The translations under genes were made by a program, and so were the position numbers. Shown here one piece after another: positions 1 through 64,000 of a stretch of 64,000 nt of DNA. Numbering within the stretch: position 1 is the first letter of the stretch; each line of letters opens with the position of its first letter. Origin of the DNA: Gemmatimonadales bacterium (GTDB lineage Bacteria > Gemmatimonadota > Gemmatimonadetes > Gemmatimonadales > GWC2-71-9). The DNA lies in the NCBI GenBank assembly GCA_048499805.1, contig JASNZF010000002.1, positions 311,882 through 375,881 on the forward strand, read 5' to 3'. The notes below the pieces were generated by a model. It was not told the origin of the DNA, did not search any database, and worked only from the letters and a program-made list of their open reading frames with translations.

Positions 1-642
1 TCGGGAGACCCCTCCCCGGTCACGGCCTTCGGGGTCTACATGGGCATGAAGGCGGCGGCCAAGGTCCGGTGGGGCAGCGACAGCCTGACCGGCCGCACGG
101 TGGCGGTGCAGGGGTGCGGCAACGTCGCCTCGCATCTCTGCGGCCTGCTGCACGCCGAGGGGGCCCGCTTGATCGTGACCGACATCGACGCGACCAAGGT
201 GGCGCGGGTGGTGGACGAGACCGGCGCGGTAGCGGTGGCGCCGGAGGCGATCTACGACCAGCAGGCGGAGATCTACTCCCCCAACGCCCTCGGCGCGACC
301 CTCAATGACGACACCCTCAAGCGGCTCAAGGTGGAGATCGTGGCGGGCGGCGCCAACAACCAGCTCGCGGAGGAGCGGCACGGCCAGGTGCTCGAGGACC
401 GCGGGGTCACCTACGCGCCGGACTACGTCGTCAACGGCGGCGGCCTCATCAACGTGTACGGGGAGCTGCAGGGCTGGAGCGCCGAGCGGTCCCGGCGCAA
501 GGCCGGCGACATCTACGACACGACCCTCCGGGTCTTCGCCATCGCCGCGGAACAGGGGATCCCGACCTACCTGGCCGCCGACCGGCTCGCGGAGGAGCGG
601 ATCGCCTCGATCGCCCCGCTCCGGAAACTCTGGATCGGATAG
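1..642 (+). CDS. Glu/Leu/Phe/Val-family amino-acid dehydrogenase (leucine dehydrogenase-like), C-terminal part; 5' end outside window
   Basis: Reading frame is open from base 1 (SGDPSPVTAFGVYMGMKAAAK...). NAD-binding VAVQGCGNVASHL plus GGANNQL and PDYVVNGGGLINV motifs are typical of this family. Confidence 0.85.
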   Translation, partial: SGDPSPVTAFGVYMGMKAAAKVRWGSDSLTGRTVAVQGCGNVASHLCGLLHAEGARLIVTDIDATKVARVVDETGAVAVAPEAIYDQQAEIYSPNALGATLNDDTLKRLKVEIVAGGANNQLAEERHGQVLEDRGVTYAPDYVVNGGGLINVYGELQGWSAERSRRKAGDIYDTTLRVFAIAAEQGIPTYLAADRLAEERIASIAPLRKLWIG

Positions 643-675
643 ACGCCGGGCCGCAACGCCCGTAGATTGGAAGCC

Positions 676-1119
676 ATGGCGGAAACCATACCGATCGGCA
701 GCGATCACGCCGGCCTCGAGCTGAAGAACCGGCTGGTCGAGACGCTGCGCACGCTGGGGTACGCGCCGCAGGACGTCGGCACCTTCACCTCGGAGTCGAC
801 CGACTACCCGGACTATGCCCACCCGGTGGCCGACCAGGTCTCCCGGGGGGCCGCGGCCCGCGGCGTGCTGCTCTGCGGCACCGGCCTCGGCATGTCCTAC
901 GCCGCCAACCGGCACCACGGGGTGCGGGCGGCGGTGGCGTGGACGCCGGAGGTGGCCCGCCTGGCGCGCGAGCACAACGACGCCAACGTCCTGGTCCTCC
1001 CGGCACGGTTCCTGGGTGCCGACGAGGGGATCGCCATCCTGAAGGCCTGGCTCGACACCCCCTACGCCGGTGGTCGCCACGATCGCCGGATCGCCAAGAT
1101 CGAAACGGAGGACGCGTGA
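676..1119 (+). CDS. rpiB: Ribose-5-phosphate isomerase B
   Basis: IGSDHAG and [14 protein letters not shown] motifs of the RpiB/LacA/LacB family. ATG 676 is preferred over the in-frame TTG at 667. Confidence 0.9.
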
Positions 1120-2366
1120 CGCTGCGGCACAATGCCCCCCTGCGCGATGCAGACCCGGCGATTGCCAACCTGGTGAACCGGGAGCTGCTCCGGCAGCGTC
1201 ACGGCCTCGAACTGATCGCGAGCGAGAACTTCGCCTCCCGCGCGGTGATCGACGCGATCGGCACCCCCCTCACCAACAAGTACGCCGAGGGCTACCCCGG
1301 CAAGCGGTACTACGGCGGGTGCGAGGTCGTGGACGAGGTGGAGCGGCTGGCGATTGCGCGGGCGCTCCAGCTCTTCGGCGCCGACCACGCCAACGTCCAG
1401 CCCCACGCCGGCGCCCAGGCCAACTTCGCTGCGTTCATGGCGGTGCTGCCTCCGGGGGGATTGCTGCTGGGGATGTCGCTGCCGCATGGCGGCCACCTCT
1501 CCCACGGCCACAGCGTCAACCACAGCGGCAGCATCTGGCGCGCGACCCACTATGGCGTGAACCCGGCCACCGGCCGGATCGACTACGACCAGGTGCGGGA
1601 GCAGGCGCGCGCCGAGCGTCCCGGGCTGATCGTCTGCGGTGGCAGCGCCTATGCCCGGATCATCGACTTCCCGGCCTTCCGGAGCATCGCCGATGAGGTG
1701 GGCGCCACCCTGCTGGTGGACATGTCCCACTTCGCCGGGCTGGTGGCGGGTGGGGTCCACCCCTCGCCGGTGCCCCACGCCCAGATCGTCACCACCACCA
1801 CGCACAAGACCCTGCGGGGCCCGCGCGGCGGCCTGATCCTCTGCGTCGCGGAGCTGGCCAAGGCGATCGACCGATCGGTCTTCCCCGGCACCCAGGGCGG
1901 GCCGCTCGAGCACAGCATCGCCGCCAAGGCCGTCGCCTTCGGCGAGGCGCTGACCCCCGACTTCCGCTCCTACGCCCATCGCGTCGTGGCCAACGCCAAG
2001 CGGCTGGCGCAGGGGTTGACCGATCGCGGGTTCGCAATCGTCTCGGGGGGCACCGACACCCACCTGATGCTGGTGGACCTGCGGCCCAAGAAGCTCACTG
2101 GCAAGGCGGCCGAGGCGCTGCTCGGCGAGGTGGACATCACCGTCAACAAGAACACCATTCCCGACGATCCCGAGTCGCCGTTCGTGACCAGCGGGATCCG
2201 CCTTGGCACCCCGGCGCTCACCACCCGGGGCATGGGGCTGGCCGAGATGGACCGGATCGCCGACCTGGTGGACCGCGCCCTCACCGCCACCGGGGACGGG
2301 GACCGCCAGCGCGTCAAGGCCGAGGTCCGGGCCCTGGCCGACGCGTTTCCGCTCTACGGCGCATGA
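1116..2366 (+). CDS. glyA: Serine hydroxymethyltransferase
   Basis: GTG 1116 overlaps the rpiB stop. Contains [15 protein letters not shown] and [13 protein letters not shown] (PLP-lysine region). The upstream part of track ORF 939..2366 overlaps rpiB and is not coding. Confidence 0.95.
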
Positions 2367-2752
2367 TCGAGCTGCAGTTCTCCCCGGAAGTCCTCGACCG
2401 GATCCGGGCGCGTGGCGATGCCTATCACGAACGGGCCTACCTGTTCGTCCTCGCCAGCATCGAGTTCCTGCAGTCGCGGCTGGCCCAGCGCCGCCATGTC
2501 AGCGGCGAGGAACTGGCCTGGTGCTGCCGGGATTTCGCCATCCGGCAGTTCGGCCCGATGTCGCGCACCGTGCTGGAGCACTGGGGGGTGCGGCGCAGCG
2601 ATGATTTTGGCCGGATCGTGTTCACGCTGGTGGAGGTGGGACTCCTCGTGACCCAGCCCGGGGATCGCGAGGAGGATTTCGCCGGACGCTACGACTTTGC
2701 CGAGGCCTTTGCCGAGGCACATGTCTGGTCCGGACAGCCCGGGCAATGTTGA
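2363..2752 (+). CDS. Conserved hypothetical protein, Minf_1886 (TIGR04138)-like
   Basis: ATGA overlap with the glyA stop. The stretch [52 protein letters not shown] resembles this conserved family, recognised from memory. Confidence 0.6.
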
Positions 2753-2786
2753 CGCGGCGGCGGACGCCGGGAAGGAGCGGTTGCGG

Positions 2787-2984
2787 ATGACGGAACGCAT
2801 CGATTGGCCCCACTGCCAGAAGTGCGATGGCGGCACCCTGATCCCCCTGTCCGACTACGGACGCGACGGGGCACCCATCACCTACAAGGCCTGGGTCTGT
2901 ACCAACCCCGACTGCGGGTTCAACCTCCGGATCGACAATGGAGAGATCAGCTTCGGGCGGACGATCGGGCAGTCCACGAAATGA
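2787..2984 (+). CDS. Small zinc-ribbon protein (65 aa)
   Basis: ATG 2787 is preceded by gaaggag (2771-2777). Two CxxC pairs (CQKC ... CTNPDC). The upstream part of track ORF 2697..2984 overlaps the previous gene. Confidence 0.55.
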   Translation: MTERIDWPHCQKCDGGTLIPLSDYGRDGAPITYKAWVCTNPDCGFNLRIDNGEISFGRTIGQSTK

Positions 2985-3107
2985 GCCGCGCCTGCGGGGG
3001 AGGGGGGAGGGGCGCCGCGGCATCGCGGGGGCTCCCCCTCGGCCGGGCGTGACCGGAGCCCGGCGAACACCCTCATCCGCTCGCAGCCCGCAGCTCCCTC
3101 TCCGCTG

Positions 3108-4664
3108 ATGCCCTCCATTCCCGTCCTTACCCCCGAGCAGGCCGGCCGCTGGGATGCGGCCAGCGAAGCGGCGGGCGTGCCGACCCGCGTTCTGATGGAG
3201 TCGGCGGGCCGGGCCGTGGCCACCGTGCTGGTCGACCGGCTGCCCGCCGCCTGCCGGCAAGGCGTCCTCGTGGCCGCCGGGACCGGCAACAACGGTGGAG
3301 ATGGCTGGGTCCTGGCGCGTGCGCTCCACGCCCTGGGCCTCCCCTGCTGGGTGGCGCCGATGCCGGGCGCCCCCTCGCCGCTGCACGCCAGCGTCGCAGC
3401 CGTGGCGCGCGCGGACGGGGTCCGCGAGGTGGCCCCGGACGGTCCCTGGCCCGCCGCCGGCGTCGTGGTCGATGCGCTCCTCGGTACCGGCGCGCGCGGC
3501 GCACCGCGGGGGCCAGTGGCCGAGGTGATGCACCGGATCGCCGACCTGCGCCTCCCGGTCGTCGCCGTGGACGGTCCCACGGGACTCGACCTGAACGACG
3601 GGGTCTCGCACGACGCGCTTCGCGCCGTCCTCACCATCACCTTCGGGGGATACCGCCGCGGCCACCTGCTCTCCAGGGACGACTGCGGCGACCTGGTGGT
3701 GGTGGACATCGGCTTCACCGCGGCCGCGCCAGAGTGGCCCACACTGGTGGGTGTGGACACGGTCCTTTCCCTCCTCCCGCCGCTGCCGACCCACGCCCAC
3801 AAGGGCACCCGCGGTCGGGTGGTGATCCTCGGTGGCGATGTCGGCATGTCCGGTGCCGCGCGGCTGGCCGGTCGCGCCGCCTTCAGTGCTGGTGCGGGCC
3901 TGGTGCATGTCGTGGCGCCGGCCGGGAGCGTCGCGATCCTCGCCGCGGCGGAGCCCGACCTCCAGACCCTGGTCCAGGATCTGGACGCACCCCTGGGCAC
4001 CCCTGCGGCGGCGCTCCTCGCCAAGGCCGATGCGGTCGTGATCGGGCCCGGACTCGGGCGCAGCCCGGCCCGCGGCGACCTGGTCCTCGAGGCGCTGCGG
4101 GTGGCGCGCCAGGTGGTGCTCGACGCCGATGGACTCACCCTCCTGCAGGGACGCCTCCCGGCCGTTGCCGAGGCCTGCGCCGGCAAGCGGGTCCTGATGA
4201 CCCCGCACCTTGGCGAGTTCCGGGCCCTCTTTCCCGCCGACTCCGCCATGGCGGCGGTGGACCCGTGGGGCTCGGCAGGGCGCGCCGCCGACGCGTCGGG
4301 CGCCACCATCCTCCTCAAGGGGGTGCCCACCGTGGTCGCCGCAGGTGGCGCGACCCCGGTGCTGACGATCGCCGCCGGCAATCCGGGCCTCGCGACCGGC
4401 GGGAGCGGGGATTGCCTGAGCGGGCTCGCGGCCACCTTCCTGGCGCAGGGAATGTCGAGTCGGGACGCCGGGGCCACTGCCGCGCTGGCCCTGGGGGGCA
4501 CCGCGGACCTGGCCGCGCGCCGGACCGGGGCGCGGGCGCTGCGGCCGATGGACCTCCTGGCCAGCCTGCCCGATCTCTGGCGGGAATGGGAGCGTCGGCG
4601 CGAGCAGCGCCCGATGCCGCGGCCGCCGATCCTGCACGAACTGCCCCTGCCGAGGCGCACCTGA
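3108..4664 (+). CDS. nnr: Bifunctional NAD(P)H-hydrate repair enzyme (epimerase / ADP-dependent dehydratase)
   Basis: N-terminal YjeF_N domain (GTGNNGGDG) plus C-terminal carbohydrate-kinase-like domain (HKGTRGRVVILGG, GNPGLATGGSGDCLSG). Confidence 0.9.
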   Translation: MPSIPVLTPEQAGRWDAASEAAGVPTRVLMESAGRAVATVLVDRLPAACRQGVLVAAGTGNNGGDGWVLARALHALGLPCWVAPMPGAPSPLHASVAAVARADGVREVAPDGPWPAAGVVVDALLGTGARGAPRGPVAEVMHRIADLRLPVVAVDGPTGLDLNDGVSHDALRAVLTITFGGYRRGHLLSRDDCGDLVVVDIGFTAAAPEWPTLVGVDTVLSLLPPLPTHAHKGTRGRVVILGGDVGMSGAARLAGRAAFSAGAGLVHVVAPAGSVAILAAAEPDLQTLVQDLDAPLGTPAAALLAKADAVVIGPGLGRSPARGDLVLEALRVARQVVLDADGLTLLQGRLPAVAEACAGKRVLMTPHLGEFRALFPADSAMAAVDPWGSAGRAADASGATILLKGVPTVVAAGGATPVLTIAAGNPGLATGGSGDCLSGLAATFLAQGMSSRDAGATAALALGGTADLAARRTGARALRPMDLLASLPDLWREWERRREQRPMPRPPILHELPLPRRT

Positions 4665-5611
4665 GCACGCTGGGTCCCGGTGCCGAGTTCGACCGGATCC
4701 GGGCGATCGCCCGGGTGCTCGGTCCGCGCGCCGCCGAGCTGGGCGACGACTGCGCCCTGGTGCCGCTGGGTGGGGGATTCCTCGCGATCAGCACCGATGT
4801 CAGCGTGGATGCGGTGCACTTCCAGCGGGAGTGGCTCTCGCTCCCCGAGATCGGCTGGCGCGCCTCGGCGGCGGCGCTCTCCGACCTGGCAGCGGTGGGG
4901 GCGAGTCCCGCCGGGATTCTCGTCGCCCTCACGGCGCCCCCGTCGCTGACGACCGATGATGTCGTGGCGCTCATGGACGGCGCGGGAGCCGCCGCGTCCG
5001 CGGTGGGAGCACCGGTGCTGGGGGGCGACCTCTCCGCCGGGGCGACCCTGCAGCTGGCCGTGACGGTGGTGGGTTCGACCGCGCGCTGGCTGGGGCGGGG
5101 TGGTGCGCGGGTGGGGGACGGCCTCTGGGTGACGGGCGCCCTGGGTGGGGCCCGGACGGCGCTCCTGGCATGGCAGGCCGGCGTGGATCCGGACCCCGAG
5201 GCGCGGCGGGCGTTTGCGCAGCCGACACCGCAGCTCCGGGCCGGGCAGTGGCTGGCCCAGGCCGGGGCCCGCGCGATGATCGACCTCAGCGATGGCCTGG
5301 CCGGCGACGCCGCGCACCTCGCGGCCTCCTCCTCCTGCCGCGCCCGGATCGATCTTGGGCGCCTGCCGCTGCACTCGTCACTGGCGGGAGGGAACCGGCA
5401 CGAAGCGCTCCTGACGGCGGCTCGCGGCGGCGAGGACTATGAGTTGCTCGTCGCCCTGCCCCCCGCCTTCACCGAGCGCGAGGCCGCCGGGATGACGGCG
5501 CAGACCGGCGTGCCGTTGGCCCAGGTGGGACGGCTCGAGGAGGGTGCGGGGGTGGGGCTCTTCCTCGAGGACGCCCCAGTGTCCCTGGAAGGGTTCAGCC
5601 ACTTCACATGA
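4586..5611 (+). CDS. thiL: Thiamine-monophosphate kinase (start uncertain)
   Basis: GAEFDRIRAI, GDDCALV, ISTDVSVDAVHF and GGDLS motifs of ThiL/AIR-synthase-like fold. No ATG or GTG lies near the conserved N-terminus. Candidate starts are ATG 4586 (79-nt overlap with nnr) or CTG 4661. Confidence 0.8.
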   Translation: MGASARAAPDAAAADPARTAPAEAHLSTLGPGAEFDRIRAIARVLGPRAAELGDDCALVPLGGGFLAISTDVSVDAVHFQREWLSLPEIGWRASAAALSDLAAVGASPAGILVALTAPPSLTTDDVVALMDGAGAAASAVGAPVLGGDLSAGATLQLAVTVVGSTARWLGRGGARVGDGLWVTGALGGARTALLAWQAGVDPDPEARRAFAQPTPQLRAGQWLAQAGARAMIDLSDGLAGDAAHLAASSSCRARIDLGRLPLHSSLAGGNRHEALLTAARGGEDYELLVALPPAFTEREAAGMTAQTGVPLAQVGRLEEGAGVGLFLEDAPVSLEGFSHFT

Positions 5612-6321
5612 TCCGTGCCATTCGGTTCATCCTCTCGGTGAGCATCCTGACGGTGGTGGTCGGTTCCCGGTTGGTGGTCCTGGCACTGCGGCGGGTCCGG
5701 CACCGGCCGGGTGACGCCTACGATCGCGTCAATCGGCAGTGGGCGGAGGGGATGCTGCGCTGGAACCGGGTGCGCGCGACGCTGGAGGGGGTCGAGCGCC
5801 TCACGCCGGGGCAGCCGTACGTCTTTGTCGCGAACCACGTGTCGCACATCGAAATCTGGGTGCTCCTGGCCCGGCTCCCGGGCAGCGTGCGGTTCATCTA
5901 CAAGCGCGAACTGGAACGGGTGCCGGTCTTCGGCCAGGCGATCGTGGCGTCGGGCCACATCCCGATCGACCGCCAGAAGCCCAACGCCGCCTTCGCCGCC
6001 TACAACGCCGCGGCCCGCCGGATCCAGGGGGGCACCTCGGCGATCGTCTTTGCCGAGGGGACGCGGAGCAGCGATGGCAAGCTGATGCCGCTCAAGAAGG
6101 GCCCCTTCGTGTTGGCGGTGGCGGCGCAGGTGCCGGTGGTTCCGGTGGCGGTCCTGGGCGCCTTCGAGAGCATGCCCAAGGGAAGCATATCCCCCAAGCC
6201 GGTGCCGATCACGATCCGGATTGGGGAGCCAATCCCCACCACGGGGCTCGGCTATGAGGATCGCGACCAGCTGAGCCGGCAGTGCCGGGCAGCCCTGCTG
6301 GCGATGGGGGTGCCCGAGTAG
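5608..6321 (+). CDS. plsC: 1-acyl-sn-glycerol-3-phosphate acyltransferase
   Basis: ATGA overlap with thiL. N-terminal TM helix, acyltransferase box NHVSHIEIW and FAEGTRS motif. Confidence 0.85.
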   Translation: MIRAIRFILSVSILTVVVGSRLVVLALRRVRHRPGDAYDRVNRQWAEGMLRWNRVRATLEGVERLTPGQPYVFVANHVSHIEIWVLLARLPGSVRFIYKRELERVPVFGQAIVASGHIPIDRQKPNAAFAAYNAAARRIQGGTSAIVFAEGTRSSDGKLMPLKKGPFVLAVAAQVPVVPVAVLGAFESMPKGSISPKPVPITIRIGEPIPTTGLGYEDRDQLSRQCRAALLAMGVPE

Positions 6322-8129
<1,808 letters not shown>

Positions 8130-8168
8130 GCCGGAAGGCCCGGACCGATACATTTCAGGGCTGTACTT

Positions 8169-8207
8169 GGCAGGGTAGCTCAGCTGGTTAGAGCACGGCA
8201 CTCATAA
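8169..8207 (+). pseudogene. 5' half of host tRNA-Met(CAU), ending in the anticodon loop (attL side)
   Basis: Carries the acceptor 5' strand, D-arm, anticodon-stem 5' strand cggca and loop ctcataa. Identical to 8321-8348 of the intact tRNA up to position 27. It is followed by non-tRNA AT-rich sequence (tgacgtgcctcatttttgg...) with no T-arm. Confidence 0.8.
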
Positions 8208-8320
8208 TGACGTGCCTCATTTTTGGACGGGTTCTCAACTCTTGTATTCACAATGGGTTGCCCTTAGGTTGATCGCCCCGGTGCTTGGTATGTACCACCG
8301 GCTGTACCATTGCAGTGCTT

Positions 8321-8394
8321 GGCAGGGTAGCTCAGCTGGTTAGAGCACCACACTCATAATGTGGGGGTCGCGGGTTCGAGTCCCGCCCCTGCTA
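8321..8394 (+). tRNA. tRNA-Met (anticodon CAU, elongator-like), intact, element-borne
   Basis: A 74-nt cloverleaf folded by hand: acceptor ggcaggg/ccctgct (G1-U72), D-arm gctc/gagc, anticodon stem ccaca/tgtgg, loop ctCATaa, variable gggtc, T-arm gcggg-ttcgagt-cccgc, discriminator a. No encoded CCA. Confidence 0.93.
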
Positions 8395-8402
8395 TTCCCA
8401 AG

Positions 8403-8429
8403 AAGCCCCTATCCCTCCGGACGGGGCTT
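8403..8429 (+). terminator. Stem-loop immediately downstream of the tRNA
   Basis: aagcccc (8403-8409) pairs with ggggctt (8423-8429) around a 13-nt loop, followed by a T-containing tail tgatgtt. Confidence 0.45.
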
Positions 8430-8476
8430 TGATGTTCTCCACCCGATGTATCCCCCGATCCTGCCCCGGAATCGGG

Positions 8477-8520
8477 CCGGACTTTCGCCCGGACTTTCGG
8501 CCGGTTGTTTCTGGACTTCT
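8477..8520. repeat. Tandem ccggactttcg repeats (2 full copies plus 1 partial) between tRNA and int
   Basis: ccggactttcg occurs at 8477-8487 and 8489-8499. A partial copy, tggacttc, is at 8512-8519. These are possible arm-type integrase or Xis binding sites. Confidence 0.4.
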
Positions 8521-8578
8521 GGCGCCCTGTCATGGGCTATTCCCAGGACTATCCCTGAAAACAGTCCAGCTCCGCCCG

Positions 8579-9700
8579 CTAGGCTCCCGTCGATTCGCCT
8601 GAACGCCGAGCTATGTCTTGGACGGCAGCGATCCGTTCCCAATCGATCATCTCCTGCTCGGTGGGCTGGAATCGCCCGTATACCCGAACTGCCATTGTGG
8701 TATCCGCGTGCCCCAATTGTCGAGCCACGACCTCGAACGAGGCCCCTGCCCGAACTGCACGGACAGCGTAGGTATGTCGAGCATCCTTTAGCTGATAGTC
8801 CTCAATGTCCAACGCCTTGCAGGCTTCTCGATGCTTGTCGCTAGCTGTCCATCGATTGATACCTGGGAATACAGGGGCGTTTGGCGTGAAGAGGGAGATG
8901 TGGCGTTCGACTGTCGGCCAAGCCCAGTCAGCCACTTTGGCGATTCTCTCACGGGCGTGCGTTTTGGTGCCCTTGGCCCAGATTTCACGGCGTACCGTAT
9001 CAAAGTGACGACGCTTCAGACCGATGGCGACTGAGACCTCCATCCCAGTACCATGCAGAAGCGCCGAGATCACATTGTAGGGACGGGGAAGCGCCTCGAC
9101 CAGCCTCAAAACCTCCTCATGTTCCAGGTACCGCATTCTCGGCTTGGCGGGCGGAGGTGCCTTCACCTCTCGCATTGGATTGCGTTCCAGCACCCCCACC
9201 GACTTGAGGTATTCGCAGAAGCCGGAGAGAGCGGCGTGATACTTTCTCTTGGTCGATCTTCCGACGCGGCGCGAGGACAACCATCCAAGTATCCTCTCGT
9301 GGGTTAGCGCCGACCGGGGAAACCGCTTCCCCTCAGGCAACAGTGACCGTACGTAGAGCCTGTAGTGGTCTCTTGTGTCGGGCGCTTTGTGTGCGGCGAC
9401 TACCCGCAACCAGTCCTCTACGTAGCTCTCCAGGTCAACATCTGACAGGCGTTGCCGGAGCCCATCGAGGGTTCCCGTGGTGTACGCGTCGAAAAGCTCA
9501 GGGACGCTTAGAGCACGCTCAGCGATGGGACTCAGGAACTCCCAGCAGCGTTTGCCACTCGGGCCGAGGTCGTCAATCATCCTCCCCATCGCCTTGGCAA
9601 CAGCCTTGTCGCGCGTTCCCGTGGTTCGCTTGGTCCAGATACCGCCGCGAGTTGGGATGCTCACGAACCAAGTGCGCCCCCGAAGGATGATGCTGCTCAT
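8579..9700 (-). CDS. int: Tyrosine recombinase / phage-type integrase
   Basis: Has an N-terminal SAM-like core-binding region. The C-terminal catalytic region has ARHTYAV (Arg II), LGHADTTM (His) and VRVYGRF (Tyr). The Box I position reads TGMEVSV instead of TGxRxxE. ATGA overlap with the upstream xis. Confidence 0.9.
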   Translation of the reverse strand: MSSIILRGRTWFVSIPTRGGIWTKRTTGTRDKAVAKAMGRMIDDLGPSGKRCWEFLSPIAERALSVPELFDAYTTGTLDGLRQRLSDVDLESYVEDWLRVVAAHKAPDTRDHYRLYVRSLLPEGKRFPRSALTHERILGWLSSRRVGRSTKRKYHAALSGFCEYLKSVGVLERNPMREVKAPPPAKPRMRYLEHEEVLRLVEALPRPYNVISALLHGTGMEVSVAIGLKRRHFDTVRREIWAKGTKTHARERIAKVADWAWPTVERHISLFTPNAPVFPGINRWTASDKHREACKALDIEDYQLKDARHTYAVRAVRAGASFEVVARQLGHADTTMAVRVYGRFQPTEQEMIDWERIAAVQDIARRSGESTGA

Positions 9701-9918
9701 GTACCGACCCGGGGCTTAGGATGGGCTAGGTGTTGGTTGGCATGGGCGACCAAGTCGCAGCGGCGGTACCGACGACTCCGACCAAGGCGGACGAACGGAA
9801 TGCCGCTCCCATACAGCCAGCTGGGGGACATCTTGAGGAATCGGGCAGCACCCTTGACCGAGAGGAACTCGTCAGGGCTATTGCCTTCGGAATCGGGATT
9901 GGGCATATTTGAGGGCAT
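9697..9918 (-). CDS. xis: AlpA/excisionase-family HTH DNA-binding protein
   Basis: LSVKGAARFLKMSPSWLYGSGIPFVRLGRSRRYRRCDL matches the HTH_17/AlpA pattern. Translationally coupled to int. Confidence 0.75.
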   Translation of the reverse strand: MPSNMPNPDSEGNSPDEFLSVKGAARFLKMSPSWLYGSGIPFVRLGRSRRYRRCDLVAHANQHLAHPKPRVGT

Positions 9919-9970
9919 AAGGGCTCGGCTCCGGAGGGACTTAGTTCCCCCCTGGTGGTTGACGTCTCTG

Positions 9971-10013
9971 GCGAGTTGCTTGTGTCCCCTCCAAGGTCAC
10001 GCAAGCAACTCGT
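9971..10013. promoter_or_regulatory. 11-bp perfect-stem hairpin between the small acidic ORF and xis
   Basis: cgagttgcttg (9972-9982) is the reverse complement of caagcaactcg (10002-10012), with a 19-nt loop. It could be a terminator for the upstream minus-strand genes or an operator in front of xis-int. Confidence 0.45.
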
Positions 10014-10020
10014 TTCGCTT

Positions 10021-10170
10021 TCACTCGGTCTCGTCGTCCTCGTCCTCTTCGTCGTCTACTGAGTTTGCATCGAGGCCCAACACCTCCCCGATGGAATCGT
10101 AGACTTCTTCCAGCTTCGCCCGATACTCGGCGTTCTCCAACTCAAGCTCCGCCTTGGTCGCCTGTCCCAT
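10021..10170 (-). CDS. Small acidic coiled-coil protein (49 aa), not in the ORF track
   Basis: My own translation: MGQATKAELELENAEYRAKLEEVYDSIGEVLGLDANSVDDEEDEDDETE. ATG is preceded by a strong SD (aaaggaggtgaagaac ATG). It lies 21 nt downstream of the 99-aa HTH gene. Confidence 0.55.
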   Translation of the reverse strand: MGQATKAELELENAEYRAKLEEVYDSIGEVLGLDANSVDDEEDEDDETE

Positions 10171-10191
10171 GTTCTTCACCTCCTTTCGCAT

Positions 10192-10491
10192 TTAGACTTC
10201 GCCTACCAAACGCCGTCCATTTTCCGCGGCAAACTTGCGGAGCCTGGAAACCCGGATCATAGAAACCCCATCCACCTCGTCTGCGAGTAGCCTCCGTGCC
10301 TTCACCCACTGGAATACAGCGACCCGGGAGACTGGGGGGTCGAACATTACGGCGGCCTCAGCTTGGGAGACGAATCCGTTTGCTGGGACAAGGCGGGTAT
10401 AGGTCCGTCCTCGCAAATTCATTTCGAACTCAAAGCCTCCATCAGGGGTCGGAAACGCCTCAAGGCTGTCTTCGGGGCGAGAGTATGCCAT
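10192..10491 (-). CDS. HTH DNA-binding protein (99 aa), probable element regulator
   Basis: VSQAEAAVMFDPPVSRVAVFQWVKARRLLADEVDGVSMIRVSRLRKF looks like an excisionase/MerR-type HTH. SD aggaag sits just upstream of the ATG. Confidence 0.6.
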   Translation of the reverse strand: MAYSRPEDSLEAFPTPDGGFEFEMNLRGRTYTRLVPANGFVSQAEAAVMFDPPVSRVAVFQWVKARRLLADEVDGVSMIRVSRLRKFAAENGRRLVGEV

Positions 10492-10510
10492 GGCTTCCTA
10501 GGGTGGGGGA

Positions 10511-10531
10511 ACTTAACGGCACCCGTTAAGT
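10511..10531. promoter_or_regulatory. 21-bp palindrome in the divergent regulatory region
   Basis: acttaacgg-cac-ccgttaagt has perfect 9-bp arms. It lies between the minus-strand regulator genes and the plus-strand cargo genes. Confidence 0.5.
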
Positions 10532-10752
10532 AACTTAGCAGAGATGGTAAAGAGCGCAAGTCTCCCCCGTTCGTGACCCCCCATGGGCCGAGTTGCATGA
10601 GCTCACCCCGGCGGATTGCGTCTGGGAGAAGCCGGAGGTAGCGCGCTAAGCGCTCCAGATCACGGAGCTCCTCGGCTTGCGAAGGGCTCAATTCTGGCCG
10701 ATGTTCCACCCGACCTAGCTGTGACGCCCCCCCCCGGCCCATAGGACTGAGC

Positions 10753-11688
10753 ATGAATGCCTCCGCCAAGAATAGCTCTGAGGCTGCTGAGGTGCGCATT
10801 GAGGTGCGGTATCGCGGAAAGGCTGTCGATAGTGGGCGAATGTCTGCGGTTGACCTCGGCCCGGCAATCTTTGGGCTGGGGAAGGCGGTGGAGGAAACAG
10901 GTCGCATCCTCTATGGACCTGAGGCAATGGTCCGAGTGGAGGTTGAAGCTCATTTTCGGGCCGCTTCCTTCGGCCTGGATTGCTACGCGGTTAGTGAGTC
11001 TGCGGACTTGCTACTCGGGCTCTCGTGGGAGCAGATCGGTGTGATCGTCGCAGTTCTGGGATTCAACGTTCGGGAGGGAATCAAAGATGTCCTCGGCCTG
11101 CTCCGACGGCAGAACCGCCGTGCGATTGAGAATGTGGTTATCAATGGAGACGTCGTAACTTTCAACTTCCATGGTGATGCGCCAGACCAACTCACCCTAA
11201 AGGAGTACCGCACGCTGACCGACTCCGAGGTCCGTGGAGGCCTGCGCGCGATGCTGTCACCTCTGGAGCGGGAAGGGGTCGACAGTGTTGAGCTGAAAGC
11301 GGACGGTGCGGAACCAGTATTGGTTGGCAAGGAAGACATGCTTCTGTTTGAAGCACCAGCGGGACCCATAGTGGATCAGGCCGTCTCGGTTGACACGGGA
11401 AGGGCCGTCCTAGAAGTTGTTGGCCCGATCTTCAAAGCAGACAACATGTGGCTCTTTTCCCAGGGTGGCAGTGAATTCAAGGCAAACATCGCCGATCGGA
11501 ATTTTCTCCGCGAGGTTGGCTCCCATCGGCTACTATTTGGCGCCGGAGACGCCATCATCGCTGACGTCGAAACCACGACCAATCGGTCAAATGGACGGCT
11601 TTCGTATAGACGGAAGATCCTGAGGGTTCATAAGCACATCCAAGGCGACGGCAGTCACAACCAACTTGATATACTAGATGCTGATTAG
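10753..11688 (+). CDS. Hypothetical protein (311 aa), cargo gene A
   Basis: Long ORF with protein-like composition in the lower-GC island. I recognise no motif. One moderately hydrophobic segment (LLLGLSWEQIGVIVAVLGFNV). Confidence 0.65.
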   Translation: MNASAKNSSEAAEVRIEVRYRGKAVDSGRMSAVDLGPAIFGLGKAVEETGRILYGPEAMVRVEVEAHFRAASFGLDCYAVSESADLLLGLSWEQIGVIVAVLGFNVREGIKDVLGLLRRQNRRAIENVVINGDVVTFNFHGDAPDQLTLKEYRTLTDSEVRGGLRAMLSPLEREGVDSVELKADGAEPVLVGKEDMLLFEAPAGPIVDQAVSVDTGRAVLEVVGPIFKADNMWLFSQGGSEFKANIADRNFLREVGSHRLLFGAGDAIIADVETTTNRSNGRLSYRRKILRVHKHIQGDGSHNQLDILDAD

Positions 11689-11762
11689 GGAGTCTCCTGG
11701 TCTGGTTGCCTTGGCAGCGCTGCCACAATCGACCGTGCGCCAAATGTGAAAAGAGGGCGTGC

Positions 11763-12749
11763 ATGACGACGATTGACCTGCAGCGAATGCCGCGAACGGA
11801 GTGGCACCGCATATCGTACTTGCTTGGCCCAGCTATTCCCGATGTGCTGGGGCTCTCTGCAGAGTGGGTCCAGGAGAACTATCCGGCAAGAGATGCATTG
11901 GCGCTCTGTATTGAGTTTCTCAAGCAAGACTTGGTTGACGCGGTTCCAGCCGACCTTGATAGCCTTGGGCGACTCTGGTACTACCCTTGGGTCCAGGCCG
12001 AGTACGAGCTTGAGCTGTCGCTCGCGTACGCTCTCATGTCGTTACATCGAGCTGCATATGATCACCAGCGCAGAGGCCTGGAACTTGTTGCCGTTGGCTC
12101 GTACTTCATTTCGGAGCATGTTACGGAGGAGCAGGCGCATGCGTGGCGCGGCGCGAAGGAACCGACACCATACCTAACGAGGGCGATAGATCGGTTGTCG
12201 CGCACCGGGTTCCCAGCGGAGTTGGAAAGGAAGATCGGTTGGGTGGGGAGGCTAAAGGATCAATATTGGGCTCTCTCCGACATCGCGCATGTCCGTGGGA
12301 CTGAGAATGCCCTTGATGTGATTCAGCCGAGTACTGTCTATTTGGATGGCCTCCCCATGCCACTGCTCCACCCCAAGGCGCTAGCAAGAACGCTCGATTC
12401 ATACAGGGTCGTTGCCCAGAATGTTGCCCTGCTGCTCGTGGCGACGAACCCTGTTCTTGCCCTACCCCTTCCGATGGACGAGAAGTTTGGGCTACACGGG
12501 CCTGTCTCGGGGTTCTTTCAGGAGTACTCAGTTGATCGATTGAGCAAGGTCATCGGCGAGCCTCTTTGGTCAGCGGTAAGCGCAGCAGCCGAGGCGGACC
12601 CCACTGCGAGCTCTCTGCGAGAATCGATTGAGAGTCTTCCGGACTTGACCGAAGCTGAGTTCAAGCAACAAGTCGAGGAGGAGCGCCTTACATGGGATGC
12701 TTCCAGTCGGCCGCCAGCTGATGGGCAAGCGGAGGAGGGGGGCGGGTGA
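11763..12749 (+). CDS. Hypothetical alpha-helical protein (328 aa), cargo gene B; possible HEPN-like R-x4-H motif
   Basis: ATG 11763 is preferred; track ORF starts at TTG 11706. Helix-rich composition. SLHRAAYDHQRRG gives R96-x4-H101 counted from ATG 11763. Acidic C-terminal tail. Confidence 0.65.
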   Translation: MTTIDLQRMPRTEWHRISYLLGPAIPDVLGLSAEWVQENYPARDALALCIEFLKQDLVDAVPADLDSLGRLWYYPWVQAEYELELSLAYALMSLHRAAYDHQRRGLELVAVGSYFISEHVTEEQAHAWRGAKEPTPYLTRAIDRLSRTGFPAELERKIGWVGRLKDQYWALSDIAHVRGTENALDVIQPSTVYLDGLPMPLLHPKALARTLDSYRVVAQNVALLLVATNPVLALPLPMDEKFGLHGPVSGFFQEYSVDRLSKVIGEPLWSAVSAAAEADPTASSLRESIESLPDLTEAEFKQQVEEERLTWDASSRPPADGQAEEGGG

Positions 12750-13064
12750 AGGTGGTGTGCCCGACTGAAGCGGCCGCCCTGAAGTGCAAGAGTCTCAGTT
12801 GATGATGCCCCTCATGAAGAACGTCGGCACTTGCGAGAGGAAGTAGAGAATTGATGTGGCTGGCAAGCCCCTGGGGGCCCCACAGGGAGAGCAGCCCCAA
12901 TGGCAGGGACCAAGGGACCAACGCGTGGTAGGCCGTTCGGCTTATGGCCAGGATTGCTCAATCACGAAAAGCACTAACTGTCTCAGGGCAAGACCCCGCG
13001 GCGCTGGCTGAGGGGCATCCGTACCAACTTCCACCTCCTTTGAGCTTCAGAGCGGGAATCATCT

Positions 13065-15941
13065 ATGTCTCAGAAGGTCGATAGGCTGAAGGCGTTTGTT
13101 GAATATGTTGGCCTTCTCAGCGGAGACGAAAAGGGGGAGGCGCAAGTTTTCTGCGACCGATTGTTTCAGGGTTTTGGCCATGCAGGGTACAAGGAAGCTG
13201 GGGCCACCCTAGAGTTTCGCGTCCGGAGGGCAACGGGAACCGGATTCGCGGATCTGGTCTGGCCAGGGCGGCTGCTGCTTGAGATGAAGAAACGGGGAGA
13301 AAAGCTTGAACTGCATTACCAGCAGGCGTTTGACTATTGGGTTAGGGCCGTTCCCAATCGCCCCCGCTTCGTGGTTCTTTGCAACTTCGATACCTGCTGG
13401 ATCTATGACTTTGATAGGCAGATCGATGAGCCCGTAGACATCGTCCATGTTGTCGACTTCCCGACTCGCTACCTTGCTTTGAACTTCCTTTTCCCGGAGG
13501 CCCCGGAGCCCGTATTCGGGAATGATCGTGTAGGAGTAACTCGAGAGACGGCAGGCAAGGTTGCTGAAGTGTTCGGCTCCTTGGTCAAGCGTGGAGGCGA
13601 CAGGGTCAAAGCTCAACGGTTCATCCTTCAGTCTGTTGTCGCGATGTTTGCTGAAGACATGGATCTATTGCCGAAGGGCACAATCTATAGAATCGTTGAG
13701 GACTGCAAGAGCGGGGCAAGTAGCTACGATCTGTTTGGCGGGCTCTTTCGACAGATGAACAGTAGGGCGCCCGCACCTGAGGGCAGATACAAGGGCATTC
13801 CCTATTTCAATGGCGGGCTCTTCGAGGTAGTTGAACCAGCGCAGCTGTCGCAGCGTGAGCTGGGGTATCTTGGCGAAGCAGCCGCGGAAGATTGGGCAAA
13901 GGTCAACCCGGCGATTTTCGGAACGCTCTTCCAGCGGAGCATGGACGCCGATGCGCGCCATGCCCAAGGAGCTCACTATACATCTGAGGCGGATGTCCTG
14001 CGCGTCGTTCAGCCCACCATCGTGCGGCCGTGGCAAGAACGTATTGCTGCGGCAAACACGATGAAGGAATTAATGGCAATCAGAACCCAGATGCTCACTT
14101 ATCGGGTTCTCGATCCCGCCTGCGGTAGTGGCAATTTCCTGTACGTGGCATATAGGGAGTTAGCCAAGTTGGAGCTCCAGGCGTTGCTAAAGATGCGGAG
14201 TCTGGTGTCGCCGAAGGAGTTCACAAGGCAGGTCAAGACTCTTTCACTCGTCAGTCCGCGCCAATTCCACGGTGTCGACGTCGACGGGTTCGGCCTTGAA
14301 CTGGCAAAGGTTACGCTGATGCTCGCCAAGAAGCTCGCCTTGGACGAGGCCGTGCAGGTCCTTGAGCGGGAGCAAGTGGACCTAGATCTTCATGAAGATC
14401 ATGCTCTGCCTCTGGATAACCTTGATGCAAACTTTATTCAAGGCGACGCTCTGTTTCTTTCCTGGCCTGTGGCTGACGCGATCATCGGGAATCCGCCGTT
14501 TCAAAGCAAGAACAAGATGCAAGCGGAGTTCGGAAAGGCATATGTCAACAGGGTCCGGAAGCTCTACCCCGAGATTCCAGGACGCGCTGACTACTGCGTC
14601 TACTGGCTACGACGTGCGCATGATGAGCTAGGGCCTGGTATGAGGGCAGGACTGGTCGGTACCAATACTATCCGCCAAAACTACAGTCGCGAAGGTGGGC
14701 TCGACTACATCGTATCAACAGGGGGTACGATCACAGAAGCTGTTGCGACTCAAGTGTGGTCGGGCGAGGCCGTCGTCCATGTGTCAATTGTAAATTGGGT
14801 TAAGGGGGTACAACCGGGCAAGAAGCGCCTGTTCCGGCAGATTGGGGATCGACGAGACTCTCCTTGGGAGATGGCTGAGGTCGATGAGATCAATGCCTCT
14901 CTTTCCTTCGGTGTCGACACTACCGGCGTGGGGACTGTCGCTGTCAGCGCAAAGGCTGGGGGGTGCTACCAAGGACAAACGCACGGTCACAAAGGGTTTC
15001 TTTTGTCGAGGGCGGAAGCCGACGTTGAGCGCGCTGCAAATGCGAATGCGTCGGAGGTCCTATTCCCATACATGACTGCGGACGACCTGCTCGGTGAGCC
15101 AGACTCCAGGCCGACGAGATGCGTTATTGACTTTGGAAACAGCGATTTGCTGGAGTGTGGGAAATTCCCAAGGCTCCTGAGGCGCATCGAGGAGAGTGTC
15201 CTCCCGACGCGCCAGGAGGCGGCACAGAGGGAAAGTGCTCGCAATGAGGAGGCACTAGCTGATGATGCAGAGGGTAGGACCAACAAGGATCATGAAGCGG
15301 CGCTGGGAAGGTGGTGGCAGTTGTTTAGGCGTCGGGCGGAGATGCTCGCCGCGATCAGGGCTATTGACCGTTACATCGTTTGCGGGAGGGTCACGCGACG
15401 CCCTATCTTCGAGTTTGTCTGCGCTTCGGTAAATCCGAATGATGCCTTAATGGTCTTCCCCTATAGGGATGACTATTCGTTCGGCATTTTGCAGTCGGGT
15501 GTCCACTGGGCGTGGTTTACGGATAGGTGTTCGACGATGAAAGCGGATTGGCGCTACACGTCCAATTCCGTGTTTGATACGTTTCCTTGGCCGCAAATGC
15601 CGTCGCCGAAGGCGGTGGCGGACGTGATTGCTGCCGCAGTTGAGGTGCGCACCAAGCGTCGTATGCTAATGAAGAAGCATAAACTCTCGCTGCGAGAGCT
15701 CTATCGGGCGATGGACAAGCCTGGCAAACATGACCTGGGCGCTGCGCATGCAGCCCTGGATGCAGCCGTGTATCGGGCGTACGGGTGGGGGAAGAAAGTG
15801 AATATTCTCGGCGCCCTTGTAGAGTTGAACCAAGTGCTGATTGCCAGAGAGCAGAAGGGGCAGGCTGTGCGTGGTCCAGGGTGGCCGCTCGCGGCGAATG
15901 CGCTGAAGGGATCTGTCACGAAGGATTGCATAGGCGGCTAG
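13065..15941 (+). CDS. MmeI-family type IIL (IIG) single-chain restriction endonuclease / N6-adenine DNA methyltransferase
   Basis: N-terminal PD-(D/E)xK motif with MmeI spacing (GFADLVWPGRLLLEMKKRG, i.e. D63-x9-E73-x-K75). SAM motif I VLDPACGSGNFL and motif IV IIGNPPFQ. Size of 958 aa matches this family. Confidence 0.85.
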   Translation: MSQKVDRLKAFVEYVGLLSGDEKGEAQVFCDRLFQGFGHAGYKEAGATLEFRVRRATGTGFADLVWPGRLLLEMKKRGEKLELHYQQAFDYWVRAVPNRPRFVVLCNFDTCWIYDFDRQIDEPVDIVHVVDFPTRYLALNFLFPEAPEPVFGNDRVGVTRETAGKVAEVFGSLVKRGGDRVKAQRFILQSVVAMFAEDMDLLPKGTIYRIVEDCKSGASSYDLFGGLFRQMNSRAPAPEGRYKGIPYFNGGLFEVVEPAQLSQRELGYLGEAAAEDWAKVNPAIFGTLFQRSMDADARHAQGAHYTSEADVLRVVQPTIVRPWQERIAAANTMKELMAIRTQMLTYRVLDPACGSGNFLYVAYRELAKLELQALLKMRSLVSPKEFTRQVKTLSLVSPRQFHGVDVDGFGLELAKVTLMLAKKLALDEAVQVLEREQVDLDLHEDHALPLDNLDANFIQGDALFLSWPVADAIIGNPPFQSKNKMQAEFGKAYVNRVRKLYPEIPGRADYCVYWLRRAHDELGPGMRAGLVGTNTIRQNYSREGGLDYIVSTGGTITEAVATQVWSGEAVVHVSIVNWVKGVQPGKKRLFRQIGDRRDSPWEMAEVDEINASLSFGVDTTGVGTVAVSAKAGGCYQGQTHGHKGFLLSRAEADVERAANANASEVLFPYMTADDLLGEPDSRPTRCVIDFGNSDLLECGKFPRLLRRIEESVLPTRQEAAQRESARNEEALADDAEGRTNKDHEAALGRWWQLFRRRAEMLAAIRAIDRYIVCGRVTRRPIFEFVCASVNPNDALMVFPYRDDYSFGILQSGVHWAWFTDRCSTMKADWRYTSNSVFDTFPWPQMPSPKAVADVIAAAVEVRTKRRMLMKKHKLSLRELYRAMDKPGKHDLGAAHAALDAAVYRAYGWGKKVNILGALVELNQVLIAREQKGQAVRGPGWPLAANALKGSVTKDCIGG

Positions 15942-16110
15942 GCGATAAGATGCCACCTACAAAGGCAGGATTTGGTATGGGTACTGAGGCAGGGCGAGTT
16001 GTGTCAGCCATTCTCGTTGTTCAACGCGCACGTGAGGCACTTGTGTCTTGTGCACGCGGCAATAGAGCGCGGTACTCGCGCATCGGGCGAGTCGTGGCAG
16101 CGGAGTTACG

Positions 16111-17235
16111 GTGAGTGGGCCGGTCGTGCTGTTGGACAAGTCAGTCTTTCAAGCATTGTCGTACCGTGAACACGTCGCGTTGAATCGACATTTCTTCGTT
16201 GGTGTACCTCCCATTCTAGTATTTGAGGTCCTCGGTGATCTCGCGAAGGTCCCGCGAGGAGGAAAGTCGCCACCAGAGAAGGTGGCAGAGTTGTCCAAGA
16301 AGTTTTTTGGAAGCGGAGGCCCGATCATTATGAACTGGCGGGTTCTTTGCATTCAAGCGCTACTTGGAGCCAACGTGCCAATGACTGGTCAAATTGTACC
16401 TGACAATTGGACGACTACACCGGATGGGCAGGGTGTGATGATTGACCTGTCCCCAATGAACGAAGCTATTCGACGATGGCAGAGGGCCGCGTTCGCCACG
16501 TGGGAAGGCGAGTATTCCACGCGTTGGCGAACGGAGACAGCTTCTCTGAGCTTCGGCTCCTTGGAGGGTGTACTACGGCAGAACGCGTTCATCATTCCGC
16601 CTCCTCCGTCGCCAGATGCTCTGATGGTTGTTGTAGATGAGGTTCTTGCCACGCCAGCTGCTCAAGAGTTGTTACTAACATGGATTGTCGGGCAAGTGCG
16701 TCCCAGTGCCGTCGAGAAGGAACACATCGCCTCACGCTGGAACCAAGGGAGTGACCGGAGGCTGGTCACTTTTGCCCCCTACGCGCACCACTGTATGCGA
16801 GCATTGGTGGCGCTCATCGCGGCTGTACGGCACAAGATGCTGCGCTGGGAGAGTACGCTCTATCTTGACCTCCAGTACCTGTTTTATCTTCCGTTCTGCA
16901 ACGTCTTGTTTTCCGAGGATCGGTCACATCGAACTCTCGCTCCAGGGCTATTGAGAGCAGACCAGGCGTTTGCCCGACTTGAACCACTTAAAGCTGACCT
17001 AAGGCGACTGAGCGACATTGCGGAGAAGTTGACCCCAGACGAGGCACGACGGAGGAGCTTTTCCCATAACTCCTACCCAGTACCAGCTGCTAACTCAATT
17101 GTTTGGGGCCTATGGCGGCGCTATTGCTCCCCGTGGAGTCCGAGAATGGTGAACGTTGCCTCGCAACTGCCTCCGGAGGAGAAGGCGCTCGCGATAGCAG
17201 AAGCTAGCGCTCTTTTTGCGCCCTTCCAGTCGTGA
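16111..17235 (+). CDS. Hypothetical protein (374 aa), cargo gene D; N-terminal PIN-like pattern
   Basis: GTG start is preceded by ggag. VVLLDKSVFQAL ... ILVFEVLGDL ... NVLFSEDRSH resembles the acidic-residue pattern of PIN-like nucleases with a large insertion; this domain call is inference. The 3' end overlaps rep by 126 nt. Confidence 0.6.
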   Translation: MSGPVVLLDKSVFQALSYREHVALNRHFFVGVPPILVFEVLGDLAKVPRGGKSPPEKVAELSKKFFGSGGPIIMNWRVLCIQALLGANVPMTGQIVPDNWTTTPDGQGVMIDLSPMNEAIRRWQRAAFATWEGEYSTRWRTETASLSFGSLEGVLRQNAFIIPPPPSPDALMVVVDEVLATPAAQELLLTWIVGQVRPSAVEKEHIASRWNQGSDRRLVTFAPYAHHCMRALVALIAAVRHKMLRWESTLYLDLQYLFYLPFCNVLFSEDRSHRTLAPGLLRADQAFARLEPLKADLRRLSDIAEKLTPDEARRRSFSHNSYPVPAANSIVWGLWRRYCSPWSPRMVNVASQLPPEEKALAIAEASALFAPFQS

Positions 17236-18420
17236 TGCACCTTTGCCAGGAGCAGTCAAAGCGGCAATCGCTTTCGCAATTGCATCAGAGGGGACATAGC
17301 CAGTCAGGGCCACCCCCGTGCGGCCATCAATCCAATCGTGAAATGGCTGATGCCATTCCCATCGCACGGCCTCGCCGTAGCGGACAGGTGAAACCGTATT
17401 GCCATCGGTGCCGATTGTAGCGTCCTCGTCGTCCTTGGCGTCACAGTGAATCCGAAAGCCCATAGGCTGGAAAACCCGCCTGCCTTTCATCGCGCGAAAG
17501 ATCACGTCCAGGTTCGCCGGTGCGATTGGCTCAGGGCAAGAGCCTGGGAGGCGTGTTAGTAGCTTAGTGAAATACTTGAATAGCTCAAACAGGCTGCCTG
17601 GATCAGTCGCGCGGATGTCCTGCGCCTCTCGCATGGCATGTGGCCAAGCACGTAGCCAGCGTCTGACCAGTGCCTCAGCCTGAGCTTTGTCCGCCACGAC
17701 AATATGAAAATGTGGGTGATAGTCATCGCGTCGTCGATTGTAGGTGCACTCTAGCTTGCGCAAAGCGCGAAACGGTAGCCCATCCGTGCGCCTTATTGCT
17801 CTGCCTGTAGAGGTTATCACCTTTAGCATGCGCTGAATCGTTGAGGGCAACATCGTCCTACAGACATTCGGGATTGTCAGGGTGACGAAATGGGCGTGGT
17901 GCCATCTGCTGAGTTCTGGCATGTACCGATTTATTGACCGCGCAGTCCGCACTCGATTGCAGACCATGCACCATCTTGCTCCACAATATTTGCCCCTCAG
18001 GGTGCCTGACTCATCTTGATCGAGCCGCCCAGCGCAGTACACGGTATTGCGATAGCTCAGCTCCAGCGGTGACCTCAGTTCGGCCAAGCGCACCGCCAGA
18101 GGTAGGCTGAAATACTTGGCCCGCGCTCGCTTGACCAACGTTCCCTTGGCGTCACCATCTGGCTTTTGGCAGGGTTGTGCTAACGTATCAAGGGGCGGGG
18201 GCTGCGCCCCCGCCGCTACGCTCGCCCGTTCCGGGCTCGCTTCCACGCGCCCTGCGGGCGCGTGGGGAGCCTTCGGCTCCTTGGCTTCCCACGATGTCGC
18301 TTGGCCGGCATTGGAGGGCCCTAGCGGGCCTCTTGCGCCCTGGGCGGCCCTCCGGGTGGGCTGGGAGCCCCACAGACTCCCCCTTCCCGATCCGGCCTCG
18401 GTAGGGGCGCTCGGCGGCAC
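17110..18420 (-). CDS. rep: Rolling-circle replication initiator, pC194/pUB110 (Rep_1)-type HUH protein; true start probably TTG at 18138
   Basis: Zinc-finger-like CGARWCMVCNRVR, HUH motif YHPHFHIVVAD, and catalytic FELFKYFTK (Glu-x3-Tyr as in pC194 RepA). The N-terminal 94 codons of the track ORF are Pro/Gly/Ala-rich and span hairpins. TTG 18138 is in frame with aaggga upstream. Confidence 0.85.
   Translation of the reverse strand: MPPSAPTEAGSGRGSLWGSQPTRRAAQGARGPLGPSNAGQATSWEAKEPKAPHAPAGRVEASPERASVAAGAQPPPLDTLAQPCQKPDGDAKGTLVKRARAKYFSLPLAVRLAELRSPLELSYRNTVYCAGRLDQDESGTLRGKYCGARWCMVCNRVRTARSINRYMPELSRWHHAHFVTLTIPNVCRTMLPSTIQRMLKVITSTGRAIRRTDGLPFRALRKLECTYNRRRDDYHPHFHIVVADKAQAEALVRRWLRAWPHAMREAQDIRATDPGSLFELFKYFTKLLTRLPGSCPEPIAPANLDVIFRAMKGRRVFQPMGFRIHCDAKDDEDATIGTDGNTVSPVRYGEAVRWEWHQPFHDWIDGRTGVALTGYVPSDAIAKAIAALTAPGKGASRLEGRKKSASFCYRERLLLRRQLRGNVHHSRTPRGAIAPP
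18185..18280 (-). promoter_or_regulatory. Candidate double-strand origin: CTTGATA nick-site heptamer plus three consecutive GC hairpins
   Basis: On the rep strand, cttgatac corresponds to + strand coordinates 18185-18192. Hairpins: ggcgggggc-tgc-gcccccgcc (18194-18214), cacgcgccc-tgc-gggcgcgtg (18244-18264), ggagcc-ttc-ggctcc (18266-18280). All lie just upstream of the TTG 18138 start. Confidence 0.5.
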
Positions 18421-18546
18421 GGCACCAGGATCCCGATGACATGTACCACCAGGTGTACCAGAAGTGGTGTAGCGTGGTGTAGAACCAGGATGTCTGGTGC
18501 TAGGCTTTGTGCGGGGTGGGACGGTGCCGACTGGCCTTGTCCGGCC

Positions 18547-18588
18547 CTCATAATGCCGGGGTCGCGGGTTCGAGTCCCGCCCCTGCTA
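18547..18588 (+). pseudogene. 3' half of host tRNA-Met(CAU), from anticodon loop to discriminator (attR side)
   Basis: Carries loop ctcataa, stem 3' strand tgccg, variable gggtc, T-arm and acceptor 3' strand. The tgccg strand pairs 5/5 with cggca at 8196-8200. The last 32 nt are identical to 8364-8395. Confidence 0.8.
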
Positions 18589-18589
18589 T

Positions 18590-18683
18590 GGGAGCGAGAA
18601 GTGGGAAGCGAGAAGGGAGCAGTGCACTCCCGGAGTCGCAAACCCGACTTCTCACTTCTTGCTTCTTGCTTCTTGCTTCTCCC
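18590..18683. repeat. Purine-rich / pyrimidine-rich heptamer inverted repeat immediately after the tRNA 3' end
   Basis: Left arm is gggagcgagaagt gggaagcgagaag (18590-18615). Right arm is five tandem heptamers cttctca cttcttg cttcttg cttcttg cttctcc (18648-18682). The arms can pair, with G-U pairs, as a long hairpin. Confidence 0.6.
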
Positions 18684-19093
18684 GCCTTGCTTTCGCCATG
18701 CCCCTCTGGCTCTCCACCGGACTCCTGCGGGCCTTCGCCGGGTTCGAGAAGGGGACCCCAGCTACTACCTCGGCAAGCACCCCTCTCACGCCAAGCTGGC
18801 GATCTGCATCCTGGTCGTTGCCCCGGAGATCATGCCGATGGCCACCCTGGTGCGGGGGCGCCTGAGTCTGCATCGCGGCCAGCCGCTGGTGGCCGACCGC
18901 GCCCGGGCCCTGCCCGTTGTGGGCGTCGTCCAGGTGATCCTCGTGGTCGTGTTGCTCCTTTTCGCCGCCGCCATGGCGCGCGGCACCGGGAGCTGACCCG
19001 GCACTTTCATCCCGGTATCATCGATTCGTCATTCGGCCGTTCCTACCTTTGGGGTGGAGGCGGGGTGCCAGCCCCCGCCCCGAAGGAGTCGAC

Positions 19094-19945
19094 ATGGTGA
19101 AGACCGCCCTGCTGATCGTGCTTGGAGTGGTCCTGCTGCTGGGAGTGGCCGTCGTCGTTGGCGCCTGGCGATGGAGGGCCGAGACGCGCAGCCTGAGGGC
19201 CCGGCTCGCCGAGGCGCCCGCCCCGTCGGTCGAGCCCACAGTGGAACGGGCCTCCCTCGAGGACCTTCCCGATCCCGTGCAGCGCCACCTCCGTCTCGTG
19301 CTCGGCGATGGCCAGCCGCGCATCGCCGGGGTGCAGCTCCAGCATCGGGGCACCTTCAACCTCAGCGAAACCGCCGAACAGTGGCGGCCGTTCACCTCCG
19401 ACCAGCGCGTGGTCACGAATCCGCCAGGATTCGACTGGAATGGCCGGATCATGGTGGCTCCGGGGGTCCCCGTCCGCGTCCACGATGCCTACCTCGCCGG
19501 AGAGGGAATCCTGCATGCCTCGCTCCTCGGCCTCGTCACCCTGGCCGACCAGCGCGGGACGCCGGAACTCGCGCAGGGCGAGCTTATGCGGTTCCTGGCC
19601 GAATCGGTCTGGTACCCGACCATCCTGCTGCCTGGTCAGGGTGTGACCTGGGCCCCGGTGGACGCCCAGGCGGCCGACGCCACGCTCCAGGCCGATGGGG
19701 TGTCGGTCACGCTCCGCTTCCATTTCGGGAGCGATGGCCTCGTGGAACGGGTCTCGACACCAGCGCGCGGTCGGGCAGTGGCCGGTGTGATCGTCCCGAC
19801 CCCATGGGAGGGGCATTTCTGGGCGTACGCCGAGCGGGACGGCGTGCTGGTGCCGCTGCAGGGAGAGGTGGCCTGGCTGCTCCCCAACGGTCCCAAGGCC
19901 TACTGGAGGGGAACGATCACCGGGATCCGGTTCACCAGGCCGTAG
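19094..19945 (+). CDS. Membrane-anchored DUF6544-like protein
   Basis: ATG 19094 follows gaaggag. N-terminal TM helix. LPDPVQRHLRLVLG ... PGFDWNGRI pattern recalled for DUF6544. Confidence 0.6.
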   Translation: MVKTALLIVLGVVLLLGVAVVVGAWRWRAETRSLRARLAEAPAPSVEPTVERASLEDLPDPVQRHLRLVLGDGQPRIAGVQLQHRGTFNLSETAEQWRPFTSDQRVVTNPPGFDWNGRIMVAPGVPVRVHDAYLAGEGILHASLLGLVTLADQRGTPELAQGELMRFLAESVWYPTILLPGQGVTWAPVDAQAADATLQADGVSVTLRFHFGSDGLVERVSTPARGRAVAGVIVPTPWEGHFWAYAERDGVLVPLQGEVAWLLPNGPKAYWRGTITGIRFTRP

Positions 19946-19952
19946 TGCCGGT

Positions 19953-20963
19953 CTACGGCTTGGCGAACTGCGATGCGAACCGCCAGGCCTCCTCGGCAGC
20001 ATTGATGAGCGTGGTCGGAGGGCCGATGATCGATTGCCGGATGACCCGCTCGGTCTGGCCCGGCCAGCCGTGCCCGGACCCGGTGAGTTGCCAGTGCACG
20101 ACCGGTGCGCCGGATGCACACGGCTCCCAGCGCAACTCGGTCGCCGTCTGGCCGGCATTCGAACCGGTGGCGCCACCCCGCAGGACCCGGCCCGTCGTGG
20201 GCGCCTGCGGACAGCCATTCACCCCACGCCACGCGGCGAGCGCTGCCTCGACGGGCTGGTGGACCACCGTGCGGTCGGTGCCCGGGAACGGTGGGCCCTC
20301 GCCTCCGGCATAGAGGGCCCTCGGGTCGTCCACGCTGTGAATGTGGAGGATCGGTACCGGCGAGGCGGGTGCGAAGCGTTCCAGGTGCATGGCGCCCCCT
20401 ACCGGCATCGCGGCGGCGATCCGGTCGCCGAGTTCGGCGGCGACCCGGTAGGCCATCATCGCCCCGTTGGAGTGGCCCGTGGCATAGATCCGCCGGGGGT
20501 CGGCGCCGGCGCGGCGCACCAGGTCATCGAGGACCGCGCCGACGAAGCCGACATCATCGATGTCTCGCTCCATCGCGCGGCCGCAGCAGCCACCGGCGTT
20601 CCAGGTGTGCAGCGTCAGGACACCAATGCCATCGGGATAGACCGCCAGGAATCCCTCCCGCTGGGCCACGGCATCGAGGCCGGCGGTCTCCTGGAACTGC
20701 CGGGCATTGCCGCCCCCGCCATGGAACGCCAGCATCACGGGCCGGTGGGGCAGTCCCCGGCCCTGCGGCACGAAGATGCGGTACTGCCGGTTCTGCCCGG
20801 CATGCCGGAGCGACAGCACATGGGTCCCGGCCGAGAGCGTGCCCACCTGCGCGTCCGCCGCACTGTGCCGCCCGGCGCAGGCGGGAAGGAGCAGCAGCAC
20901 GGCAACCAGGACTCCCGGGAGCCGCGATGCCGGCGCTTGATCTTGGCAAGCCCACCTGGTCAT
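19953..20963 (-). CDS. PHB-depolymerase-family esterase (LpqC/COG3509-like), secreted
   Basis: Signal peptide (LLLLPACAG). FHGGGGNARQF, WNAGGCCG and nucleophile elbow GHSNGAMM. Confidence 0.8.
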   Translation of the reverse strand: MTRWACQDQAPASRLPGVLVAVLLLLPACAGRHSAADAQVGTLSAGTHVLSLRHAGQNRQYRIFVPQGRGLPHRPVMLAFHGGGGNARQFQETAGLDAVAQREGFLAVYPDGIGVLTLHTWNAGGCCGRAMERDIDDVGFVGAVLDDLVRRAGADPRRIYATGHSNGAMMAYRVAAELGDRIAAAMPVGGAMHLERFAPASPVPILHIHSVDDPRALYAGGEGPPFPGTDRTVVHQPVEAALAAWRGVNGCPQAPTTGRVLRGGATGSNAGQTATELRWEPCASGAPVVHWQLTGSGHGWPGQTERVIRQSIIGPPTTLINAAEEAWRFASQFAKP

Positions 20964-21040
20964 GTTCCGCCTCCGAGAGGAGTCCTCATGGCGCCGCTTC
21001 GTGGCGCCATCTTGTCGCAATCTATGCCCGGGGAGGTGTC

Positions 21041-21847
21041 ATGCCGAGTCCGGATCCGCACCGCCGAAGGTGGGGCGCCGCCGTCGCCGCGATCCTCGTG
21101 ACCGCGTCCGCTTGCGCCCCGGCCCCGGCCTCCACGGCGGCATTGTCCAGCTGTCACGCCCCGCTGACGATGCCGGCGCGGATCCTGGTCTTTTCCCGCA
21201 CCAGCGGGTATCGGCATGGCGCGATCGAGGCCGGTGTCGCGGCGGTTCGGCAGCTGGGAACGGCGCTGGGGTTCGGGGTGGACCACACCGAGGATCCGGT
21301 GGCCTTTGAGCCGGACCGCCTGGGGCCGTACCGCGCGGTGTTGTTCCTGAACACGACCCAGGACGTTCTCGCGCCGTCGCAGCAGGCGGCACTCGAAGCG
21401 TTCGTCCTGGGTGGTGGCGGATTCGTCGGGGTGCACGCGGCGGCGGACACCGAGTATGAATGGCCCTGGTATGGCCAACTCGTCGGCGCCTGGTTCAAGA
21501 GTCATCCCGCCATCCAGGAGGCGGTCCTTGCGCGTCGGGACTCCACCCATCCTTCCACCCGGTGCCTCCCGGCCTCCTGGCGGCGGACCGACGAGTGGTA
21601 CGACTTCCGGAGCCTCCCACCCGCGGCAGCCACGATCCTGCTCTCGATCGACGAGCGATCCTACCAGGGCGGGGCGATGGGGGAGTTCCACCCGATGGCC
21701 TGGGCCCAACAGGTTGGCGGGGGCAGGGCGTGGTACACGGCACTGGGGCACACCGTGGCGAGCTACCGCGAGCCGGCGTTCCTCGATCACCTGGCGGGCG
21801 GGATTCTCTGGGTGATCGGGCAGGGTGTCGAGGGGATCCGCGAGTAG
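21041..21847 (+). CDS. ThuA-domain protein (lipoprotein-like signal)
   Basis: ATG 21041. ILVFSRTSGYRHGAIEAG, GGGFVGVHAA and HPMAW motifs of the ThuA family. The upstream 312 codons of track ORF 20105..21847 are antisense to the esterase gene. Confidence 0.8.
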   Translation: MPSPDPHRRRWGAAVAAILVTASACAPAPASTAALSSCHAPLTMPARILVFSRTSGYRHGAIEAGVAAVRQLGTALGFGVDHTEDPVAFEPDRLGPYRAVLFLNTTQDVLAPSQQAALEAFVLGGGGFVGVHAAADTEYEWPWYGQLVGAWFKSHPAIQEAVLARRDSTHPSTRCLPASWRRTDEWYDFRSLPPAAATILLSIDERSYQGGAMGEFHPMAWAQQVGGGRAWYTALGHTVASYREPAFLDHLAGGILWVIGQGVEGIRE

Positions 21848-21934
21848 ACTCGCGGCTCGGCGATCTGCCCCCTGAAGCGGGCGCCGCACGCCTGGCAGGG
21901 GAATCGCATCGCCAGTTCACTGGCAGGTGCCGAG

Positions 21935-21952
21935 CCCCGGCTTCAGCCGGGG
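21935..21952. terminator. GC hairpin between convergent thuA and the M23 peptidase gene
   Basis: ccccggc-ttca-gccgggg, a perfect 7-bp stem. No clear U-tract on either strand. Confidence 0.4.
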
Positions 21953-21964
21953 ATCGATCTGACC

Positions 21965-23344
21965 CTACTCGTCGCTGCGCACCCATCCGGAGAGGCCGCT
22001 TTCGGTCCGCACCAACAGGTAGGAGCCGAACCGGCCATGGATCGCCAGGCTGTCCGACGTCGCATTGGCGGCCAGGATTGCCTCGGGATGGCCCTGGGTG
22101 CTGAGGTTGGCCAGCACCTGGGTGCGCGGTGCCCCCTCCACCCGGCCGAGCGACTCCTCGATCGGCTCGGCGGATGCGGCCGGGAGATACCCCATGGCGC
22201 CATCGGGGAGGCGGACCCGATACCACGAGCCGACCGCTGCCACGACGCGGGCGGCGGTGTGTCGGGGCAGGGCACTCCCCTCCGTGCCCCGGGCGTCGGG
22301 CTCGCTGCGAAGGAGGATCCCCTCCGCCGCGGTCCGGACCCAGTCCCCGAATCGCGTGGTGTCAGCCGCCAGCCGGGGAGGGTTGACCCGGGGGCGGTGC
22401 ACGAACCACCAGGGGTCGACCGCGCCCTCGCCGCTGCGATAGACGCCGAAGTGCAGGTGGGGTGGGGTGGTGATCGCGTTGCCGGTGTTCCCGACGGTGC
22501 CCAGCGTGTCACCCTGCTCGACCCGCTGGCCCCGGCTCACGGCCTGGGAATCGAGGTGGGCGTAATAGAGCCGGTTGCCGGCATCGTCGGTGAGCCAGAC
22601 GACCTTGCCCCCTCGGCCGGTTTCCTCGACCCGGCGGATCACGCCGGACCGGGCGGCCACGACCGGGGTTCCCCGCGGGGCGAAGATATCGATCCCCTGG
22701 TGGGAGCGGGCCCCTCCGTCGCGGTCCGCGCCCCACCGGCTGCCGACATCGCTCTCGCGTCCCCGGATGACCGGGAAGGCCAGGGTGGGGGCGACCTCGA
22801 GACGCACCGAGAAGCGTCCCCCGCGCAGCAGTTCCGGCTGGATCCGGATGATGTAGTCGCCGTCGCGCCGCGGGTCGACCTCGAGATGGCGGGCTCCGCT
22901 GTCGGCGGAAACGACGTGGCGCGGCGGCAGGGTGTCGGCGACCGCCTGCCAGGCATCGAGGAAGACCTGGGTCGTCGAATCGCCGGGCAGGGTGACCTCG
23001 ACCCGGATCACCTGCCCCCGCCGCGCCGGGACCCGATAGGCGATCGCCACCGGCTCGGCCGGAGTCAGGTACCCCTCTTCCGCGTGGGAGGCGGCCACCG
23101 TGGGGGCTTCGGCCAGGGCCCGCTCCGCGGCACGGAGCCAGTCCCCGGCGAGCGCGGTGCCGTCCAGGCCGGATGCGGCCAGGCCGTCAACGTAGCGTTC
23201 GCGCGGCGTGCGGCGATCCAGGAGGCGATCCGGAAGCTCCTCCAGCGTCCGGCAGCCTGCCGCCGCGCCCAGGGCCAGGAAGCCCAGCAGGACAAGGGCG
23301 CGCGCGGTGTGAGGGTGCGAAGGGGGCATGTCCTTCATACGCAC
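21965..23344 (-). CDS. M23/LytM-family metallopeptidase with SH3-like C-terminal repeats
   Basis: Lipoprotein-type signal (LGAAAGC). HQGIDIFAP, YAHL and PPHLHFGVY zinc-ligand motifs. Confidence 0.85.
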   Translation of the reverse strand: MRMKDMPPSHPHTARALVLLGFLALGAAAGCRTLEELPDRLLDRRTPRERYVDGLAASGLDGTALAGDWLRAAERALAEAPTVAASHAEEGYLTPAEPVAIAYRVPARRGQVIRVEVTLPGDSTTQVFLDAWQAVADTLPPRHVVSADSGARHLEVDPRRDGDYIIRIQPELLRGGRFSVRLEVAPTLAFPVIRGRESDVGSRWGADRDGGARSHQGIDIFAPRGTPVVAARSGVIRRVEETGRGGKVVWLTDDAGNRLYYAHLDSQAVSRGQRVEQGDTLGTVGNTGNAITTPPHLHFGVYRSGEGAVDPWWFVHRPRVNPPRLAADTTRFGDWVRTAAEGILLRSEPDARGTEGSALPRHTAARVVAAVGSWYRVRLPDGAMGYLPAASAEPIEESLGRVEGAPRTQVLANLSTQGHPEAILAANATSDSLAIHGRFGSYLLVRTESGLSGWVRSDE

Positions 23345-23347
23345 ACT

Positions 23348-23372
23348 GGCCCGCGGACGTTTCCCGCGGGCC
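23348..23372 (-). terminator. 9-bp perfect hairpin downstream of the DUF5916 gene / upstream of the M23 gene
   Basis: ggcccgcgg-acgtttc-ccgcgggcc. Confidence 0.4.
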
Positions 23373-23407
23373 GGTGGGTTGTCACAACCCCTTGTCCCCC
23401 AATGGCT

Positions 23408-26131
23408 TCAGCGATTCAACCAATAGGTCATCTTGACCAGGAAGACGTTGTCGGCCGGGGCGCCGAACATCGCATCGCTGTCGCGACCGAGCCGGAAATC
23501 ACTGGTGAACGGGGAGTAGTCGCTGCCCGCCCGGGTCCAGACCAGGAAGAGTGTCGAGCCCGGCCGGTACTCCCAGCGCAGCACCATGTTGCCGCGCAGG
23601 CTGCGGAGGTTGAAGTCGGGATTGGCGATGGTGAAGGCCGGTTCCGCACCGCTGCCGTCCGGATCCAGCGCGTATCCGGTGACGCGCCCGGCCTGGTCGG
23701 TGACCGGCGCGATGGTGCCGAAGTCCTCGCCATAGACCTTCTTCTCCGCGGTGCGCGGCGCCACGAACTCCTTGAAGCGGTCATGGTGCACGCTGGAGAT
23801 GAACGGCTGGGCGTACAGCTCCAGGGTCAGCCCCGGGCTCATCGTCACGTTGAGGCGGGTATCGAACCCGGCGGTCCGCTGCTCGAGGTCGGCGAAGAGG
23901 TAGCGCCGCCCATGGAACGCGGTGAGCGTCGGGGCCGCCAGGGCCGTGACGTATTGCTGCGCCGAGCGGCTCACGTTGTAGGACGGTGCGATGGAGAATG
24001 AGACATTCGACGCCGGACGGAGCTGGGCGGTGAGGGCGGTGCCCCAGCTGGAGTACCCCTCGTCGTTGTAACCGCGGTTGCCGTTGAGGTAGAAGCTGAC
24101 CTTGCGGCGGCCATCGGTGTTGATGTTGCCGTTGATGAACCAGTTTCCGGGGCGGCGCACGACCGGGCCCCCGCGGGTCAGGCGGTCGTCCGCCACCTCG
24201 GTGCGCCGCATGACGAAGCCGTTGAAGTTCCAGTAGTTGAGGAACTGCAGGTAGGCGAACGCCTGGAACTGCCGGTCGGTGCGGTCGCCGTCGAAGTTGA
24301 ACTGCTGCTGCCCGCCGGCGATCAGCTGGATCTGGCGATACCAGCGACCCGGGGTGTTGAAGGTCCGCACCAGGTTGGTGTTCATCCAGACATAGTCCGC
24401 CCGGGTCAGGAAGGCCATGTCGTTGGCCTCGAAGCCCTGGCTCCGCACGTTCACCGCGCTCTCGAAGCGCCAGTCCCCCGACTCCTTCGCCACGCGGGCG
24501 TACCCGCCCCAGCCTCGCAGGTGGGTGGCCTCCGGGTCGTAGGCACTGGAGAAGGTCCCGTTGGAGCCCGGGCCCCGGTCGGGGCGCTGGAAGTAGCGGG
24601 CGCTGGCCCGCTGGATCCGGTCGATCGCGCTGGCGTCGCCGCTGACGTTGGTCACGGCGAAGTTGCCCATGAACGAGTAGGTCCGGTTCCGCAGCCGGGC
24701 ATTCCAGTCCACGCCGAATGCCTCGGCGTGGCCGGGCAGTCGCGTCGCCAAGGTCGGCTCGTCGGTGTCGCGGTAGACCGACGTGGCGATCGCGCCGACC
24801 GTGAGGTTGCCCCGGGCGAGGTCCTTGCGCACCCGGCCGACAAAGTAGTTGGTGAGCGGCTCCACCTCGTGGTTGCCGGGCAGGCCGCCCACCTGGGTGC
24901 GCGCGTGCTCCCGGCTGGTCACCGCGTCCAGCAGACCGATGGTCCACCCGCCGCCGGTGCGCCCGCTGACCTTGGCGGCTCCCAGGATCGTCGACGCGTC
25001 CGGCACCTGGGCGTAGTCGGTGCCGGAGGGGATGCTCCCCTGCGGCGCGCGGCCGATGCGCCGGGAATAGAACAGCGACATCGACGAGACGTTGCTGCAG
25101 AAGTAGCAGTTGAACCCGCCGAACCCGAACACCCCGCTGCCCTCGATGAAGAACGGGCGCCGCTCCTCGAAGAAGGTCTCGAACGCGCTCAGGTTGACCT
25201 GGGCCGGATCCACCTCGACCTGGCCGAAGTCGGGATTGATGGTGGCGTCCAGGGTCAGGTTCGAGGAGAGGAGGTACTTGAGGTCGCCCCCGAACCGGGC
25301 GTCGGCGCTGCGCTGGTTGAAGAACGGGTCGTCGGGGTCGCCCGGCTGGAGGGCCCGGGCGCGACCGACCACGTAGGGGAGCACCTCCAGCCGGCGCGCG
25401 CCGCGACGGACGGCCACGCCCTCGAGGTGGCCGAACCGCTGGGCGCCGCCCGGCTCATTGCGGCCCCAGTGGGACCACATCGAGATCTCGTTCATGCGGC
25501 TGGCGATGCGCCAGACCTGCAGCCCCCAGGTCTGCACCGAGTCCTGGGGAAAGCGCAGCTGGGAGAACGGGATCCGGAGCTCGGCCGTCCAGCCCTCGTC
25601 GTCGATCGCGGTCCTGGCCTCCCAGACCGGGTCCCAGGAGGGATCGGTGTACTCCGACGCCTGGCCGGCGTCGTAGCGCACCCCGGAGGGGTTGACCGAG
25701 AAGCTGGTCCGGCCGATGTGGTTGTGGTAGGTGTCGAAGATGATGTCGAGCCGGTCGGAGGCGGTCTCCTGGTCGCGGCGCACCAGCCGCGACCGGACCC
25801 CGGCGGCGCCCTCGGTGTCGTACATCCGCGCGCCCACGTAGATCGCCTCATCGTCATAGAGGAAGCGCACCTCGGTGCGCTGGGTCGCCGGCTCGCCGTC
25901 GTTCGGCTGGGACTGGCGGAACCCGCCGAGCGGCTCGACGGTGGCCCAGATCGCGTCATCCAGTCGGCCGTCGAGCACCACGGGGCCGGTCCGGGCCAGC
26001 GCCCGGGCCGAGGGCGTCGGGATGGCATGGCCGTGGTTGGACTCGCGCAGGACGACCGAGGGCCCTCCGGTCTGTGCGGTGGCGGGGCCGGCCAGGGAAC
26101 TGATCGTCAGGGCGACGGCCAGGGCACGCAT
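23408..26131 (-). CDS. CBM9-like / DUF5916 outer-membrane beta-barrel protein
   Basis: Signal peptide MRALAVALTISSLAGPATAQ. N-terminal LDGRLDDAIWATVEPLGGFRQSQPNDGEP (CBM9-like). Long beta-rich body ending in an aromatic-rich OMP-like terminus. Confidence 0.75.
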   Translation of the reverse strand: MRALAVALTISSLAGPATAQTGGPSVVLRESNHGHAIPTPSARALARTGPVVLDGRLDDAIWATVEPLGGFRQSQPNDGEPATQRTEVRFLYDDEAIYVGARMYDTEGAAGVRSRLVRRDQETASDRLDIIFDTYHNHIGRTSFSVNPSGVRYDAGQASEYTDPSWDPVWEARTAIDDEGWTAELRIPFSQLRFPQDSVQTWGLQVWRIASRMNEISMWSHWGRNEPGGAQRFGHLEGVAVRRGARRLEVLPYVVGRARALQPGDPDDPFFNQRSADARFGGDLKYLLSSNLTLDATINPDFGQVEVDPAQVNLSAFETFFEERRPFFIEGSGVFGFGGFNCYFCSNVSSMSLFYSRRIGRAPQGSIPSGTDYAQVPDASTILGAAKVSGRTGGGWTIGLLDAVTSREHARTQVGGLPGNHEVEPLTNYFVGRVRKDLARGNLTVGAIATSVYRDTDEPTLATRLPGHAEAFGVDWNARLRNRTYSFMGNFAVTNVSGDASAIDRIQRASARYFQRPDRGPGSNGTFSSAYDPEATHLRGWGGYARVAKESGDWRFESAVNVRSQGFEANDMAFLTRADYVWMNTNLVRTFNTPGRWYRQIQLIAGGQQQFNFDGDRTDRQFQAFAYLQFLNYWNFNGFVMRRTEVADDRLTRGGPVVRRPGNWFINGNINTDGRRKVSFYLNGNRGYNDEGYSSWGTALTAQLRPASNVSFSIAPSYNVSRSAQQYVTALAAPTLTAFHGRRYLFADLEQRTAGFDTRLNVTMSPGLTLELYAQPFISSVHHDRFKEFVAPRTAEKKVYGEDFGTIAPVTDQAGRVTGYALDPDGSGAEPAFTIANPDFNLRSLRGNMVLRWEYRPGSTLFLVWTRAGSDYSPFTSDFRLGRDSDAMFGAPADNVFLVKMTYWLNR

Positions 26132-26371
26132 ATGATTGCACGATGGCATCGGTCATCTCCGCTGGGGTGGAGCGTCTCGGGCAACTGCGACCGGTTAGAC
26201 ACCGGTCACGCCGATTCCGTTGCGACGAACCCGGTCCGTCACGTCTCTCCCCTACGAACCCTCGCCGAGCGAGGTTTATGATGATCTTGCGCGCCCCGCC
26301 GCCGGGTGGACCGGCCGCGCCCGACGCGCCATCTTGGTGCAGGCCGTCCACCCTGCCCGCCTGGAGGCACC

Positions 26372-26845
26372 ATGATTCGATTGCTGTTGATCGCGAGCTG
26401 TTTCCTCCCCACCGCGCAGGCCGCCGCGCAGGCCGCCCCGCGGGCCGCCGACCCGGTTGCGGAAGTCCGCGCCAGCGTGGCGGCCCTGTTCGATGCCATG
26501 CGCGCGGGCGACAGCGCCGCCGTGCGGCGCCTCTTTCATCCTGCTGCCCGGATCGGCAGTGCGGTGGAGCGCGATGGTGTCGTCTCGGCGCGCCCCGACA
26601 CTCCGGAGGGGTTCATCCGTGCGGTGGGCGGACCGAGGGAGGCGGTCTGGGATGAGCGGATTGTGGACCTGCGGATCGAGGTCGATGGCCCGTTGGCCAC
26701 CGCCTGGATGGAGTACGCCTTCTACCTGGGGGAGCGCCGGAACCACTGCGGCGTGAACGCCATGCAACTGGTGCGCATGGCCGAGGGGTGGCAGATTCTC
26801 TCGTTGATCGACACCCGCCGCCAGGAGCGCTGCCGGGCCGAGTGA
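26372..26845 (+). CDS. NTF2/SnoaL-like (DUF4440-type) secreted protein
   Basis: ATG 26372 follows ggagg. Signal peptide, then a VRASVAALFDAMRAGDSAAVRRLFHP pattern. Confidence 0.6.
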   Translation: MIRLLLIASCFLPTAQAAAQAAPRAADPVAEVRASVAALFDAMRAGDSAAVRRLFHPAARIGSAVERDGVVSARPDTPEGFIRAVGGPREAVWDERIVDLRIEVDGPLATAWMEYAFYLGERRNHCGVNAMQLVRMAEGWQILSLIDTRRQERCRAE

Positions 26846-26855
26846 GCCGCCGGCG

Positions 26856-27089
26856 TCAGTCGCCGGGTGCCGGGGCTCGCAGGCCGACTCCCGCCGTGAC
26901 GGCGAGGATCAGGTACATCACCAGGCCGTAGACGCAGGCGGGGGCGCCGAGGATCGTGCCGGGCGCACCGCCGAGGGTGCATCCTTGGGTGCCGGGTCGG
27001 GTGAGCTCCATCCAGGTCAGCACGCCCGAGAACGAGACACCCATGAGACTGACGAGCAGGATCACCTGGAGGGCCTTCCGTGCCGACAT
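26856..27089 (-). CDS. Small two-TM membrane protein (hypothetical)
   Basis: Two hydrophobic helices flank a Cys-containing loop (GCTLGGAPGTILGAPAC). Start taken at MSARK. Confidence 0.4.
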   Translation of the reverse strand: MSARKALQVILLVSLMGVSFSGVLTWMELTRPGTQGCTLGGAPGTILGAPACVYGLVMYLILAVTAGVGLRAPAPGD

Positions 27090-27139
27090 TGCTTCCTCCC
27101 GTGGCAAGACGTCCACGCTGCAACGCTAGCACTCGTTCC

Positions 27140-27682
27140 GTGAAGCCGGCGGGAATCCGGCATGAACCCCGCTTCGGCGGGCTCGTGGCGCTGGCGCTGG
27201 CCGTGCTGGCAGGTCCCCTGGCGGCGCAGGGCCGCACCGATCCCGAGCGCAAGCTGGCCGAGCTCGGCATTGACCTGCCCACCGCGGCGGCGCCGCTGGC
27301 GAACTACGTGCCCTGGACCCGGAGTGGGACCCTGGTCTTCCTGGCGGGCCACGTGTCGGCCGCCTCGGGCACGGTGGGGGGCGGGCTCACGGTGGAGGAG
27401 GGGAATGCGGCGGCCCGCGATGCGTGTGTCCGCCTCCTGGGCACCCTGAGACTCGCGGCCGGCGGGGACCTGGGGCGGGTCCAGCGCATCCTCAAGGTGA
27501 CCGGCTTCGTGAACAGCACGGCGGAGTTCACGGCGCAGTCCCAGGTCCTCAACGGGTGTTCCGACCTGCTCGTGGCGGTCTTCGGCGATGCTGGACGCCA
27601 TGCCCGCGCCGCGGTCGGGGTCGCCTCGCTCCCGCTGGGCCGGGCCGTCGAAATCGAGCTGGTGGCGGAGGTGCTGCCGTGA
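27140..27682 (+). CDS. RidA/YjgF-family protein with predicted signal peptide (start uncertain)
   Basis: YjgF-fold pattern (GTLVFLAGHV ... KVTGFVN ... ARAAVGVASLPLGRAVEIELV). GTG 27140 gives MKPAGIRHEPRFGGLVALALAVLAGPLAAQG. Confidence 0.7.
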   Translation: MKPAGIRHEPRFGGLVALALAVLAGPLAAQGRTDPERKLAELGIDLPTAAAPLANYVPWTRSGTLVFLAGHVSAASGTVGGGLTVEEGNAAARDACVRLLGTLRLAAGGDLGRVQRILKVTGFVNSTAEFTAQSQVLNGCSDLLVAVFGDAGRHARAAVGVASLPLGRAVEIELVAEVLP

Positions 27683-27921
27683 CCCTGTTCCTTCGGACCC
27701 TGGTCGCAGCCTCGGGCGAGCGGCGGGCGGTGATCTCGCGGCGCCCGGATGGCGTGATCCACGTGGGCTTTGAGCGGTGGGATGACACCGCCGTGGGGTC
27801 GACGGGCGGGTACAACGATCCGTTCTGGCGTCCCGACGGCGAGGGGATCCTGGTGGACGACCTGGCCAGGGCGGAGGAGCTCGCCCGGGAACGGATCGGT
27901 CCGGTGGCGGAGGAAGGGTAG
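27679..27921 (+). CDS. Hypothetical protein (80 aa)
   Basis: GTG overlaps the upstream stop (GTGA). Protein-like composition. No motif recognised. Confidence 0.4.
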   Translation: MTLFLRTLVAASGERRAVISRRPDGVIHVGFERWDDTAVGSTGGYNDPFWRPDGEGILVDDLARAEELARERIGPVAEEG

Positions 27922-27984
27922 GGGACGCTCCCCCCGCCCGCTATCTTTGCCCCCGCAGGACGGCCTGCGGCCGACTGCCTCCCG

Positions 27985-29571
27985 ATGCCGGGAGCACCGC
28001 ACAAGCCTTGCGAGGGGAGGATCGTGGCGCGGAGTGCTGACCCGTCCAGGGTGTACGACTGCATCATCGTCGGCAGTGGGTTCGGTGGCGCCGGGGTTGC
28101 CCACGCGATGGTGTCGGCCGGGCGCTCGGTGCTGATGCTGGAACGCGGGGACTGGGTCCCCCGCGGCCCCGAGAACTGGCACCCCGAGAGCGCGGGGATG
28201 CTCACCCCCCATTACTCCCATGACTCGCCGATCCTGGCGGACACCGATCGCGGGTCCGCCACACACGGCGGCTACTTCCTCGTCGGCGGCCCCTCGGTCT
28301 TCTACGGTGGCGTCTCACTCCGGTTCCGGGAGGCTGATTTCCGCCCCGCGGCGGAGTTCACCACCGACTCGGCGGCCGACTGGCCGCTGTCCTATGCCGA
28401 CCTCGAGCCGTGGTACGGACAGGCCGAGACACTGATCGGCGTGGCGGGGGAAACCGGGGTCGATCCCACCGATCCACCGCGCAGCACGCCGTTTCCCCAC
28501 CCCCCGGGCCGCCTGGCGACGATTTCCGAGCGCCTGGCCTCCGCCGCCCGGTCGCTGGGGCTGCATCCGTTCCGGCTGCCCCTCGCGATCAATCACGCGG
28601 CACCTGGTCGCACGCCGTGCATCGCCTGCACCTCCTGCGATGGCTTCGCCTGCGCCATCTCCGCGAAGAACGACCTCGCGACCACCGTCCTGCCCACCTT
28701 GATCGCGGCAGGGCTGGAACTCCGGAGTGGGGTGGTGGTGACGCGGCTGGTGGAGGAGGGCGGCCGGATCTCGGCGGTGGCAGGGGTCGATCGTGCCACG
28801 GGCGAGGCGCTCCGGTGGAGGGGGCGACAGGTGGTGCTCTCGGCGGGGGCGCTGGCCTCGCCTCAGCTGCTCCTGGCCAGCGGGCTGGAGCGCCACAACC
28901 CCGCGGGGCAGGCCATCGGGAGGTACCTCCAGCGGCACCTCAATGGGATCGTCTTCGGGCTCTTCCCCTCGCCACCCGATCCGGTGGGGGAATTCCACAA
29001 GCAGATCGGGATCCACGACTATTATTTCGGCAACGGCACGGGGCTGGGCAAGGTCGGCAGCCTGCAGCAGCTGGTGACTCCGCCCATCGGGCTGGTGCGC
29101 GCCAACGTACCCCGGCCGGTGGGTGCCATCGCGGGGCCGCTGGTGGGCCGGCTGACCGGGCTGCTCCTCATGGCGGAGGACCAGCCGCAGGCTCGCAATG
29201 CCGTGACGATCGATGCCGCCCGCCGCGATCGCCATGGGCTCCCCGCTGTACGGATCCATCATCGCTACTCGGCCCGTGACCGTGCCGCAGGGAAGCTGCT
29301 CCGGCAGGCGGCCCGCCGGATCCTCCGCCGGGCCGGGGCGCTGTTCTTCTATCACCACCCGATCGACACCTTCAGCCACGCAGCGGGGACGGTCCGCATG
29401 GGACACGATGCCAGCACGGCGCCACTCGATCCGGATTGCCGGTTCCGCGGGATCGCGAACCTGGCGGTGGTGGATGCCTCGTTCATGCCCACCACCGGCG
29501 CGGTGAATCCCAGCCTGACCATCCTGGCCAACGCCCTCCGGGTGGGGCAGACCCTGGCGGCCAGCGCATGA
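27985..29571 (+). CDS. GMC-family FAD oxidoreductase
   Basis: YDCIIVGSGFGGAG dinucleotide fold and C-terminal HAAGTVRMG ... NPSLTILA GMC signature. Confidence 0.85.
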   Translation: MPGAPHKPCEGRIVARSADPSRVYDCIIVGSGFGGAGVAHAMVSAGRSVLMLERGDWVPRGPENWHPESAGMLTPHYSHDSPILADTDRGSATHGGYFLVGGPSVFYGGVSLRFREADFRPAAEFTTDSAADWPLSYADLEPWYGQAETLIGVAGETGVDPTDPPRSTPFPHPPGRLATISERLASAARSLGLHPFRLPLAINHAAPGRTPCIACTSCDGFACAISAKNDLATTVLPTLIAAGLELRSGVVVTRLVEEGGRISAVAGVDRATGEALRWRGRQVVLSAGALASPQLLLASGLERHNPAGQAIGRYLQRHLNGIVFGLFPSPPDPVGEFHKQIGIHDYYFGNGTGLGKVGSLQQLVTPPIGLVRANVPRPVGAIAGPLVGRLTGLLLMAEDQPQARNAVTIDAARRDRHGLPAVRIHHRYSARDRAAGKLLRQAARRILRRAGALFFYHHPIDTFSHAAGTVRMGHDASTAPLDPDCRFRGIANLAVVDASFMPTTGAVNPSLTILANALRVGQTLAASA

Positions 29572-30548
29572 CCGGGGCGCGGGTGGCGCTGGCGTTCCTC
29601 GGCTGCGGCAAGATCACCCGCTCGCACAGCCGGACCCTGGCCCGGGTCGCGCCGGCGGTGCCGCGCTACTTCGCCAGTCGCGACGCGGCGCGCGCCGGCC
29701 AGTATGCCCGCGAACTGGGAGGCGCCGGGGCCTTCGGCAGCTACGCCGAGGCACTCGACAGCGACCTGGTGACCGTGGTGATGGTCTGCACGCCCCCCGA
29801 CAGCCACCTCGAGTGGACGCTCGCCGCCCTGGCCGCCGGGAAGGACGTGATCGTCGAGAAGCCGGCCTTCCACCACTCCCGCGACGTCGATGCCGTCGAG
29901 GCCGCGATGCGGGCCAGCGGGCGGCGGGTGTTCGTGGCGGAGAACTACTTCTACAAGCCACTGCGCCGGGCCGTGGCCGAGGTGATCGCCTCGGGCGACC
30001 TGGGCGAGGTGCGATTCGTCCACCTCAATGCCATGAAACGTCAGGTCAACACCGACTGGCGCGCCGATCCCGCCGTGGCCGGCGGGGGCGCCCTCTTCGA
30101 GGGCGGCATCCACTGGATCAACTTCATGGCGAACATCGGCCTCACGCTCACCGAGGTGCACGGCTACCGGCCCGGCCCGCCGGAAGGGCAGGAACGGACC
30201 ACGCTGGTGGTGGGGCGGTACGCCGAGGGAGCCGTGGCCACGCTGCACCATTCGTGGGAGGTGCCCTCACTCCTCCAGGGCCTCCGTCTCTCCCGGCTGA
30301 CCGGCACCCTCGGCTCGGCCACCTTCGAATCCAACGGGCTGGTGCTCTTCCTCCGCGCCCGGCGGGTCCGGCTGCGCTTTCCCGGCTTCCGCGACATCAA
30401 GGGGATGGGGGCGATGTTCACCGATTTCGTGCAGGCACTCCGCACCGGCCGCGAGCCGGCGATGACGTTGGCGATGGCCCGGCGGGACCTGGAGCTGCTG
30501 GAGGCGGTCCAGGGTCCCGGATCTGGCGATCCCGCCGGGAATGATTAG
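29568..30548 (+). CDS. Gfo/Idh/MocA-family oxidoreductase
   Basis: ATGA overlap with the GMC gene. LGCGKITRSH Rossmann start and VIVEKPAF motif. Confidence 0.8.
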   Translation: MTGARVALAFLGCGKITRSHSRTLARVAPAVPRYFASRDAARAGQYARELGGAGAFGSYAEALDSDLVTVVMVCTPPDSHLEWTLAALAAGKDVIVEKPAFHHSRDVDAVEAAMRASGRRVFVAENYFYKPLRRAVAEVIASGDLGEVRFVHLNAMKRQVNTDWRADPAVAGGGALFEGGIHWINFMANIGLTLTEVHGYRPGPPEGQERTTLVVGRYAEGAVATLHHSWEVPSLLQGLRLSRLTGTLGSATFESNGLVLFLRARRVRLRFPGFRDIKGMGAMFTDFVQALRTGREPAMTLAMARRDLELLEAVQGPGSGDPAGND

Positions 30549-30617
30549 GCTTCACCGCGCCCTGGAGCGGGCGCTGCCGGCCCGCTCCTCGTGTTTTCCC
30601 CGCGTCCCGGACCCCTG

Positions 30618-31442
30618 ATGCCCAGCACCACGCCCCTCCTGCTCAGTGCGTTGATCGGCCTCTGTGCCGGGCTGCACTCCTCCACCTGGGGGATGTACAA
30701 GGACGCACCGCACGAGGGGTTCACCTGGACCAAGTATTTCCGCAGCACCCTGATCGCGCTGCTGATCGCGGCCCCGATCTATGCCGTGACCGGCTACGAT
30801 CCCGGGACGGCGGGGGGCGCGATGATGCTCTTCGGGCTGGTCTATGCGGTGGAGCGGGCGATCGCGGAGTCGTACAAGTCCTTCTTCCGCGAGGAGGACC
30901 AGTCCAAGTACACCATCCCGATGCAGCTGGCGGTCTTCGGCCGGCCGGTGGAGAGCCGGGGGGCCCGGTGGCTGGTCGGCCTGGCCTACGTGGCGATCAT
31001 GGTCGGCGGTGTCTACGGCCTGTCGCGGGCCCAGGCGGCCTTCCCGCAGCTCGGTACCCGGATATGGATCATCCTGCTCGGCAGCCTCGGCGGCTGGTTC
31101 AGCGCGTTCGGTGGGGCGTGGAAGGACGCGCCGATCGAGGGCTTCCAGATCTTCAAGTTCTTCCGCAGCCCGCTGATGGCGGCGGGGTACGCCTGGATCC
31201 TGTCGTACGTCACCCATGACGTGGCCGCAGTCGTGATCGCGGCCGAGGGATTCGTGATCGCGACGACGGAGACCTACAAGACCTTCTTCTTCCCCAGCAA
31301 GCCGCGTGGCAAGTTCGCCGACAAGCCGATCCTCTTCCCCGACATGGTGCGTCGCCGGCGGTACTTCGTTCCCCTCTATGTCGCCATCTGGGTGGGGCTC
31401 CTCACGGGATTCGTCATGATCCTGACCAACCCGCTCCGCTGA
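30618..31442 (+). CDS. Polytopic membrane protein with internal duplication (hypothetical)
   Basis: Multiple TM helices. The repeated motif is GMYKDAPHEGFTWTKYFRS in half 1 and GAWKDAPIEGFQIFKFFRS in half 2. Confidence 0.6.
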   Translation: MPSTTPLLLSALIGLCAGLHSSTWGMYKDAPHEGFTWTKYFRSTLIALLIAAPIYAVTGYDPGTAGGAMMLFGLVYAVERAIAESYKSFFREEDQSKYTIPMQLAVFGRPVESRGARWLVGLAYVAIMVGGVYGLSRAQAAFPQLGTRIWIILLGSLGGWFSAFGGAWKDAPIEGFQIFKFFRSPLMAAGYAWILSYVTHDVAAVVIAAEGFVIATTETYKTFFFPSKPRGKFADKPILFPDMVRRRRYFVPLYVAIWVGLLTGFVMILTNPLR

Positions 31443-31446
31443 GTCC

Positions 31447-32040
31447 TTGGACGAATCGGCCACCGCCTCCTTCGAGGCCCAGCTCACTCCCCTGCTTGAC
31501 CGGGCCTACGCCGCGGCCTGGCACCTGACCCGCAACACCGTCGAGGCCGAGGACCTGGTGCAGGAGGCCGCGCTCCTGGCCTGGAGGGGCTACGCGGGCT
31601 TCCGCCCGGGATCGAGCTTCCGGGCCTGGTTTCTCCGGATCCTGACCAACAAGTTCATCAGCGACTACCGCACGGCCCGGCGACGGGGCGGGGTGGTCGA
31701 CCTCGACGACGTGCCGGAGTTCTCGCTCTGGCAGCACGGCCGCGAGGCGGGCCTGATGGCGCCCGGGAGCGATCCCGCCGGGGAGCTGACGCGCCGGCTC
31801 ACCGCCGACCAGATCGCGGCCGCGCTGGACCAGCTCCCCGAGGACTACCGGGTGGCCGCCGTGCTGTACTTCGTCGAGGACCTGTCGTACCAGGAGATCG
31901 CCGAGATCCTCGACGTCCCGGTCGGCACCGTGCGGTCGCGGCTCCACCGGGGCCGGCGGCTGCTCCGCAAGGAACTCTGGTCCCTGGCCCACGCTGCGGG
32001 CCTTGTCACTGCCACCGATCCCGCCGCGGAGGACGCATGA
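31447..32040 (+). CDS. ECF-type RNA polymerase sigma-70 factor
   Basis: Region 2 (AEDLVQEAALLAWRGYAGF, FRAWFLRILTN) and region 4 (DLSYQEIAEILDVPVGTVRSRLHRGR). TTG start. Confidence 0.85.
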   Translation: MDESATASFEAQLTPLLDRAYAAAWHLTRNTVEAEDLVQEAALLAWRGYAGFRPGSSFRAWFLRILTNKFISDYRTARRRGGVVDLDDVPEFSLWQHGREAGLMAPGSDPAGELTRRLTADQIAAALDQLPEDYRVAAVLYFVEDLSYQEIAEILDVPVGTVRSRLHRGRRLLRKELWSLAHAAGLVTATDPAAEDA

Positions 32041-32279
32041 GCGACCCCACCCGCTGCACCTGCCAGGAGGCGTTCGCGCGCCTGGAGGACTTTGTCGACC
32101 GGGAACTCGATCCCGCGGAACTCGAGCGGCTGGAGTCGCACCTCCAGACCTGCGCGCGCTGCGCGCCGCATTTCGCGTTCGAGCGGGATGTGCTCGCCGG
32201 GGTCCGCCGGCAGGTGAGCCGGATCCGGGCCCCGGCCGGGCTGCTGGACAGCATTCTCTCCCGACTGCGAGCCGACTGA
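32037..32279 (+). CDS. Zinc-binding anti-sigma factor (ZAS, RsrA-like, cytoplasmic)
   Basis: ATGA overlap with the sigma gene. H-x3-C-x2-C motif (HLQTCARC). 80 aa with no TM segment. Confidence 0.75.
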   Translation: MSDPTRCTCQEAFARLEDFVDRELDPAELERLESHLQTCARCAPHFAFERDVLAGVRRQVSRIRAPAGLLDSILSRLRAD

Positions 32280-32318
32280 CCACGGTTCGCCCCTCGCTAC
32301 TCCCGCAAGGATCGATCG

Positions 32319-34778
32319 ATGCGCAGAGCCCTGCTCCTCCTGCTCCTCGCCGGCGCCCTCGGGCCCCCCGCCCTGGGCGCCCAGGCCACCCTCCCCGCCA
32401 TTGCCGAGAAGGTCCGTGGCTTCCAGGTCATCGACGGCTTCCTGCCGCTGTACTGGGACGGCGCCACCGGGAAGCTGTGGCTGGAGGTGCCCCGGCTGGA
32501 CGAGGAGCTGATCTACATCGTCTCCCTCCCCGCCGGGCTCGGCTCGAATGACATCGGGCTCGACCGCGGCCAGCTGGGCGGCACCCGGATCGTGAAGTTC
32601 CAGCGCGTCGGCCCCCGGGTCCTGATGGTGCAGCCGAACTACCGCTACCGCGCGGAGCATGGCGACGCGGCCGAGCGGCAGGCGGTGGAGCAGTCGTTCG
32701 CGCAGTCGGTCATCTGGGGATTCACCGTCGCGGCAGAGACGGACGGGCGCGTCCTGGTCGATGCCACGGACTTCGTGATCCGGGATGCCCATGGCGTGAT
32801 CGGCACCCTGGCTGGGGCCCGGCAGGGCAACTATCGGCTCGACCCCTCGCGCAGCGCCCTGTACCTGGAGCGGACCCGGGGGTTCCCGCGAAACTCGGAG
32901 ATCGAGGTCACCCTCACCTTCACGAGCGACGCCCCGGGTGGCCTGGTCCGGTCGGTGACACCCAGCGCCGAGGCGGTGACCGTGCGCCAACACCATTCGT
33001 TCGTCGCCCTCCCGGAGCCGGGCTACGTCCCGCGGCTGGCCGACCCGCGGGCCGGGTTCGGCGGCCCGTCCTTTGCCGACTACTCGGTCCCGATCGCCGA
33101 GCCCACCGCGGTGCGGTACATCTCGCGGCACCGGTTGCAGAAGCGGGATCCGGGCGCCGCGATGAGCGAGCCGATCAAGCCGATCGTCTACTACCTCGAT
33201 CGCGGTACGCCGGAGCCGATCCGCACCGCCCTGTTGACGGGGGCGCGCTGGTGGAACCAGGCCTTCGAGGCGGCGGGGTTCCGCGATGCCTTCCGGGTCG
33301 AGCTGCTGCCCGAGGGCGCCGACCCGATGGACGTGCGGTACAACATGATCCAGTGGGTGCACCGGTCGACCCGGGGATGGAGCTACGGCTCGTCGGTCAC
33401 CGATCCCCGCACCGGCGAGATCCTGAAGGGGCATGTCACGCTGGGCTCGCTCCGGGTGCGCCAGGACTTCCTGATTGCGGAGGGCCTCCTTGCCCCGTAC
33501 GCCAATGGCACCGAGGCGCCTACCGAGGCCGAGGCGATGGCGCTGGCGCGGCTGCGGCAGCTCTCCGCGCACGAGGTGGGGCACACCCTGGGCATCTCCC
33601 ACAACTACCTCTCCAGCACCGCCGATCGCGCCAGCGTCATGGACTATCCCCATCCCTTCGTCCAGCTGCGCGCGGACGGGAGCATTGACCTCTCGCAGGC
33701 GTATGCCGAGGGGATCGGGGCCTGGGACCGGGAGGCGGTGCGCTACGGGTATGCGCAATTCGCGCCGGGCGAGGACGAACGGGCGGGACTGGAGCGGATC
33801 CTCTCGGAGGCGCGGGCGCGTGGCCTCCTCTTCCTCACCGACCAGGATGGCCGCCCGACCGGGTCCAGTCACCCGGAGACCCACCTCTGGGACAACGGCA
33901 CCGACCCCGCCGCCGAACTCGACCGGATGATGCGGGTGCGCCGCGCCGCGCTCGCCCGATTCGGCGCCAGCGTGATCCCCAATGGCCGGCCGCTGGCGAC
34001 GCTTGAGGAGGCGCTGGTCCCGCTGTACCTCCACCATCGCTACCAGGTCGAGGCCGCCAGCAAGCTCATCGCCGGACAGGCCTATACCTATGCCATCCGC
34101 GGCGACGGGCAGGTGCCGGTGACCAGCGTGCCTGCGGCGACCCAGCAGCGCGCGCTGGCGTCGCTGCTCACCACCCTCCGACCGGCCGAGCTGGTCATTC
34201 CCGAACGACTGCTGGCCCTGCTGCCGCCGCGACCCGCGGGCTATCCCGCCCATCGGGAGCTCTTCCCGCGGCGGACCTGGAGCACCTTCGACGCGCTCGC
34301 GCCGGCGGCCATCGCCGCCAACATGACCGTTTCCCTGATCCTGCAACCGGAGCGGGCGGCCCGGCTGATCCAGCAGCACGCCCTGGCCCCGGCGCTGCCG
34401 TCGCTGGATGCGGTGATCGACCAGCTGGTCCGGGCCACCTTCGGTCCCGCGCCCGCCGACCCCTACCAGGCGGAGGTTGCCCGGTCCACCCAGCGCGTGG
34501 TGGCGGATCGCCTGATGGCCCTCGTGGCCGACGCGGGGACCAGCCAGGTCCGCGCGATCGCGACCCTCAAGCTCGAGGAGCTGCGCGCCCGCGTGGCCAG
34601 TGTCGCGGCGACCCTGCCGGTCGCGGAGCGCGCCCACCGGCAGCTCCTGGCCCGCGACATCGCCCGGTTCTTCGAGGGGAACTATGACCCGGCGCGCCTG
34701 ATCCTGGAGTCGCGCGAGGCGCCGCCCGGGGCACCGATCGGGAGCGACGCGGGAGGGTGGTGGCCATGGACGCCATGA
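32319..34778 (+). CDS. Secreted zinc metalloprotease (DUF5117/DUF4953-type)
   Basis: Signal peptide. [13 protein letters not shown] zinc site. 819 aa. Confidence 0.8.
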
Positions 34779-35170
34779 CCCGGGTCAACTTCGGCTCCGG
34801 CACCCCGTGGGAGCCGGTCTTCGGCTATTCGCGCGCGGTGCGGGTCGGTCGCTTCGTCCATGTCTCCGGCACCACCGCCACCGGCCCCGACGGGACGATC
34901 CTGGGCCCCGGGGACATGTACGCGCAGGCCCGGCAGACGCTGGAGAACATCCGCACCGCCCTTGAGCGCGCCGGGGCCACGTTGCAGGATGTGGTCCGGA
35001 CCCGCGTCTACGTCACCGATATCACGCGGTTCACCGAGGTGGCGCGCGCCCATGGTGAGGTCTTCGGCGAGATCCGGCCCGCCAGCAGCCTGGTCCAGGT
35101 GGCCGCGCTGGTGGACCCCGCCATGCTGGTGGAGATCGAGGCCGACGCGATCCTCGCGCCCTCGGCGTGA
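34775..35170 (+). CDS. RidA/YjgH-like Rid-family protein
   Basis: ATGA overlap with the protease stop (earlier GTG 34757 is possible). [19 protein letters not shown] ... VRTRVYVTD ... LVEIEADA pattern. Confidence 0.8.
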
Positions 35171-35229
35171 ATCGCCGCGCCCTGCGCGCGGTTGCCCTGC
35201 ATCGGGGCAGGGGAGATACTTCGAGGTAC

Positions 35230-36135
35230 ATGCAGACCTCGATTCCCGCCAGCGCGCGCGTCCTGCTTGCCGGCGCCGTGGACTACGCCGGCCTCTTTCC
35301 CCCCGCCGCCCTCGGCATGCCCGAGGCGGTCGCGGAGTACCTGCGCGGCCGTGCCTCCGAGGGACGCTGGGCCTTGGGCCGGTTCGTGGCCCCGGCCTCG
35401 CGGCTGGAGGAATTCGGGAGCGCGGCGCGGGCCGCCGGGGTGCTCTCCAGCGACGACCCGATCGCGCTCTCCGCCCTGATCGGCGCTGACGCGGCCGCCG
35501 ACCACCTGGCCATCGAGCAGTTCAATCGCACTCATCACCCGCTCGGGGCGGTGGTCGATGCCGTCGAAGGCCGGGCGGCCACCGCGCCGGCCGCAACAGA
35601 ACTGGCGACCCGTTTCGCGGGGCCCTTCGCATGCTGGGTGGAGGTGCCGCTCGACGGTGCACTCCCGGCGGTGCTCGACGCACTCGTCGGGACCGGCGCC
35701 GGCCCGAAGATCCGCATGGGTGGGGTCGTGGCCTCGGGCTTTCCCAGCGCCGATCAGGTGGTCCAGTTCCTGGTCGAGGTGCTGCGTCGCGGCCTGCCCT
35801 ACAAGGCCACCGCAGGGCTCCACCACCCGGTCCGGGGCGACTACCGCCTGACCTACGCGCCCGACAGCGCCTCCGGCACGATGCACGGCTACCTCAACCT
35901 CCTCCTGGCGACCGCCCTGCTCCAGTCGGGCGGCACCGCCGAGCAGGCGCGTGCGCTGCTGCTCCTCACCCCGGACGTGGCGCCCCCCCGACTGGACGAG
36001 GACGGCGCCACCTGGGGAGCGCACCGCTTTTCGCTCGAGGCGCTCCAGCAGGCGCGCCAGGCGGGGATGCAGGCCTTCGGTTCGTGCTCCTTTCGCGAGC
36101 CCCTCTCTGACCTCGAGCAAGTGATGGCGGCATGA
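35230..36135 (+). CDS. Conserved hypothetical protein
   Basis: ATG 35230. Protein-like composition and co-oriented 4-nt overlap with fahA. No motif recognised. Confidence 0.5.
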   Translation: MQTSIPASARVLLAGAVDYAGLFPPAALGMPEAVAEYLRGRASEGRWALGRFVAPASRLEEFGSAARAAGVLSSDDPIALSALIGADAAADHLAIEQFNRTHHPLGAVVDAVEGRAATAPAATELATRFAGPFACWVEVPLDGALPAVLDALVGTGAGPKIRMGGVVASGFPSADQVVQFLVEVLRRGLPYKATAGLHHPVRGDYRLTYAPDSASGTMHGYLNLLLATALLQSGGTAEQARALLLLTPDVAPPRLDEDGATWGAHRFSLEALQQARQAGMQAFGSCSFREPLSDLEQVMAA

Positions 36136-37457
36136 ACCGACAGATTGACGGCACCCACCGGGCAGACCTGCGCTCGTGGGTGCCCAGCGCCAACGAACCC
36201 GGAACGGACTTCCCGATCCAGAACCTCCCGTTCGGGATCTTCGCCCGGCGGGGTGGCGGCGTGAGCCGGGTGGGCGTGGCCATCGGCGACCAGGTGCTCG
36301 ACCTCGGCAGCTGCGCCGACCGCAGCGTGCTGGAGGGGATCGGGGGCCCCCTCATCAAGGCCTGCCGGGCCGAATCCCTCGGCCCGCTGCTGCGCCAGGG
36401 TGCCAGCGCCTGGAGCATCCTCCGGCAGCGCCTGTCGGAGTTGCTCCGCGAGTCCGCCCCTGCAAGCCAGCGGCCGACCTCCAGCCTGGTCCCGCAGGAC
36501 GAGGTCCGGGTCGGGGTGCCGGTCGAGATCGGTGACTACACCGACTTCTACGCCTCCATCCATCACGCCCGCAACGTCGGCAGCATGTTCCGGCCCGACC
36601 AGCCGCTGATGCCGAACTACACCTGGATGCCGATCGGCTATCACGGGCGGGCCTCCTCGATCGTCCCCACCGGAACGCCGGTGCACCGGCCAGACGGTCA
36701 GCGCCGTCCCGATCCGGCCGCCCCGCCGGTCTTCGGGCCGAGCCAGTCGCTCGACTACGAGGTGGAGCTGGGCGCACTGATCGGCACCGGCAACTCCCGG
36801 GGGACACCGGTGCCGCTCGCGCAGGCCGAGGGGAACATCTTCGGGCTCTGCCTGGTCAACGACTGGTCGGCCCGGGACATCCAGAGCTGGGAGTACCAGC
36901 CGCTCGGACCGTTCCTGGGCAAGAGCTTCGCAACCACGATCTCCCCCTGGATGGTGACCCTGGACGCCCTGGTCCCATTTCGGACGGCCCGGGCCCCGCG
37001 GGATGAGGGCGCCAGCGAGCCGCTCCCGTATCTCGACGACCCAGCCGACCGGGCCCGGGGCGGCGTGGACGTGACCCTCGAGGTGTCGATCCGCAGCCAG
37101 CGGATGCAGGCGGAGGGGATTCCCGCGCATGTGGTGAGCCAGAGCTGGGCGCGCGACCTCTACTGGACCCTGGGCCAGATGGTGGCCCACCACACCAGCA
37201 ACGGTTGCAACCTGCGTCCCGGCGACCTGCTGGCGAGCGGCACGGTGTCGGGGCCGGGGCCCGAGAATCGCGGCTGCCTCCTCGAACGCACCTGGCGAGG
37301 CGCCGAACCGATCGCGCTGCCCACCGGCGAGCAGCGGCGGTTCCTCGAGGACGGGGATGAAGTCGTGATCCGGGGCTGGTGCGAGCGGGAAGGCTGGGCC
37401 CGGATCGGGTTCGGGGAATGCCGGGGAACGATCGTCGCTGCCGGGGAGGGACTCTAG
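36132..37457 (+). CDS. fahA: Fumarylacetoacetase
   Basis: N-terminal FPIQNLPFGIF and C-terminal FAH-fold motifs (DYEVELG, GDLLASGTVSG). 441 aa. Confidence 0.88.
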   Translation: MNRQIDGTHRADLRSWVPSANEPGTDFPIQNLPFGIFARRGGGVSRVGVAIGDQVLDLGSCADRSVLEGIGGPLIKACRAESLGPLLRQGASAWSILRQRLSELLRESAPASQRPTSSLVPQDEVRVGVPVEIGDYTDFYASIHHARNVGSMFRPDQPLMPNYTWMPIGYHGRASSIVPTGTPVHRPDGQRRPDPAAPPVFGPSQSLDYEVELGALIGTGNSRGTPVPLAQAEGNIFGLCLVNDWSARDIQSWEYQPLGPFLGKSFATTISPWMVTLDALVPFRTARAPRDEGASEPLPYLDDPADRARGGVDVTLEVSIRSQRMQAEGIPAHVVSQSWARDLYWTLGQMVAHHTSNGCNLRPGDLLASGTVSGPGPENRGCLLERTWRGAEPIALPTGEQRRFLEDGDEVVIRGWCEREGWARIGFGECRGTIVAAGEGL

Positions 37458-38099
37458 ATGGCCGATCTTGCGGGAATCCGGCGGGACTTTCGCCGGGCCG
37501 AGCTCGATCTGGACCACACCGATCCCGAGCCCGCTCGCCAGTTTGCGCGCTGGATGGACGAGGCCGAGGTGGCCGGGTTGGAGGACCGGACGGCGATGAC
37601 GTTGGCCACCGCCGACGCCGAAGGACGCCCTGACGCGAGGGTGGTCCTCCTCAAGGGCGCCGATGCGGAGGGATTCACCTTCTTCGGGGACCGCCGCAGC
37701 GCCAAGGGGCGGCAACTCGCCGAAAACCCCCACGCGGCGCTCTGCTTCTGGTGGAGCGTCCTGGAGCGGCAGGTCCGGATCAGTGGACGGGTTGCGGTGA
37801 TTGCGGATGCGGAAAGCGCCGGTTACTTCGCCACCCGGCCGCGGCAGAGCCAGCTGAGCGCCTGGACATCCGTCCAGAGTGCGGTGGTGCCCGATCGGGC
37901 CGCCCTGGAGGCGGCCTGGCACGCCACGGAGCAGCGCTTTGCGGGGGCCGAGGTGCCACTGCCCCCGCACTGGGGGGGCTTCCGGCTGGTGCCCGAGCGT
38001 TTTGAGTTCTGGCAGGGCCGGCCCGGCCGGTTCCATGACCGGATTGCCTATCGTCGCGCCGATTCGGGCGCCTGGATTCGGGAGAGACTGTCGCCATGA
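37458..38099 (+). CDS. pdxH: Pyridoxamine 5'-phosphate oxidase
   Basis: ARVVLLKG, SQLSAW and the C-terminal FWQGRPGRFHDRIAY motif. Confidence 0.92.
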   Translation: MADLAGIRRDFRRAELDLDHTDPEPARQFARWMDEAEVAGLEDRTAMTLATADAEGRPDARVVLLKGADAEGFTFFGDRRSAKGRQLAENPHAALCFWWSVLERQVRISGRVAVIADAESAGYFATRPRQSQLSAWTSVQSAVVPDRAALEAAWHATEQRFAGAEVPLPPHWGGFRLVPERFEFWQGRPGRFHDRIAYRRADSGAWIRERLSP

Positions 38100-40465
38100 T
38101 CGCTGGAGCCGTCCCGTTGCCCGCCCGCCGTGGCCTTGGCCTTTCCCTCGCAGCCGTGCTTGGCCTCGCACCGGCCGCGGCAGGACAGCGCTCGCAGTTC
38201 GACCTCAGCGTTGCGAGCATCATGCGCGGGCCCGAGCTGGTCGGACGGGAACCGGGCAGCATCCAGTGGACCCCCGACAGCCGGCATGTCTATTTCCAGT
38301 GGCTGCCGCCGGGGACCGCGTGGCAGGAGTCGACCCGGCCCTACCGGGTCCGGGTCGGCTCGAACGCCGCGCCGGAGCCGGTGACCCAGGCCCACGCCGA
38401 CTCGATGGCGCCCGTCCTCGCCGGCGGCGACTTGAGTCCCGATCGCCGGCGCAAGGTGACCAGCGTGCGCGGCGATCTCTGGCTGGTGGAACTGCCCTCT
38501 GGCAACACCCGGCAGCTCACCCGCACCACCGAGACGGAATCGAGCCCCAGCTTCAGCGGCGATGGGCGCCGGATCTTCTTCCGCCGCGGACTGAACCTGT
38601 TCGAGGTGGAACTCGCCACGGGGGCCGTCCGGCAGCTCACCGACATCCGCCCCGGCCCCGCCCCGGCAGACCCCCGGCCGCTCGCGGGGCAGCGGGGTTG
38701 GTTGGCGGGGGAGGAGCGGCGGCTGCTGGCCGTGATTGACGAACGGGTCGTGCGCGACAGCGTGGCCCGTCTCGAACGGGAAGCCCGTGAGGCCGGCGCG
38801 CCCACGCCACTCTACCTCGCCGCCCGCGAGTCGGCCGGACAGCTCCAGCCCTCGCCCGATGGCCGCCACGTCCTGGTCCAGGCGATCACCCCGGCGAGCG
38901 ATGCGCAGAACACCATCGTCCCCAACTACGTCTCCACGACCGGCTTCACCGAGTCGCTCAACGCCCGCACCAAGGTGGGCGATGCCCAGTCCCGCCAGCG
39001 GATCGGGGTGCTCGAGGTGGCCACCGGCCAGGTGACCTGGCTCCGCCCGATTCCCGGGGACAGCAGCGGCACCTACGGCAGCGTCCGCAACCTGGGCTGG
39101 AACGATGCCGGCACGGCGGCCCTCCTGGCGGTGACCAGCGCCGACTACGAGGAGCGGCGGCTGGTCCGGGTCGACGCGTCACCCGCCACGGTCACCACCG
39201 TCGATCACCTGCGGGATCCGGCCTGGGTGAGTGGACCCTGCTTCGGCTGCGGCGGATGGCTGCCGGGCGACCAGGGGATCTGGTTCGTCTCCGAGGCCGA
39301 CGGGTGGGCGCACCTCTATACGATGGCGGCCGACGGCACCGGCCGGGTGCAGCGCACCCGGGGGTCGTTCGAGGTGCTCTCGGCCGAGCTGACGCCGGAC
39401 CGCCGGCAGTGGCTGCTCCACACCAGCGAGCCGTCGGTCTACGAGCGGCACGCCTATCTCGCGCCGGTGAGCGGGGGCACCATGACCCGGCTGACCGGGC
39501 CGGTCGGTGGCCACACGGTGGTGCCCTCGCCCGACGGGCGGATGCTGGCCAACGTCTACTCCGAGTCCAACCGGCCGCCGGAGTTGTTCCTGCAGCAGCC
39601 ACGGGCCAATGCGACGATGCAACAGGTCACCACCTCGCCCACCGCCGAGTGGCTGGGGGGCCCGTGGATCGCCCCGGCCATCGTCACCATCCCCGCCGAG
39701 GACGGCGTCCCGGTGCCGGCCCGGATCTACCGGCCCGACGACCTCGGGGCCGAGCCCAACGGGGCCGCGGTGATCTTCGTGCACGGGGCGGGGTACCTGC
39801 ACAACGTGCACAACTACTGGTCCAGCTACTACCGCGAGTACATGTTCCACCACCTCCTCGCCTCGCGGGGGTACGTGGTGCTGGACATCGACTATCGCGG
39901 ATCCGCCGGGTACGGTCGTGACTGGCGGACCGCCATCTACCGTCACATGGGGGGGCGGGACCTGATGGACCAGGTCGATGGCGCGAGGTACCTCCAGCGC
40001 GAGTTCGGGATCGCGCCCGAGCGGGTGGGGATCTACGGCGGCAGCTACGGTGGCTTCATCACCCTGATGGCGCTCTTTACCCAGGGCCAGTACTTCGGGG
40101 CCGGGGCCGCGCTGCGTTCCGTGACCGACTGGGCCCACTACAACCACGGCTACACCGCCAGCATCCTCAACGAGCCCCAGGCCGACTCGGTCGCGTATCG
40201 GCGTTCCTCGCCGATCTACTTCGCCGAGGGCCTGGCCGATCCGCTGCTGATCGCCCATGGCATGGTCGACGTCAATGTCCATTTCCAGGACGTGGTCCGG
40301 CTGGCCCAGCGGTTGATCGAGCTCGGCAAGACCGACTGGGAGATGGCGGTCTATCCGGTCGAGGACCACGGGTTCGTGCGCCCCGATTCCTGGACCGATG
40401 AGTATCGCCGGATTCTGGAGCTGTTCGAGCGCCATCTCCCGGCGCGGGGCGCCGCCCCTCGATAG
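38096..40465 (+). CDS. S9-family serine peptidase (prolyl oligopeptidase/DPP-like), secreted
   Basis: Signal peptide, N-terminal propeller-like region, and catalytic elbow GGSYGGF with downstream D and H regions. Confidence 0.85.
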   Translation: MIAGAVPLPARRGLGLSLAAVLGLAPAAAGQRSQFDLSVASIMRGPELVGREPGSIQWTPDSRHVYFQWLPPGTAWQESTRPYRVRVGSNAAPEPVTQAHADSMAPVLAGGDLSPDRRRKVTSVRGDLWLVELPSGNTRQLTRTTETESSPSFSGDGRRIFFRRGLNLFEVELATGAVRQLTDIRPGPAPADPRPLAGQRGWLAGEERRLLAVIDERVVRDSVARLEREAREAGAPTPLYLAARESAGQLQPSPDGRHVLVQAITPASDAQNTIVPNYVSTTGFTESLNARTKVGDAQSRQRIGVLEVATGQVTWLRPIPGDSSGTYGSVRNLGWNDAGTAALLAVTSADYEERRLVRVDASPATVTTVDHLRDPAWVSGPCFGCGGWLPGDQGIWFVSEADGWAHLYTMAADGTGRVQRTRGSFEVLSAELTPDRRQWLLHTSEPSVYERHAYLAPVSGGTMTRLTGPVGGHTVVPSPDGRMLANVYSESNRPPELFLQQPRANATMQQVTTSPTAEWLGGPWIAPAIVTIPAEDGVPVPARIYRPDDLGAEPNGAAVIFVHGAGYLHNVHNYWSSYYREYMFHHLLASRGYVVLDIDYRGSAGYGRDWRTAIYRHMGGRDLMDQVDGARYLQREFGIAPERVGIYGGSYGGFITLMALFTQGQYFGAGAALRSVTDWAHYNHGYTASILNEPQADSVAYRRSSPIYFAEGLADPLLIAHGMVDVNVHFQDVVRLAQRLIELGKTDWEMAVYPVEDHGFVRPDSWTDEYRRILELFERHLPARGAAPR

Positions 40466-40466
40466 C

Positions 40467-41354
40467 ATGAGCCAGGAGGGCGCCGGCATCGCGCGGGGGA
40501 TCGCCTCGGTGCGCACCGGGCTGCTGGTCAACGCCGGCCTGGCGGTGGTCAAGCTTGCTGCGGGCGTGGTGGGGCACGCCTATGTACTGGTGGCGGACGC
40601 CATCGAGTCGCTGGCGGACTGCTTCGCATCGCTCGTGGTGTGGCGGGGCCTGAGCCTGGCCGCCCGTGGGGCCGACCGGGACTACCCGTTCGGGTACGGA
40701 CGGGCGGAACCGCTCGCCGGCGCGATCGTCGGCCTGATGATGGTCGCTGCGGCCGTGGGGATCGCCGCCCAGGCCTGGCGCGAGATCGTGACCCCCCACC
40801 ACGCCCCGGCCCCCTTTACCCTGGCGGTCCTGGTCCTTGTCGTGGTGGTGAAGGAAGGCCTCTTTCGCACCGTGCTCCGCACCGGCGTGGCCATCGGCAG
40901 CACCGCGGTCCGGGCGGACGCCTGGCACCACCGCAGCGACGCCATTACTTCGCTCGCCGCCTTTGTCGGGATCGGAGTCGCGCTCGCGGGCGGCCCGGGC
41001 TGGGAGCCGGCCGACGACTTCGCGGCCCTGTTCGCGAGCGGGGTCATCCTCCTCAACGCCCTGCGCATTCTCCGGCCCGCCGTTGAGGAGTTGATGGACC
41101 GGGCGCCCGGAGAGGAGGTGGTCGCTGCGGTGGCCGGCGCCGCGCGTGCCGTGGACGGTGTACGGGCCATCGAGCACCTGAGGGTGCGAAAGGTCGGCAC
41201 CAGTTTCCTGACGGACCTGCATGTCCAGGCCGACCCTGGGCTGTCGCTGCACGACGCCCACATCCTCAGCGGGATGGTGAAGGGCGCGATCCGACGTGCA
41301 GTTCCCGCCGTGACGGGCGTCCTAGTCCACATGGAACCGTTCGAGCACCGATGA
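40467..41354 (+). CDS. Cation diffusion facilitator family transporter
   Basis: Six TM pattern, HRSDAITSLAAFVGI motif, C-terminal cytoplasmic domain. Confidence 0.85.
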   Translation: MSQEGAGIARGIASVRTGLLVNAGLAVVKLAAGVVGHAYVLVADAIESLADCFASLVVWRGLSLAARGADRDYPFGYGRAEPLAGAIVGLMMVAAAVGIAAQAWREIVTPHHAPAPFTLAVLVLVVVVKEGLFRTVLRTGVAIGSTAVRADAWHHRSDAITSLAAFVGIGVALAGGPGWEPADDFAALFASGVILLNALRILRPAVEELMDRAPGEEVVAAVAGAARAVDGVRAIEHLRVRKVGTSFLTDLHVQADPGLSLHDAHILSGMVKGAIRRAVPAVTGVLVHMEPFEHR

Positions 41355-42682
41355 GCCTCGAGCACCGGCTGGCCACCGAGCTCGGTCGCCTCGGCCTGCC
41401 CCCCTGCCGCCTGGTCCTCGGCGTCAGCGGTGGCCCCGACTCGCTCGCCCTGCTGCACCTGATGGATCAGGTCGCGCTCCCGCTCGGGTTCGAGCTCGTG
41501 GTGGCCCACGCCGATCATCGGCTCCATCCCGACAGCCAGGCAGTGGCCGCCCTGGTGGCCCGGTGCGCCGAGTCGCTGGCGCTGCCGGTGGTGATCGGGC
41601 AGCTCGACCTGGCCCCGGGCGCCGGTGAATCGGAGGCCCGTACCGCCCGCCATGCCTGGCTGGAGCGGGTCCGGATCGACCAGGGCGCCACGTACCTCGT
41701 CCTCGGCCACCAGCGGGACGACCAGGCCGAGACCGTCCTCATGCGGGTGCTGGCGGGGTCGGGGCCCGCCGGTTTGGCGGCCATGGCGGCGGTGCAGGGA
41801 ACCGTGGTGCGGCCGCTGCTCGCCTTCTCCCGGCGCGAACTCGCCGACCATGTCGCCGCGATCGGGTGGCGGCCCTGGGACGATCCGGCGAACACCGACC
41901 CCCGGCACACCCGGAGTTGGCTCCGCTCCGTGGTGCTGCCCCAGGTGGCGGCCCGAGACCCGGCGGTGGCCGATCGCCTGGTCGGCGCGGCAGCCCAGGC
42001 CGCCACGGGACGCCAGGCCTGGGACGCCGTCCTCGATCTCCTCCCCGGCCTCGCGCCCACCGCGGAACCTGAGGGCGTTTCCTTTGCCGCCGCCCCCCTG
42101 ATGGGGTATCATTCCGGGTTGGCCCAGACCCTGATCCAGGCGGCTGGACGGCGCGCCGGAGCGGTGGTCGGGCCGGCAGCGGCGGGGCGGGTGCTGGCGA
42201 TGATCCAGGCCGGCCGGAGCGGCGCCTGGGTACCGCTCGGCGGGGGGTGGCGGGCGGAGCTGGCCTTTGGCCGGGTCCGGATCGTTCCCGACGCCCCCCC
42301 CTCGGGGTTCCCGGCGCGGGAAGTCGGTCGGGAGGCGGCCGGCGTCGCGGCCTGCGGGCCGCGCCGGTTGCGGTGGTCCCGCGAGTTGGCGCCGGAATGG
42401 ATCCCGCGCGACGGCTGGACCTCCTGGTTCATCCCCGGGGCGTACACCCTGCGGGCCTGGACCGCCGGCGACCAGCTCCGTCCGCTGGGTGGGGTGGGAC
42501 GACGATTGGCGGTTCGCTGCCTGCAGGACGCCCGGGTGCCCAGGACGGACCGTGCAACCTGGCCGGTGCTGACAGCGGCGGACCATGGACCCCTGGTATG
42601 GATTCCGGGTATCTGTCGGGCAGAGGAGGCGCTGCCCCGGCCCGGTTCGGAGGCCTTGCGCATTGACGTTGAACCAGGATGA
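41351..42682 (+). CDS. tilS: tRNA(Ile)-lysidine synthase
   Basis: PP-loop LGVSGGPDSLALLHL. Conserved position upstream of hpt-ftsH. Confidence 0.88.
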   Translation: MSLEHRLATELGRLGLPPCRLVLGVSGGPDSLALLHLMDQVALPLGFELVVAHADHRLHPDSQAVAALVARCAESLALPVVIGQLDLAPGAGESEARTARHAWLERVRIDQGATYLVLGHQRDDQAETVLMRVLAGSGPAGLAAMAAVQGTVVRPLLAFSRRELADHVAAIGWRPWDDPANTDPRHTRSWLRSVVLPQVAARDPAVADRLVGAAAQAATGRQAWDAVLDLLPGLAPTAEPEGVSFAAAPLMGYHSGLAQTLIQAAGRRAGAVVGPAAAGRVLAMIQAGRSGAWVPLGGGWRAELAFGRVRIVPDAPPSGFPAREVGREAAGVAACGPRRLRWSRELAPEWIPRDGWTSWFIPGAYTLRAWTAGDQLRPLGGVGRRLAVRCLQDARVPRTDRATWPVLTAADHGPLVWIPGICRAEEALPRPGSEALRIDVEPG

Positions 42683-43220
42683 TGTAAAGCGCCGCACCGG
42701 CGGCCGCGAGGTCAAGGCGATCGTCTTCACCGCCGAGCAGATCCAGGCGCGGGTGGCGGAGCTTGGCGCCGAGCTGACCCGGGCGTATCCGGACGGGGAC
42801 CTGCTCCTGATCGGCCTGTTGAAGGGGAGCTTCCTCTTCCTCGCCGACCTGGTGCGCCACGTGGAGCGGCCCGTGGCCGTCGACTTCATGGTGGCCAGCA
42901 GCTACGGCGACTCGACGGTCACCAGCGGCAATGTGCGCCTGCTGTACGACCCGGCGACCGACCTGGCCGGGCGGCACGTGGTGCTGGTGGAGGACATCGT
43001 GGACTCCGGCAACACCCTCCGCCGGCTGCTCGCGCTCCTCAGCAGCCGCCGCCCGGCGAGCCTGGCGGTCTGTGCGCTGCTCGACAAGGCGCAGATGCAC
43101 TCGCCGTTCGACGAACTCCAATTCGTGGGCTTCGAGGCGCCGGCGGCGTTCTTGATCGGCTACGGACTCGACTATGCCGAGCAGTACCGGCACCTCCCCT
43201 TCATTGCGGACCTGGCTTAG
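42669..43220 (+). CDS. hpt: Hypoxanthine phosphoribosyltransferase (TTG start inferred)
   Basis: LLKGSFLFLADL, ASSYG and the PRPP motif VVLVEDIVDSGNTL. There is no ATG or GTG upstream of the conserved N-terminus; TTG 42663 or 42669 are in frame. Confidence 0.85.
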   Translation: MNQDDVKRRTGGREVKAIVFTAEQIQARVAELGAELTRAYPDGDLLLIGLLKGSFLFLADLVRHVERPVAVDFMVASSYGDSTVTSGNVRLLYDPATDLAGRHVVLVEDIVDSGNTLRRLLALLSSRRPASLAVCALLDKAQMHSPFDELQFVGFEAPAAFLIGYGLDYAEQYRHLPFIADLA

Positions 43221-45217
<1,997 letters not shown>

Positions 45218-45221
<4 letters not shown>

Positions 45222-45562
45222 TCGTCGCGCCGCTGGCGGACAGTCGCTCGGCCCGTTCCCTGTGCGAGGTGCTCCTTGCCCACGGGTGGGATGACGAGCG
45301 CGCCCGCGAGACCGCCACCGGCATGGAGGCGGCCGCCTTTCACGGCCAGCAGCTGTCGCCGGAGGTCCTCCAGTCGCTGGTCGTGACGGCCGGACGGCTC
45401 GGCCTCGAGGTGATCACCGGCGAGGACTGGGCGTTGCTCTCCGGCGCACGGTCCCGGCTGACGGCACTGGCCCGACCGTGGTCGGTGCCGCCCGAGCTTT
45501 CCGCCTTTTCGCTTGCCCTTGCGGAGGCGCTGCGGGACGAGGGCGGTCCCGTCGATGGATGA
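45218..45562 (+). CDS. Hypothetical protein (114 aa)
   Basis: Start overlaps the ftsH stop. No motif recognised. Confidence 0.45.
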
Positions 45563-47918
45563 GGTCACCCCGGCCAGCCGGCCACCCTACCTCCCCGCTG
45601 CGATCGTCGGCCTGGTGGTGCTGGCCGGGTACATCTGGACCCTCGCACCGACCGTGACCTTCTGGGACGCCGGCGAGTTCATCGCGGCCTCCCGCACCCT
45701 CGGAATTCCGCACCCGCCGGGCACCCCGCTGTTCGTCTTCCTGACGCACGTCTGGGGCACCCTGTTCCCGTTCGGCGAGTACGCCTGGCGCACCAACCTC
45801 TTCAGCGCCATCCTGAGCGCCGCCGGTTCGGCGTTCTGGTTCCTGGTCGCGCACGATACCCTCCGCCGGGCGCTCCGCGGGGGCGAGGAGCGCGCGGTGC
45901 GATGGCTCTCGCTGGCCGGCGCCACCGCCTCGGCCCTGGTGGCCGCGTTTGCCTTCACGACCTGGCAGAACTCGAACGAGACCGAGGTCTACATGGTCGC
46001 CACGCTCACCATCGCGGCGGCGGCCTGGCTCGCCCTGCGGTGGCGAGCCAATCGCGGCACTCCCCGCGCGGCCAGGATCCTGCTGCTGATCGTGTACCTG
46101 GCCGGGGTCTCGATCGGCAACCACCTGCTGGCATTGCTCGCGGGGCCGGGGCTGGTGGCGTTCCTGGTAGCAGAGCTGCGGTCCCATCCCGCCGCCGATC
46201 CCGGCCAGCGCCGGCGTGAGGTGGCCGAAGTCGCGGTGGTGGGCGGGGTCTGGGCGGTGCTCATCGGGCTGGGGCTCGGCAACACCGCCCTGATCCTGGC
46301 GGGCGCGAGTGCCTTCGGCGCGGCACTGGTACTGGCGATCCGCGGGGGAGTGACCGGCTTCGCCCTGCTGACCCTCGGCATCGCGCTGGTCGGCGTCACC
46401 CCCTACCTCTTCCTCTACATCCGGGCCGGCCAGGCGCCGTTCATCAACGAGGCCGATCCCAGCACCTGGGAGGCGCTGCTCGACGTCATCCGACGGGCCC
46501 AGTACCCGATCCGCACCCCGTTCGACAACCCGACCCAGGTGCACGGGCCCGAGAACACCGGGCGCAGCCTCGAACTGATCCGCCTGCAGCTGCTCAACTA
46601 TTGGCAGTACTTCGACTGGCAGTGGGCCCGCTCGGTGGTGGTGCAGGTGGGGGACTTTCCCCTGCGCACCGTGGTGTCGCTGGTGTTCGTCTGGCTCGGG
46701 ATGACGGGGGCCCGGACCCAGTACCGCGCCGACCGCGAGGCGTTCTGGCTGATCGCCGGGATCTGGCTCGTGACCGGGCTGGGGCTGGTGGCGTACATGA
46801 ACTTCAAGCCGGGGTTCAGCATCGGGTTCGAGGAGTTCCCCGACCCCTCCAACCACGAGGTCCGGGAGCGGGACTACTTCTTCGTCGCCAGCTTCGTGAC
46901 CTGGGGCGTCTGGGCCGGACTGGGGATTGCCACGCTGGCGGCGCGCGCCTGGTCCCGGCTGTCGGCGCCGCGCCGGCCCCTCGCGGGTGGGGTGCTGCTG
47001 GTGGCGCTGGTGCCCCTGGTGCTCAACTTCCAGCCGGCATCCCGGCGGCACAACCCGGACGCCACGCTGGCGGCCGACTTCGCCTACAACCTGCTCAACT
47101 CCGTGCCGCCGTACGGCATCCTGTTCACCTACGGCGACAACGACACCTTCCCGCTCTGGTGGGCCCAGGAGGTCGCGGGGATCCGGCGCGACGTGACGGT
47201 GGTCTGCCTGGCGCTGGCCGAGACCTCGTGGTACATGCGGCAGTTGCGGGACAACCCCGTGCGCGAGTTCGACGAGGCGGCGGCCCCGGCGATCTGGCGG
47301 GGACGCAACCCGGTCCGGCCCGACTGGTCGCTCCACACGATGACCGATGCGGACATCGAGGCCGCCATTCCGCAGCTGATCGCGGCGGAGGTGGACATCG
47401 CCTACGGCCCGTACCGGGTCCGGGTGCCGGCCCAGACGCCGTTCTATGGCAAGGACTTCGTGACGGTCCGGATCCTCCAGCAGAACTTCGGCCGGCGGCC
47501 GATCGCCTGGTCGCTGACGGCGGGGAGCGAGTACCATGGGCTTGACCCGCTCCTGGTGCAGCGCGGCCTGACGATGTGGGTCGACAGCGTGATGCCGGAC
47601 ACCACCGACGCCACCCTGGACTTCACGGCGGGCTACGGCGCCCCGCTGGACTTGACGATGACCGAGCAATTGCTGCGGGAGACCTACCGGTACGCCGAGC
47701 TGCTGGAGCGGGGACCGGCGGCGCTGGAGCCCACCGCGCGTTCGATCGCCTCGACCCTCGCCGTCCCGTTCACCCAGATGGCCAGCGGCGCCGAGTTGCG
47801 CGGCGACCTCGCCGCGGTGATCCGGTGGCTGGAGCCGGCCTACCGGCTCTCGGGGAACCCGCGGCTGGCCCGGGCCATCGACTCCACCCGGAGCCTCCTC
47901 CCTTCATCTGGCCGTTGA
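45555..47918 (+). CDS. DUF2723-domain polytopic membrane protein (glycosyltransferase-like)
   Basis: TFWDAGEFIAASRTLGIPHPPGTPLF motif, many TM helices, large C-terminal soluble part. Confidence 0.8.
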   Translation: MDEVTPASRPPYLPAAIVGLVVLAGYIWTLAPTVTFWDAGEFIAASRTLGIPHPPGTPLFVFLTHVWGTLFPFGEYAWRTNLFSAILSAAGSAFWFLVAHDTLRRALRGGEERAVRWLSLAGATASALVAAFAFTTWQNSNETEVYMVATLTIAAAAWLALRWRANRGTPRAARILLLIVYLAGVSIGNHLLALLAGPGLVAFLVAELRSHPAADPGQRRREVAEVAVVGGVWAVLIGLGLGNTALILAGASAFGAALVLAIRGGVTGFALLTLGIALVGVTPYLFLYIRAGQAPFINEADPSTWEALLDVIRRAQYPIRTPFDNPTQVHGPENTGRSLELIRLQLLNYWQYFDWQWARSVVVQVGDFPLRTVVSLVFVWLGMTGARTQYRADREAFWLIAGIWLVTGLGLVAYMNFKPGFSIGFEEFPDPSNHEVRERDYFFVASFVTWGVWAGLGIATLAARAWSRLSAPRRPLAGGVLLVALVPLVLNFQPASRRHNPDATLAADFAYNLLNSVPPYGILFTYGDNDTFPLWWAQEVAGIRRDVTVVCLALAETSWYMRQLRDNPVREFDEAAAPAIWRGRNPVRPDWSLHTMTDADIEAAIPQLIAAEVDIAYGPYRVRVPAQTPFYGKDFVTVRILQQNFGRRPIAWSLTAGSEYHGLDPLLVQRGLTMWVDSVMPDTTDATLDFTAGYGAPLDLTMTEQLLRETYRYAELLERGPAALEPTARSIASTLAVPFTQMASGAELRGDLAAVIRWLEPAYRLSGNPRLARAIDSTRSLLPSSGR

Positions 47919-47939
47919 AAGCCGGTAAATTCCAAGGTT

Positions 47940-48626
47940 ATGGCCTTCGAGGGGCTTTCCGACCGGCTTGCGGCGGTGCGCGAGGTGATTGCCGCCCAGT
48001 TGGCTCGCAGCGGGCTGGCCCACCCGGTGCGCATCGTGGCGGTGACCAAGACCCACGGCCCCGAGGCGGTGCGGGCTGCCCATGCTGCCGGGCTGGCCAT
48101 GGTGGGGGAGAACCGGGTCCAGGAGGCCCTGCGCAAGCAGGACGCGCTGGGCGACCTCCCGGTGGAGTGGCACCTGATCGGCAGCCTGCAGCGGAACAAG
48201 GCCCGGCACGCCGTCGGGCGGTTCGCGCTGATCCACTCGGTGGACCGGGCCGACCTGGCCGATGAACTGGCACGCCGGGTGCCAGAGGGGGCGCGCCAGG
48301 CGGTGCTGCTGGAGGTCAATTGCTCCGGCGAGGCGCAGAAGGGCGGTGTGGCCCCCGACGGGCTGGCGGCGCTCCTGGAGCATGTCGGGGCGCTGCCCAC
48401 CCTCGAGGTGCGCGGGTTGATGACGATGGCGCCGTACACCGACGACGAGGGGATCCAGCGCGCCACCTTCGCCCGGTTGCGCGACCTGCGGGAGCGCGTG
48501 GCCGGGGCGGGGTGGTCGCTGCCGGAACTCTCGATGGGCATGTCGGGTGACTATCCCGCGGCGGTGGCAGAGGGTGCCACCATGCTGAGGCTCGGAACCG
48601 TGCTGTTCGGAGAACGGGAATCATGA
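47940..48626 (+). CDS. yggS: YggS-family pyridoxal-phosphate homeostasis protein
   Basis: VAVTKTH (PLP lysine), GENRVQEA, HLIGSLQRNK motifs. Confidence 0.9.
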   Translation: MAFEGLSDRLAAVREVIAAQLARSGLAHPVRIVAVTKTHGPEAVRAAHAAGLAMVGENRVQEALRKQDALGDLPVEWHLIGSLQRNKARHAVGRFALIHSVDRADLADELARRVPEGARQAVLLEVNCSGEAQKGGVAPDGLAALLEHVGALPTLEVRGLMTMAPYTDDEGIQRATFARLRDLRERVAGAGWSLPELSMGMSGDYPAAVAEGATMLRLGTVLFGERES

Positions 48627-49144
48627 GCGAAGACACATTCCAGCTGACCCCGCACGACGTGCGGGCCCAGGAGTTCCAGAAGGTGCTCCGGGGCTACGAT
48701 CCGGTGCAGGTCGAGGACTTCAAGTCCCGGCTTGCCGAGGAACTCGACCGGCTGCTCCGCCACCGGGTCGGGCTCGACGAGCGCCTCAAGGGGATGATGG
48801 AGCAGCTGCGCTCGTTCCGCGAGCGGGAGCGGGCGCTGAACGAGGGTGTGGTGATGGCCCAGCAGCTCCGGGCCGATTCGCAGGCCTCCGCCGAGCGGGA
48901 AGCGGAGATCATCCTCAAGGAGGCCCGGCACGAGGCGGAGACGATCGTCGAGGAGGCCCGCCGGGAGGGGGCGCGCCTGGTCGAGCAGGCCCGGGCCGAT
49001 GACGAGCGGCTCCGGAGTGCCATGGAGGCCTCGGTCCGGCAGTACTCGGCCTACCTCTCCAGCTTCCGGTCGCTGCTGGAGCGCCAACTTGCCGAGGTGG
49101 CCGCGCTGGAGAAGCACCGCCACCGGGACGACGCCCCGGCATGA
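48623..49144 (+). CDS. DivIVA-domain protein
   Basis: LTPHDVRAQEFQKVLRGYDPVQVEDF N-terminal DivIVA motif plus coiled coil. Confidence 0.85.
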   Translation: MSEDTFQLTPHDVRAQEFQKVLRGYDPVQVEDFKSRLAEELDRLLRHRVGLDERLKGMMEQLRSFRERERALNEGVVMAQQLRADSQASAEREAEIILKEARHEAETIVEEARREGARLVEQARADDERLRSAMEASVRQYSAYLSSFRSLLERQLAEVAALEKHRHRDDAPA

Positions 49145-52100
49145 CCTGGACCCCGTGGCCTGCCGGTACCGCGGACGACCTCGAGCGCGCGCTGCTGGCG
49201 CGCTGGAAGGACGAGGGGTTGTTCACGCAGGTGCAGGAGGCCTCGGCCGCCGGGGAACCCTTCGTGTTCTTCGAGGGCCCGCCCACCGCCAACGGCCGTC
49301 CCGGGATCCACCACGTCTTCTCCCGGACGATCAAGGACCTGGTCTGCCGGTTCCGGGTGATGCAGGGGCGCTCGGTGACGCGGATCGCGGGGTGGGACAC
49401 CCACGGCCTTCCGGTCGAGATCGAGGTCGAGAAGCAGCTCGGGCTCTCGGGCAAGAAGGCGATCGAGGCGTACGGGGTCGAGGCCTTCAATGCCCTGTGC
49501 CGGCAGAGCGTCTTCACCTACAAGGACGAGTGGGAGCGGCTCTCCGACCGGATCGGGTACTGGCTCGACTACGACCGTCCCTACATCACCTGCTCTCCCG
49601 AGTATGTCGAGAGCGTCTGGTGGCTGCTCCGGCGGCTGGCCGATCGCGGCCTGCTGACCCGCGGGCACCGGGTGCTGCCGTACTGCCCGCGCTGTGGCAC
49701 CGTCCTCTCCTCGCATGAGCTGGCGCTGGGGTACGAGGACGTCACCACCAACTCGGTCTACGTCCTCTTCCCGCTCGAGGACGATCCGCAGCGCCAGCTG
49801 CTGGTCTGGACGACGACCCCGTGGACGCTGCTCTCGAACGTTGCGGTGGCGGTGCATCCGGAGCTGGAGTACGGGGAGTACCCGGTCGGCGACCGGACGG
49901 TGATCCTCGCCGTGGCGCGGGCGGGGCTGCCGAGTGGGGCGGAGAAGGGCGCGCCCACCTTTGCGGAGATTGGCGCCCTCCGGACCTTTCCCGGTCGGGA
50001 GCTCGCCGGGCTTCGGTACCAGCGGCCGCTCGAGCTGGTGGACCTGCCGCTCGACGCCCACTCCCGGATCGTGGTGCCCGAGGAGTTCGTCTCGGCCGAG
50101 GACGGGTCGGGGCTGGTGCACATGGCCCCGGCCTTCGGGGCGGACGACCATGCCGCGGGGCAGCGCCACGGACTGGCGATGGTGCGGCCGGTCGCCAACG
50201 ACGGGACGTTCACCGGCACCAGCTGGCCGGAGCTCGAGGGACGGCTGGTCACCGCCAAGGAGACCAACGACCTGATCGTCCAGCGCCTCAAGCAGGGGGG
50301 GCGCTGGCACCTGACCCAATCGTACAGCCACAGCTATCCGCACTGCTGGCGCTGTCGCAGTGCGCTGATCTACACCGCCCGCGACTCCTGGTTCGTCCGG
50401 ACCTCCGAGGTCAAGGCCCGGATGCAGGAACTCAATGCCGGGGTCAACTGGAATCCCCCCGAGGTGGGCTCCGGCCGGTTCGGGGAATGGCTGAGCAACA
50501 ACGTTGACTGGGCGCTGTCCCGCGACCGTTACTGGGGGACGCCGCTTCCGGTGTGGGTCAGTGACACCGACCCCGCGTGCGTCGAGGTGATCGGGTCGTT
50601 CGCCGAGCTGGCCGAGAAGGTGGGCCGGCCGCTGCCGGATGAGTTCGATCCCCACAAGCCGTTCATCGATGAGTACACCTGGCCGGCTCCCGGCGGCGGA
50701 ACGATGCGCCGGACCCCCGAGGTGATCGACACCTGGTTCGACTCCGGGGCCATGCCCTACGCGCAGTGGCACTACCCGTTCGAGAACACGGAGCTGTTCG
50801 AGCGGCACTTCCCCGCCGACTACATCTGCGAGGGGGTGGACCAGACCCGCGGGTGGTTCTACTCGCTGCTCGCGATCGGCACGGCCGCGTTCGACCGGGC
50901 CCCGTATCGCAACGTGATCGTCAACGACCTGGTGCTCGACGCCGCCGGCCAGAAGATGTCCAAGAGCCGCGGCAACGCCGTGGAGCCCGGGGCGGTGATC
51001 GCCGAGCACGGCGCCGACAGTGTCCGGCTCTTCCTGCTGGCCTCGGGGCAGGTCTGGCTGCCGAAGAAGTTCGATCCCCGGGTGATTCCCGAGGCGGCCG
51101 GCAAGCCACTCAACGCCCTGCGGAACGTGTACGCGTTCTTCCAGCAGTATGCCGGCCCGTGGCGGCCGGAGGATGGCCTCGGGGGCGCCACGCCCACCAC
51201 GCTCGACGACTGGATCGTGAGCCGGCTGCAGGCCACCGTGGATGCGGTGGTGGCAGCCTGGGAGGGCTACGATGTGACCACGGGGGTGCGGAGCATCCTC
51301 GAGTTCATCGTCGAGGACCTCTCCAACTGGTACGTCCGCCAGTCGCGGGCCCGGTTCTGGGCGCCCGACCAGGAGGCCGATCCGGCCGCCGTGGCCACCC
51401 TGCATCGCTGCCTGGTGACGGTGAGCCAGCTGCTCGCCCCTGCGGCGCCGTTCGTCGGCGACTGGATTCATCGCGCCGCCACGGGGGGGTCGGTGCACCT
51501 GGCCAGCTTTCCCGAAGCGGGGGGACCGCGCGACGCGGCGCTCGAGGAGGCGATGGATGCCATCCGCCGGCTGGTCACCGCCGCCCGGGCCGCCCGGGAG
51601 CAGGCGGGCATCATCGTGCGGCAGCCGCTCGGCGAGGTCCAGGTGGCCGTGCCCGCCGCTTCGGACACCGCGCGATTCCGGGAGCTGCTGCCCCTGCTGG
51701 CGCAGGAGGTCAATGTCCACCGGGTGACCGTGGTCACCAGCGACGCCGACCTGGTACGGCTGGTCGGCCGCCCCAACTTCCGCGCCCTCGGCAAGCGGTT
51801 CGGCAAGCGGACCCCGGTGGTGGCGAAGGCGGCCGAGGCGCTGGCACCCGACCTCCTCCGGGCGCTGGAACGTGGTGAGACGGTCGTCACGACGGTGGAG
51901 GGCCAGGCCGAGGACCTGCTGCCTGGCGAAGTGGAGGTGCATCGCGAGGTGGTCAGCGACTGGCTGGTGCAGAGTCAGGGCGCCTTCGTTGTGGCCCTCG
52001 ATCCCGCCCTGACGCCCGATCTCCGCCGCGAGGGGCTCGCCCGTGAGATCGTGAGCCGGGTCCAGCGGCTCCGGAAGGACTCGGGCTACCACTACACCGA

Positions 52101-52332
52101 CCGGATCGCGCTGGCGGTGGAGGGGCCGGACGAGGTCCTGGCCGCCGTGCGGGCGCACGAGCAGTTCATCCGCGGGGAGACACTGACCCGCGAGTTGGCA
52201 ACGGGGGCGGGGCTGGAGCCCGCCGACCGGCAGGAGGAAGTCACCATCGATGGAGTGGCCCTGCGACTCTCGGTCCGTCGCGTGCCCGGTCCCTCGTCCA
52301 CGCTTGACCCGCAACCCATGGAAGCCTCATGA
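49141..52332 (+). CDS. ileS: Isoleucine--tRNA ligase
   Basis: HIGH-region PTANGRPGIHH, KMSKS loop (GQKMSKSRGN), CP1 editing domain, 1063 aa. Confidence 0.97.
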   Translation: MTWTPWPAGTADDLERALLARWKDEGLFTQVQEASAAGEPFVFFEGPPTANGRPGIHHVFSRTIKDLVCRFRVMQGRSVTRIAGWDTHGLPVEIEVEKQLGLSGKKAIEAYGVEAFNALCRQSVFTYKDEWERLSDRIGYWLDYDRPYITCSPEYVESVWWLLRRLADRGLLTRGHRVLPYCPRCGTVLSSHELALGYEDVTTNSVYVLFPLEDDPQRQLLVWTTTPWTLLSNVAVAVHPELEYGEYPVGDRTVILAVARAGLPSGAEKGAPTFAEIGALRTFPGRELAGLRYQRPLELVDLPLDAHSRIVVPEEFVSAEDGSGLVHMAPAFGADDHAAGQRHGLAMVRPVANDGTFTGTSWPELEGRLVTAKETNDLIVQRLKQGGRWHLTQSYSHSYPHCWRCRSALIYTARDSWFVRTSEVKARMQELNAGVNWNPPEVGSGRFGEWLSNNVDWALSRDRYWGTPLPVWVSDTDPACVEVIGSFAELAEKVGRPLPDEFDPHKPFIDEYTWPAPGGGTMRRTPEVIDTWFDSGAMPYAQWHYPFENTELFERHFPADYICEGVDQTRGWFYSLLAIGTAAFDRAPYRNVIVNDLVLDAAGQKMSKSRGNAVEPGAVIAEHGADSVRLFLLASGQVWLPKKFDPRVIPEAAGKPLNALRNVYAFFQQYAGPWRPEDGLGGATPTTLDDWIVSRLQATVDAVVAAWEGYDVTTGVRSILEFIVEDLSNWYVRQSRARFWAPDQEADPAAVATLHRCLVTVSQLLAPAAPFVGDWIHRAATGGSVHLASFPEAGGPRDAALEEAMDAIRRLVTAARAAREQAGIIVRQPLGEVQVAVPAASDTARFRELLPLLAQEVNVHRVTVVTSDADLVRLVGRPNFRALGKRFGKRTPVVAKAAEALAPDLLRALERGETVVTTVEGQAEDLLPGEVEVHREVVSDWLVQSQGAFVVALDPALTPDLRREGLAREIVSRVQRLRKDSGYHYTDRIALAVEGPDEVLAAVRAHEQFIRGETLTRELATGAGLEPADRQEEVTIDGVALRLSVRRVPGPSSTLDPQPMEAS

Positions 52333-52712
52333 ACAAGAAGCAGCTGGCCCACCTCGAGCAGCGCCTCATCGCCGAGCGCGCGCGCGTGATGAAGGAACTC
52401 GGCTACTACGGGGAGTCGTTCAACACGACCCTGCAGGGGTCGGACGGGGACCTCTCCTCCTACTCGTTCCACATGGCCGACCAGGGCACGGACACGATGG
52501 AGCGCGAGAAGCAGTTCCTGTTCGCGTCCCAGGAGGGCCGGTACCTCTGGCACGTCAACGAGGCGCTCCGCCGCCTCTACAGCTCGCCGGCCACCTTCGG
52601 CACCTGTCACAGCTGCGGGGAGGAGATCGCGTTCGACCGCCTGGACGCCCTGCCGCACGCACGGCTCTGCATCACCTGCAAGGCGAAGGAAGAGGATGCC
52701 AAGCGCCGCTGA
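52329..52712 (+). CDS. DksA/TraR-family C4 zinc-finger protein
   Basis: CHSCGEEI ... CITC four-Cys finger. Conserved location between ileS and lspA. Confidence 0.8.
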   Translation: MNKKQLAHLEQRLIAERARVMKELGYYGESFNTTLQGSDGDLSSYSFHMADQGTDTMEREKQFLFASQEGRYLWHVNEALRRLYSSPATFGTCHSCGEEIAFDRLDALPHARLCITCKAKEEDAKRR

Positions 52713-53205
52713 CCGGCGGGCACTGTTCTGGGGAGCGGTCGGGACGGTGATCCTCCTCGACCTGGCCACCAAGTGGTGGGCGGTGGAGACGCTGGTGCTG
52801 TACGAGCCGATTCCGGTGCTCGGCGACACCCTTCGCTGGCGGTTGATCTACAACCCGGGGGCGGCCTTCGGGCTGCACCTCGGTCCCTGGTCGCGGTGGA
52901 TCTTCCAGATCATCGCGGTGGTGGCGTTCGTGGTGCTCTTCCGAATGTCGCGCGAGGCGCGTCCCGGCGACTGGGTGCGCCAGCTTTCGTTGGGCGCGGT
53001 GGCGGGCGGAGCCCTCGGCAACCTGATTGACCGGGTCCGCGGCGCCCAGGGCGTCGTGGACTTCATCGATGCGGGGATCGGCACGGCGCGCTGGCCCACG
53101 TTCAACATCGCCGATATCGGCGTTTCCTGCGGCGCCATCGTGCTGGCCCTTTCCCTCTGGCGCGAGGACCAGGCCAAGGCCCGCGCCGACGCGTCGGCCA
53201 CCTGA
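52696..53205 (+). CDS. lspA: Lipoprotein signal peptidase II
   Basis: Four TM helices, NPGAAFG and FNIADIGV motifs. Confidence 0.9.
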   Translation: MPSAADRRALFWGAVGTVILLDLATKWWAVETLVLYEPIPVLGDTLRWRLIYNPGAAFGLHLGPWSRWIFQIIAVVAFVVLFRMSREARPGDWVRQLSLGAVAGGALGNLIDRVRGAQGVVDFIDAGIGTARWPTFNIADIGVSCGAIVLALSLWREDQAKARADASAT

Positions 53206-53215
53206 GCGACACCCC

Positions 53216-54226
53216 GTGACCCGGGTCGTCCTTTCGGTCGCCACCGACGCCACCGATCGGCTCGATCGCTTTCTCGCCGACCAGCTCGACCTCTCCCGCA
53301 CCCAGGCCGCCCGCCTGGTCGCCGCCGGGGCCGTACAGGTGGCCGGGAAACCCGCCCGCGCCTCCCGCCTGCTGGTTCGCGGCGAGGAGGTCGTGGTCAC
53401 CTATCCCGAGGCCGAGCCACCCCGGACCCTGACCCCCAACCCGCTGCCGCTGACGGTGGTGCATGAGGACGAGCACCTCGTGGTGCTCGACAAGCCCGCC
53501 GGCCTGGTGGTCCATCCGGCGCCGGGACACTGGGACGACACGCTCGTCAATGCGCTGGTGGCCCGGGGGACGACCCTCTCCGGGGGGGCTGCAGGCCGCC
53601 CGGGGATCGTGCACCGGCTCGACCGGGATACCTCCGGCCTGATGGTGGTGGCCAAGACCGACCAGGCCCACCGCCGGCTGTCGGCAGCGATCGCCGCCCG
53701 GAAGGTCTCGCGGATCTACGCCGCCCTCTCGTGGGGGCACCTGCCGGAGACGAGGGTCTTGATCGACGCTCCGGTGGGTCGGCACCCCCGCGACCGGAAG
53801 CGGATGGCGGTCCTGCCGGAGGGGCGCCCCGCCCGGACCCTGGCGCAGGTGGTGGCCCGGTTCGAGTCCGCGGAACTGGTCCGGCTGACCCTGCAGACCG
53901 GCCGGACCCACCAGATCCGGGTCCACCTGGAGTCGATTGGCCACCCGATCGTGGGCGACGCGGTCTACCATGGGGGAGGGAGCCGGCGGATCTCCGGGGG
54001 GGGGCGGCAGGGCGCCGACCGCCTCGCCCGGGCCGCCCCGCGGCAGGCGCTACATGCGGCGGAACTGGGATTTCGCCATCCCGGCACGGGGCAGCCGGTG
54101 GTGTTCCGGAGCGAGTGGCCGCGTGATTTGGGGCCGGCACTGGTGGAAGCCGCTGGTGGCACGATTTCTGTTGCAGAGGAGCATCAGCTCCAATATCTTC
54201 GATTCTTCGAGGATCATGACGACTGA
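53216..54226 (+). CDS. rluD: RluA-family 23S rRNA pseudouridine synthase (RluD-like)
   Basis: GTG 53216. S4 domain (RLDRFLADQL...SRTQAARL) and catalytic HRLDRDTSGLMVVAK. Confidence 0.88.
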   Translation: MTRVVLSVATDATDRLDRFLADQLDLSRTQAARLVAAGAVQVAGKPARASRLLVRGEEVVVTYPEAEPPRTLTPNPLPLTVVHEDEHLVVLDKPAGLVVHPAPGHWDDTLVNALVARGTTLSGGAAGRPGIVHRLDRDTSGLMVVAKTDQAHRRLSAAIAARKVSRIYAALSWGHLPETRVLIDAPVGRHPRDRKRMAVLPEGRPARTLAQVVARFESAELVRLTLQTGRTHQIRVHLESIGHPIVGDAVYHGGGSRRISGGGRQGADRLARAAPRQALHAAELGFRHPGTGQPVVFRSEWPRDLGPALVEAAGGTISVAEEHQLQYLRFFEDHDD

Positions 54227-54665
54227 GGGTTCCGGGATCCGGGTGCTCCGGTGCCGCTCCGGGGCGATCGAGTGGGCCATCCGGGTCGAGGCCCTGCGGG
54301 AGATTGCCCCCGGGTCGGCGGCCGCACGGGTGCCCGGGGCTCCCGCCGCAGTGCTCGGGGTGGTGAATGTGCGGGGAAGCCTGCTGGTCGCGCTGGATAC
54401 CCGGGTCTTCCTGGGCCAGCCGGCTGCGGGGGGCACCGGTCCCCTGGTGGTCGTCGAGGTCGGGGGGCGCCGGCTGGCCCTGTCGGTAGATGAGGTGGAC
54501 GACCTGGAGACCGTGGCGATCGCGTTGCTGGAGCCGGCCGAGCCACCGGCGGAGATGCCGGCGGGTGGCGTGATCGCCCTGGTGCGCGAGGATCGACCGT
54601 TCCTGTTGCTCGACATCGAAGCCCTCGCAGCGCCCCTTTTCGGGGTTGGCTCGGGGCAGCCCTGA
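54216..54665 (+). CDS. cheW: CheW-like coupling protein
   Basis: ATG 54216. GVVNVRGSLLVALD and RLALSVDEVDDLE pattern of the CheW domain. Confidence 0.8.
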   Translation: MTTEGSGIRVLRCRSGAIEWAIRVEALREIAPGSAAARVPGAPAAVLGVVNVRGSLLVALDTRVFLGQPAAGGTGPLVVVEVGGRRLALSVDEVDDLETVAIALLEPAEPPAEMPAGGVIALVREDRPFLLLDIEALAAPLFGVGSGQP

Positions 54666-54681
54666 CGCGGTGGAGGATGCA

Positions 54682-55044
54682 GTGGCCCATACAGTGCTGG
54701 TCTGTGACGATGCCATCTTCATGCGGACCATGATCGCCGACATCCTGACCCAGGCCGGGTACAAGGTGGTGGGCGAGGCGGAGAGTGGCGTCGAGGCGGT
54801 CCGCCAGTACCAGGAGCTCAAGCCGGACCTGGTCACCATGGACATCGTGATGCCGGAGATGGGCGGCATCGACGCCGTCCGCGAGATCATCAAGATGTAC
54901 CCCGAGGCCCGGATCCTGATGTGCAGTGCCATGGGGCAGCAGGCCCTCGTGGTGGAGGCGATCCAGGCCGGCGCCAAGGACTTCGTCGTCAAGCCGTTCC
55001 AGCCCGCCCGCGTGCTCGAGGCCGTTCAGCGCCTCCTGAGCTGA
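54682..55044 (+). CDS. cheY: CheY-like single-domain response regulator
   Basis: VLVCDDAIFMR, phospho-acceptor VTMDIVMPEMGG, and AKDFVVKPF. GTG 54682 follows ggagg; earlier in-frame starts are at 54646 and 54670. Confidence 0.88.
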   Translation: MAHTVLVCDDAIFMRTMIADILTQAGYKVVGEAESGVEAVRQYQELKPDLVTMDIVMPEMGGIDAVREIIKMYPEARILMCSAMGQQALVVEAIQAGAKDFVVKPFQPARVLEAVQRLLS

Positions 55045-55055
55045 CCGCCCCTCCG

Positions 55056-56924
55056 GTGGACACCAGCAAGTATGCCGCGCTGTTCCTGTCCGACAGCCGG
55101 GACAACCTCCAGCAATGCGACGCGCTCCTGATGGCCTGGGAGGCCGAGCCGGCGGTGATCGAGCCGGTGGCCGGGCTCTTCCGGTCGATGCACAGCATCA
55201 AGGGGATGGCGGCGACGATGGGGTATGCGCGGTTGGCGGAGCTGACCCATCGCGCCGAGGACCTCCTGGCCCGGGTGCGCGGCGGGAGCCTCCCACCGAC
55301 GCGCGACCTCGTGGCATTGATGTTCGAGGTCGTGGATGCCATTGGCACCGGGGTGGAGGACGCGGTGGCCGGGGTGGATGGGGAGCGGATCGACGCGTCG
55401 CTGGTGGCCCGGATCGAAGCGCTGGCGGAGGCGGCGCCGGAGGTCGCGCCCCAGGTGGCCGCGCCAACGGTCCCGGCCGGGCCGACGCCTCCCGAGGCGG
55501 GGGCACGGGTCACCGTGACGATTCGCCCCGGCGTGGTCATGGGGTGGGCCCGGGCGCTGCTCGCCCTGCGCCGCGCGGGGGAGCTGGGGCGGGTCTCCGC
55601 CGTGGATCCCGATCCGGCGTCGGTTGCCCCGGAGGGGTTCGCGGGTACGATCGCCTTCCGGCTCGAGTCCTCGGAACCGCCCGAGCTGATCCGGTCGGCG
55701 CTGCTCGGGGTGGGCGAGGTGGCCGATGTCGTGGTCGAGGACGGCCGGGCGCGGGTCGCGGCCGCGCCGCCCCGGACCCGGCAGGACGTCCGGGTGGCGC
55801 GGGAAACCCTCGATCGGCTGCTCGCCCAGGTGGGCGAACTGGTGGTGGCGCGCAATCGGCTGGCCGATGCGGCGGAACTGCGGCGGGATCCCGGCCTCGA
55901 CGAACTGGTTGGCAGCCTGTCGCGGCTCACCGACCAGGTGCACGAGGGCATCCTCCAGGCCCGGATGGCGCCGGTGGCAGAGGTCTTCGATCGCTTTCCC
56001 CGTGCGATCCGCGACCTCGCGCGCCAGGTGGGGAAGGAAGTCCGCCTCGAGGTGGTGGGCCGGGAGATCGAGCTCGATCGCTCGGTGCTCGAACGGATCC
56101 AGGATCCCCTGCTGCACCTGTTGCGCAATGCGGTGGATCACGGCCTCGAGGATCCGGCCACCCGCGAGGCGCTCGGCAAGCCGCCCGGGGGGCTGGTCCG
56201 GCTCGAGGCCCAGCGGATGCGCGACGGCGTGGTGATCACCGTTGCCGATGACGGCCGCGGGGTCGATCGCGACCGGGTCCGCCGCCGGATCGGGGCCGAA
56301 GCGCCGGCCTCCGTGGAGCTGGACGACTCGGCGCTGCTCTCGGTGCTCGCCCGACCCGGATTCAGTACCGCCGACGAGGTCACCTCCGTGAGTGGCCGCG
56401 GGGTGGGCATCGATGTCGTCCTGACCCGGATCCGCGAGATCGGGGGATCGGTGGCGCTGCGCTCCACCCCGGGCGAGGGCACCACGTTCCAGGTGCGGCT
56501 CCCCGAGACGATGGCGGTGGTGCCCGCGCTGCTCGCCCGTGCCGGGGCGGAGCGCTACGCGATTCCGCTGGCGCGGGTCCACGAGACCGGGCGGGCGGTG
56601 CCGGAGACAGGGGAGGGGAATCGGCTGGCCGTAACCTTTCGTGGCGAGGTGCTGCCGGCCCGCGACCTGCTCCGTGTGGTCGGGCAGGGCGGCGTCCCCG
56701 TCGGCGAGATCCGGCCCTTCCTGGTGGTGGGGGTCGGGGAGGGGCGTGGGGTGATCGTTGTGGATAGATTACTCGGGCGGCAGGACCTGGTGGTGGCCTC
56801 AGTGGAGCTTCCCCTGGGCGCCCCCTCGTGGATCACCGGGGCGGCGCTCCTGCCCGACGGCATGCCCGCCTTGCTGCTGGATCCCGGTGGCCTGTTCCTG
56901 GAGGAGATGGTATGGCAGAGGTGA
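55056..56924 (+). CDS. cheA: Chemotaxis histidine kinase CheA
   Basis: Hpt domain with HSIKGMAATMG, dimerisation region, HATPase (HLLRNAVDHG, DDGRG, GRGVG), C-terminal CheW-like domain. Confidence 0.9.
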   Translation: MDTSKYAALFLSDSRDNLQQCDALLMAWEAEPAVIEPVAGLFRSMHSIKGMAATMGYARLAELTHRAEDLLARVRGGSLPPTRDLVALMFEVVDAIGTGVEDAVAGVDGERIDASLVARIEALAEAAPEVAPQVAAPTVPAGPTPPEAGARVTVTIRPGVVMGWARALLALRRAGELGRVSAVDPDPASVAPEGFAGTIAFRLESSEPPELIRSALLGVGEVADVVVEDGRARVAAAPPRTRQDVRVARETLDRLLAQVGELVVARNRLADAAELRRDPGLDELVGSLSRLTDQVHEGILQARMAPVAEVFDRFPRAIRDLARQVGKEVRLEVVGREIELDRSVLERIQDPLLHLLRNAVDHGLEDPATREALGKPPGGLVRLEAQRMRDGVVITVADDGRGVDRDRVRRRIGAEAPASVELDDSALLSVLARPGFSTADEVTSVSGRGVGIDVVLTRIREIGGSVALRSTPGEGTTFQVRLPETMAVVPALLARAGAERYAIPLARVHETGRAVPETGEGNRLAVTFRGEVLPARDLLRVVGQGGVPVGEIRPFLVVGVGEGRGVIVVDRLLGRQDLVVASVELPLGAPSWITGAALLPDGMPALLLDPGGLFLEEMVWQR

Positions 56925-57532
56925 GGGCGCTGAACAATCTGGAGCGTGACGCGCTCCGCGAGGTGGCCAACATCGGCGCGGGGCATGCCGCGACTGCCCT
57001 GTCGCAGATGACCGGCCGCACCATCATGATCGACGTCCCCGAGGTGGAGATCCGCCGCCTCGAAGAGGTCGCCGAGTTGGTGGGTCCTCCCGACACGGTG
57101 ATCGCGGCGATCCTGATGCACATGATGGGCGACCTGACCGGCCGGACGATGGTGCTCCTGCCGGACGCCTCCGCGCGCGTGCTGTGCGACATCCTCCTCC
57201 AGCGAAAGGTCGGCACCACGTCGGGGTATGCCGCCATGGAGCATTCGACGCTCAAGGAGACCGGCAATATCCTGAGTTCCGCCTACCTGAACGCCCTGAG
57301 CGATTTCATGGGCATGATGCTGCTGCCCTCGGTGCCCAGCCTGGTGGTGGACCTTGCCGGAGCCGTCCTGACGACGGCCTACCTCAACTTCGGCGCCGAT
57401 CGCGACCTCGTCTTCTGCGTGGACACCTCCTTCCGGGTCGAGGGCGCGTCCGAGGCGCTGCGTGGCCAGTTCCTCCTCCTGCCCGACCTGCCGTCCCTCC
57501 ACGCGATCTTCGACGCGATTCGACTCGACTGA
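56912..57532 (+). CDS. cheC: CheC-family CheY-P phosphatase
   Basis: Two E-x2-N active-site motifs (LREVANIGAGHAA and LKETGNILSSAYL). Overlaps the cheA 3' end by 13 nt. Confidence 0.85.
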   Translation: MAEVRALNNLERDALREVANIGAGHAATALSQMTGRTIMIDVPEVEIRRLEEVAELVGPPDTVIAAILMHMMGDLTGRTMVLLPDASARVLCDILLQRKVGTTSGYAAMEHSTLKETGNILSSAYLNALSDFMGMMLLPSVPSLVVDLAGAVLTTAYLNFGADRDLVFCVDTSFRVEGASEALRGQFLLLPDLPSLHAIFDAIRLD

Positions 57533-57535
57533 CGG

Positions 57536-60205
57536 ATGCCGGGACCGGCGCCATCCTCCCGCGAGCGCGCCATCCTGCACGCGCTCGGTCGCCGGATTGA
57601 TCCCTCCGACCCCGGCGCCCAGAACAACCTCGGGGTCCTCTTCCACGCCAAGGGAATGCCGGCCGAGGCCATCACCGCCTTCGTCCGGGCACTCGAACTC
57701 GATCCTCGGATGGCCCTGGCCCGGCGCAACCTCGAGCAGGTTCGGCGCGAGTCGGGCTACTATGACCGGCGGATCACCGAACTCAGCGAACAGCTGGCGC
57801 GGGATGCGGCCCGGGAAGACCTCCGCCTGGAACTGGGGCGCACCTGGCTGGCCCTGGGGGATCCCGAGCGCGCCGCCGCCGAGTTCCAGGTCCTGCACGA
57901 GCAGCGCCCCGGCGATGCCGGTGCCCTGATCCAGCTCGGCCTGGCCGCGCAGGCCAGCGGCCGGCACGATGCGGCCACCGACTGGTTCCGGAAGGCGGTC
58001 GCCCTGGAGCCCGAGAGCGGAGTCGCCCGGGTCTACCTGGGCGAGGCGCTCTACAACCAGGGGCTCAACGAACCGGCCCTCGAGGCGCTGACGGAGGCGC
58101 TCGCCCGGAGCCCCGACAACCCCGACCTCCACTTCCTGCTGGGGTTTGTCCAGGGTGACATGGGCGACCACGAGGCCGCCCGCGAGTCCGCCCGGCGGGC
58201 CATCGCCCTCAATCCCAGCCTCGCCCAGTCGGAACCGAACCTGGACCTCTCGCCGGGGCGTCGCCCGCGACTGACCCCGCCCCCCGGCGCCCGGCAGTCG
58301 CCGATCGCCGGCCCGGATCCACACACCGCCCTCGGTCGCGCCTTCCGGGCCCGCGGGTACCTGGCCGAGGCGCTCCGGGAATTCCGGCTCGCCCTGGACG
58401 GGGGCGAGGATCGGGCCGAGGCGCTCGAGGCGATGGCCGAGGTGCACGTGCTGCGGCGCGACTTCGCTCCCGCCCTCGACCTCTACGATCTCCTGCTGGC
58501 CGACCAGCCGGGGAATGCCCGGCTCTGGAACGCGCGGGGCGTCACCCTCCACCGGGCCGGTCGGCGGTCCGAGGCGCGCGCCGCCTATCGCCGGGCGGTC
58601 GAGTCCGATCCGACCTCCCATCAGGCCTGGAACAACCTCGGGGTGATCGCGGCGGGAGACCCACAGGGTCGGGACGCCGAGGAGGCGTTCCGCGCCGCCT
58701 TGCGGAGCAAGCCGGGGTTCCTGCAGGCCCGGCTCAACCTCGGGTTGTTCCAGTTCAGCCGACAGCGCTACCAGGAGGCGCTCGAGGAATACCGGGCGGT
58801 GCTGGTCGATCACCCGCGCAGCGCGGTGGCCTGGAACGGGGTCGGCCTGGTCCTGCAGGAGCTCCGGCGCACCAGCGATGCGAGGAATGCCTTTGGCCGG
58901 GCGGTGGACGCCGATCCCAACCTGGCCGGCGCCCGGTACAACCTCGCCTTCGCGCTGAGCCAGCTGGGCGAGTTCGAGGCGGCGCTGCGCGAAACCAGCC
59001 GTGCCCTCGAGCTCGAGCCGTATTACGTGCCGCAGAACTACGCCCTGGCCCTCCATCTCCCCGGGGAGGAAGGGATCATCCAGGTCGCACCGGACCTGAT
59101 GGGGGAGCTGTCCGGCGCCGCCGCCGGTGAATTCGTGTTCGACCCCGCGCTCCTCGATTCGCTCTTCGAGGAGATCGCTCCCCCCGCCCCGGAGGAGCCC
59201 GTCAAGGCCGCTGCGGATCCCTTCGCGCTGGCCCGGGACTACCTGAGCAAGGGCCTGCTCGAACTGGCGACCGCGGAGGCGAGCCGTGCGGTCGGTCGGG
59301 GTGCCCCGCGCGACGAAGCGGACATCCTGCTGGGCGAGGTCTACGCCCGCCGGGGGCTCCATGGCGAGGCGCTGGAGCGGTTCCAGTCTGCCCGGGAACG
59401 CAATCCCGAGAACCCGCGGGCACTTCTCGGGGCCGTCGCCTCGCTGCTGGCGCTGGATCGGCACTCGGAAGCGGTCCCCGCCGGGGAACTGCTGGTCGAG
59501 GTGGCGCCGACCCTGGCCGAGGCCTGGTCCTCGCGGGCCCGGATCCGGCTCGGCCTCGGCCTGGCGGGGCCGGCGCTGGAGGATGCGCGGGAGGCCTCGC
59601 GCCTCGACCCAGGGTGCGCCGAGCACCTGTTGCTCGAGGGGACGGCGGCGCGTCAGCTGGGCGACTTCGAGGGCGCGCTGCAGGCCTGTCGTGCCGCGCT
59701 CGCCCTCGACAAGGGACTGGCCCAGGCTTGGCTCGTCGTGGCCGAGATCGAGGTGGCGCGGGGCAACCTGGCGGAGGCGGTCGAGGGGTACCGGCGCGCG
59801 CTGGAGATCCTGCCGGCGCACCGGCAGGGGGTGCTGGCCCTCGCGCAGCTGCTCTGTCGCACCGACCGGGCCGGGGAGGCGGTGACGCTGGTGGCCAGTT
59901 ACCTGCAGGCCGAGCCGTTCGCCCTCGACGCCCTCATGATACTGGGGCAGGCGCTGCACCAGGACGGCCGCCCCGCCGAGGCGGTGCGCGCCTTCGACCG
60001 GGTGCTCCGCTTCGAGGCCGACCGCGCCGACGCCTGCTTCCACCGGGGAGCGGCCCGCGCGGCACTGCGCCAGTACCGGGCGGCGATCGCCGACTGGGAC
60101 CGGGTGGTCGCGCTGGAACCGCGGGGCGCCCTGGCCAGTGCGGCCCGCGCCCACGCCCGCAGCGCGCGGGAACTGCAGGGCATCCTCAAGCCGACGGAGC
60201 GCTGA
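57536..60205 (+). CDS. Large tetratricopeptide-repeat protein (889 aa)
   Basis: TPR-like A/L/G/N-rich 34-aa periodicity throughout (..AWNNLGV.., ..ARLNLGL.., ..ARYNLAF..). Confidence 0.8.
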   Translation: MPGPAPSSRERAILHALGRRIDPSDPGAQNNLGVLFHAKGMPAEAITAFVRALELDPRMALARRNLEQVRRESGYYDRRITELSEQLARDAAREDLRLELGRTWLALGDPERAAAEFQVLHEQRPGDAGALIQLGLAAQASGRHDAATDWFRKAVALEPESGVARVYLGEALYNQGLNEPALEALTEALARSPDNPDLHFLLGFVQGDMGDHEAARESARRAIALNPSLAQSEPNLDLSPGRRPRLTPPPGARQSPIAGPDPHTALGRAFRARGYLAEALREFRLALDGGEDRAEALEAMAEVHVLRRDFAPALDLYDLLLADQPGNARLWNARGVTLHRAGRRSEARAAYRRAVESDPTSHQAWNNLGVIAAGDPQGRDAEEAFRAALRSKPGFLQARLNLGLFQFSRQRYQEALEEYRAVLVDHPRSAVAWNGVGLVLQELRRTSDARNAFGRAVDADPNLAGARYNLAFALSQLGEFEAALRETSRALELEPYYVPQNYALALHLPGEEGIIQVAPDLMGELSGAAAGEFVFDPALLDSLFEEIAPPAPEEPVKAAADPFALARDYLSKGLLELATAEASRAVGRGAPRDEADILLGEVYARRGLHGEALERFQSARERNPENPRALLGAVASLLALDRHSEAVPAGELLVEVAPTLAEAWSSRARIRLGLGLAGPALEDAREASRLDPGCAEHLLLEGTAARQLGDFEGALQACRAALALDKGLAQAWLVVAEIEVARGNLAEAVEGYRRALEILPAHRQGVLALAQLLCRTDRAGEAVTLVASYLQAEPFALDALMILGQALHQDGRPAEAVRAFDRVLRFEADRADACFHRGAARAALRQYRAAIADWDRVVALEPRGALASAARAHARSARELQGILKPTER

Positions 60206-60208
60206 GCG

Positions 60209-61363
60209 ATGGCGATCCAGGGCCCACTGCGCGAGTTGGGCGTGCACGATGTCTTCCAGCTGCTCGATCTCGGGCGCAAGACCGGCACCCTGCGCATCCG
60301 GTCGGAGCTGCGCCAGAACCGGGGGACGATCTGGTTCGAACGGGGCGCGGTGGTGGCCGCCGCGATCGACAGCAACCCGCACCCGCTCGGCGGGATCCTG
60401 TTGCGGACCGGCAAGCTGCGCGAGGAGGATCTGGCCCGCGCCGTGCGAATGCAGGAACAGGGCGACACCCGCCGGATCGGCGAGATCCTCGTCGGGCTCA
60501 ACGCGATCACCCGGCGCGTCCTGGAGGAGCAGGTGCGCACCCAGGTCGAGGATGTCGTCTTCACCCTGCTCGGCTGGTCCGAGGGCCACTTCATCTTCGA
60601 GGAGGGGGAGGGGGACGACATCCCCCGCGACGCGGAGGTCCGGATCACCACCGAGTCGGTGCTCCTCGAGGCGGCGCGCCGGATCGACGAATGGTCCCAG
60701 ATCGAGTCCCAGGTGCCGCACCTTGGCGTCGTCGCCCAGCTCGCGGTCCTGCCCGGCGAGGACCGCCCCGGCTCCCTGCGCCTGGTGCCCTTCGAATGGC
60801 GGGTCCTGACCGCGGTCGATGGCTCTCGGGACGTCCGGGCAATCGCCACCGCCGTGGGGGCCTCGGAATTTGCCACTGCCCGGGCCCTATTCGGGCTGAC
60901 CTCGGCCGGTGTTATCGTCCTGCACGACGCCGCCGCCGCCTCGGTGGCCGCCGCGGCCGATCTCGAGGCGGATACGCTCCTCCAGCAGGCGGAGGAACAC
61001 CTCCGGTTGCATGACATCGAGGCGGCCCGGACGGTGGCGCGCGCGGCGCTGGCGGGACACCCTTCCGAGCCCGCGCCCCAGGTGTTTTTGGGACGGTTGG
61101 CGCTGATCGAGGGGCGGGTCCTCGATGCCCAGGAGCACCTTCGCGACGGGCTCCGGATGGATCCGGGCCACGCGCAGGCACGCCGGTTGCTCGGTGCAGC
61201 ACTGGCGGCCTCCGGGCGAATGGAGGAGGCGGCCCGGACCTGGGAGGAGTGGCTGGCGCTCGATCGCCGCCCCGTGGAGGAGGAACGACGTCGCGCCCAG
61301 GTCGCGGGAGGAGCCGCCGCCGCCCGGGTACTGGCCGACCTGATGAGGATGAGCAGTGACTGA
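60209..61363 (+). CDS. PATAN (DUF4388) domain protein with C-terminal TPR region
   Basis: N-terminus GPLRELGVHDVFQLLDLGRKTGTLRI is the DUF4388/PATAN signature. TPR-like C-terminus. Confidence 0.75.
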   Translation: MAIQGPLRELGVHDVFQLLDLGRKTGTLRIRSELRQNRGTIWFERGAVVAAAIDSNPHPLGGILLRTGKLREEDLARAVRMQEQGDTRRIGEILVGLNAITRRVLEEQVRTQVEDVVFTLLGWSEGHFIFEEGEGDDIPRDAEVRITTESVLLEAARRIDEWSQIESQVPHLGVVAQLAVLPGEDRPGSLRLVPFEWRVLTAVDGSRDVRAIATAVGASEFATARALFGLTSAGVIVLHDAAAASVAAAADLEADTLLQQAEEHLRLHDIEAARTVARAALAGHPSEPAPQVFLGRLALIEGRVLDAQEHLRDGLRMDPGHAQARRLLGAALAASGRMEEAARTWEEWLALDRRPVEEERRRAQVAGGAAAARVLADLMRMSSD

Positions 61364-62135
61364 TCCGATTGCCGCCTGGACCGCCGAGCTCAGCGCCGAC
61401 CCCGACAGCCTGGTCTTCCTCCAGCTCGGGGAGGCGCTGCGCCGCCGCCGCCTGCTCGACGGTGCCCTCGCGGTGGCGAAGGGCGGGGTGCAGCGCTATC
61501 CGGACCTGGCCGAGGCTCACGACCTCCTGGCCCGGGTCCTGTCCGACCGCGGGGAGGGCGATGCCGCATTCGATGCCTGGACCACCGCCCTCCGGCTGCA
61601 GCCCGAGATGGTCGGTCCCCTGAAGGGGCTCGGCTTCCTCTGCTATCGGATGGGCGACTTCGTCCGGGCGTTGCGCCAGCTGGAGGCGGCCGCCGCGCTC
61701 GCCCCCGATGATCCCAGTCTGGCGGTGGCCATCCCGCGGGTGCGCGCCCGCCTCGAGCAGCAGGCGACCGGGATGCCCGCCGACCCGTTCGAGGGGACCG
61801 AGGGTTGGCATGGCACCACCATGCTCCTCGACGCCCGCGGCCGACGGCTGGCCGGCAGCCTGCTTGCCCCGGACGGCGAGGATCACTCGGATGCCATTGC
61901 CGCCCGGCTCGCCGGGGTCTCCCGCGAGGCCAATCGGGCCGCCGTGCTGCTCGACCTCGGCTACTGGCACGCCATCCAGGTCGAGGGCCGCTCCGCCCAG
62001 CTGGTACTCACCGAACCGGCCAAGGAGGTCGTGCTGGTCATCCAGCGTCCCGCTGACACCCCGCCAGGACGCCTGCCGCTGATCGCCGATCGCGCCGGGG
62101 CCCTGGCGCGCCGGTGGCTGGAGCGGATGGCATGA
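61356..62135 (+). CDS. TPR plus Roadblock/LC7-like fusion protein
   Basis: N-terminal TPR helices. The C-terminal half (TTMLLDARGRRLAGSL ... VLVIQRPADTPPGRL) resembles Roadblock/LC7. Confidence 0.6.
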   Translation: MTDPIAAWTAELSADPDSLVFLQLGEALRRRRLLDGALAVAKGGVQRYPDLAEAHDLLARVLSDRGEGDAAFDAWTTALRLQPEMVGPLKGLGFLCYRMGDFVRALRQLEAAAALAPDDPSLAVAIPRVRARLEQQATGMPADPFEGTEGWHGTTMLLDARGRRLAGSLLAPDGEDHSDAIAARLAGVSREANRAAVLLDLGYWHAIQVEGRSAQLVLTEPAKEVVLVIQRPADTPPGRLPLIADRAGALARRWLERMA

Positions 62136-62482
62136 ACCGTTTCCTGACCGAGACCCTGGACCAGGTGTCCCGCGCCGACGGAGTGCGCGGGGCGCTCCTC
62201 GTCTCGGCGGAGGATGGCCTGGTCGTCGCCGAGGCGGCGATGGAGGGGATCGAGGCGGCGCCCGTCGCGGCGCTCGCGGCGAGCCTGGCTGGCCGCCTGG
62301 TCCAGGTGGCCGCGACGGCGGGGCAGGCCCCCCCCGCGCTGATCCACCTGGAGGCGACCGAGGGTGGCCTGTTCATCGCCATTGGCGAGGCGGGGCTCCT
62401 CCTGGTGGCGGTCACGACCGCCGACGCCAACGCCGGCGAGGTGCGCCTGGCGCTCCTCGACGGCGCCGGGCGGCTGTCCTGA
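62132..62482 (+). CDS. Roadblock/LC7-domain protein (MglC-like paralogue)
   Basis: ATGA overlap with the upstream gene. VRGALLVSAEDGLVVA ... LLLVAVTTADANAGEVR is a typical Roadblock pattern. Confidence 0.75.
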   Translation: MNRFLTETLDQVSRADGVRGALLVSAEDGLVVAEAAMEGIEAAPVAALAASLAGRLVQVAATAGQAPPALIHLEATEGGLFIAIGEAGLLLVAVTTADANAGEVRLALLDGAGRLS

Positions 62483-62943
62483 TGCGCGCCATCGAGCCGT
62501 GGGTGGAGGATCCGCTGCGGATCTTCCTGGCGGAGTCGGCTGCCCGAGTGGTCCTGCTGATGACGAGTGCGGGGCAGGTGATCGCGCAGCACGGCTTCAC
62601 CCGCTCGATGGACGTGATGTCGGCCGCTGCCCTCGGGGCCGGCATCGTCGCCAGCACCGAGGAGATCGGGCGAATCGTGGGCGATCCCGGCCTCGGTGCC
62701 CAGGCCCACCAGGGCAGCCGCCAGAGCATCGTCCTCTCCCCGTTCATGACCCCGGTCGGTCGGTGGATCGCGCTGGTGGTCTACGGCCCCGAGACCTCGC
62801 TGGGGCTGGTCCAGCTGTTCCTCAGCCGCATGGTGACCGACCTGCGCGTGGCGGCGCCAGTGGAGCCTGCCGCCCGGCCGGTGCTCGCCGAGGACTTCGA
62901 GCGCGACCTCAACGCGAGCCTCCGCTCCCTCTTCGGCCGGTAG
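62482..62943 (+). CDS. mglB: MglB-like Roadblock GTPase-activating protein
   Basis: VVLLMTSAGQVIAQHG ... ALVVYGPETSLGLVQLFLSRMVTDL parallels M. xanthus MglB (..TSLGLVRLRIKKA..). Sits directly upstream of mglA. Confidence 0.8.
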   Translation: MRAIEPWVEDPLRIFLAESAARVVLLMTSAGQVIAQHGFTRSMDVMSAAALGAGIVASTEEIGRIVGDPGLGAQAHQGSRQSIVLSPFMTPVGRWIALVVYGPETSLGLVQLFLSRMVTDLRVAAPVEPAARPVLAEDFERDLNASLRSLFGR

Positions 62944-62945
62944 TC

Positions 62946-63548
62946 ATGAGCCTCGTCAACTTTGCCTCGCGAGAGATCACCTGCAAGCTGGTCTACTATG
63001 GCCCCGGGCGCTCCGGCAAGACCACCAACCTGCACTACATCCACGGCCGGGTGCCCGAGATGCGCCGGGGACGGCTGATCTCGCTGGCCACCCAGTCGGA
63101 CCGGACCCTGTTCTTCGACTTCCTCCCGCTCGAACTGGGACAGATCTCGGGATTCACGACCCGCTTCCAGCTCTACACCGTGCCGGGGCAGGTCTACTAC
63201 AACGCCACCCGCCGCCTGGTGCTGCAGGGCGCCGACGGCGTCGTGTTCGTGGCCGACAGCCAGGCCCGACGGTTCCATGACAACGTCGAGAGCCTCCAGG
63301 ACCTGCAGGAGAACCTCCTGGACCACGGCGTCGACATCCGGGAACTGCCGCTGGTCATGCAGTACAACAAGCAGGACCTGCCGCGCGGCCTGACCCTGAC
63401 CCCCGAGGAACTGGACGACGCGCTGAATTTCCGGGGCGCGCCATCCCTGCCGGCCGATGCCCTCCACGGGGAAGGGGTGTTCGAGACCCTCAAGCAACTC
63501 TCCGGGCTGGTGCTGCAGCGGCTGGCCATGGCGCCGCCCGCGGGATGA
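62946..63548 (+). CDS. mglA: MglA, Ras-like polarity/motility GTPase
   Basis: Close to M. xanthus MglA over its full length (KLVYYGPGRSGKTTNL, DRTLFFDFLPL, LYTVPGQVYY, VVFVADSQ, QYNKQDL). Confidence 0.92.
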   Translation: MSLVNFASREITCKLVYYGPGRSGKTTNLHYIHGRVPEMRRGRLISLATQSDRTLFFDFLPLELGQISGFTTRFQLYTVPGQVYYNATRRLVLQGADGVVFVADSQARRFHDNVESLQDLQENLLDHGVDIRELPLVMQYNKQDLPRGLTLTPEELDDALNFRGAPSLPADALHGEGVFETLKQLSGLVLQRLAMAPPAG

Positions 63549-64000
63549 GCATCCTGGACCTCGAGGGCGCGACCTTCGAGACCTTCGTGGAGGGCCCCTC
63601 CAATCATGCCGCCGCCGCGGCGGCGCGCGAGGTTGCCGAGCACCCCACGGGCAGCGGCGCCTCACTCGTGCTCGTGGGCCCGCCCGGCGTCGGCAAGACC
63701 CACCTGCTGTCGGCGCTGACGGCGGCGGTGCGCGCCGGGGACTCCGGGTGCGAGGTGATCCAGGAGGCCGCCGCCGGCCTCCTCGATCGCGCCCGCGGCC
63801 TGGCCGGCGGGCTGGCCCCGCTGCACGAATGCGGACTGCTCGTGCTCGACGATGTCGACCAGATGGCCGGTCATCCGGAACTCGAGGGCGTCCTCCTCGA
63901 ACTCCTCCTGGGCCGCCTCCCGTTCGGGCGGCCGATCGTCCTGGCCAGCGCCCAGCCCCTCGACGCGCTCGGTCGGGTGGGTGCCGAGATCACCGAGCAG
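63545..64000 (+). CDS. DnaA/Hda-like AAA+ ATPase, N-terminal part (3' end outside window)
   Basis: ATGA overlap with mglA. TFETFVEGPSNHAAAAAAREVAE ... LVLVGPPGVGKTHLLSAL ... LLVLDDVD match DnaA domain III / Hda Walker A and B. The ORF is open to the window end and is not in the track. Confidence 0.7.
   Translation, partial: MSILDLEGATFETFVEGPSNHAAAAAAREVAEHPTGSGASLVLVGPPGVGKTHLLSALTAAVRAGDSGCEVIQEAAAGLLDRARGLAGGLAPLHECGLLVLDDVDQMAGHPELEGVLLELLLGRLPFGRPIVLASAQPLDALGRVGAEITEQ

Follow-up and report, generated by a model that had tools for sequence, protein, structure and literature searches.

What becomes of a host tRNA gene when an integrative element inserts into its anticodon loop and does not rebuild it? 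This question is raised by a locus in a Gemmatimonadales bacterium, which we analysed in a window of 64,000 nt (GCA_048499805.1, JASNZF010000002.1, positions 311,882-375,881, forward strand; the coordinates below are those of the window). Three tRNA-Met segments lie on its plus strand, where a first-pass annotation of the same DNA had placed them: P1 (8169-8207), P2 (8321-8394), which ARAGORN and Rfam recognise as a complete tRNA, and P3 (18547-18588). P1 comprises the acceptor 5' strand, the D arm, the anticodon-stem strand cggca and the loop ctcataa, after which it runs into non-tRNA sequence (tgacgtgcctcattttt...). In P3, the loop ctcataa and the stem strand tgccg are followed by variable region, T arm and acceptor 3' strand, down to the discriminator base. 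Neither P1 nor P3 is called as a tRNA in its own local context (ARAGORN; Rfam E-value search), and P2 is the one intact tRNA that ARAGORN detects within the 64-kb window. Joined in silico, however, 8169-8207 and 18554-18588 give a 74-nt tRNA-Met (ARAGORN).

In P1 and P3 we recognise the halves of the Gemmatimonadales host's native elongator tRNA-Met(CAU) gene, split by the element. The left host flank carries, on the plus strand (6556-8129), enolase (6556-7836; Pfam Enolase_N/C) and a DivIC/FtsB-like septum formation initiator (about 7833-8129; Pfam DivIC), and a tRNA-Met gene is found downstream of eno-divIC in about 45 Gemmatimonadota genomes. In the closest relative, L008 (L-numbers are labels of the related contigs and loci used in comparisons), whose enolase is 94% identical, the intact tRNA at this place is 100% identical to the in silico join and scores 70.8 bits with the Rfam tRNA model. 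P1 is the same as the 5' half in L008, L012, L013 and others, and P3 does not differ from the 3' half of the relatives' intact tRNA. The stem cggca/tgccg occurs in 33 of the 37 elongator-type tRNA-Met genes of related genomes, while the P2 stem, ccaca/tgtgg, occurs in 0/37 and was absent from every host genome sampled. As dozens of relatives conserve this host gene, chance is excluded as the origin of the match between P1 and P3. The first-pass annotation had already taken the two for the native gene, and this stands: the joined sequence passes the tRNA models, directly in ARAGORN and through the identical L008 sequence in Rfam; island-free relatives carry cggca/tgccg at the locus and never ccaca/tgtgg; and the uninterrupted site was found in the strain L005 (left flank 99% identical to the window), which reads through the junction (...cggcactcataatgccgggg). 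An empty site flanked on both sides was seen in no single contig: L005 ends 8 nt beyond the junction, and the right flank of L008 is not syntenic. The annotation had also described the halves as co-varying; their stem strands do pair, but the wording overstates what are two parts of one conserved gene.

The boundaries of the element were established from its attachment sites. The attL core (8196-8212, plus strand; cggcActcataatgAcg) is made of a host left core arm, the overlap region and an element right core arm (cggca ctcataa tgacg), and the attR core (18542-18558, plus strand; cggcCctcataatgCcg) of an element left core arm, the overlap region and a host right core arm (cggcc ctcataa tgccg). 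The two match at 15 of 17 positions, nine of them contiguous (ctcataatg), and the mismatches bracket this nonamer in the window as in L092, L093, L100 and L109. The hybrid attL core is likewise present in these four elements, the right-hand pentamer being tgccg in L105, and related elements show cggcY ctcataa tgccg at the place of attR. As first proposed from these cores, attB is the anticodon stem-loop, and the junctions point to a crossover in the anticodon loop. A symmetrical stem-loop attB, with the predicted crossover in a 7-nt loop between inverted stem arms, is also found in classical anticodon-loop islands, a class that Williams reportedly named the 'anticodon-loop sublocation' in 2002.

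Inside the cores lie two arms. The P' arm (8208-8320, plus strand) contains a putative arm-type integrase-binding repeat pair (ATGTACCACCGGCTGTACCA, 8290-8309) that matches the pair in the P arm (18421-18546, plus strand; ATGTACCACCAGGTGTACCA, 18441-18460; repeat family D9, four-element alignment). These pairs stand at equivalent distances on both sides of the element; the repeat is kept in both arms of four elements, and in L100 both arms change together, from GTACCA to GAACCA. Since the pairs match on both sides and co-change within an element, the segment 8208-8320 and P2 belong to the element. P2 thus lies inside it, between the P' arm-type sites and int, starting 11 bp past the former and 184 bp from the end of the latter. 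The element measures 10,346 bp between the tRNA halves, and over roughly 8000-18000 the G+C content is 0.55-0.61, down from 0.67-0.77. Neither of two exact-match scans of viral contigs turned up an excised circular attP junction.

The gene content agrees with the earlier description of the sequence between the cores as an insert of lower G+C with int, xis and rep. A tyrosine integrase of 373 aa (8579-9700, minus strand; PF00589 E=1.9e-10; phrog_1 integrase E=3e-45) has 276 homologues, mostly from Gemmatimonadota metagenomes. Its start is overlapped by the gene of a 73-aa excisionase-like HTH_17 protein (9697-9918, minus strand; PF12728 E=6.4e-5, 23.6 bits, under the curated cut-off of 27), and such a gene is kept upstream of int in L092, L093, L094, L100, L102 and L105. 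The cargo includes a candidate defence protein of the PDC-S42 family (10753-11688, plus strand; PADLOC PDLC05015 E=2.6e-48; phrog_3243) and a 958-aa MmeI-like type IIG restriction-modification enzyme (13065-15941, plus strand; Pfam MmeI_N, MmeI_hel, MmeI_Mtase and MmeI_TRD; PADLOC REase_MTase_IIG 1390 bits). At the int-distal end, a Rep_1 rolling-circle replication initiator (17110-18420, minus strand; PF01446 E=3.5e-11) occupies the position that it also has in L092, L093, L094, L100 and L102; the remaining content consists of ORFs without assigned function. No PHROG match to phage structural, packaging or lysis genes was obtained within the 10.3 kb, no ORF has a Tra/FtsK domain (Pfam, PHROGs, PADLOC), and the phage collection holds no close match, the best being 31% identity to an integrase. 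Judged by these genes, the element is a non-phage, plasmid-like integrative defence island.

P2, the element's own complete tRNA-Met(CAU) (Rfam 72.3 bits), is identical to the host join at 70 of 74 positions, the sole differences, at positions 29, 30, 42 and 43, amounting to two compensatory base pairs. It is followed by a G+C-rich hairpin with a T-rich tail (8399-8436, plus strand; RNA fold -16.3 kcal/mol), likely an intrinsic terminator; analogous hairpins of different sequence are present in five related elements, with a T-rich tail after each own tRNA. A sigma-70 consensus scan, whose consensus may not suit Gemmatimonadota, revealed no promoter near P1 or P2.

Five related elements (L092, L093, L100, L105 and L109; int 68-78% identical, inserts of 7.9-10.2 kb, different hosts and samples) share one order: host 5' half, P' arm of about 110 nt, own complete tRNA-Met, int, xis, cargo, rep, P arm, host 3' half. 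The tRNA beside int has the stem of P2 in L092 and L105 and other variants in L093, L100 and L109; in L092 and L109 this tRNA and the host 3' half at attR have unlike T stems. Hence 6/6 non-restoring elements, that of the window included, carry a complete tRNA-Met at the same position despite integrase identity down to 68% and wholly different cargo. The more distant relatives L102 (int 64% identical), L103 (55%), L031 and L045 (both 52%) and L099 (48%) adjoin one intact tRNA-Met, placed where the host normally has it, and bring no extra tRNA; the far end of L102 shows the usual repeat from anticodon loop to 3' end. Among these members, possession of an own tRNA correlates with failure to restore the host tRNA. 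Because P2 lies inside the element beside int, has its own terminator, is kept in all six non-restoring members and is absent from the tRNA-restoring relatives, we conclude that it is the element's replacement for the tRNA gene broken by the insertion. This changes the outcome given by the first-pass annotation, which had assigned P2 no role and saw simply two dead halves. P2 is presumably expressed, and the cell presumably needs it.

We consider it highly probable that the element splits the host tRNA-Met without rebuilding the gene and carries a complete replacement tRNA-Met. The integrase would recombine an attP core, cggcc ctcataa tgacg, with the host anticodon stem-loop, cggca ctcataa tgccg, strand exchange occurring within ctcataa(tg). 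Because attP would carry no tRNA 3' half, the gene would be rebuilt at neither junction; that the element supplies no new 3' half at attL had been claimed before and is borne out there, where non-tRNA sequence follows the P1 loop and ARAGORN finds nothing. The host 5' half P1 would remain at attL, the host 3' half P3 would be moved 10.3 kb to attR, and P2 would compensate for the broken gene. If Int and Xis excised the element precisely, P1 and P3 would be joined again.

Other readings of the locus were weighed against this one. An assembly artefact arising from the repeated tRNA segments, a concern raised from the outset, might be suspected from Logan contigs (k=31), which break exactly at these repeats (L002-L005, L088, L110). 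The unique junctions nevertheless recur in independent assemblies, attL in L001 (JGI) and L111 (Logan) and attR in L110, and the full layout is found in independent large-k assemblies of related elements, continuous from host flank to host flank in L092 and L105 (JGI, ENA) and from attL to attR in L100 (NCBI contig), which makes the chance of such an artefact negligible. Equally negligible is the likelihood that the split gene still functions, its halves being transcribed apart and joined in trans as in Nanoarchaeum, although the split does fall in the anticodon loop and the halves together form a perfect cloverleaf. The duplex between the 60-nt stretches that follow P1 and precede P3 is predicted at -27.6 kcal/mol against a shuffled mean of -32.4 (z=+1.0), so that, unlike in the Nanoarchaeum split tRNA genes, trailer and leader are no more complementary than shuffled sequence. 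Moreover, the flanks are att arms with putative integrase-binding repeats, and a complete replacement tRNA gene is present. We know of no bacterial trans-splicing machinery for tRNA halves.

Two further readings concern the part played by P2. It could be the host tRNA rebuilt at attL of a classical island, with P2 and P3 forming the usual 43-nt direct repeat (95% identity, anticodon loop to 3' end; repeat family D3) and P1 an older leftover or a duplication; int adjoins P2 in the usual orientation, and the same locus in Gemmatimonadaceae holds tandem tRNA-Met genes about 150 nt apart. Those pairs, however, consist of an initiator tRNA-fMet and then a cggca/tgccg elongator, not of two elongators, and a ccaca/tgtgg tRNA stands at the locus in none of the 37 relatives. 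Directly next to the host flank lies P1 or, in L005 and L008, the intact gene with stem cggca/tgccg; the arm-type site that precedes P2 has its match in the far-end arm; and in L092 and L109 the T stem sets the own tRNA apart from the host 3' half at attR. The comparative data thus already contradict this reading, which we regard as extremely improbable. Somewhat less remote, yet still improbable, is a purely destructive insertion, the host having another elongator tRNA-Met elsewhere and P2 being incidental cargo or a relic. Such a view is compatible with a tRNA-Met count that covers the 64-kb window alone and with the outcome of the promoter scan. It is hard to reconcile with a foldable tRNA-Met and its terminator being kept at one position in all six non-restoring elements while integrase and cargo diverged, or with the lack of such a gene in the tRNA-restoring relatives; in phages, the same all-or-none pattern reflects necessity, by experiment (PMC10865867, Table 2).

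The proposed break and replacement of the host tRNA-Met has a close counterpart in the tRNA-dependent lysogeny of actinobacteriophages, among them Fionnbharth/K4, Cluster L and Gaia (Guerrero-Bustamante & Hatfull, mBio 2024; PMC10865867), the logic of which was shown experimentally in mycobacteriophages (PMC10865867); a similar arrangement has been put forward for prophage Lj965 of Lactobacillus johnsonii and for some prophages of Sinorhizobium (PMC12429752). Since the strategy was already described for phages, our finding is less novel than the first-pass annotation assumed. Both systems combine a tyrosine integrase with arm-type sites around a short core in a host tRNA gene (8-17 bp in phages; PMC10865867), leave a functional tRNA at neither attL nor attR, and bring the cognate tRNA on the element; in both, close integrases include those of restoring elements without a tRNA and of non-restoring elements with one. 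They differ in that the carriers here are Rep_1 plasmid-like islands of 7.9-10.3 kb, equipped with defence cargo but devoid of virion and lysis genes, in that the elongator tRNA-Met of a Gemmatimonadota host is targeted, and in that the cell's need for the tRNA is inferred. The replacement tRNA is moreover placed directly against the P' arm and int, in a compact attP-tRNA-int-xis cassette, whereas that of Fionnbharth is found at another place in the genome, overlapping an unrelated gene, and that of Cluster L lies in a tRNA-gene region apart from the integration cassette (PMC10865867).

Like the classical tRNA-targeting islands (tDNA islands) catalogued in Islander (PMC4383910), the element has int adjoining a tRNA, and a displaced 3' fragment marks its far end. 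In those islands, however, attP includes the tRNA 3' part and the gene is rebuilt at attL; the window element rebuilds nothing, while its distant family member L102 does. With pSAM2, an actinomycete integrative and conjugative element (AICE; PMC2440964), it shares a size of about 10 kb, site-specific insertion into a tRNA gene, a rolling-circle-type replication protein, the set rep, xis, int and attP, and an int that reads towards attP. It differs from pSAM2 in host phylum and in that no FtsK/Tra-like transfer gene was detected; and whereas a 43-58-bp identity segment lets AICEs restore the tRNA (PMC2440964), the window element carries a whole tRNA gene and restores none.

Break-and-replace has so far been described only for temperate phages; here a defence island that is not a phage, in a phylum new to the strategy, would make use of it. 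If so, the strategy is not peculiar to actinobacteriophages and extends to small non-viral integrative plasmids or defence islands of a poorly studied soil phylum. Island finders that need a regenerated tRNA and a displaced 3' fragment would draw the limits of such islands wrongly or overlook the islands altogether, and genome annotation would credit the host with the element's tRNA. With its attP-tRNA-int-xis cassette of about 1.7 kb, nature would offer a ready integration-vector template for Gemmatimonadota, in parallel to the engineered plasmids of mycobacteria, which needed the phage tRNA. The family has restoring as well as non-restoring members, which span 48-78% integrase identity and form a useful series for the evolution of one type into the other.

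Finally, the stem of P2 may have been deliberately recoded so that the element's own tRNA cannot serve as a second attB, a suggestion that we hold to be rather doubtful. All four differences between P2 and the host gene are compensatory swaps in the anticodon stem, the predicted core-binding site of the integrase, and the host stem cggca/tgccg is found in 0/6 tRNAs of non-restoring elements vs 33/37 host genes (Fisher p=3e-5, a value that ignores shared ancestry, with only three distinct variants among the element tRNAs). Selective pressure for such recoding is plausible because Hatfull's group suspected plasmid-borne tRNAs of acting as secondary attB sites (PMC10865867). Recoding would guard against self-targeting and tandem insertion and would make the one working tRNA-Met gene of the cell invisible to rival elements of the same family, the host gene meanwhile remaining as two halves that excision alone can re-join. 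Against it, the own tRNA of L093 and L109 differs from attB by one base, in one core arm, and L094, an element of uncertain class, keeps the host stem.

We located three segments related to tRNA-Met(CAU) in the window, at precisely the positions given by the first-pass annotation. P1 (8169-8207), a tRNA 5' half, extends through the stem strand cggca and the loop ctcataa before running into non-tRNA sequence; P2 (8321-8394) is a complete tRNA-Met with the stem ccaca/tgtgg; and P3 (18547-18588) is a 3' half that starts with ctcataa tgccg. ARAGORN called P2 (72.3 bits with the Rfam tRNA model) as the sole tRNA across the whole 64 kb, and called none at P1 or P3, each taken in its own context. Joining the halves in silico (8169-8207 to 18554-18588), the check proposed in that annotation, yielded a tRNA-Met by ARAGORN, which differs from P2 at four positions (29, 30, 42 and 43), that is, by two compensatory base pairs in the anticodon stem. 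We consider it highly probable that a mobile element split the host tRNA-Met by inserting at a short core and that its own tRNA, P2, replaces the split gene.

To establish which tRNA is the host's, we scanned species-representative genomes with the enolase of the window, which precedes DivIC/FtsB in the left flank; the scan placed the host in Gemmatimonadota, order Gemmatimonadales. A tRNA-Met lies downstream of eno-divIC in about 45 Gemmatimonadota genomes; the stem cggca/tgccg is present in 33 of the 37 elongator-type genes, and the P2 stem in none (0/37). The tRNA of the closest relative, L008 (enolase 94% identical), matches the P1+P3 join with 100% identity (70.8 bits with Rfam). In L005, whose enolase protein is identical to that of the window and whose left flank is 99% identical, the junction is uninterrupted (...gagcacggcactcataatgccgggg), the contig ending 8 nt beyond it. 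Since L005 reads through, the L008 tRNA matches the join and no relative has the P2 stem, the comparison identifies P1 and P3 as the native host gene. The first-pass annotation had assigned them to the host and had set tests of this assignment, such as whether island-free relatives carry P2 at the locus; all came out in favour of P1+P3. The empty site that it sought was recovered in part: the left junction is uninterrupted in L005, and no single contig with both flanks was found among the contigs of relatives. L088 carries the right-flank gene but begins inside the T arm, Logan contigs (k=31) break at tRNA repeats, and the right flank of L008 is not syntenic with that of the window (no BLAST match). 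The non-syntenic segment 3' of the intact L008 tRNA (1713-4359) has a lower G+C and could represent another island inserted at that tRNA.

Tandem tRNA genes occur at the eno-divIC locus of Gemmatimonadaceae (L031-L067), where an initiator tRNA-fMet is followed 60-190 nt on by an elongator tRNA-Met (for example L031 14500-14722 and L032 11628-11843). We rejected these as the source of the P1/P2 pair, because the first gene is a tRNA-fMet and the second is the same cggca/tgccg elongator, so that they are not two elongators; the closer relatives of the window (L008-L023) have the elongator only. Directly 3' of P3, at 18589-18690, lies an imperfect hairpin with a stem of ~26 bp (-52 kcal/mol) made of GAGAAG/CTTCTT-type repeats (cttgcttcttgcttcttgcttc). 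Its Rfam microRNA matches are weak and sub-threshold, and it is probably the terminator of the host tRNA, though unusually large.

The G+C content falls from 0.67-0.77 outside to 0.55-0.61 across ~8000-18000. This insert of 10,346 bp encodes, on the minus strand, a tyrosine integrase (Int, 8579-9700), an HTH_17 excisionase-like protein (9697-9918) and a Rep_1 rolling-circle replication protein (17110-18420), together with a candidate defence protein, PDC-S42 (10753-11688), and an MmeI-like type IIG restriction-modification enzyme (13065-15941). The 10.3 kb gave no hits to genes for phage structure, packaging or lysis. The left core (8196-8212) reads cggcA-ctcataa-tgAcg and the right core (18542-18558) cggcC-ctcataa-tgCcg. 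Strand exchange is predicted inside ctcataatg because the core mismatches bracket it; the deduced attB is then cggca-ctcataa-tgccg, a perfect stem, and attP is cggcc-ctcataa-tgacg. Excision would give an attP junction reading ...ccttgtccggccctcataatgacgtgcctcat... and an attB joined to the right flank reading ...cggcactcataatgccggggtcgcgggttcgagtcccgcccctgctatgggagcgag....

A repeat pair, ATGTACCACC(G/A)G(C/G)TGTACCA, is found at both 8290-8309 and 18441-18460. An alignment of four related elements showed that it is conserved on either side, at matching distances from the core, and in L100 GTACCA has become GAACCA in both arms in step, so that the pair behaves as would be expected of arm-type integrase-binding sites. 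Because these arm-type repeats match, 8208-8320 and P2, which starts 11 bp after the left repeat, lie inside the element. Downstream of P2 come a G+C-rich hairpin and then a T-rich tail. Thus the first-pass annotation was right about the split, about the anticodon stem-loop as attB and about a low-G+C insert carrying int, xis and rep between the cores, and missed the role of P2, which is borne by the element. Within the P' arm, a ~48-nt block (aactcttgtattcacaatgggttgcccttaggttgatcgccccggtg) is nearly identical between the window (8250-8288) and L092 (11469-11507), the surrounding arm having diverged; it is a candidate for the promoter of the element tRNA, or for a site bound by an accessory protein.

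We then examined the element family. Int has 276 homologues, mostly on Gemmatimonadota metagenome contigs; a metagenome scan with Int gave only 5 loci, none of them non-restoring (leaving the host tRNA split). Five related elements, with inserts of 7.9-10.2 kb, share the layout of the window: host 5' half, P' arm of ~110 nt, own tRNA-Met with terminator, int, xis, variable cargo, Rep_1, P arm and host 3' half. The own tRNA has the stem ccaca/tgtgg in L092 and L105 (int 78% and 71% identical to the window), cggca/tgctg in L093 and L109 (70% and 68%) and tggca/tgcca in L100 (68%). L092 occupies the same eno-divIC locus in a different host, and its T stem reads gtggg in the host 3' half and gcggg in the element tRNA; therefore, the host and element tRNAs are two separate genes. 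Gene conversion between P1 and P2, suggested by a D-loop variant that P1 and the own tRNA share in the window and in L092, was rejected: in L093 the two differ at this variant. A single intact tRNA-Met at the host position, with no extra tRNA, is present in L102, L103, L031, L045 and L099 (int identities of 64, 55, 52, 52 and 48%, respectively), and at the far end of L102 lies the classical repeat, which spans the anticodon loop through to the tRNA 3' end. Hence, an own tRNA is found in every non-restoring element and is absent from restoring ones, with no exception in the sample, in which two loci are assigned to neither type: L094, where the own tRNA has the host's stem and the contig begins 87 nt upstream, and L108, where the contig begins inside the tRNA.

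This strict retention of an own tRNA across elements with completely different cargo argues against a purely destructive insertion with P2 as an incidental passenger, which we regard as improbable. A classical island bounded by P2 and P3, with P1 as a relic, is a still poorer candidate, contradicted by the tRNA of relatives and by the arm sites. We give hardly any credence to trans-splicing of a split tRNA, as the trailer/leader complementarity is no better than that of shuffled sequence (z=+1.0). The chance of an assembly artefact, a concern raised in the first-pass annotation, is equally negligible, because the attL junction of the window is reproduced in L001 (JGI) and L111 (Logan), L110 is 100% identical to window 8366-18576, and the full layout recurs in the large-k assemblies L092, L100 and L105.

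In the favoured reading, insertion with replacement, Int would recombine the short core of attP with the host elongator tRNA-Met, at its anticodon stem-loop. As attP comes without a tRNA 3' half, the host gene would be left as two non-functional halves, and P2 would supply the missing function; the cell would then depend on its expression. If the element is currently mobile, precise excision by Int and Xis would re-join P1 and P3, and Rep_1 would replicate the excised circle. A sigma-70 promoter scan of 8050-8650 found none near either P1 or P2, the host half included, and so carries no information on P2 transcription. P2 could possibly be transcribed from the promoter of the host tRNA, by read-through along the 113-nt P' arm, which has no terminator.

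The host anticodon stem occurs in 0/6 element tRNAs and in 33/37 host genes (Fisher p=3e-5, a value that ignores shared ancestry; the element stems comprise only three distinct variants). In P2, every one of the four substitutions is compensatory, and none lies outside the stem that makes up the integrase core sites. Plasmid-borne tRNAs have been raised as possible secondary attB sites (PMC10865867). That recoding keeps the element tRNA from serving as such a site is nevertheless doubtful: the L093/L109 variant is one base off attB, in one arm, and L094, of uncertain class, retains the host stem.

The arrangement resembles tRNA-dependent lysogeny, in which a tyrosine integrase uses an 8-17 bp common core inside a host tRNA, neither junction rebuilds the tRNA and integrants are viable only with a cognate tRNA encoded by the phage; sister phages that restore the tRNA have no copy of their own (Guerrero-Bustamante & Hatfull 2024, PMC10865867). 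The authors mention Lactobacillus prophage Lj965 as a possible further case (PMC10865867), and another is mentioned in a Sinorhizobium study (PMC12429752). The window element shows four of the defining features, may also need P2, and is not a temperate phage; it thus works like tRNA-dependent lysogeny without being a strict member. In contrast to those phages, it is a non-phage island, plasmid-like, with Rep_1 and defence cargo; it resides in Gemmatimonadota, inserts into an elongator tRNA-Met, and has its replacement tRNA abutting attP and int in a compact cassette. A full-text literature search of incomplete coverage returned no description of such a strategy for plasmid-like elements or for Gemmatimonadota. 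Searches with Int and Rep in annotated collections of phages and plasmids yielded distant relatives only (24-31% identical). Exact-match scans of viral contigs with the P2 anticodon-arm sequence and the predicted attP junction gave no match, and thus no trace of an excised form. The phage matches of Int include 21 Mycobacterium and 11 Gordonia phages; the most distant detectable (24%) are P22-family integrases (Salmonella phages L and ST64T), and integration in that family likewise takes place at an anticodon-loop site of a tRNA gene.

Across the family, cargo comprises type IIG and type ISP restriction enzymes, TIR/Thoeris-like genes, GmrSD, Mrr, a RES toxin and mer genes. In L093, L094, L100, L102, L105, L108 and L109, rep, small ORFs, xis, int and the tRNA form a constant backbone, whereas the cargo is swapped. 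Its combinations include TIR/ThsB-like genes and a type ISP restriction enzyme, GmrSD and a methyltransferase, Mrr and type I restriction-modification, and an SMC/AAA-like protein and a DUF1156 methylase; a RES-domain toxin and a mer operon also occur. The family acts as a small mobile island for defence and resistance. A motif, (t)ttgtaagt / ttcaagtaa, lies directly 3' of tRNA-Met in L011, L012, L031, L042, L043, L045, L097, L099 and L102 and also follows the L094 tRNA. This recurrence, with an integrase of the window family (48-64%) downstream in several of these genomes, points to frequent occupation of this tRNA-Met by relatives of the classical, tRNA-restoring type. Finally, in L100 (GCA_016853205.1, JACXTT010006650.1, ~8160-13150) another tRNA-Met 5' half (cggca ctcataa ggcgg...) is located 4.9 kb upstream of the one at attL. 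The interval contains genes for 2-Hacid_dh, tRNA_edit and redoxin, as well as an integrase fragment of 218 aa (40% identical) reading towards this second 5' half; this region may be a tandem island whose attP supplies the tRNA 5' half instead of the 3' half.

Follow-up and report, generated by a model that had tools for sequence, protein, structure and literature searches.

We conclude that a small integrative element in a Gemmatimonadota genome very probably (at a likelihood that we put near 80%) splits the host tRNA-Met gene when it integrates and carries its own replacement copy of that tRNA, as in tRNA-dependent lysogeny. The window analyzed is 64 kb of this genome, and the tRNA scans, motif counts and composition analysis cover those 64 kb. 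Its relevant features, in window coordinates, are as follows:

6556–7836, host enolase gene, upstream of the DivIC/FtsB-like gene
7833–8129, plus strand, host DivIC/FtsB-like gene (Pfam DivIC) in the left host flank
8169–8209, plus strand, attL, the 5′ half of the disrupted host elongator tRNA-Met gene (positions 1 to about 40), reading GGCAGGG...CACGGCACTCATAATG
8210–18555, no strand, the whole integrated element as bounded by its att junctions, ~10.35 kb including one core copy, 55–60% GC
8210–8216, plus strand, element-side junction sequence ACGTGCC, from the alignment of eight junctions
8292–8309, plus strand, putative P′ arm-type integrase sites GTACCACCGGCTGTACCA, two TG[T/A]ACCA units that end 11 nt before the intact tRNA
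8321–8394, plus strand, intact element-borne tRNA-Met(CAU), called P (ARAGORN; Rfam, 72.3 bits)
8402–8430, plus strand, GC-rich terminator-like hairpin with a weak U tract (fold −16.3 kcal/mol, z = −2.29)
8579–9700, minus strand, tyrosine integrase of 373 aa (Pfam Phage_integrase, E = 1.9e-10)
9697–9918, minus strand, small HTH_17 protein whose gene overlaps int from upstream (Pfam HTH_17, E = 6.4e-5, below the gathering score)
10753–11688, plus strand, PDC-S42 candidate defence protein, cargo (PADLOC PDLC05015, E = 2.6e-48)
13065–15941, plus strand, MmeI-type (type IIG) restriction-modification enzyme, cargo (Pfam MmeI_N, MmeI_hel, MmeI_Mtase and MmeI_TRD; PADLOC REase_MTase_IIG, 1390 bits)
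17110–18420, minus strand, Rep_1 rolling-circle replication initiator (Pfam Rep_1, E = 3.5e-11, residues 143–319)
18443–18460, plus strand, putative P arm-type integrase sites GTACCACCAGGTGTACCA, 87–104 nt left of the core
18547–18588, plus strand, attR, composed of the core CTCATAATG (18547–18555) and the displaced host tRNA-Met 3′ half (18556–18588), reading CTCATAATGCCGGGG...CCCCTGCTA

The host tRNA-Met gene lies in two halves

The two halves of the host gene are separated by 10.3 kb, and no chance matches to either half are expected. The 5′ half ends with the crossover core CTCATAATG at 8201–8209, after which the sequence continues into non-tRNA DNA, ACGTGCCTCATTTTT, and not into the tRNA 3′ half; the sequence just before the 3′ fragment at 18547–18588 is likewise non-tRNA. 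Neither ARAGORN nor Rfam calls a tRNA at either junction, and only halves are found at the island ends. Once rejoined, the halves give the commonest Gemmatimonadota tRNA-Met allele (11 copies among related loci), and the attR half is identical to the commonest 3′ fragment of those loci (15 copies).

The disrupted tRNA starts 39 nt after the stop codon of the DivIC/FtsB-like gene, for which a 98-aa call was taken from the identical loci L173–L177. At L177, where the enolase protein is identical, the same flank runs into an unsplit host tRNA. The L177 contig ends within that tRNA, so this locus could carry a tRNA-restoring element instead of an empty attB, and no certainly empty attB was recovered among the sampled loci.

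Gene content of the element

GC content is 67–77% in the flanks and falls to 55–60% between about 8.2 and 18.0 kb. We found 276 homologues of the integrase, which come from Gemmatimonadota wherever the source gives a name; its matches in the PDB are weak, to XerA and Brujita Int. The HTH_17 gene precedes int in every related element, and its product is likely an excisionase or directionality factor. The true start codon of Rep_1 is probably downstream of 18420, and Rep_1 also occurs in two relatives (L166 and L168). The other open reading frames of the element are unknowns. Searches with Pfam and PADLOC found no capsid, terminase, tail or lysis domains in the element ORFs, and no FtsK/Tra-like transfer gene was found among the ORFs scanned. 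Judged by these genes, the element is a plasmid-like integrative element and not a phage. The same element was found in other samples (L032, L033 and L173). Related elements also carry defence systems.

The element carries an intact tRNA-Met

ARAGORN calls a single tRNA in the 64-kb window, a tRNA-Met(CAT), and Rfam scores the same interval (8321–8394) at 72.3 bits against a threshold of 29, with a full cloverleaf and a G1·U72 pair. P is identical to the rejoined host tRNA at 70 of 74 positions and lies in the same orientation as the broken gene. The differences fall at gene positions 29, 30, 42 and 43 (standard positions 28, 29, 41 and 42), where G28-C42 of the host becomes C-G and G29-C41 becomes A-T; both changes are compensatory and both are in the anticodon stem, which reads CCACA/TGTGG in P and CGGCA/TGCCG in the host. 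ARAGORN, Rfam and the alignment with the rejoined halves thus bear out the original prediction of an intact tRNA-Met with this degree of identity and two compensatory stem pairs. The distance that it gave as 113 bp is corrected to 111 nt, counted from the core end (8209) to the start of P (8321). The shared ctt upstream of both tRNAs, which it had also pointed out, is real in the window, but the other seven elements of this layout do not share it and we read it as coincidence.

The hairpin at 8402–8430 lies directly 3′ of P and was not called by a simple terminator scan. No sigma-70-type promoter was found upstream of P or of the host tRNA in a search that is uninformative for Gemmatimonadota. 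Across five element and seven host alleles, all 21 stem pairs are standard in every allele (100%), double-sided changes occur at 6 pairs, and none of 500 shuffles reached these pairing and covariation values. Through its compensatory changes, the element tRNA keeps a perfect cloverleaf.

The isotype of P was assigned from its anticodon, its lack of initiator features and its best match in E. coli. The anticodon stem of P lacks, at its base, the three consecutive G-C pairs of an initiator, and the 1:72 position of P is a G·U pair instead of a mismatch; the initiator type of Gemmatimonadota (CGCGGGG..TCGGGCTCATAACCCGA) belongs to a separate gene, found in L003, L008, L014 and others. The best E. 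coli match is a tRNA-Met by annotation, at 86% identity over 59 nt. In E. coli, the TilS determinants are C-G and C-G at acceptor pairs 4:69 and 5:68, where P has A-U and G-C; tilS is present in the window. On these sequence features we read P as an elongator tRNA-Met, with tRNA-Ile2 as a formal possibility.

Attachment sites and junction motifs

The core CTCATAATG common to both junctions is 9 bp long in the window and 7–9 bp across the elements that share its layout. In two of these (L031 and L161) attL and attR disagree at the eighth base of the core, which confines strand exchange to the 7-nt anticodon loop. On the element side of the junction, the motif [T/G/A]G[A/C]CGTGCC is conserved in 8/8 elements, and in the window TG plus ACGTGCC forms an imperfect inverted repeat of the host GCACGGCA. 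We interpret ACGTGCC as a putative C′ core-type half-site. A reading of the junction hairpin and its T-run as a terminator for the broken-tRNA transcript was considered and dropped; shuffled sequence folds about as well (z = −0.27), the terminator scan made no call, and L168, L160 and L170 lack the T-run. The repeat was kept as a DNA-level inverted repeat.

Paired TG[T/A]ACCA units lie at about −104 to −87 and +92 to +109 from the junction core in the window. The arm-type pattern occurs just twice in the 64-kb window (8292 and 18443), where no match is expected by chance, and GTGGTGTAG occurs twice at 18464–18482, after the P arm-type sites. The spacing fits the junction core and not the core within P itself. 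The arm-type motif is conserved among the related elements and co-varies between both arms within each of them; in relatives that restore the tRNA, the same motif is found at about +111 to +131, past the tRNA 3′ half and a terminator.

From this architecture, attP would read ...TTGTCCGGCC-CTCATAATG-ACGTGCCTCA..., with GCACGGCA/TGCCGGGG as the proposed core-type half-sites of the integrase. No circular form carrying the attP junction was recovered, and the element-length contigs (L032, L160, L168 and L170) start and end in the repeated tRNA of integrated copies. A metagenome scan with the junction pattern CTCATAAKGACGTGCC matched at least 120 loci; among the matches listed, L084 is the only true junction and the others are chance 16-mers. 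The same pattern gave six matches in viral contigs, none with tRNA context.

Elements that split the tRNA carry a tRNA, and relatives that rebuild it do not

We found the split layout in eight elements, namely that of the window and L002, L031, L084, L160, L161, L168 and L170. Their order is the 5′ fragment, the [T/G/A]G[A/C]CGTGCC motif, the arm-type sites, the element's own tRNA and int, and in all eight the core is precisely where the 5′ fragment stops. They sit in different host contexts, with different host flanks and host 3′ halves. Shared synteny on the right flank of the window and L031 was considered and rejected, given that the proteins encoded there show no relationship (35% identity over 124 aa); the two are independent host contexts and not one inherited insertion. 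Host and element tRNAs disagree in the T-arm in L031 and L170 and at position 17 in L160. Gene conversion between the two, one of the origins that had been proposed for the near-identity, was entertained while position 17 agreed in the window, L002 and L031; with host C17 against element G17 in L160 and the T-arm differences, it was rejected as a rule and is not needed.

Most of the integrase family restores its target with an element-borne tRNA 3′ half. The tRNA-restoring sister elements (L001, L004, L007, L008, L011–L014, L018, L023, L162, L166 and L167) use a 42-bp core that rebuilds the tRNA, and they have no tRNA of their own. An own tRNA is thus present in 8/8 elements that leave the target unrestored and in 0 of the sampled relatives that do rebuild it, which is the pattern that complementation predicts. 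The suggestion that P is a replacement copy is supported by these comparisons, since the layout recurs in seven further elements, the cloverleaf is kept, and the sister elements rebuild the tRNA and carry none. The related question of whether a tRNA always accompanies this integrase has a divided answer: it does in all eight split-type elements, but it is absent from the tRNA-restoring relatives, some of which belong to the same integrase clade. In a neighbor-joining tree, a tRNA-restoring subclade (L001, L162 and L167) is nested within the split-type clade, so the history needs reversion, module exchange or repeated origin. We derived no convincing one-step route from the ordinary to the split layout.

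Proposed mechanism and alternative explanations

In the mechanism that we propose, the small element has inserted in the anticodon loop of the host elongator tRNA-Met gene. Its attP has only the 7–9 bp loop sequence CTCATAA(TG) in common with the target and lacks the usual 42-bp tRNA 3′ half, so that the host gene remains as a nonfunctional half at each of attL and attR. The complete tRNA-Met(CAU) of the element, placed directly after the P′ arm-type sites, would then take over decoding; it would be expressed and charged with methionine, and the host would come to depend on it. With its anticodon arm recoded, the element tRNA would not serve as attB for the integrase or for rivals within the same family. 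Further elongator tRNA-Met genes may exist elsewhere in the genome, in which case the element copy would be dispensable.

Three other readings were weighed against this one. That P is a host gene, left from a locus that once had two tandem elongator tRNA-Met genes of which the first was damaged by the element or a deletion, is largely refuted and we give it next to no weight. Two adjacent CAU tRNAs do occur beside the integrase at several loci (L003, L008, L014, L015, L024–L026 and L166), but in every such locus the second is of the initiator type (CGCGGGG...GGGCTCATAACCC). The tandem tRNA-Met genes in relatives that would have spoken against the original prediction were thus not found in the sampled loci, where such a pair is an initiator tRNA-fMet next to a single elongator, and the tRNA-restoring relatives at the DivIC locus (L162 and L163) have a single elongator gene. 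P itself is inside the att-bounded low-GC island, 11 nt past the arm-type sites, and it accompanies integrases of this clade in eight different host contexts, with the host halves varying independently of it. Only marginally less improbable is an ordinary integration with debris, in which P would be a hybrid of a host 5′ part and an element 3′ part and the upstream 5′ fragment would stem from an old rearrangement or partial duplication. This would agree with tRNA restoration as the rule in most of the integrase family, and direct repeats so close together could come from duplication. However, CCACA of P matches its own 3′ strand and not the displaced TGCCG, which the CGGCA of the upstream fragment does match; the arm-type sites are correctly spaced on the junction core, upstream of P, with none after it; and the 5′ fragment ends at the core in eight independent elements with a common element-side junction motif. 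The two placements of the core differ in the circle junction that they imply, x-CTCATAATG-TGGGGGTCG... for the debris reading and x-CTCATAATG-ACGTGCC... for the favored core.

It is somewhat less remote, though still unlikely, that the tRNA is cargo with another use, such as resistance to, or bypass of, a tRNA nuclease directed at the anticodon arm or another defence, or the tuning of translation, while other genomic tRNA-Met genes cover the loss and viability does not depend on it. In favor of this, defence systems are part of these elements, the anticodon arm is where the recoding concentrates, and counter-defence has been raised by Hatfull and colleagues as a possible selective force for phage tRNAs. 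Against this, the tRNA is confined to the non-rebuilding elements, all eight of which have it, and is absent from the sampled relatives that rebuild, and the anticodon loop itself is unaltered. A cargo role and a complementation role are not mutually exclusive.

Recoding of the anticodon arm

All eight element tRNAs, which comprise four anticodon-arm variants, differ from the host at positions 26–29 and 41–44. These positions are invariant in 26/26 intact host or restored copies and in ~25 displaced 3′ fragments, except for one decayed copy. The anticodon loop is unchanged in the element tRNA because decoding requires its sequence. This contrast suggests that the recoding stops the integrase from treating the element tRNA as a target. 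The stem swap had been proposed as a bar to homologous recombination, yet the element tRNA still matches the host 5′ fragment perfectly over 28 and 12 nt, so that such recombination would not be prevented, and removal of the integrase core-type half-sites would fit better.

We tentatively extend this idea, at odds somewhat below even, to an adaptive 'anti-attB' device. The recoding of pairs 27:43, 28:42 and 29:41 together with the 26/44 swap would remove the half-sites CGGCA/TGCCG and, with attB split, would give the element sole tenure of the site against its siblings as well as host dependence. If this reading is true, dependence of the host on the element tRNA would amount to an addiction-like lock on a defence island. 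It also gives a testable rule, in which the crossover sequence, here the anticodon loop, is kept and escape from being a target comes through recoding of the flanking stem. Many sibling elements occur elsewhere in tandem arrays.

Relation to known systems

The arrangement had been treated as unprecedented, but its principle has been published as tRNA-dependent lysogeny (PMC10865867), and a similar case is known from Rhizobium phages (PMC8631192). Guerrero-Bustamante and Hatfull (mBio 2024; PMC10865867) described it for actinobacteriophages such as Fionnbharth (K4), LeBron (L1), Gaia (X) and OneUp, and their genetic work, which includes mycobacterial viruses, showed that phages with cores of 8–17 bp inactivate an essential tRNA and require a cognate tRNA that they bring themselves. 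Both systems rely on a tyrosine integrase that has arm-type sites and on an attB located within a tRNA gene, with a short core (8–17 bp there and 7–9 bp here) and no functional tRNA at attL or attR; in both, close integrase relatives (with cores of 40–50 bp there) rebuild the tRNA and carry none, and members of either mode are interspersed in the integrase tree (PMC10865867). Unlike the actinobacteriophages, the present element has no virion or lysis genes that we could see and carries Rep_1 with restriction and defence cargo in about 10 kb; its host is a gemmatimonadote, its target is the elongator tRNA-Met, and host dependence is inferred here where it has genetic proof there (PMC10865867). 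The Fionnbharth tRNA overlaps gene 37, away from attP-int, and is described as not closely related to that of its host, whereas P abuts the P′ arm and is near-identical to the host tRNA except in the recoded anticodon arm (PMC10865867).

In temperate vTRX32-1-like phages of Rhizobium leguminosarum, the host tRNA-Leu is interrupted at a 12-bp core and a full tRNA of the same type is carried; in the authors' suggestion, this phage tRNA lacks the core and thereby avoids being an integration target itself (PMC8631192). Prophage Lj965 of Lactobacillus johnsonii is grouped with the Rhizobium case, as cited in PMC10865867. The window element is not a phage, and it differs from the Rhizobium phages (PMC8631192) in that its 9-bp core is the anticodon loop and is kept in the element tRNA, with changes in the flanking stem and at 26/44 instead. 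In canonical tRNA-targeting islands and prophages of the Islander type with the anticodon-loop sublocation (PMC4383910), it is the defining property that island sequence regenerates the gene and leaves one intact tRNA and a displaced 3′ fragment. The sister elements follow this rule exactly with the same integrase family, target, crossover position and arm motif as the window element, in which the target is not regenerated (PMC4383910).

The principle is therefore already known, and what is new is the phylum, the plasmid-like defence-carrying type of element and the consistent recoding of the anticodon arm. The break-and-replace strategy reaches beyond actinobacteriophages to the little-studied phylum Gemmatimonadota, and so to a wider range of taxa and element types. 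pSAM2-type elements restore their tRNA target. The window element is like the pSAM2-type ICEs of actinomycetes in its size of about 10 kb, its int, xis and replication initiator and its location in a tRNA gene, and unlike them in its phylum and in having no FtsK/Tra-like transfer gene among the ORFs scanned (PMC2440964). The eight split-type elements and more than a dozen tRNA-restoring relatives form a comparison set that could show how the mode changes. Island finders that look for one intact tRNA together with a displaced 3′ fragment will set the ends of these elements wrongly and may count the element tRNA as a host gene.

An intact tRNA-Met and the halves of a second copy

The only tRNA that ARAGORN called across the 64 kb of the window is a tRNA-Met(CAT), which the Rfam tRNA model places at 8321-8394 (72.3 bits) and which forms a full cloverleaf with a G1.U72 wobble topping the acceptor stem. 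An exact duplicate of this gene's first 28 nt stands 152 nt upstream, in a 5′ half at 8169-8209 that continues with CGGCA-CTCATAATG and then diverges into ACGTGCCTCATTTTT. The final 20 nt occur once more, at 18567-18586, and the right end reads ...GTCCGGCC-CTCATAATG-CCGGGGTCGCGGGTTCGAGTCCCGCCCCTGCTA; what precedes the tRNA part there is not tRNA sequence. Joining 8169-8209 to 18556-18588 gives a 74-nt tRNA with the same base as the intact gene at 70 of 74 positions; from the joined halves to the intact gene, the four differences are G28-C42 to C-G and G29-C41 to A-T. The original prediction of an intact tRNA-Met that differs from a disrupted host tRNA by two compensatory pairs, both in the anticodon stem, was borne out, although the spacer that it put at 113 nt measures 111 nt. 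GC content is 55-60% between the halves as against 67-77% outside, host enolase and DivIC genes form the left flank, and no phage structural genes were seen among the ORFs between the halves.

Genes between the tRNA halves (ORF scan)
8579-9700, minus strand, tyrosine integrase
9697-9918, minus strand, HTH_17 Xis-like protein
10753-11688, plus strand, PDC-S42 candidate defence protein
13065-15941, plus strand, MmeI-type type IIG restriction-modification enzyme
17110-18420, minus strand, Rep_1 rolling-circle initiator

The intact gene lacks initiator features, and its best match in E. coli (86% over 59 nt) carries a tRNA-Met annotation. A formal alternative for a CAU tRNA is tRNA-Ile2. The expected tilS gene was confirmed at 41351-42682 (plus strand; PP-loop ATP_bind_3 and TilS_C domains), so a tRNA-Ile2(CAU) is to be expected elsewhere in the genome as well. 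The G1.U72 wobble (window 8321 and 8393; alignment A2) is invariant in 12 of 12 host and element elongator tRNA-Met alleles, all from Gemmatimonadota loci. Directly after the host tRNA 3′ end, at 18590-18685, lies a 97-nt near-perfect hairpin of GAGAAG/CTTCTT repeats (-52.4 kcal/mol, z = -5.25), which drew weak, spurious microRNA matches in Rfam; it could serve as terminator of the host tRNA or represent a repeat element.

The halves as pieces of a host gene

Related loci (L numbers) comprised 30 genome loci found by integrase profile and a further 13 integrase loci found by exact-protein look-up; the 276 integrase homologues are from Gemmatimonadota wherever the source gives a name. Most loci have the textbook, tRNA-restoring layout, in which an intact tRNA-Met stands beside int and a displaced "CTCATAATGCCGGGG...3′ end" lies at the opposite end of an element of 3-11 kb (L001, L004, L007, L008, L011-L014, L018, L023, L162, L166, L167). 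Such relatives can also occupy one tRNA-Met as tandem stacks, with several displaced 3′ fragments as the result (L012, with cores at 11211, 5527 and 3190, and L026).

The anticodon arm A26-CGGCA/TGCCG-G44 is present in 26 of 26 intact copies at textbook-layout loci and in all of the approximately 25 displaced 3′ fragments except one decayed copy. When the two halves in the window are rejoined, the tRNA is identical to the commonest host allele (11 copies), which together with the invariance of the arm argues that the halves derive from a genuine host gene. The alternative that the intact copy is itself a host gene, one of two tandem elongator tRNA-Met genes, found no counterpart in the sampled relatives at this locus, where a tandem CAU pair consists of an initiator tRNA-fMet and then a single elongator.

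In L177 (SRR12363710), a contig with an identical enolase protein, the DivIC-tRNA flank continues through the core into ...CTCATAATGCCGGGG, leaving the tRNA unsplit. The same element occupies the same site in L032 and L033 (SRR21762701, SRR21762700), and L173, from another sample (JGI 3300009873), repeats the window layout, from which it departs by a few SNPs in host flank and attP arm but by none in the tRNA. Given the same insertion in another strain and the unsplit tRNA of L177, the insertion may be polymorphic in natural populations.

Recurrence of the split layout

The window arrangement was found in seven further elements (L002, L031, L084, L160, L161, L168, L170). In these split-type elements the host 5′ half ends at the core and is followed by the conserved element-side motif [T/G/A]G[A/C]CGTGCC, a spacer of ~80 nt and a TG[T/A]ACCA pair. 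A complete tRNA-Met starts 4-17 nt beyond that pair; next come a hairpin and int, the latter encoded on the opposite strand. The far end, assessed in the split-type loci where it is present (L031, L084, L160, L168, L170), reads x-CGGC[C/T]-CTCATAATG and then the host 3′ half. An element-borne complete tRNA accompanies this integrase in the eight split-type elements, and the sampled restoring relatives carry no tRNA of their own. The hosts also differ: between L031 and the window host, enolase is 91% identical, the acyltransferase 68%, and the right flanks are unrelated. L031 and L170 have host 3′ halves whose T-arms are unlike that of the element tRNA, and L160 has C17 in the host 5′ fragment versus G17 in the element tRNA. 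These differences indicate that the intact tRNA moves with the element rather than being copied from each host. In the stretches covered for the split-type loci, a second displaced 3′ fragment did not turn up; its absence would fit site exclusion, though the sample is small.

A neighbour-joining tree of 69 integrases placed 8 of 8 split-type elements in one clade, whose members are at least ~64% identical to the window integrase and whose outgroups are tRNA-restoring. Nested within it is a restoring subclade (L001, L162/P0027 and L167/P0020, grouped with the integrases P0019 and P0034). The tree fits a single split-type origin followed by one reversion or att-module swap, a history that a neighbour-joining tree cannot settle. 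An attempted reconstruction of a simple rearrangement turning one attP type into the other yielded no route.

Organization of attP

The motif GTACCAC-N4-TGTACCA has exactly two matches in the window (8292-8309 and 18443-18460; 0 expected by chance). The match at 18443-18460 lies 87-104 nt left of the junction core, and the one at 8292-8309 lies on the right side, 92-109 nt from the core's first base. The motif differs between elements (GTACCA, GAACCA, GTACTA) and co-varies on both sides within one element, behaviour expected of arm-type integrase sites, which the repeats putatively are. Restoring relatives have the same motif, on the left at ~-107 to -88 and on the right, beyond the tRNA 3′ half and its terminator hairpin, at ~+111 to +131. 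From these positions, the window's 111-nt spacer is predicted to be the P′ arm of attP, with the tRNA gene starting 11 nt past it.

The attL and attR of L031 and L161 disagree at the eighth core base (G or A versus T), which confines strand exchange to CTCATAA, the 7-nt anticodon loop. The element-side TG[A/C]CGTGC is an inverted repeat of host GCACGGCA, perfect in L168 and with one mismatch in the window. A terminator was rejected, since the junction hairpin is not significant as an RNA fold (z = -0.27) and the downstream T-run is not conserved; the inverted repeat is probably a DNA half-site. Across the family, the interval from tRNA terminator to int end holds short direct repeats of the form C[C/T]GGA[C/G]TTT[T/C], twice as CGGACTTTCG in the window (8478-8499) and in 3-6 copies in relatives (between tRNA and int stop codon in L001, L167, L170, L171). 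The 10-mer is not enriched when counted over the whole window, its position is conserved, and the repeats may bind a directionality factor or act as additional arm-type sites.

A recoded anticodon arm

Across an alignment of 5 element and 7 host tRNA alleles, every sequence has a standard pair at 21 of 21 stem pairs, with both-sided changes at six; 0 of 500 shuffles match these values.

Anticodon arms of element tRNAs
Window, L168, L031, L161: CCACA/TGTGG
L002: CGACA/TGTCG
L084: G26, TGGCA/TGCCA, A44, and a compensated T-stem change
L160, L170: G26, CGGCA/TGCUG, A44

Six of the seven distinct changed units fall in the five units adjoining the loop (27:43, 28:42, 29:41, 26, 44; rough p 4.5e-6), where 8 of 8 elements vary versus 0 of 26 host copies (4/4 versus 0/7 by variant). 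A change in the anticodon loop would alter decoding, and in the usual tyrosine-recombinase model the anticodon stem supplies two inverted core-type half-sites. With the loop fixed and the stem serving as half-sites, we infer that recoding makes the element tRNA unusable as attB, both for Int and for sibling elements. Judged directly from the sequences, core exchange between a host-type half and the window element tRNA would yield a stem with one G.G mismatch and one G.U pair. Less persuasive is the proposal that the stem swap bars homologous recombination, since stretches of 28 and 12 nt still match the 5′ fragment perfectly.

Relation to tRNA-dependent lysogeny

In "tRNA-dependent lysogeny" (Guerrero-Bustamante and Hatfull, mBio 2024; PMC10865867), a tyrosine integrase uses an attB within a tRNA gene with a common core of 8-17 bp, hence no tRNA is rebuilt. 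Genetics there shows that integrants are viable only if the phage supplies a tRNA of that isotype; in close relatives the core is 40-50 bp, the tRNA is restored, and no tRNA gene is carried. Rhizobium phages of the vTRX32-1 group use the same strategy at tRNA-Leu, and the authors describe a phage tRNA copy without the 12-bp core, "preventing super-integration" (PMC8631192). The window element agrees with tRNA-dependent lysogeny at every sequence-level criterion. Unlike those phages, it is a non-phage element in a different phylum that targets an elongator tRNA-Met, its tRNA gene belongs to the attP-int module and not to some other part of the genome, and that tRNA is near-identical to the host's save for the recoded anticodon arm. 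The predicted self-complementing element, whose own tRNA-Met would replace the broken host copy, has good support from the comparison of related loci and from phage experiments that set a precedent; the element tRNA is presumably expressed and the host dependent on it. The break-and-replace principle is already published and not new; a useful extension is a Gemmatimonadota family of non-phage, defence-carrying elements with a putatively immunised tRNA.

Integrase and cargo

Integrase residue E221 (TGMEVSV; 8579-9700, minus strand; alignment A1) is a Glu nearly invariant in the family, at the position of the catalytic Arg-I in XerA (TGVRVGE) and Brujita Int (QGLRVHE). Dozens of precise att junctions leave no doubt that these integrases are active, so Arg-I must be dispensable or supplied from elsewhere, as is reportedly the case in IntDOT.

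Members of the element family ferry defence and restriction cargo, with int and xis as a minimal backbone (window 10753-15941; L160, L161, L162, L166, L167, L168, L170, L171), and a Rep_1 gene was detected in the window, L166 and L168 elements. The window carries the MmeI-type IIG enzyme and PDC-S42; cargo across relatives includes TIR/ThsB-like and SIR2 proteins, type ISP restriction-modification and NotI with a methylase, as well as a RES toxin, Mrr with a type I-like restriction-modification system, and MerC/MerR.

Follow-up and report, generated by a model that had tools for sequence, protein, structure and literature searches.

A Roadblock/MglA polarity module nested within a chemosensory gene cluster conserved across Gemmatimonadota

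The 64-kb stretch of Gemmatimonadales DNA analysed here (64,000 nucleotides, hereafter the window) contains the first half of a cluster of about 17 genes that is conserved across Gemmatimonadota. In this cluster, an MglA/MglB module is enclosed by che genes on both sides, in the order cheW-cheY-cheA-cheC-[TPR889, PATAN-TPR, TPR-Roadblock, Roadblock, mglB, mglA, AAA+, PATANx2-TPR]-cheR-cheD-cheB-TPR. The cluster is probably a single operon, with co-transcription predicted from the sequence. That it encodes one pathway, leading from Che signalling through Mgl proteins to type IV pili, is on balance the probable reading. The phylum-wide gene order suggests a chemosensing-to-polarity-switch pathway that arose separately from the Frz system of Myxococcus.

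Gene content and packing of the cluster

All 11 genes of the train in the window were found to be real and on the same strand by Pfam, NCBIfam and PDB sequence searches.

54216..54665, + strand: cheW, 149 aa (Pfam CheW, E 4.5e-21)
54670..55044, + strand: cheY, single-domain response regulator, 124 aa, or 120 aa with a start at 54682 (Pfam Response_reg, E 1.4e-30)
55056..56924, + strand: cheA, 622 aa, five Pfam domains (Hpt-P2-dimerisation-HATPase-CheW)
56912..57532, + strand: cheC, CheY-P phosphatase, 206 aa (Pfam CheC in two stretches, E 4.6e-21)
57536..60205, + strand: large TPR protein, 889 aa (TPR889; many Pfam TPR models match)
60209..61363, + strand: PATAN (DUF4388/PatA_N)-TPR protein, 384 aa (Pfam DUF4388, E 1.7e-31)
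61356..62135, + strand: TPR-Roadblock fusion, 259 aa (Pfam TPR models; Robl_LC7 at 22.8 bits, cutoff 23)
62132..62482, + strand: stand-alone Roadblock/LC7 protein, 116 aa (Pfam Robl_LC7, E 3.4e-8)
62482..62943, + strand: mglB-like Roadblock protein, putative GAP, 153 aa (PDB match to M. xanthus MglB, E 1.3e-11)
62946..63548, + strand: mglA paralog, Ras-like GTPase, 200 aa (PDB match to MglA, E 1.5e-70)
63545..64000, + strand: 5' part of a DnaA/Hda-like tandem AAA+ gene that runs off the window, 655 aa in full (PDB sequence matches)

The earlier note had described 11 co-oriented genes with gaps of at most 12 nt or overlaps, and the measured spacings agreed: +4, +11, -13, +3, +3, -8, -4, -1, +2 and -4 nt in order, the first becoming +16 nt with the alternative cheY start. 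Many junctions consist of ATGA, GTGA or TGATG overlaps, and no terminator-like site was found inside any intergenic gap of the train. However, the claim that the train begins at cheW did not hold. The packing runs on from housekeeping genes, with the start of cheW overlapping the stop of rluD by 11 nt and the upstream ileS-dksA-lspA-rluD genes packed as compactly as the train. Close same-strand packing is not specific to the che and mgl genes. Compaction on the strand of the train was observed genome-wide.

By domain composition, the Che proteins are of a classical, F1-like kind rather than Frz-like, which describes a resemblance and not a formal Che class. CheA is a five-domain kinase with a single Hpt domain (MHSIKG) and without a receiver domain in Pfam searches; it scored 350 bits against the NCBIfam model CheA_Halo versus 275 bits against the E. 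coli-type model, and matched T. maritima CheA and E. coli CheA in the PDB. The F1-type likeness rests on CheC, CheD, a T. maritima-type P2 domain, the single Hpt and the missing receiver. The CheY translation retains the DD pair, the phospho-acceptor Asp (TMDIVMP), the Ser and the Lys (KPF), and its best NCBIfam match was CheY_Halo (127.8 bits). CheC matched CheC_Thermotogales (E 9e-46), and both of its E-x2-N active-site motifs are kept in the translation.

The proteins between the Che sets lack signal peptides and transmembrane segments, TPR889 included. Every related cluster encodes an ortholog of this cytoplasmic TPR889, which is a candidate for a scaffold or an MglA effector. A tandem MshEN-like motif lies in the alpha-clip insert of the PATAN-TPR protein (residues about 59-112); it is conserved in 36 orthologs and scored 28.4 bits against the NCBIfam c-di-GMP_motif model, below the cutoff of 38. 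The C-terminal half of the TPR-Roadblock fusion aligned by hhalign with the Roadblock family (95% probability) and the MglB family (85%). An MglC-like identity had been suggested for the 116-aa Roadblock protein, but the PDB sequence search gave no MglC-specific match, the best being the generic Robl_LC7 protein 7f8m (E 2e-4). The mglB gene lies directly 5' of mglA, and its product also matched Thermus MglB in the PDB. MglA keeps all catalytic signatures, namely the P-loop GPGRSGKTT, the Arg in SDRTLFFDF, TVPGQ and NKQD.

The AAA+ protein consists of an Hda-like N-terminal module, a helical linker and a C-terminal module resembling DnaA domain III, and it lacks the DNA-binding domain IV. Its AlphaFold model (pLDDT 85.8) gave Foldseek matches to DnaA domain III.

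As the earlier note had reported, no MCP, CheR or CheB occurs anywhere within the window, and CheD was likewise absent. The region beyond the window was read from contigs L001-L010, which are 99.6-99.9% identical to it. By Pfam, the AAA+ gene is followed there by PATANx2-TPR, cheR, cheD, cheB, TPR, Peptidase_MA_2, a 63-aa membrane protein and a secreted TPR protein. Since che genes lie on both flanks, the Mgl module is nested within the Che gene set and not just adjacent to it. The previously claimed coupling of the Che core to MglA/MglB therefore stands at the genomic level, whereas transcriptional coupling is a prediction. Even with the extension, the cluster contains no MCP; the outlier L063 is the one exception.

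Conservation of the nested order

Of the 54 related loci surveyed for gene order, nearly all carry a Gemmatimonadota label, which bears out the lineage assumed earlier. An upstream cheA was present in all 30 loci whose flank reached 6.7 kb or more, and downstream cheR/D/B in all 30 with at least 6.6 kb. Wherever both flanks were available, che genes stood on both sides (22/22), and none of 26 other MglA loci had che genes. Precomputed Pfam annotation of L091 and L092 independently confirmed the nested order, with rluD on one side of the cluster and the dcw genes rsmH-ftsL-ftsI on the other. The nesting persists at protein identities of 36-43% for CheA and 32-40% for the AAA+ protein, compared with 50-63% for RluD.

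Such conservation could in principle carry no functional meaning and reflect neutral synteny in a housekeeping backbone that rearranges slowly (ileS-dksA-lspA-rluD ... rsmH-ftsL-ftsI). The flanking housekeeping genes also hold their order, compaction on this strand is genome-wide, and the upstream synteny of rluD is equally strong in nearly every locus whose flank is long enough. Because rluD, lspA and dksA show the same tight packing, and rluD the same synteny, order conservation is not exclusive to functionally linked genes. Nevertheless, this explanation is very improbable, as 17 signalling genes of two related themes, joined by translational-coupling overlaps, have stayed together at 32-43% identity for several components. 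Moreover, the cluster is intact in L012 although rluD is inverted, and single accessory genes have been lost in particular lineages (Roadblock/mglB in L062 and L064; AAA+ and cheD in L056 and L057) with the Che-Mgl nesting unbroken.

The embedded MglA is, by sequence comparison, a diverged paralog. Its match to M. xanthus MglA extends over the full length, as had been stated, with 58% identity over 193 aa; the match is less close than that of stand-alone copies, which reached 64-73% in five of the six Gemmatimonadota-labelled sequences (L065 not compared). The Che-embedded MglAs form one Gemmatimonadota-only clade, and those stand-alone copies of the phylum that entered the tree fall elsewhere. 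A canonical mglBA locus, dnaX-recR-mglB-mglA, is kept elsewhere in the phylum, so the embedded copy looks specialised.

A proposed pathway from chemosensing to pili

Based on domain content, chemoreceptors encoded elsewhere would drive the F1-like CheA/CheW kinase, with adaptation by CheR, CheB and CheD and signal reset by CheC. CheY-P would then act on a cytoplasmic Roadblock/TPR/PATAN scaffold, not (or not only) on a flagellar switch, and would thereby change either MglB-type GAP activity or where the MglA paralog localises. The proposal that the signal passes from CheY to MglA draws on the conserved nesting of the genes and on the Myxococcus precedent, in which FrzX/FrzZ act on MglA/MglB. 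MglA-GTP, together with the PATAN and TPR proteins, may set where or when type IV pili are active, and the AAA+ protein could serve as an ATP-dependent oligomeric switch or scaffold.

Alternatively, two independent systems may share one transcription unit, the Che genes serving flagellar chemotaxis and the Mgl/PATAN/TPR/AAA+ block serving pili or polarity, brought to one site only for motility co-regulation or through historical insertion. Gemmatimonas aurantiaca is flagellated, and given the flagellar/archaellar-looking F1-type Che part, the flagellar motor may be the target of CheY-P. Flagellar F1-type systems indeed typically have this CheA architecture and this CheC/CheD complement, the unrelated upstream housekeeping genes are as compact and syntenic, and no receiver domain was detected by Pfam in any Mgl-module protein, the PATAN-TPR protein included, nor could a CheY docking site be named. 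The PATAN-Roadblock-MglA-MglB module also occurs in other phyla without any che gene. Yet this arrangement is unlikely: the Mgl block divides the che genes in two, so that cheRDB would need read-through or internal promoters; the nesting survives in all two-flank loci at about 40% CheA identity; and the canonical mglBA locus is separate, with the embedded copy diverged and apparently specialised.

The pilus output of the favoured Che-to-Mgl pathway is suggested by homologous modules in other phyla; against it, the Gemmatimonadota cluster has no pil genes within it or beside it. Seven loci of the Ignavibacteria/Zixibacteria type carry comEC-PATAN-x-TPR-x-Roadblock-mglA-mglB-pilB. Where the contig is long enough, most of them continue with pilT, pilC and pilS. 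The position of PATAN-TPR-Roadblock-mglA-mglB directly 5' of pilB-pilT-pilC points to type IV pili, as does the published binding of a Synechocystis PATAN domain to PilB1 and PilC (bioRxiv 10.1101/2021.06.11.447907). The PATAN, TPR, Roadblock, MglA and MglB genes of these clusters are homologous to those of Gemmatimonadota and similarly ordered, but mglB is 3' of mglA with pilus motor genes directly after, and the che genes, the tandem AAA+ and the second PATAN-TPR are missing. In one such locus, L066, MglA is extended at its C-terminus by about 200 aa.

The same clusters bear on a reversed direction of action, in which the GTPase/Roadblock/PATAN/TPR/AAA+ block would position, assemble, partition or gate the chemosensory array. 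The che operons of Vibrio and Rhodobacter include positioning modules (ParC/ParP and PpfA), a precedent for a polarity/NTPase module in such a place. An assembly role would fit TPR scaffolds and an oligomerising DnaA-type AAA+ protein, and many relatives have one or two additional CheW-like genes 3' of cheB. We regard this direction as quite improbable, however, since the Ignavibacteria/Zixibacteria module adjoins pilB-pilT-pilC without che genes, and its ancestral partner would therefore be the pilus motor and not a Che array. In addition, Pfam searches of the window and downstream genes found neither a ParA-like ATPase nor a ParP-like protein in the window species.

Comparison with known systems

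F1-class systems of Bacillus, Thermotoga and archaea share the CheA-CheW-CheY-CheC-CheD-CheR-CheB set and the T. maritima-type P2 domain, and archaeal and Thermotoga models were the best curated matches of the Gemmatimonadota Che proteins. The Gemmatimonadota cluster differs in having 8 non-Che genes between cheC and cheR and no adjoining MCP or flagellar gene.

PATAN and Roadblock proteins were noted earlier as known neighbours of MglA-type GTPases, which is documented in PMC4316618. As in the PATAN-Roadblock-MglA/MglB neighbourhoods described by Makarova et al. (2006) and Wuichet and Sogaard-Andersen (2014), mglA is flanked here by PATAN proteins, and the G. aurantiaca entry GAU_1409, 'PATAN>MglA>-PATAN>' (PMC4316618 Table S2), matches the cluster type. 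That survey recorded no neighbours other than MglA, MglB and PATAN, with widely varying Group 1 neighbourhoods; it lists no che gene and does not describe the che bracket, the AAA+ gene or the phylum-wide conservation. The cyanobacterial Tax/Pix systems with PatA-type (PATAN-REC) regulators likewise combine a Che-like pathway with PATAN proteins. There, PATAN is an output domain contacting PilB1 and PilC, is fused to a receiver and works without MglA, whereas the Gemmatimonadota PATAN proteins are TPR-fused, lack a receiver and are encoded beside MglA/MglB.

The Frz system comprises the CheA-REC fusion FrzE, the cytoplasmic MCP FrzCD and FrzZ/FrzX. It acts on MglA/MglB and represents a small ACF-class subfamily found in myxobacteria only (PMC3441718). 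Like Frz-MglA/MglB/RomR of Myxococcus xanthus, the Gemmatimonadota cluster unites a Che-type pathway with a Ras-like MglA, a Roadblock GAP MglB and extra Roadblock/TPR partners. In contrast to FrzE, its CheA is a classical five-domain kinase accompanied by CheC and CheD; MCP, RomR and a dual-REC protein are missing, and its MglA is the diverged paralog. Furthermore, frz and mglBA occupy separate loci in Myxococcus, whereas in Gemmatimonadota the mgl genes lie inside the probable che operon.

Gene train and its continuation beyond the window

GC3-guided ORF calling revealed a run of plus-strand genes from ~27 kb to the end of the window, which has a G+C content of 71%. All eleven genes that an earlier note had claimed in 54216-64000 were found, and Pfam and NCBIfam confirmed the domains of each (further evidence in brackets):

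54216-54665, plus strand, cheW
54670 or 54682-55044, plus strand, cheY
55056-56924, plus strand, cheA
56912-57532, plus strand, cheC
57536-60205, plus strand, TPR protein of 889 aa
60209-61363, plus strand, PATAN(DUF4388)-TPR protein
61356-62135, plus strand, TPR-Roadblock fusion (Roadblock half marginal in Pfam, 95% probability in profile-profile comparison)
62132-62482, plus strand, Roadblock protein of 116 aa
62482-62943, plus strand, mglB (match to solved MglB, E 1.3e-11)
62946-63548, plus strand, mglA (match to solved MglA, E 1.5e-70)
63545 to beyond the window end, plus strand, 5' part of a DnaA-like AAA+ gene

The junctions along this stretch spanned -13 to +11 nt (+16 nt between cheW and cheY if cheY starts at 54682), and ATGA, GTGA or TGATG overlaps occurred at many of them. 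No terminator-like site was found in the intergenic gaps of the train, all four matches being intragenic, and a scan for consensus promoters and terminators returned nothing informative. The absence of MCP, CheR and CheB genes within the window held on searching it, and CheD was absent from it as well.

An exact look-up of the MglA protein retrieved ten contigs that share 99.6-99.9% identity with the window; the MAG GCA_964386595.1 supplied one of them and several metagenomes the rest. In these contigs, mglA was followed by the complete 655-aa AAA+ gene (10600-12567 in L002, one of the ten; its start is window position 63545), a gene whose 538-aa product combines two PATAN stretches with TPRs, cheR, cheD, cheB, and a gene for a 280-aa TPR protein, the junctions mostly overlapping (1-20 nt). 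Past the last gene, after small gaps, came a Peptidase_MA_2 gene and genes for a two-TM protein of 63 aa and for a TPR protein that is secreted. Extension of the window, which had been proposed as a way of finding the adaptation and receptor genes, thus located CheB and CheR directly downstream, together with CheD, and no MCP on either side of the cluster. An MCP gene was likewise absent from the 10 kb downstream and from all related loci except L063. Because Che genes occur on both sides (cheWYAC and cheRDB), the Mgl module is nested between them. All module proteins were predicted to be cytoplasmic. With moderate confidence, the most likely reading is a Che pathway that has an embedded MglA switch as its partner or output, a switch by which type IV pili are probably steered.

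Contigs with the exact AAA+ sequence were all short, and the downstream boundary was taken from two diverged homologous loci with precomputed Pfam annotation (L091 and L092), which showed the same cluster order as the window species. The next genes beyond the cluster were dcw genes, with rsmH in both loci and ftsL-ftsI after it in L091. Upstream, ileS-dksA-lspA-rluD and other housekeeping genes preceded the cluster. The whole signalling cluster is inserted between ileS-dksA-lspA-rluD and rsmH-ftsL-ftsI on one strand (window 49141-54226; L091 20082-21974). Where the flank was long enough, nearly all related loci had rluD directly upstream, and lspA and dksA were present as far as the flank reached them.

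Elsewhere in the window, a 10.2-kb integrative element (8320-18589, ~57% G+C versus 71% for the genome) has tRNA-Met (8320-8395) as its insertion site. Its attL/attR are the 3' 43 nt of this tRNA (8353-8395) and a copy of them, 95% identical, at 18547-18589. An rRNA operon was rejected as the identity of this low-GC 8-18 kb region, where Rfam gave the tRNA only. The element carries:

8579-9700, minus strand, tyrosine integrase
13065-15941, MmeI-type restriction-modification enzyme
17110-18420, minus strand, Rep_1 replication protein

Che proteins and the embedded Mgl module

CheA was found to be a classical five-domain protein with a T. maritima-type P2 (PF07194), a single Hpt and no receiver. 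It had the His of the Hpt domain as well as dimerisation, HATPase and CheW-like domains, CheW and CheY being encoded alongside, and the motifs MHSIKG, HLLRNAVDHG, DDGRG and GRGVG were found in its translation. The catalytic signatures were readable throughout the translations, comprising the CheA His and N/G1/G2 boxes, CheY Asp/Ser/Lys, and both CheC E-x2-N motifs. Among curated NCBIfam models, archaeal ones gave the best matches for CheA and CheY and a Thermotogales one for CheC, and curated archaeal and Thermotoga models outscored E. coli-type models. Together with CheD and the P2-bearing classical CheA, these matches point to an F1-like complement, a class suggested by component set and curated-model scores. 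The literature searched yielded nothing on the Che classes of Gemmatimonadota. An F1-like Che part is also what the main rival explanation draws on, in which flagellar Che and Mgl modules are co-transcribed but independent. That the Mgl module has no receiver domain and that the housekeeping flanks are equally conserved speak for this rival as well; we give it a fairly low probability.

Alignment of the window MglA to 6hjh/5ymx identified the P-loop GPGRSGKTT, an Arg in SDRTLFFDF equivalent to R53, LYTVPGQ and YNKQD. The signature set of the MglA family (Group 1) was therein present, namely GxxxxGK[ST], the intrinsic Arg, Thr replacing the DxxG Asp together with the catalytic Gln, and NKxD. 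Solved MglA structures matched over their full length (M. xanthus, E 1.5e-70; Thermus, E 3.9e-68), in agreement with the claimed full-length match to Myxococcus MglA; identity to M. xanthus MglA was 58% over 193 aa. The adjacent Roadblock gene, 2 nt upstream, encodes a putative MglB GAP, as suggested by the PDB MglB match (E 1.3e-11) and, weakly, by the NCBIfam MglB model, which scored 28 bits where its cutoff is 200. The label "MglC-like" given to the 116-aa Roadblock protein did not survive: its best solved match was 7f8m, Robl_LC7 (E 2e-4), MglB and CvnB ranked next, and with no MglC entry among the PDB sequence matches, assignment as MglC was rejected. Identity of the 889-aa TPR protein with SgmX or Bd2492 is not claimed, its TPR similarity being generic.

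In a neighbour-joining tree, the Che-embedded MglAs formed one clade, which contained Gemmatimonadota-labelled sequences and two with other or unclassified labels. The MglAs of five stand-alone loci that are also Gemmatimonadota-labelled (L072, L073, L079, L080 and L088) grouped with Myxococcota and others; they were 64-73% identical to M. xanthus MglA, whereas the window copy reached 58% and that of L064, a related Che-embedded locus, 49%. The separate clade and the lower identity to M. xanthus thus mark the window MglA as a specialised paralog and not the canonical MglA of the phylum. Besides the Che-embedded paralog, Gemmatimonadota thus have a canonical mglB-mglA that stands alone and whose MglA is closer to that of M. 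xanthus. In L072 (4888-10579), this pair was found in a dnaX-(T2SSE-like ATPase)-recR-mglB-mglA context, the dnaX/recR/mglA synteny that has been noted for deltaproteobacteria (PMC3983030).

The 655-aa AAA+ protein matched Hda over residues 10-210 (E 4e-9) and DnaA domain III over residues 377-592 (E 3.8e-33), with Walker A and B motifs in both modules. The predicted model placed a confident helical linker between the Hda-like and DnaA-domain-III-like modules and was mostly disordered past residue 610. No Bac_DnaA_C match for the DNA-binding domain IV was obtained in Pfam. This tandem architecture is unlike both DnaA, which has domain IV, and single-domain Hda. A Foldseek search gave a TM of 0.90 to 8bv3; likeness to p97 was dismissed, the tandem AAA+ count alone being in common (rmsd >22 Å). 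The best 120 homologs were all ~650 aa, every named one was from Gemmatimonadota, and their database name "chromosomal replication initiator protein DnaA" is probably a misnomer.

The Roadblock-mglB-mglA-AAA+ block is bordered on each side by a gene for a PATAN protein. This is consistent with the earlier statement that PATAN and Roadblock proteins are known MglA neighbours, and the flanking DUF4388 genes match GAU_1409 in Table S2 of PMC4316618. In both PATAN proteins, a tandem [R]LGxxLLxxGxLxxxxLxxAxxxQ motif, kept in 36 and 48 orthologs, occupied the alpha-clip insert, at these positions:

window 60383-60544, tandem alpha-clip motif of the PATAN-TPR protein (residues 59-112)
L002 12567-14183, second PATAN protein with the tandem motif

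The motif resembles, at the level of sequence, the MshEN c-di-GMP-binding pattern, which was reportedly described by Wang et al. in 2016. The NCBIfam c-di-GMP_motif model scored 28.4 bits on the PATAN-TPR protein, under its cutoff of 38. Through these conserved MshEN-like motifs, c-di-GMP may act as an input to the module.

Conservation across relatives and a possible pilus link

MglA was scanned across one genome per species, the best 80 of 596 confirmed loci were examined, and the loci were annotated by phmmer with the cluster proteins and an MCP probe. All 54 related loci (L011-L064; MglA identity 63-85%) contained this type of cluster, and they were labelled Gemmatimonadales, Gemmatimonadaceae or Longimicrobiales apart from three with other or unclassified labels. 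Upstream, cheA, cheY and cheC occurred together in 28/28 loci whose flank reached 8.3 kb or more and cheA in 30/30 with at least 6.7 kb; cheR/D/B were downstream in all 30 with at least 6.6 kb. PATAN preceded mglA in 40/40 related loci and the second PATAN-TPR gene followed it in 39/39. The gene-order survey that had been called for thus found the Che-Mgl nesting kept, with Che genes on both sides, in all 22 loci having both flanks, almost all of them Gemmatimonadota-labelled. Divergence among the related clusters is deep, with identities to the window copies of 36-43% for CheA, 32-40% for AAA+ and 50-63% for RluD. Neutral synteny, as an explanation of the arrangement, is considered very unlikely.

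Single accessory genes were lost in some lineages with the nesting unbroken. Two Gemmatimonadaceae loci (L062 and L064) were without the Roadblock gene and mglB, leaving 77 nt from PATAN-TPR to mglA in L064, and their layout matches the "PATAN>MglA>-PATAN>" listed for G. aurantiaca GAU_1409 (Table S2 of PMC4316618). Two further loci (L056 and L057) were without AAA+ and cheD. Many relatives had one or two extra small CheW-domain genes after cheB and before the 280-aa TPR gene (L033 16525-17426; L092 14030-14922; L012 16564-17453), and the window species had none.

One outlier from an unclassified MAG (L063, 1-12417), whose predicted proteins look lower in G+C, had the order Roadblock-mglB-mglA, a shorter AAA+ gene (456 aa), PATAN-TPR, cheR, cheD, a gene for a 215-aa membrane protein, cheB, TPR and a multi-TM MCP. 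It was the sole cluster seen with a receptor gene attached, and its upstream side ends at the contig end.

No che genes were found within 10 kb of mglA in the other 26 of the 80 loci, which were from Ignavibacteria, Zixibacteria, Planctomycetota, Fibrobacter, Myxococcota and others, with six Gemmatimonadota-labelled. Seven Ignavibacteria/Zixibacteria-type loci (L066 3706-17654; L068, L070, L074, L078, L084 and L086) shared a homologous gene set in the order comEC-PATAN-x124-TPR-x322-Roadblock-mglA-mglB with pilB directly after, followed in most of them, where the contig allows, by pilT, pilC and pilS. The L066 MglA is 392 aa long with a ~200-aa C-terminal extension. In cyanobacterial PatA-type regulators, PATAN is the output domain and binds PilB1 and PilC (bioRxiv 10.1101/2021.06.11.447907). 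These pilus connections offer a clue to what the module may act on. A reversed role, in which the Mgl module positions the Che array, has a precedent in ParC/ParP-type genes inside che operons; however, the homologous module is pil-linked elsewhere, and this role is considered improbable.

Proposed circuit and comparison with known systems

Within the favoured reading of a Che pathway with an embedded MglA switch, a more specific version is advanced only tentatively: a self-contained Gemmatimonadota Che-to-GTPase circuit, independent of Frz, in which F1-type CheY-P would directly flip the MglA paralog and so steer type IV pili. CheY-P would act on this dedicated paralog via a Roadblock/TPR/PATAN scaffold and the tandem DnaA-like AAA+ switch. 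A single cluster, kept throughout a phylum, encodes all the candidate partners, namely kinase, CheY, phosphatase, adaptation enzymes, three Roadblock and two PATAN proteins, TPR scaffolds, GTPase and AAA+. The parts are thus defined, and the question is directly testable in cultured Gemmatimonas. If true, the circuit would provide a second, genetically compact model for the inversion of a Ras-like polarity switch by chemosensory signals, and DnaA-type AAA+ modules would gain a new role outside replication. Che-MglA coupling would then have arisen more than once, and from a different Che class.

To our knowledge, chemosensory-to-small-GTPase polarity signalling has been worked out in Myxococcus only. 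The Frz system there comprises the CheA-REC fusion FrzE, the cytoplasmic receptor FrzCD and the dual-receiver protein FrzZ, whereas the cluster CheA is without REC and the cluster encodes neither an MCP nor a dual-REC protein; on these sequence features, it is no Frz system. Within the ACF class, Frz forms a small subfamily confined to myxobacteria, and in Myxococcus the Frz and Mgl genes are unlinked with many partners scattered (PMC3441718). Systems of the Tfp class (Pil-Chp, Tax) have a multi-Hpt CheA with a C-terminal receiver, an architecture that typifies Tfp and many ACF systems (PMC10782961), in contrast to the single Hpt and absent REC here. Those of cyanobacteria use PATAN-REC PatA-type regulators, unlike the REC-less PATAN proteins of the cluster.

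No earlier description of a Che-MglA operon was found in the literature searched. A single paper in that literature connected Gemmatimonadetes with MglA, a 2014 survey that reported the PATAN neighbours, described Group 1 neighbourhoods as variable and listed no che genes (PMC4316618). An MglA module and a tandem DnaA-like AAA+ gene nested in a Che operon are therefore a new variation on what is known of Frz-MglA coupling and of PATAN-Roadblock-MglA neighbourhoods, and not a new category.
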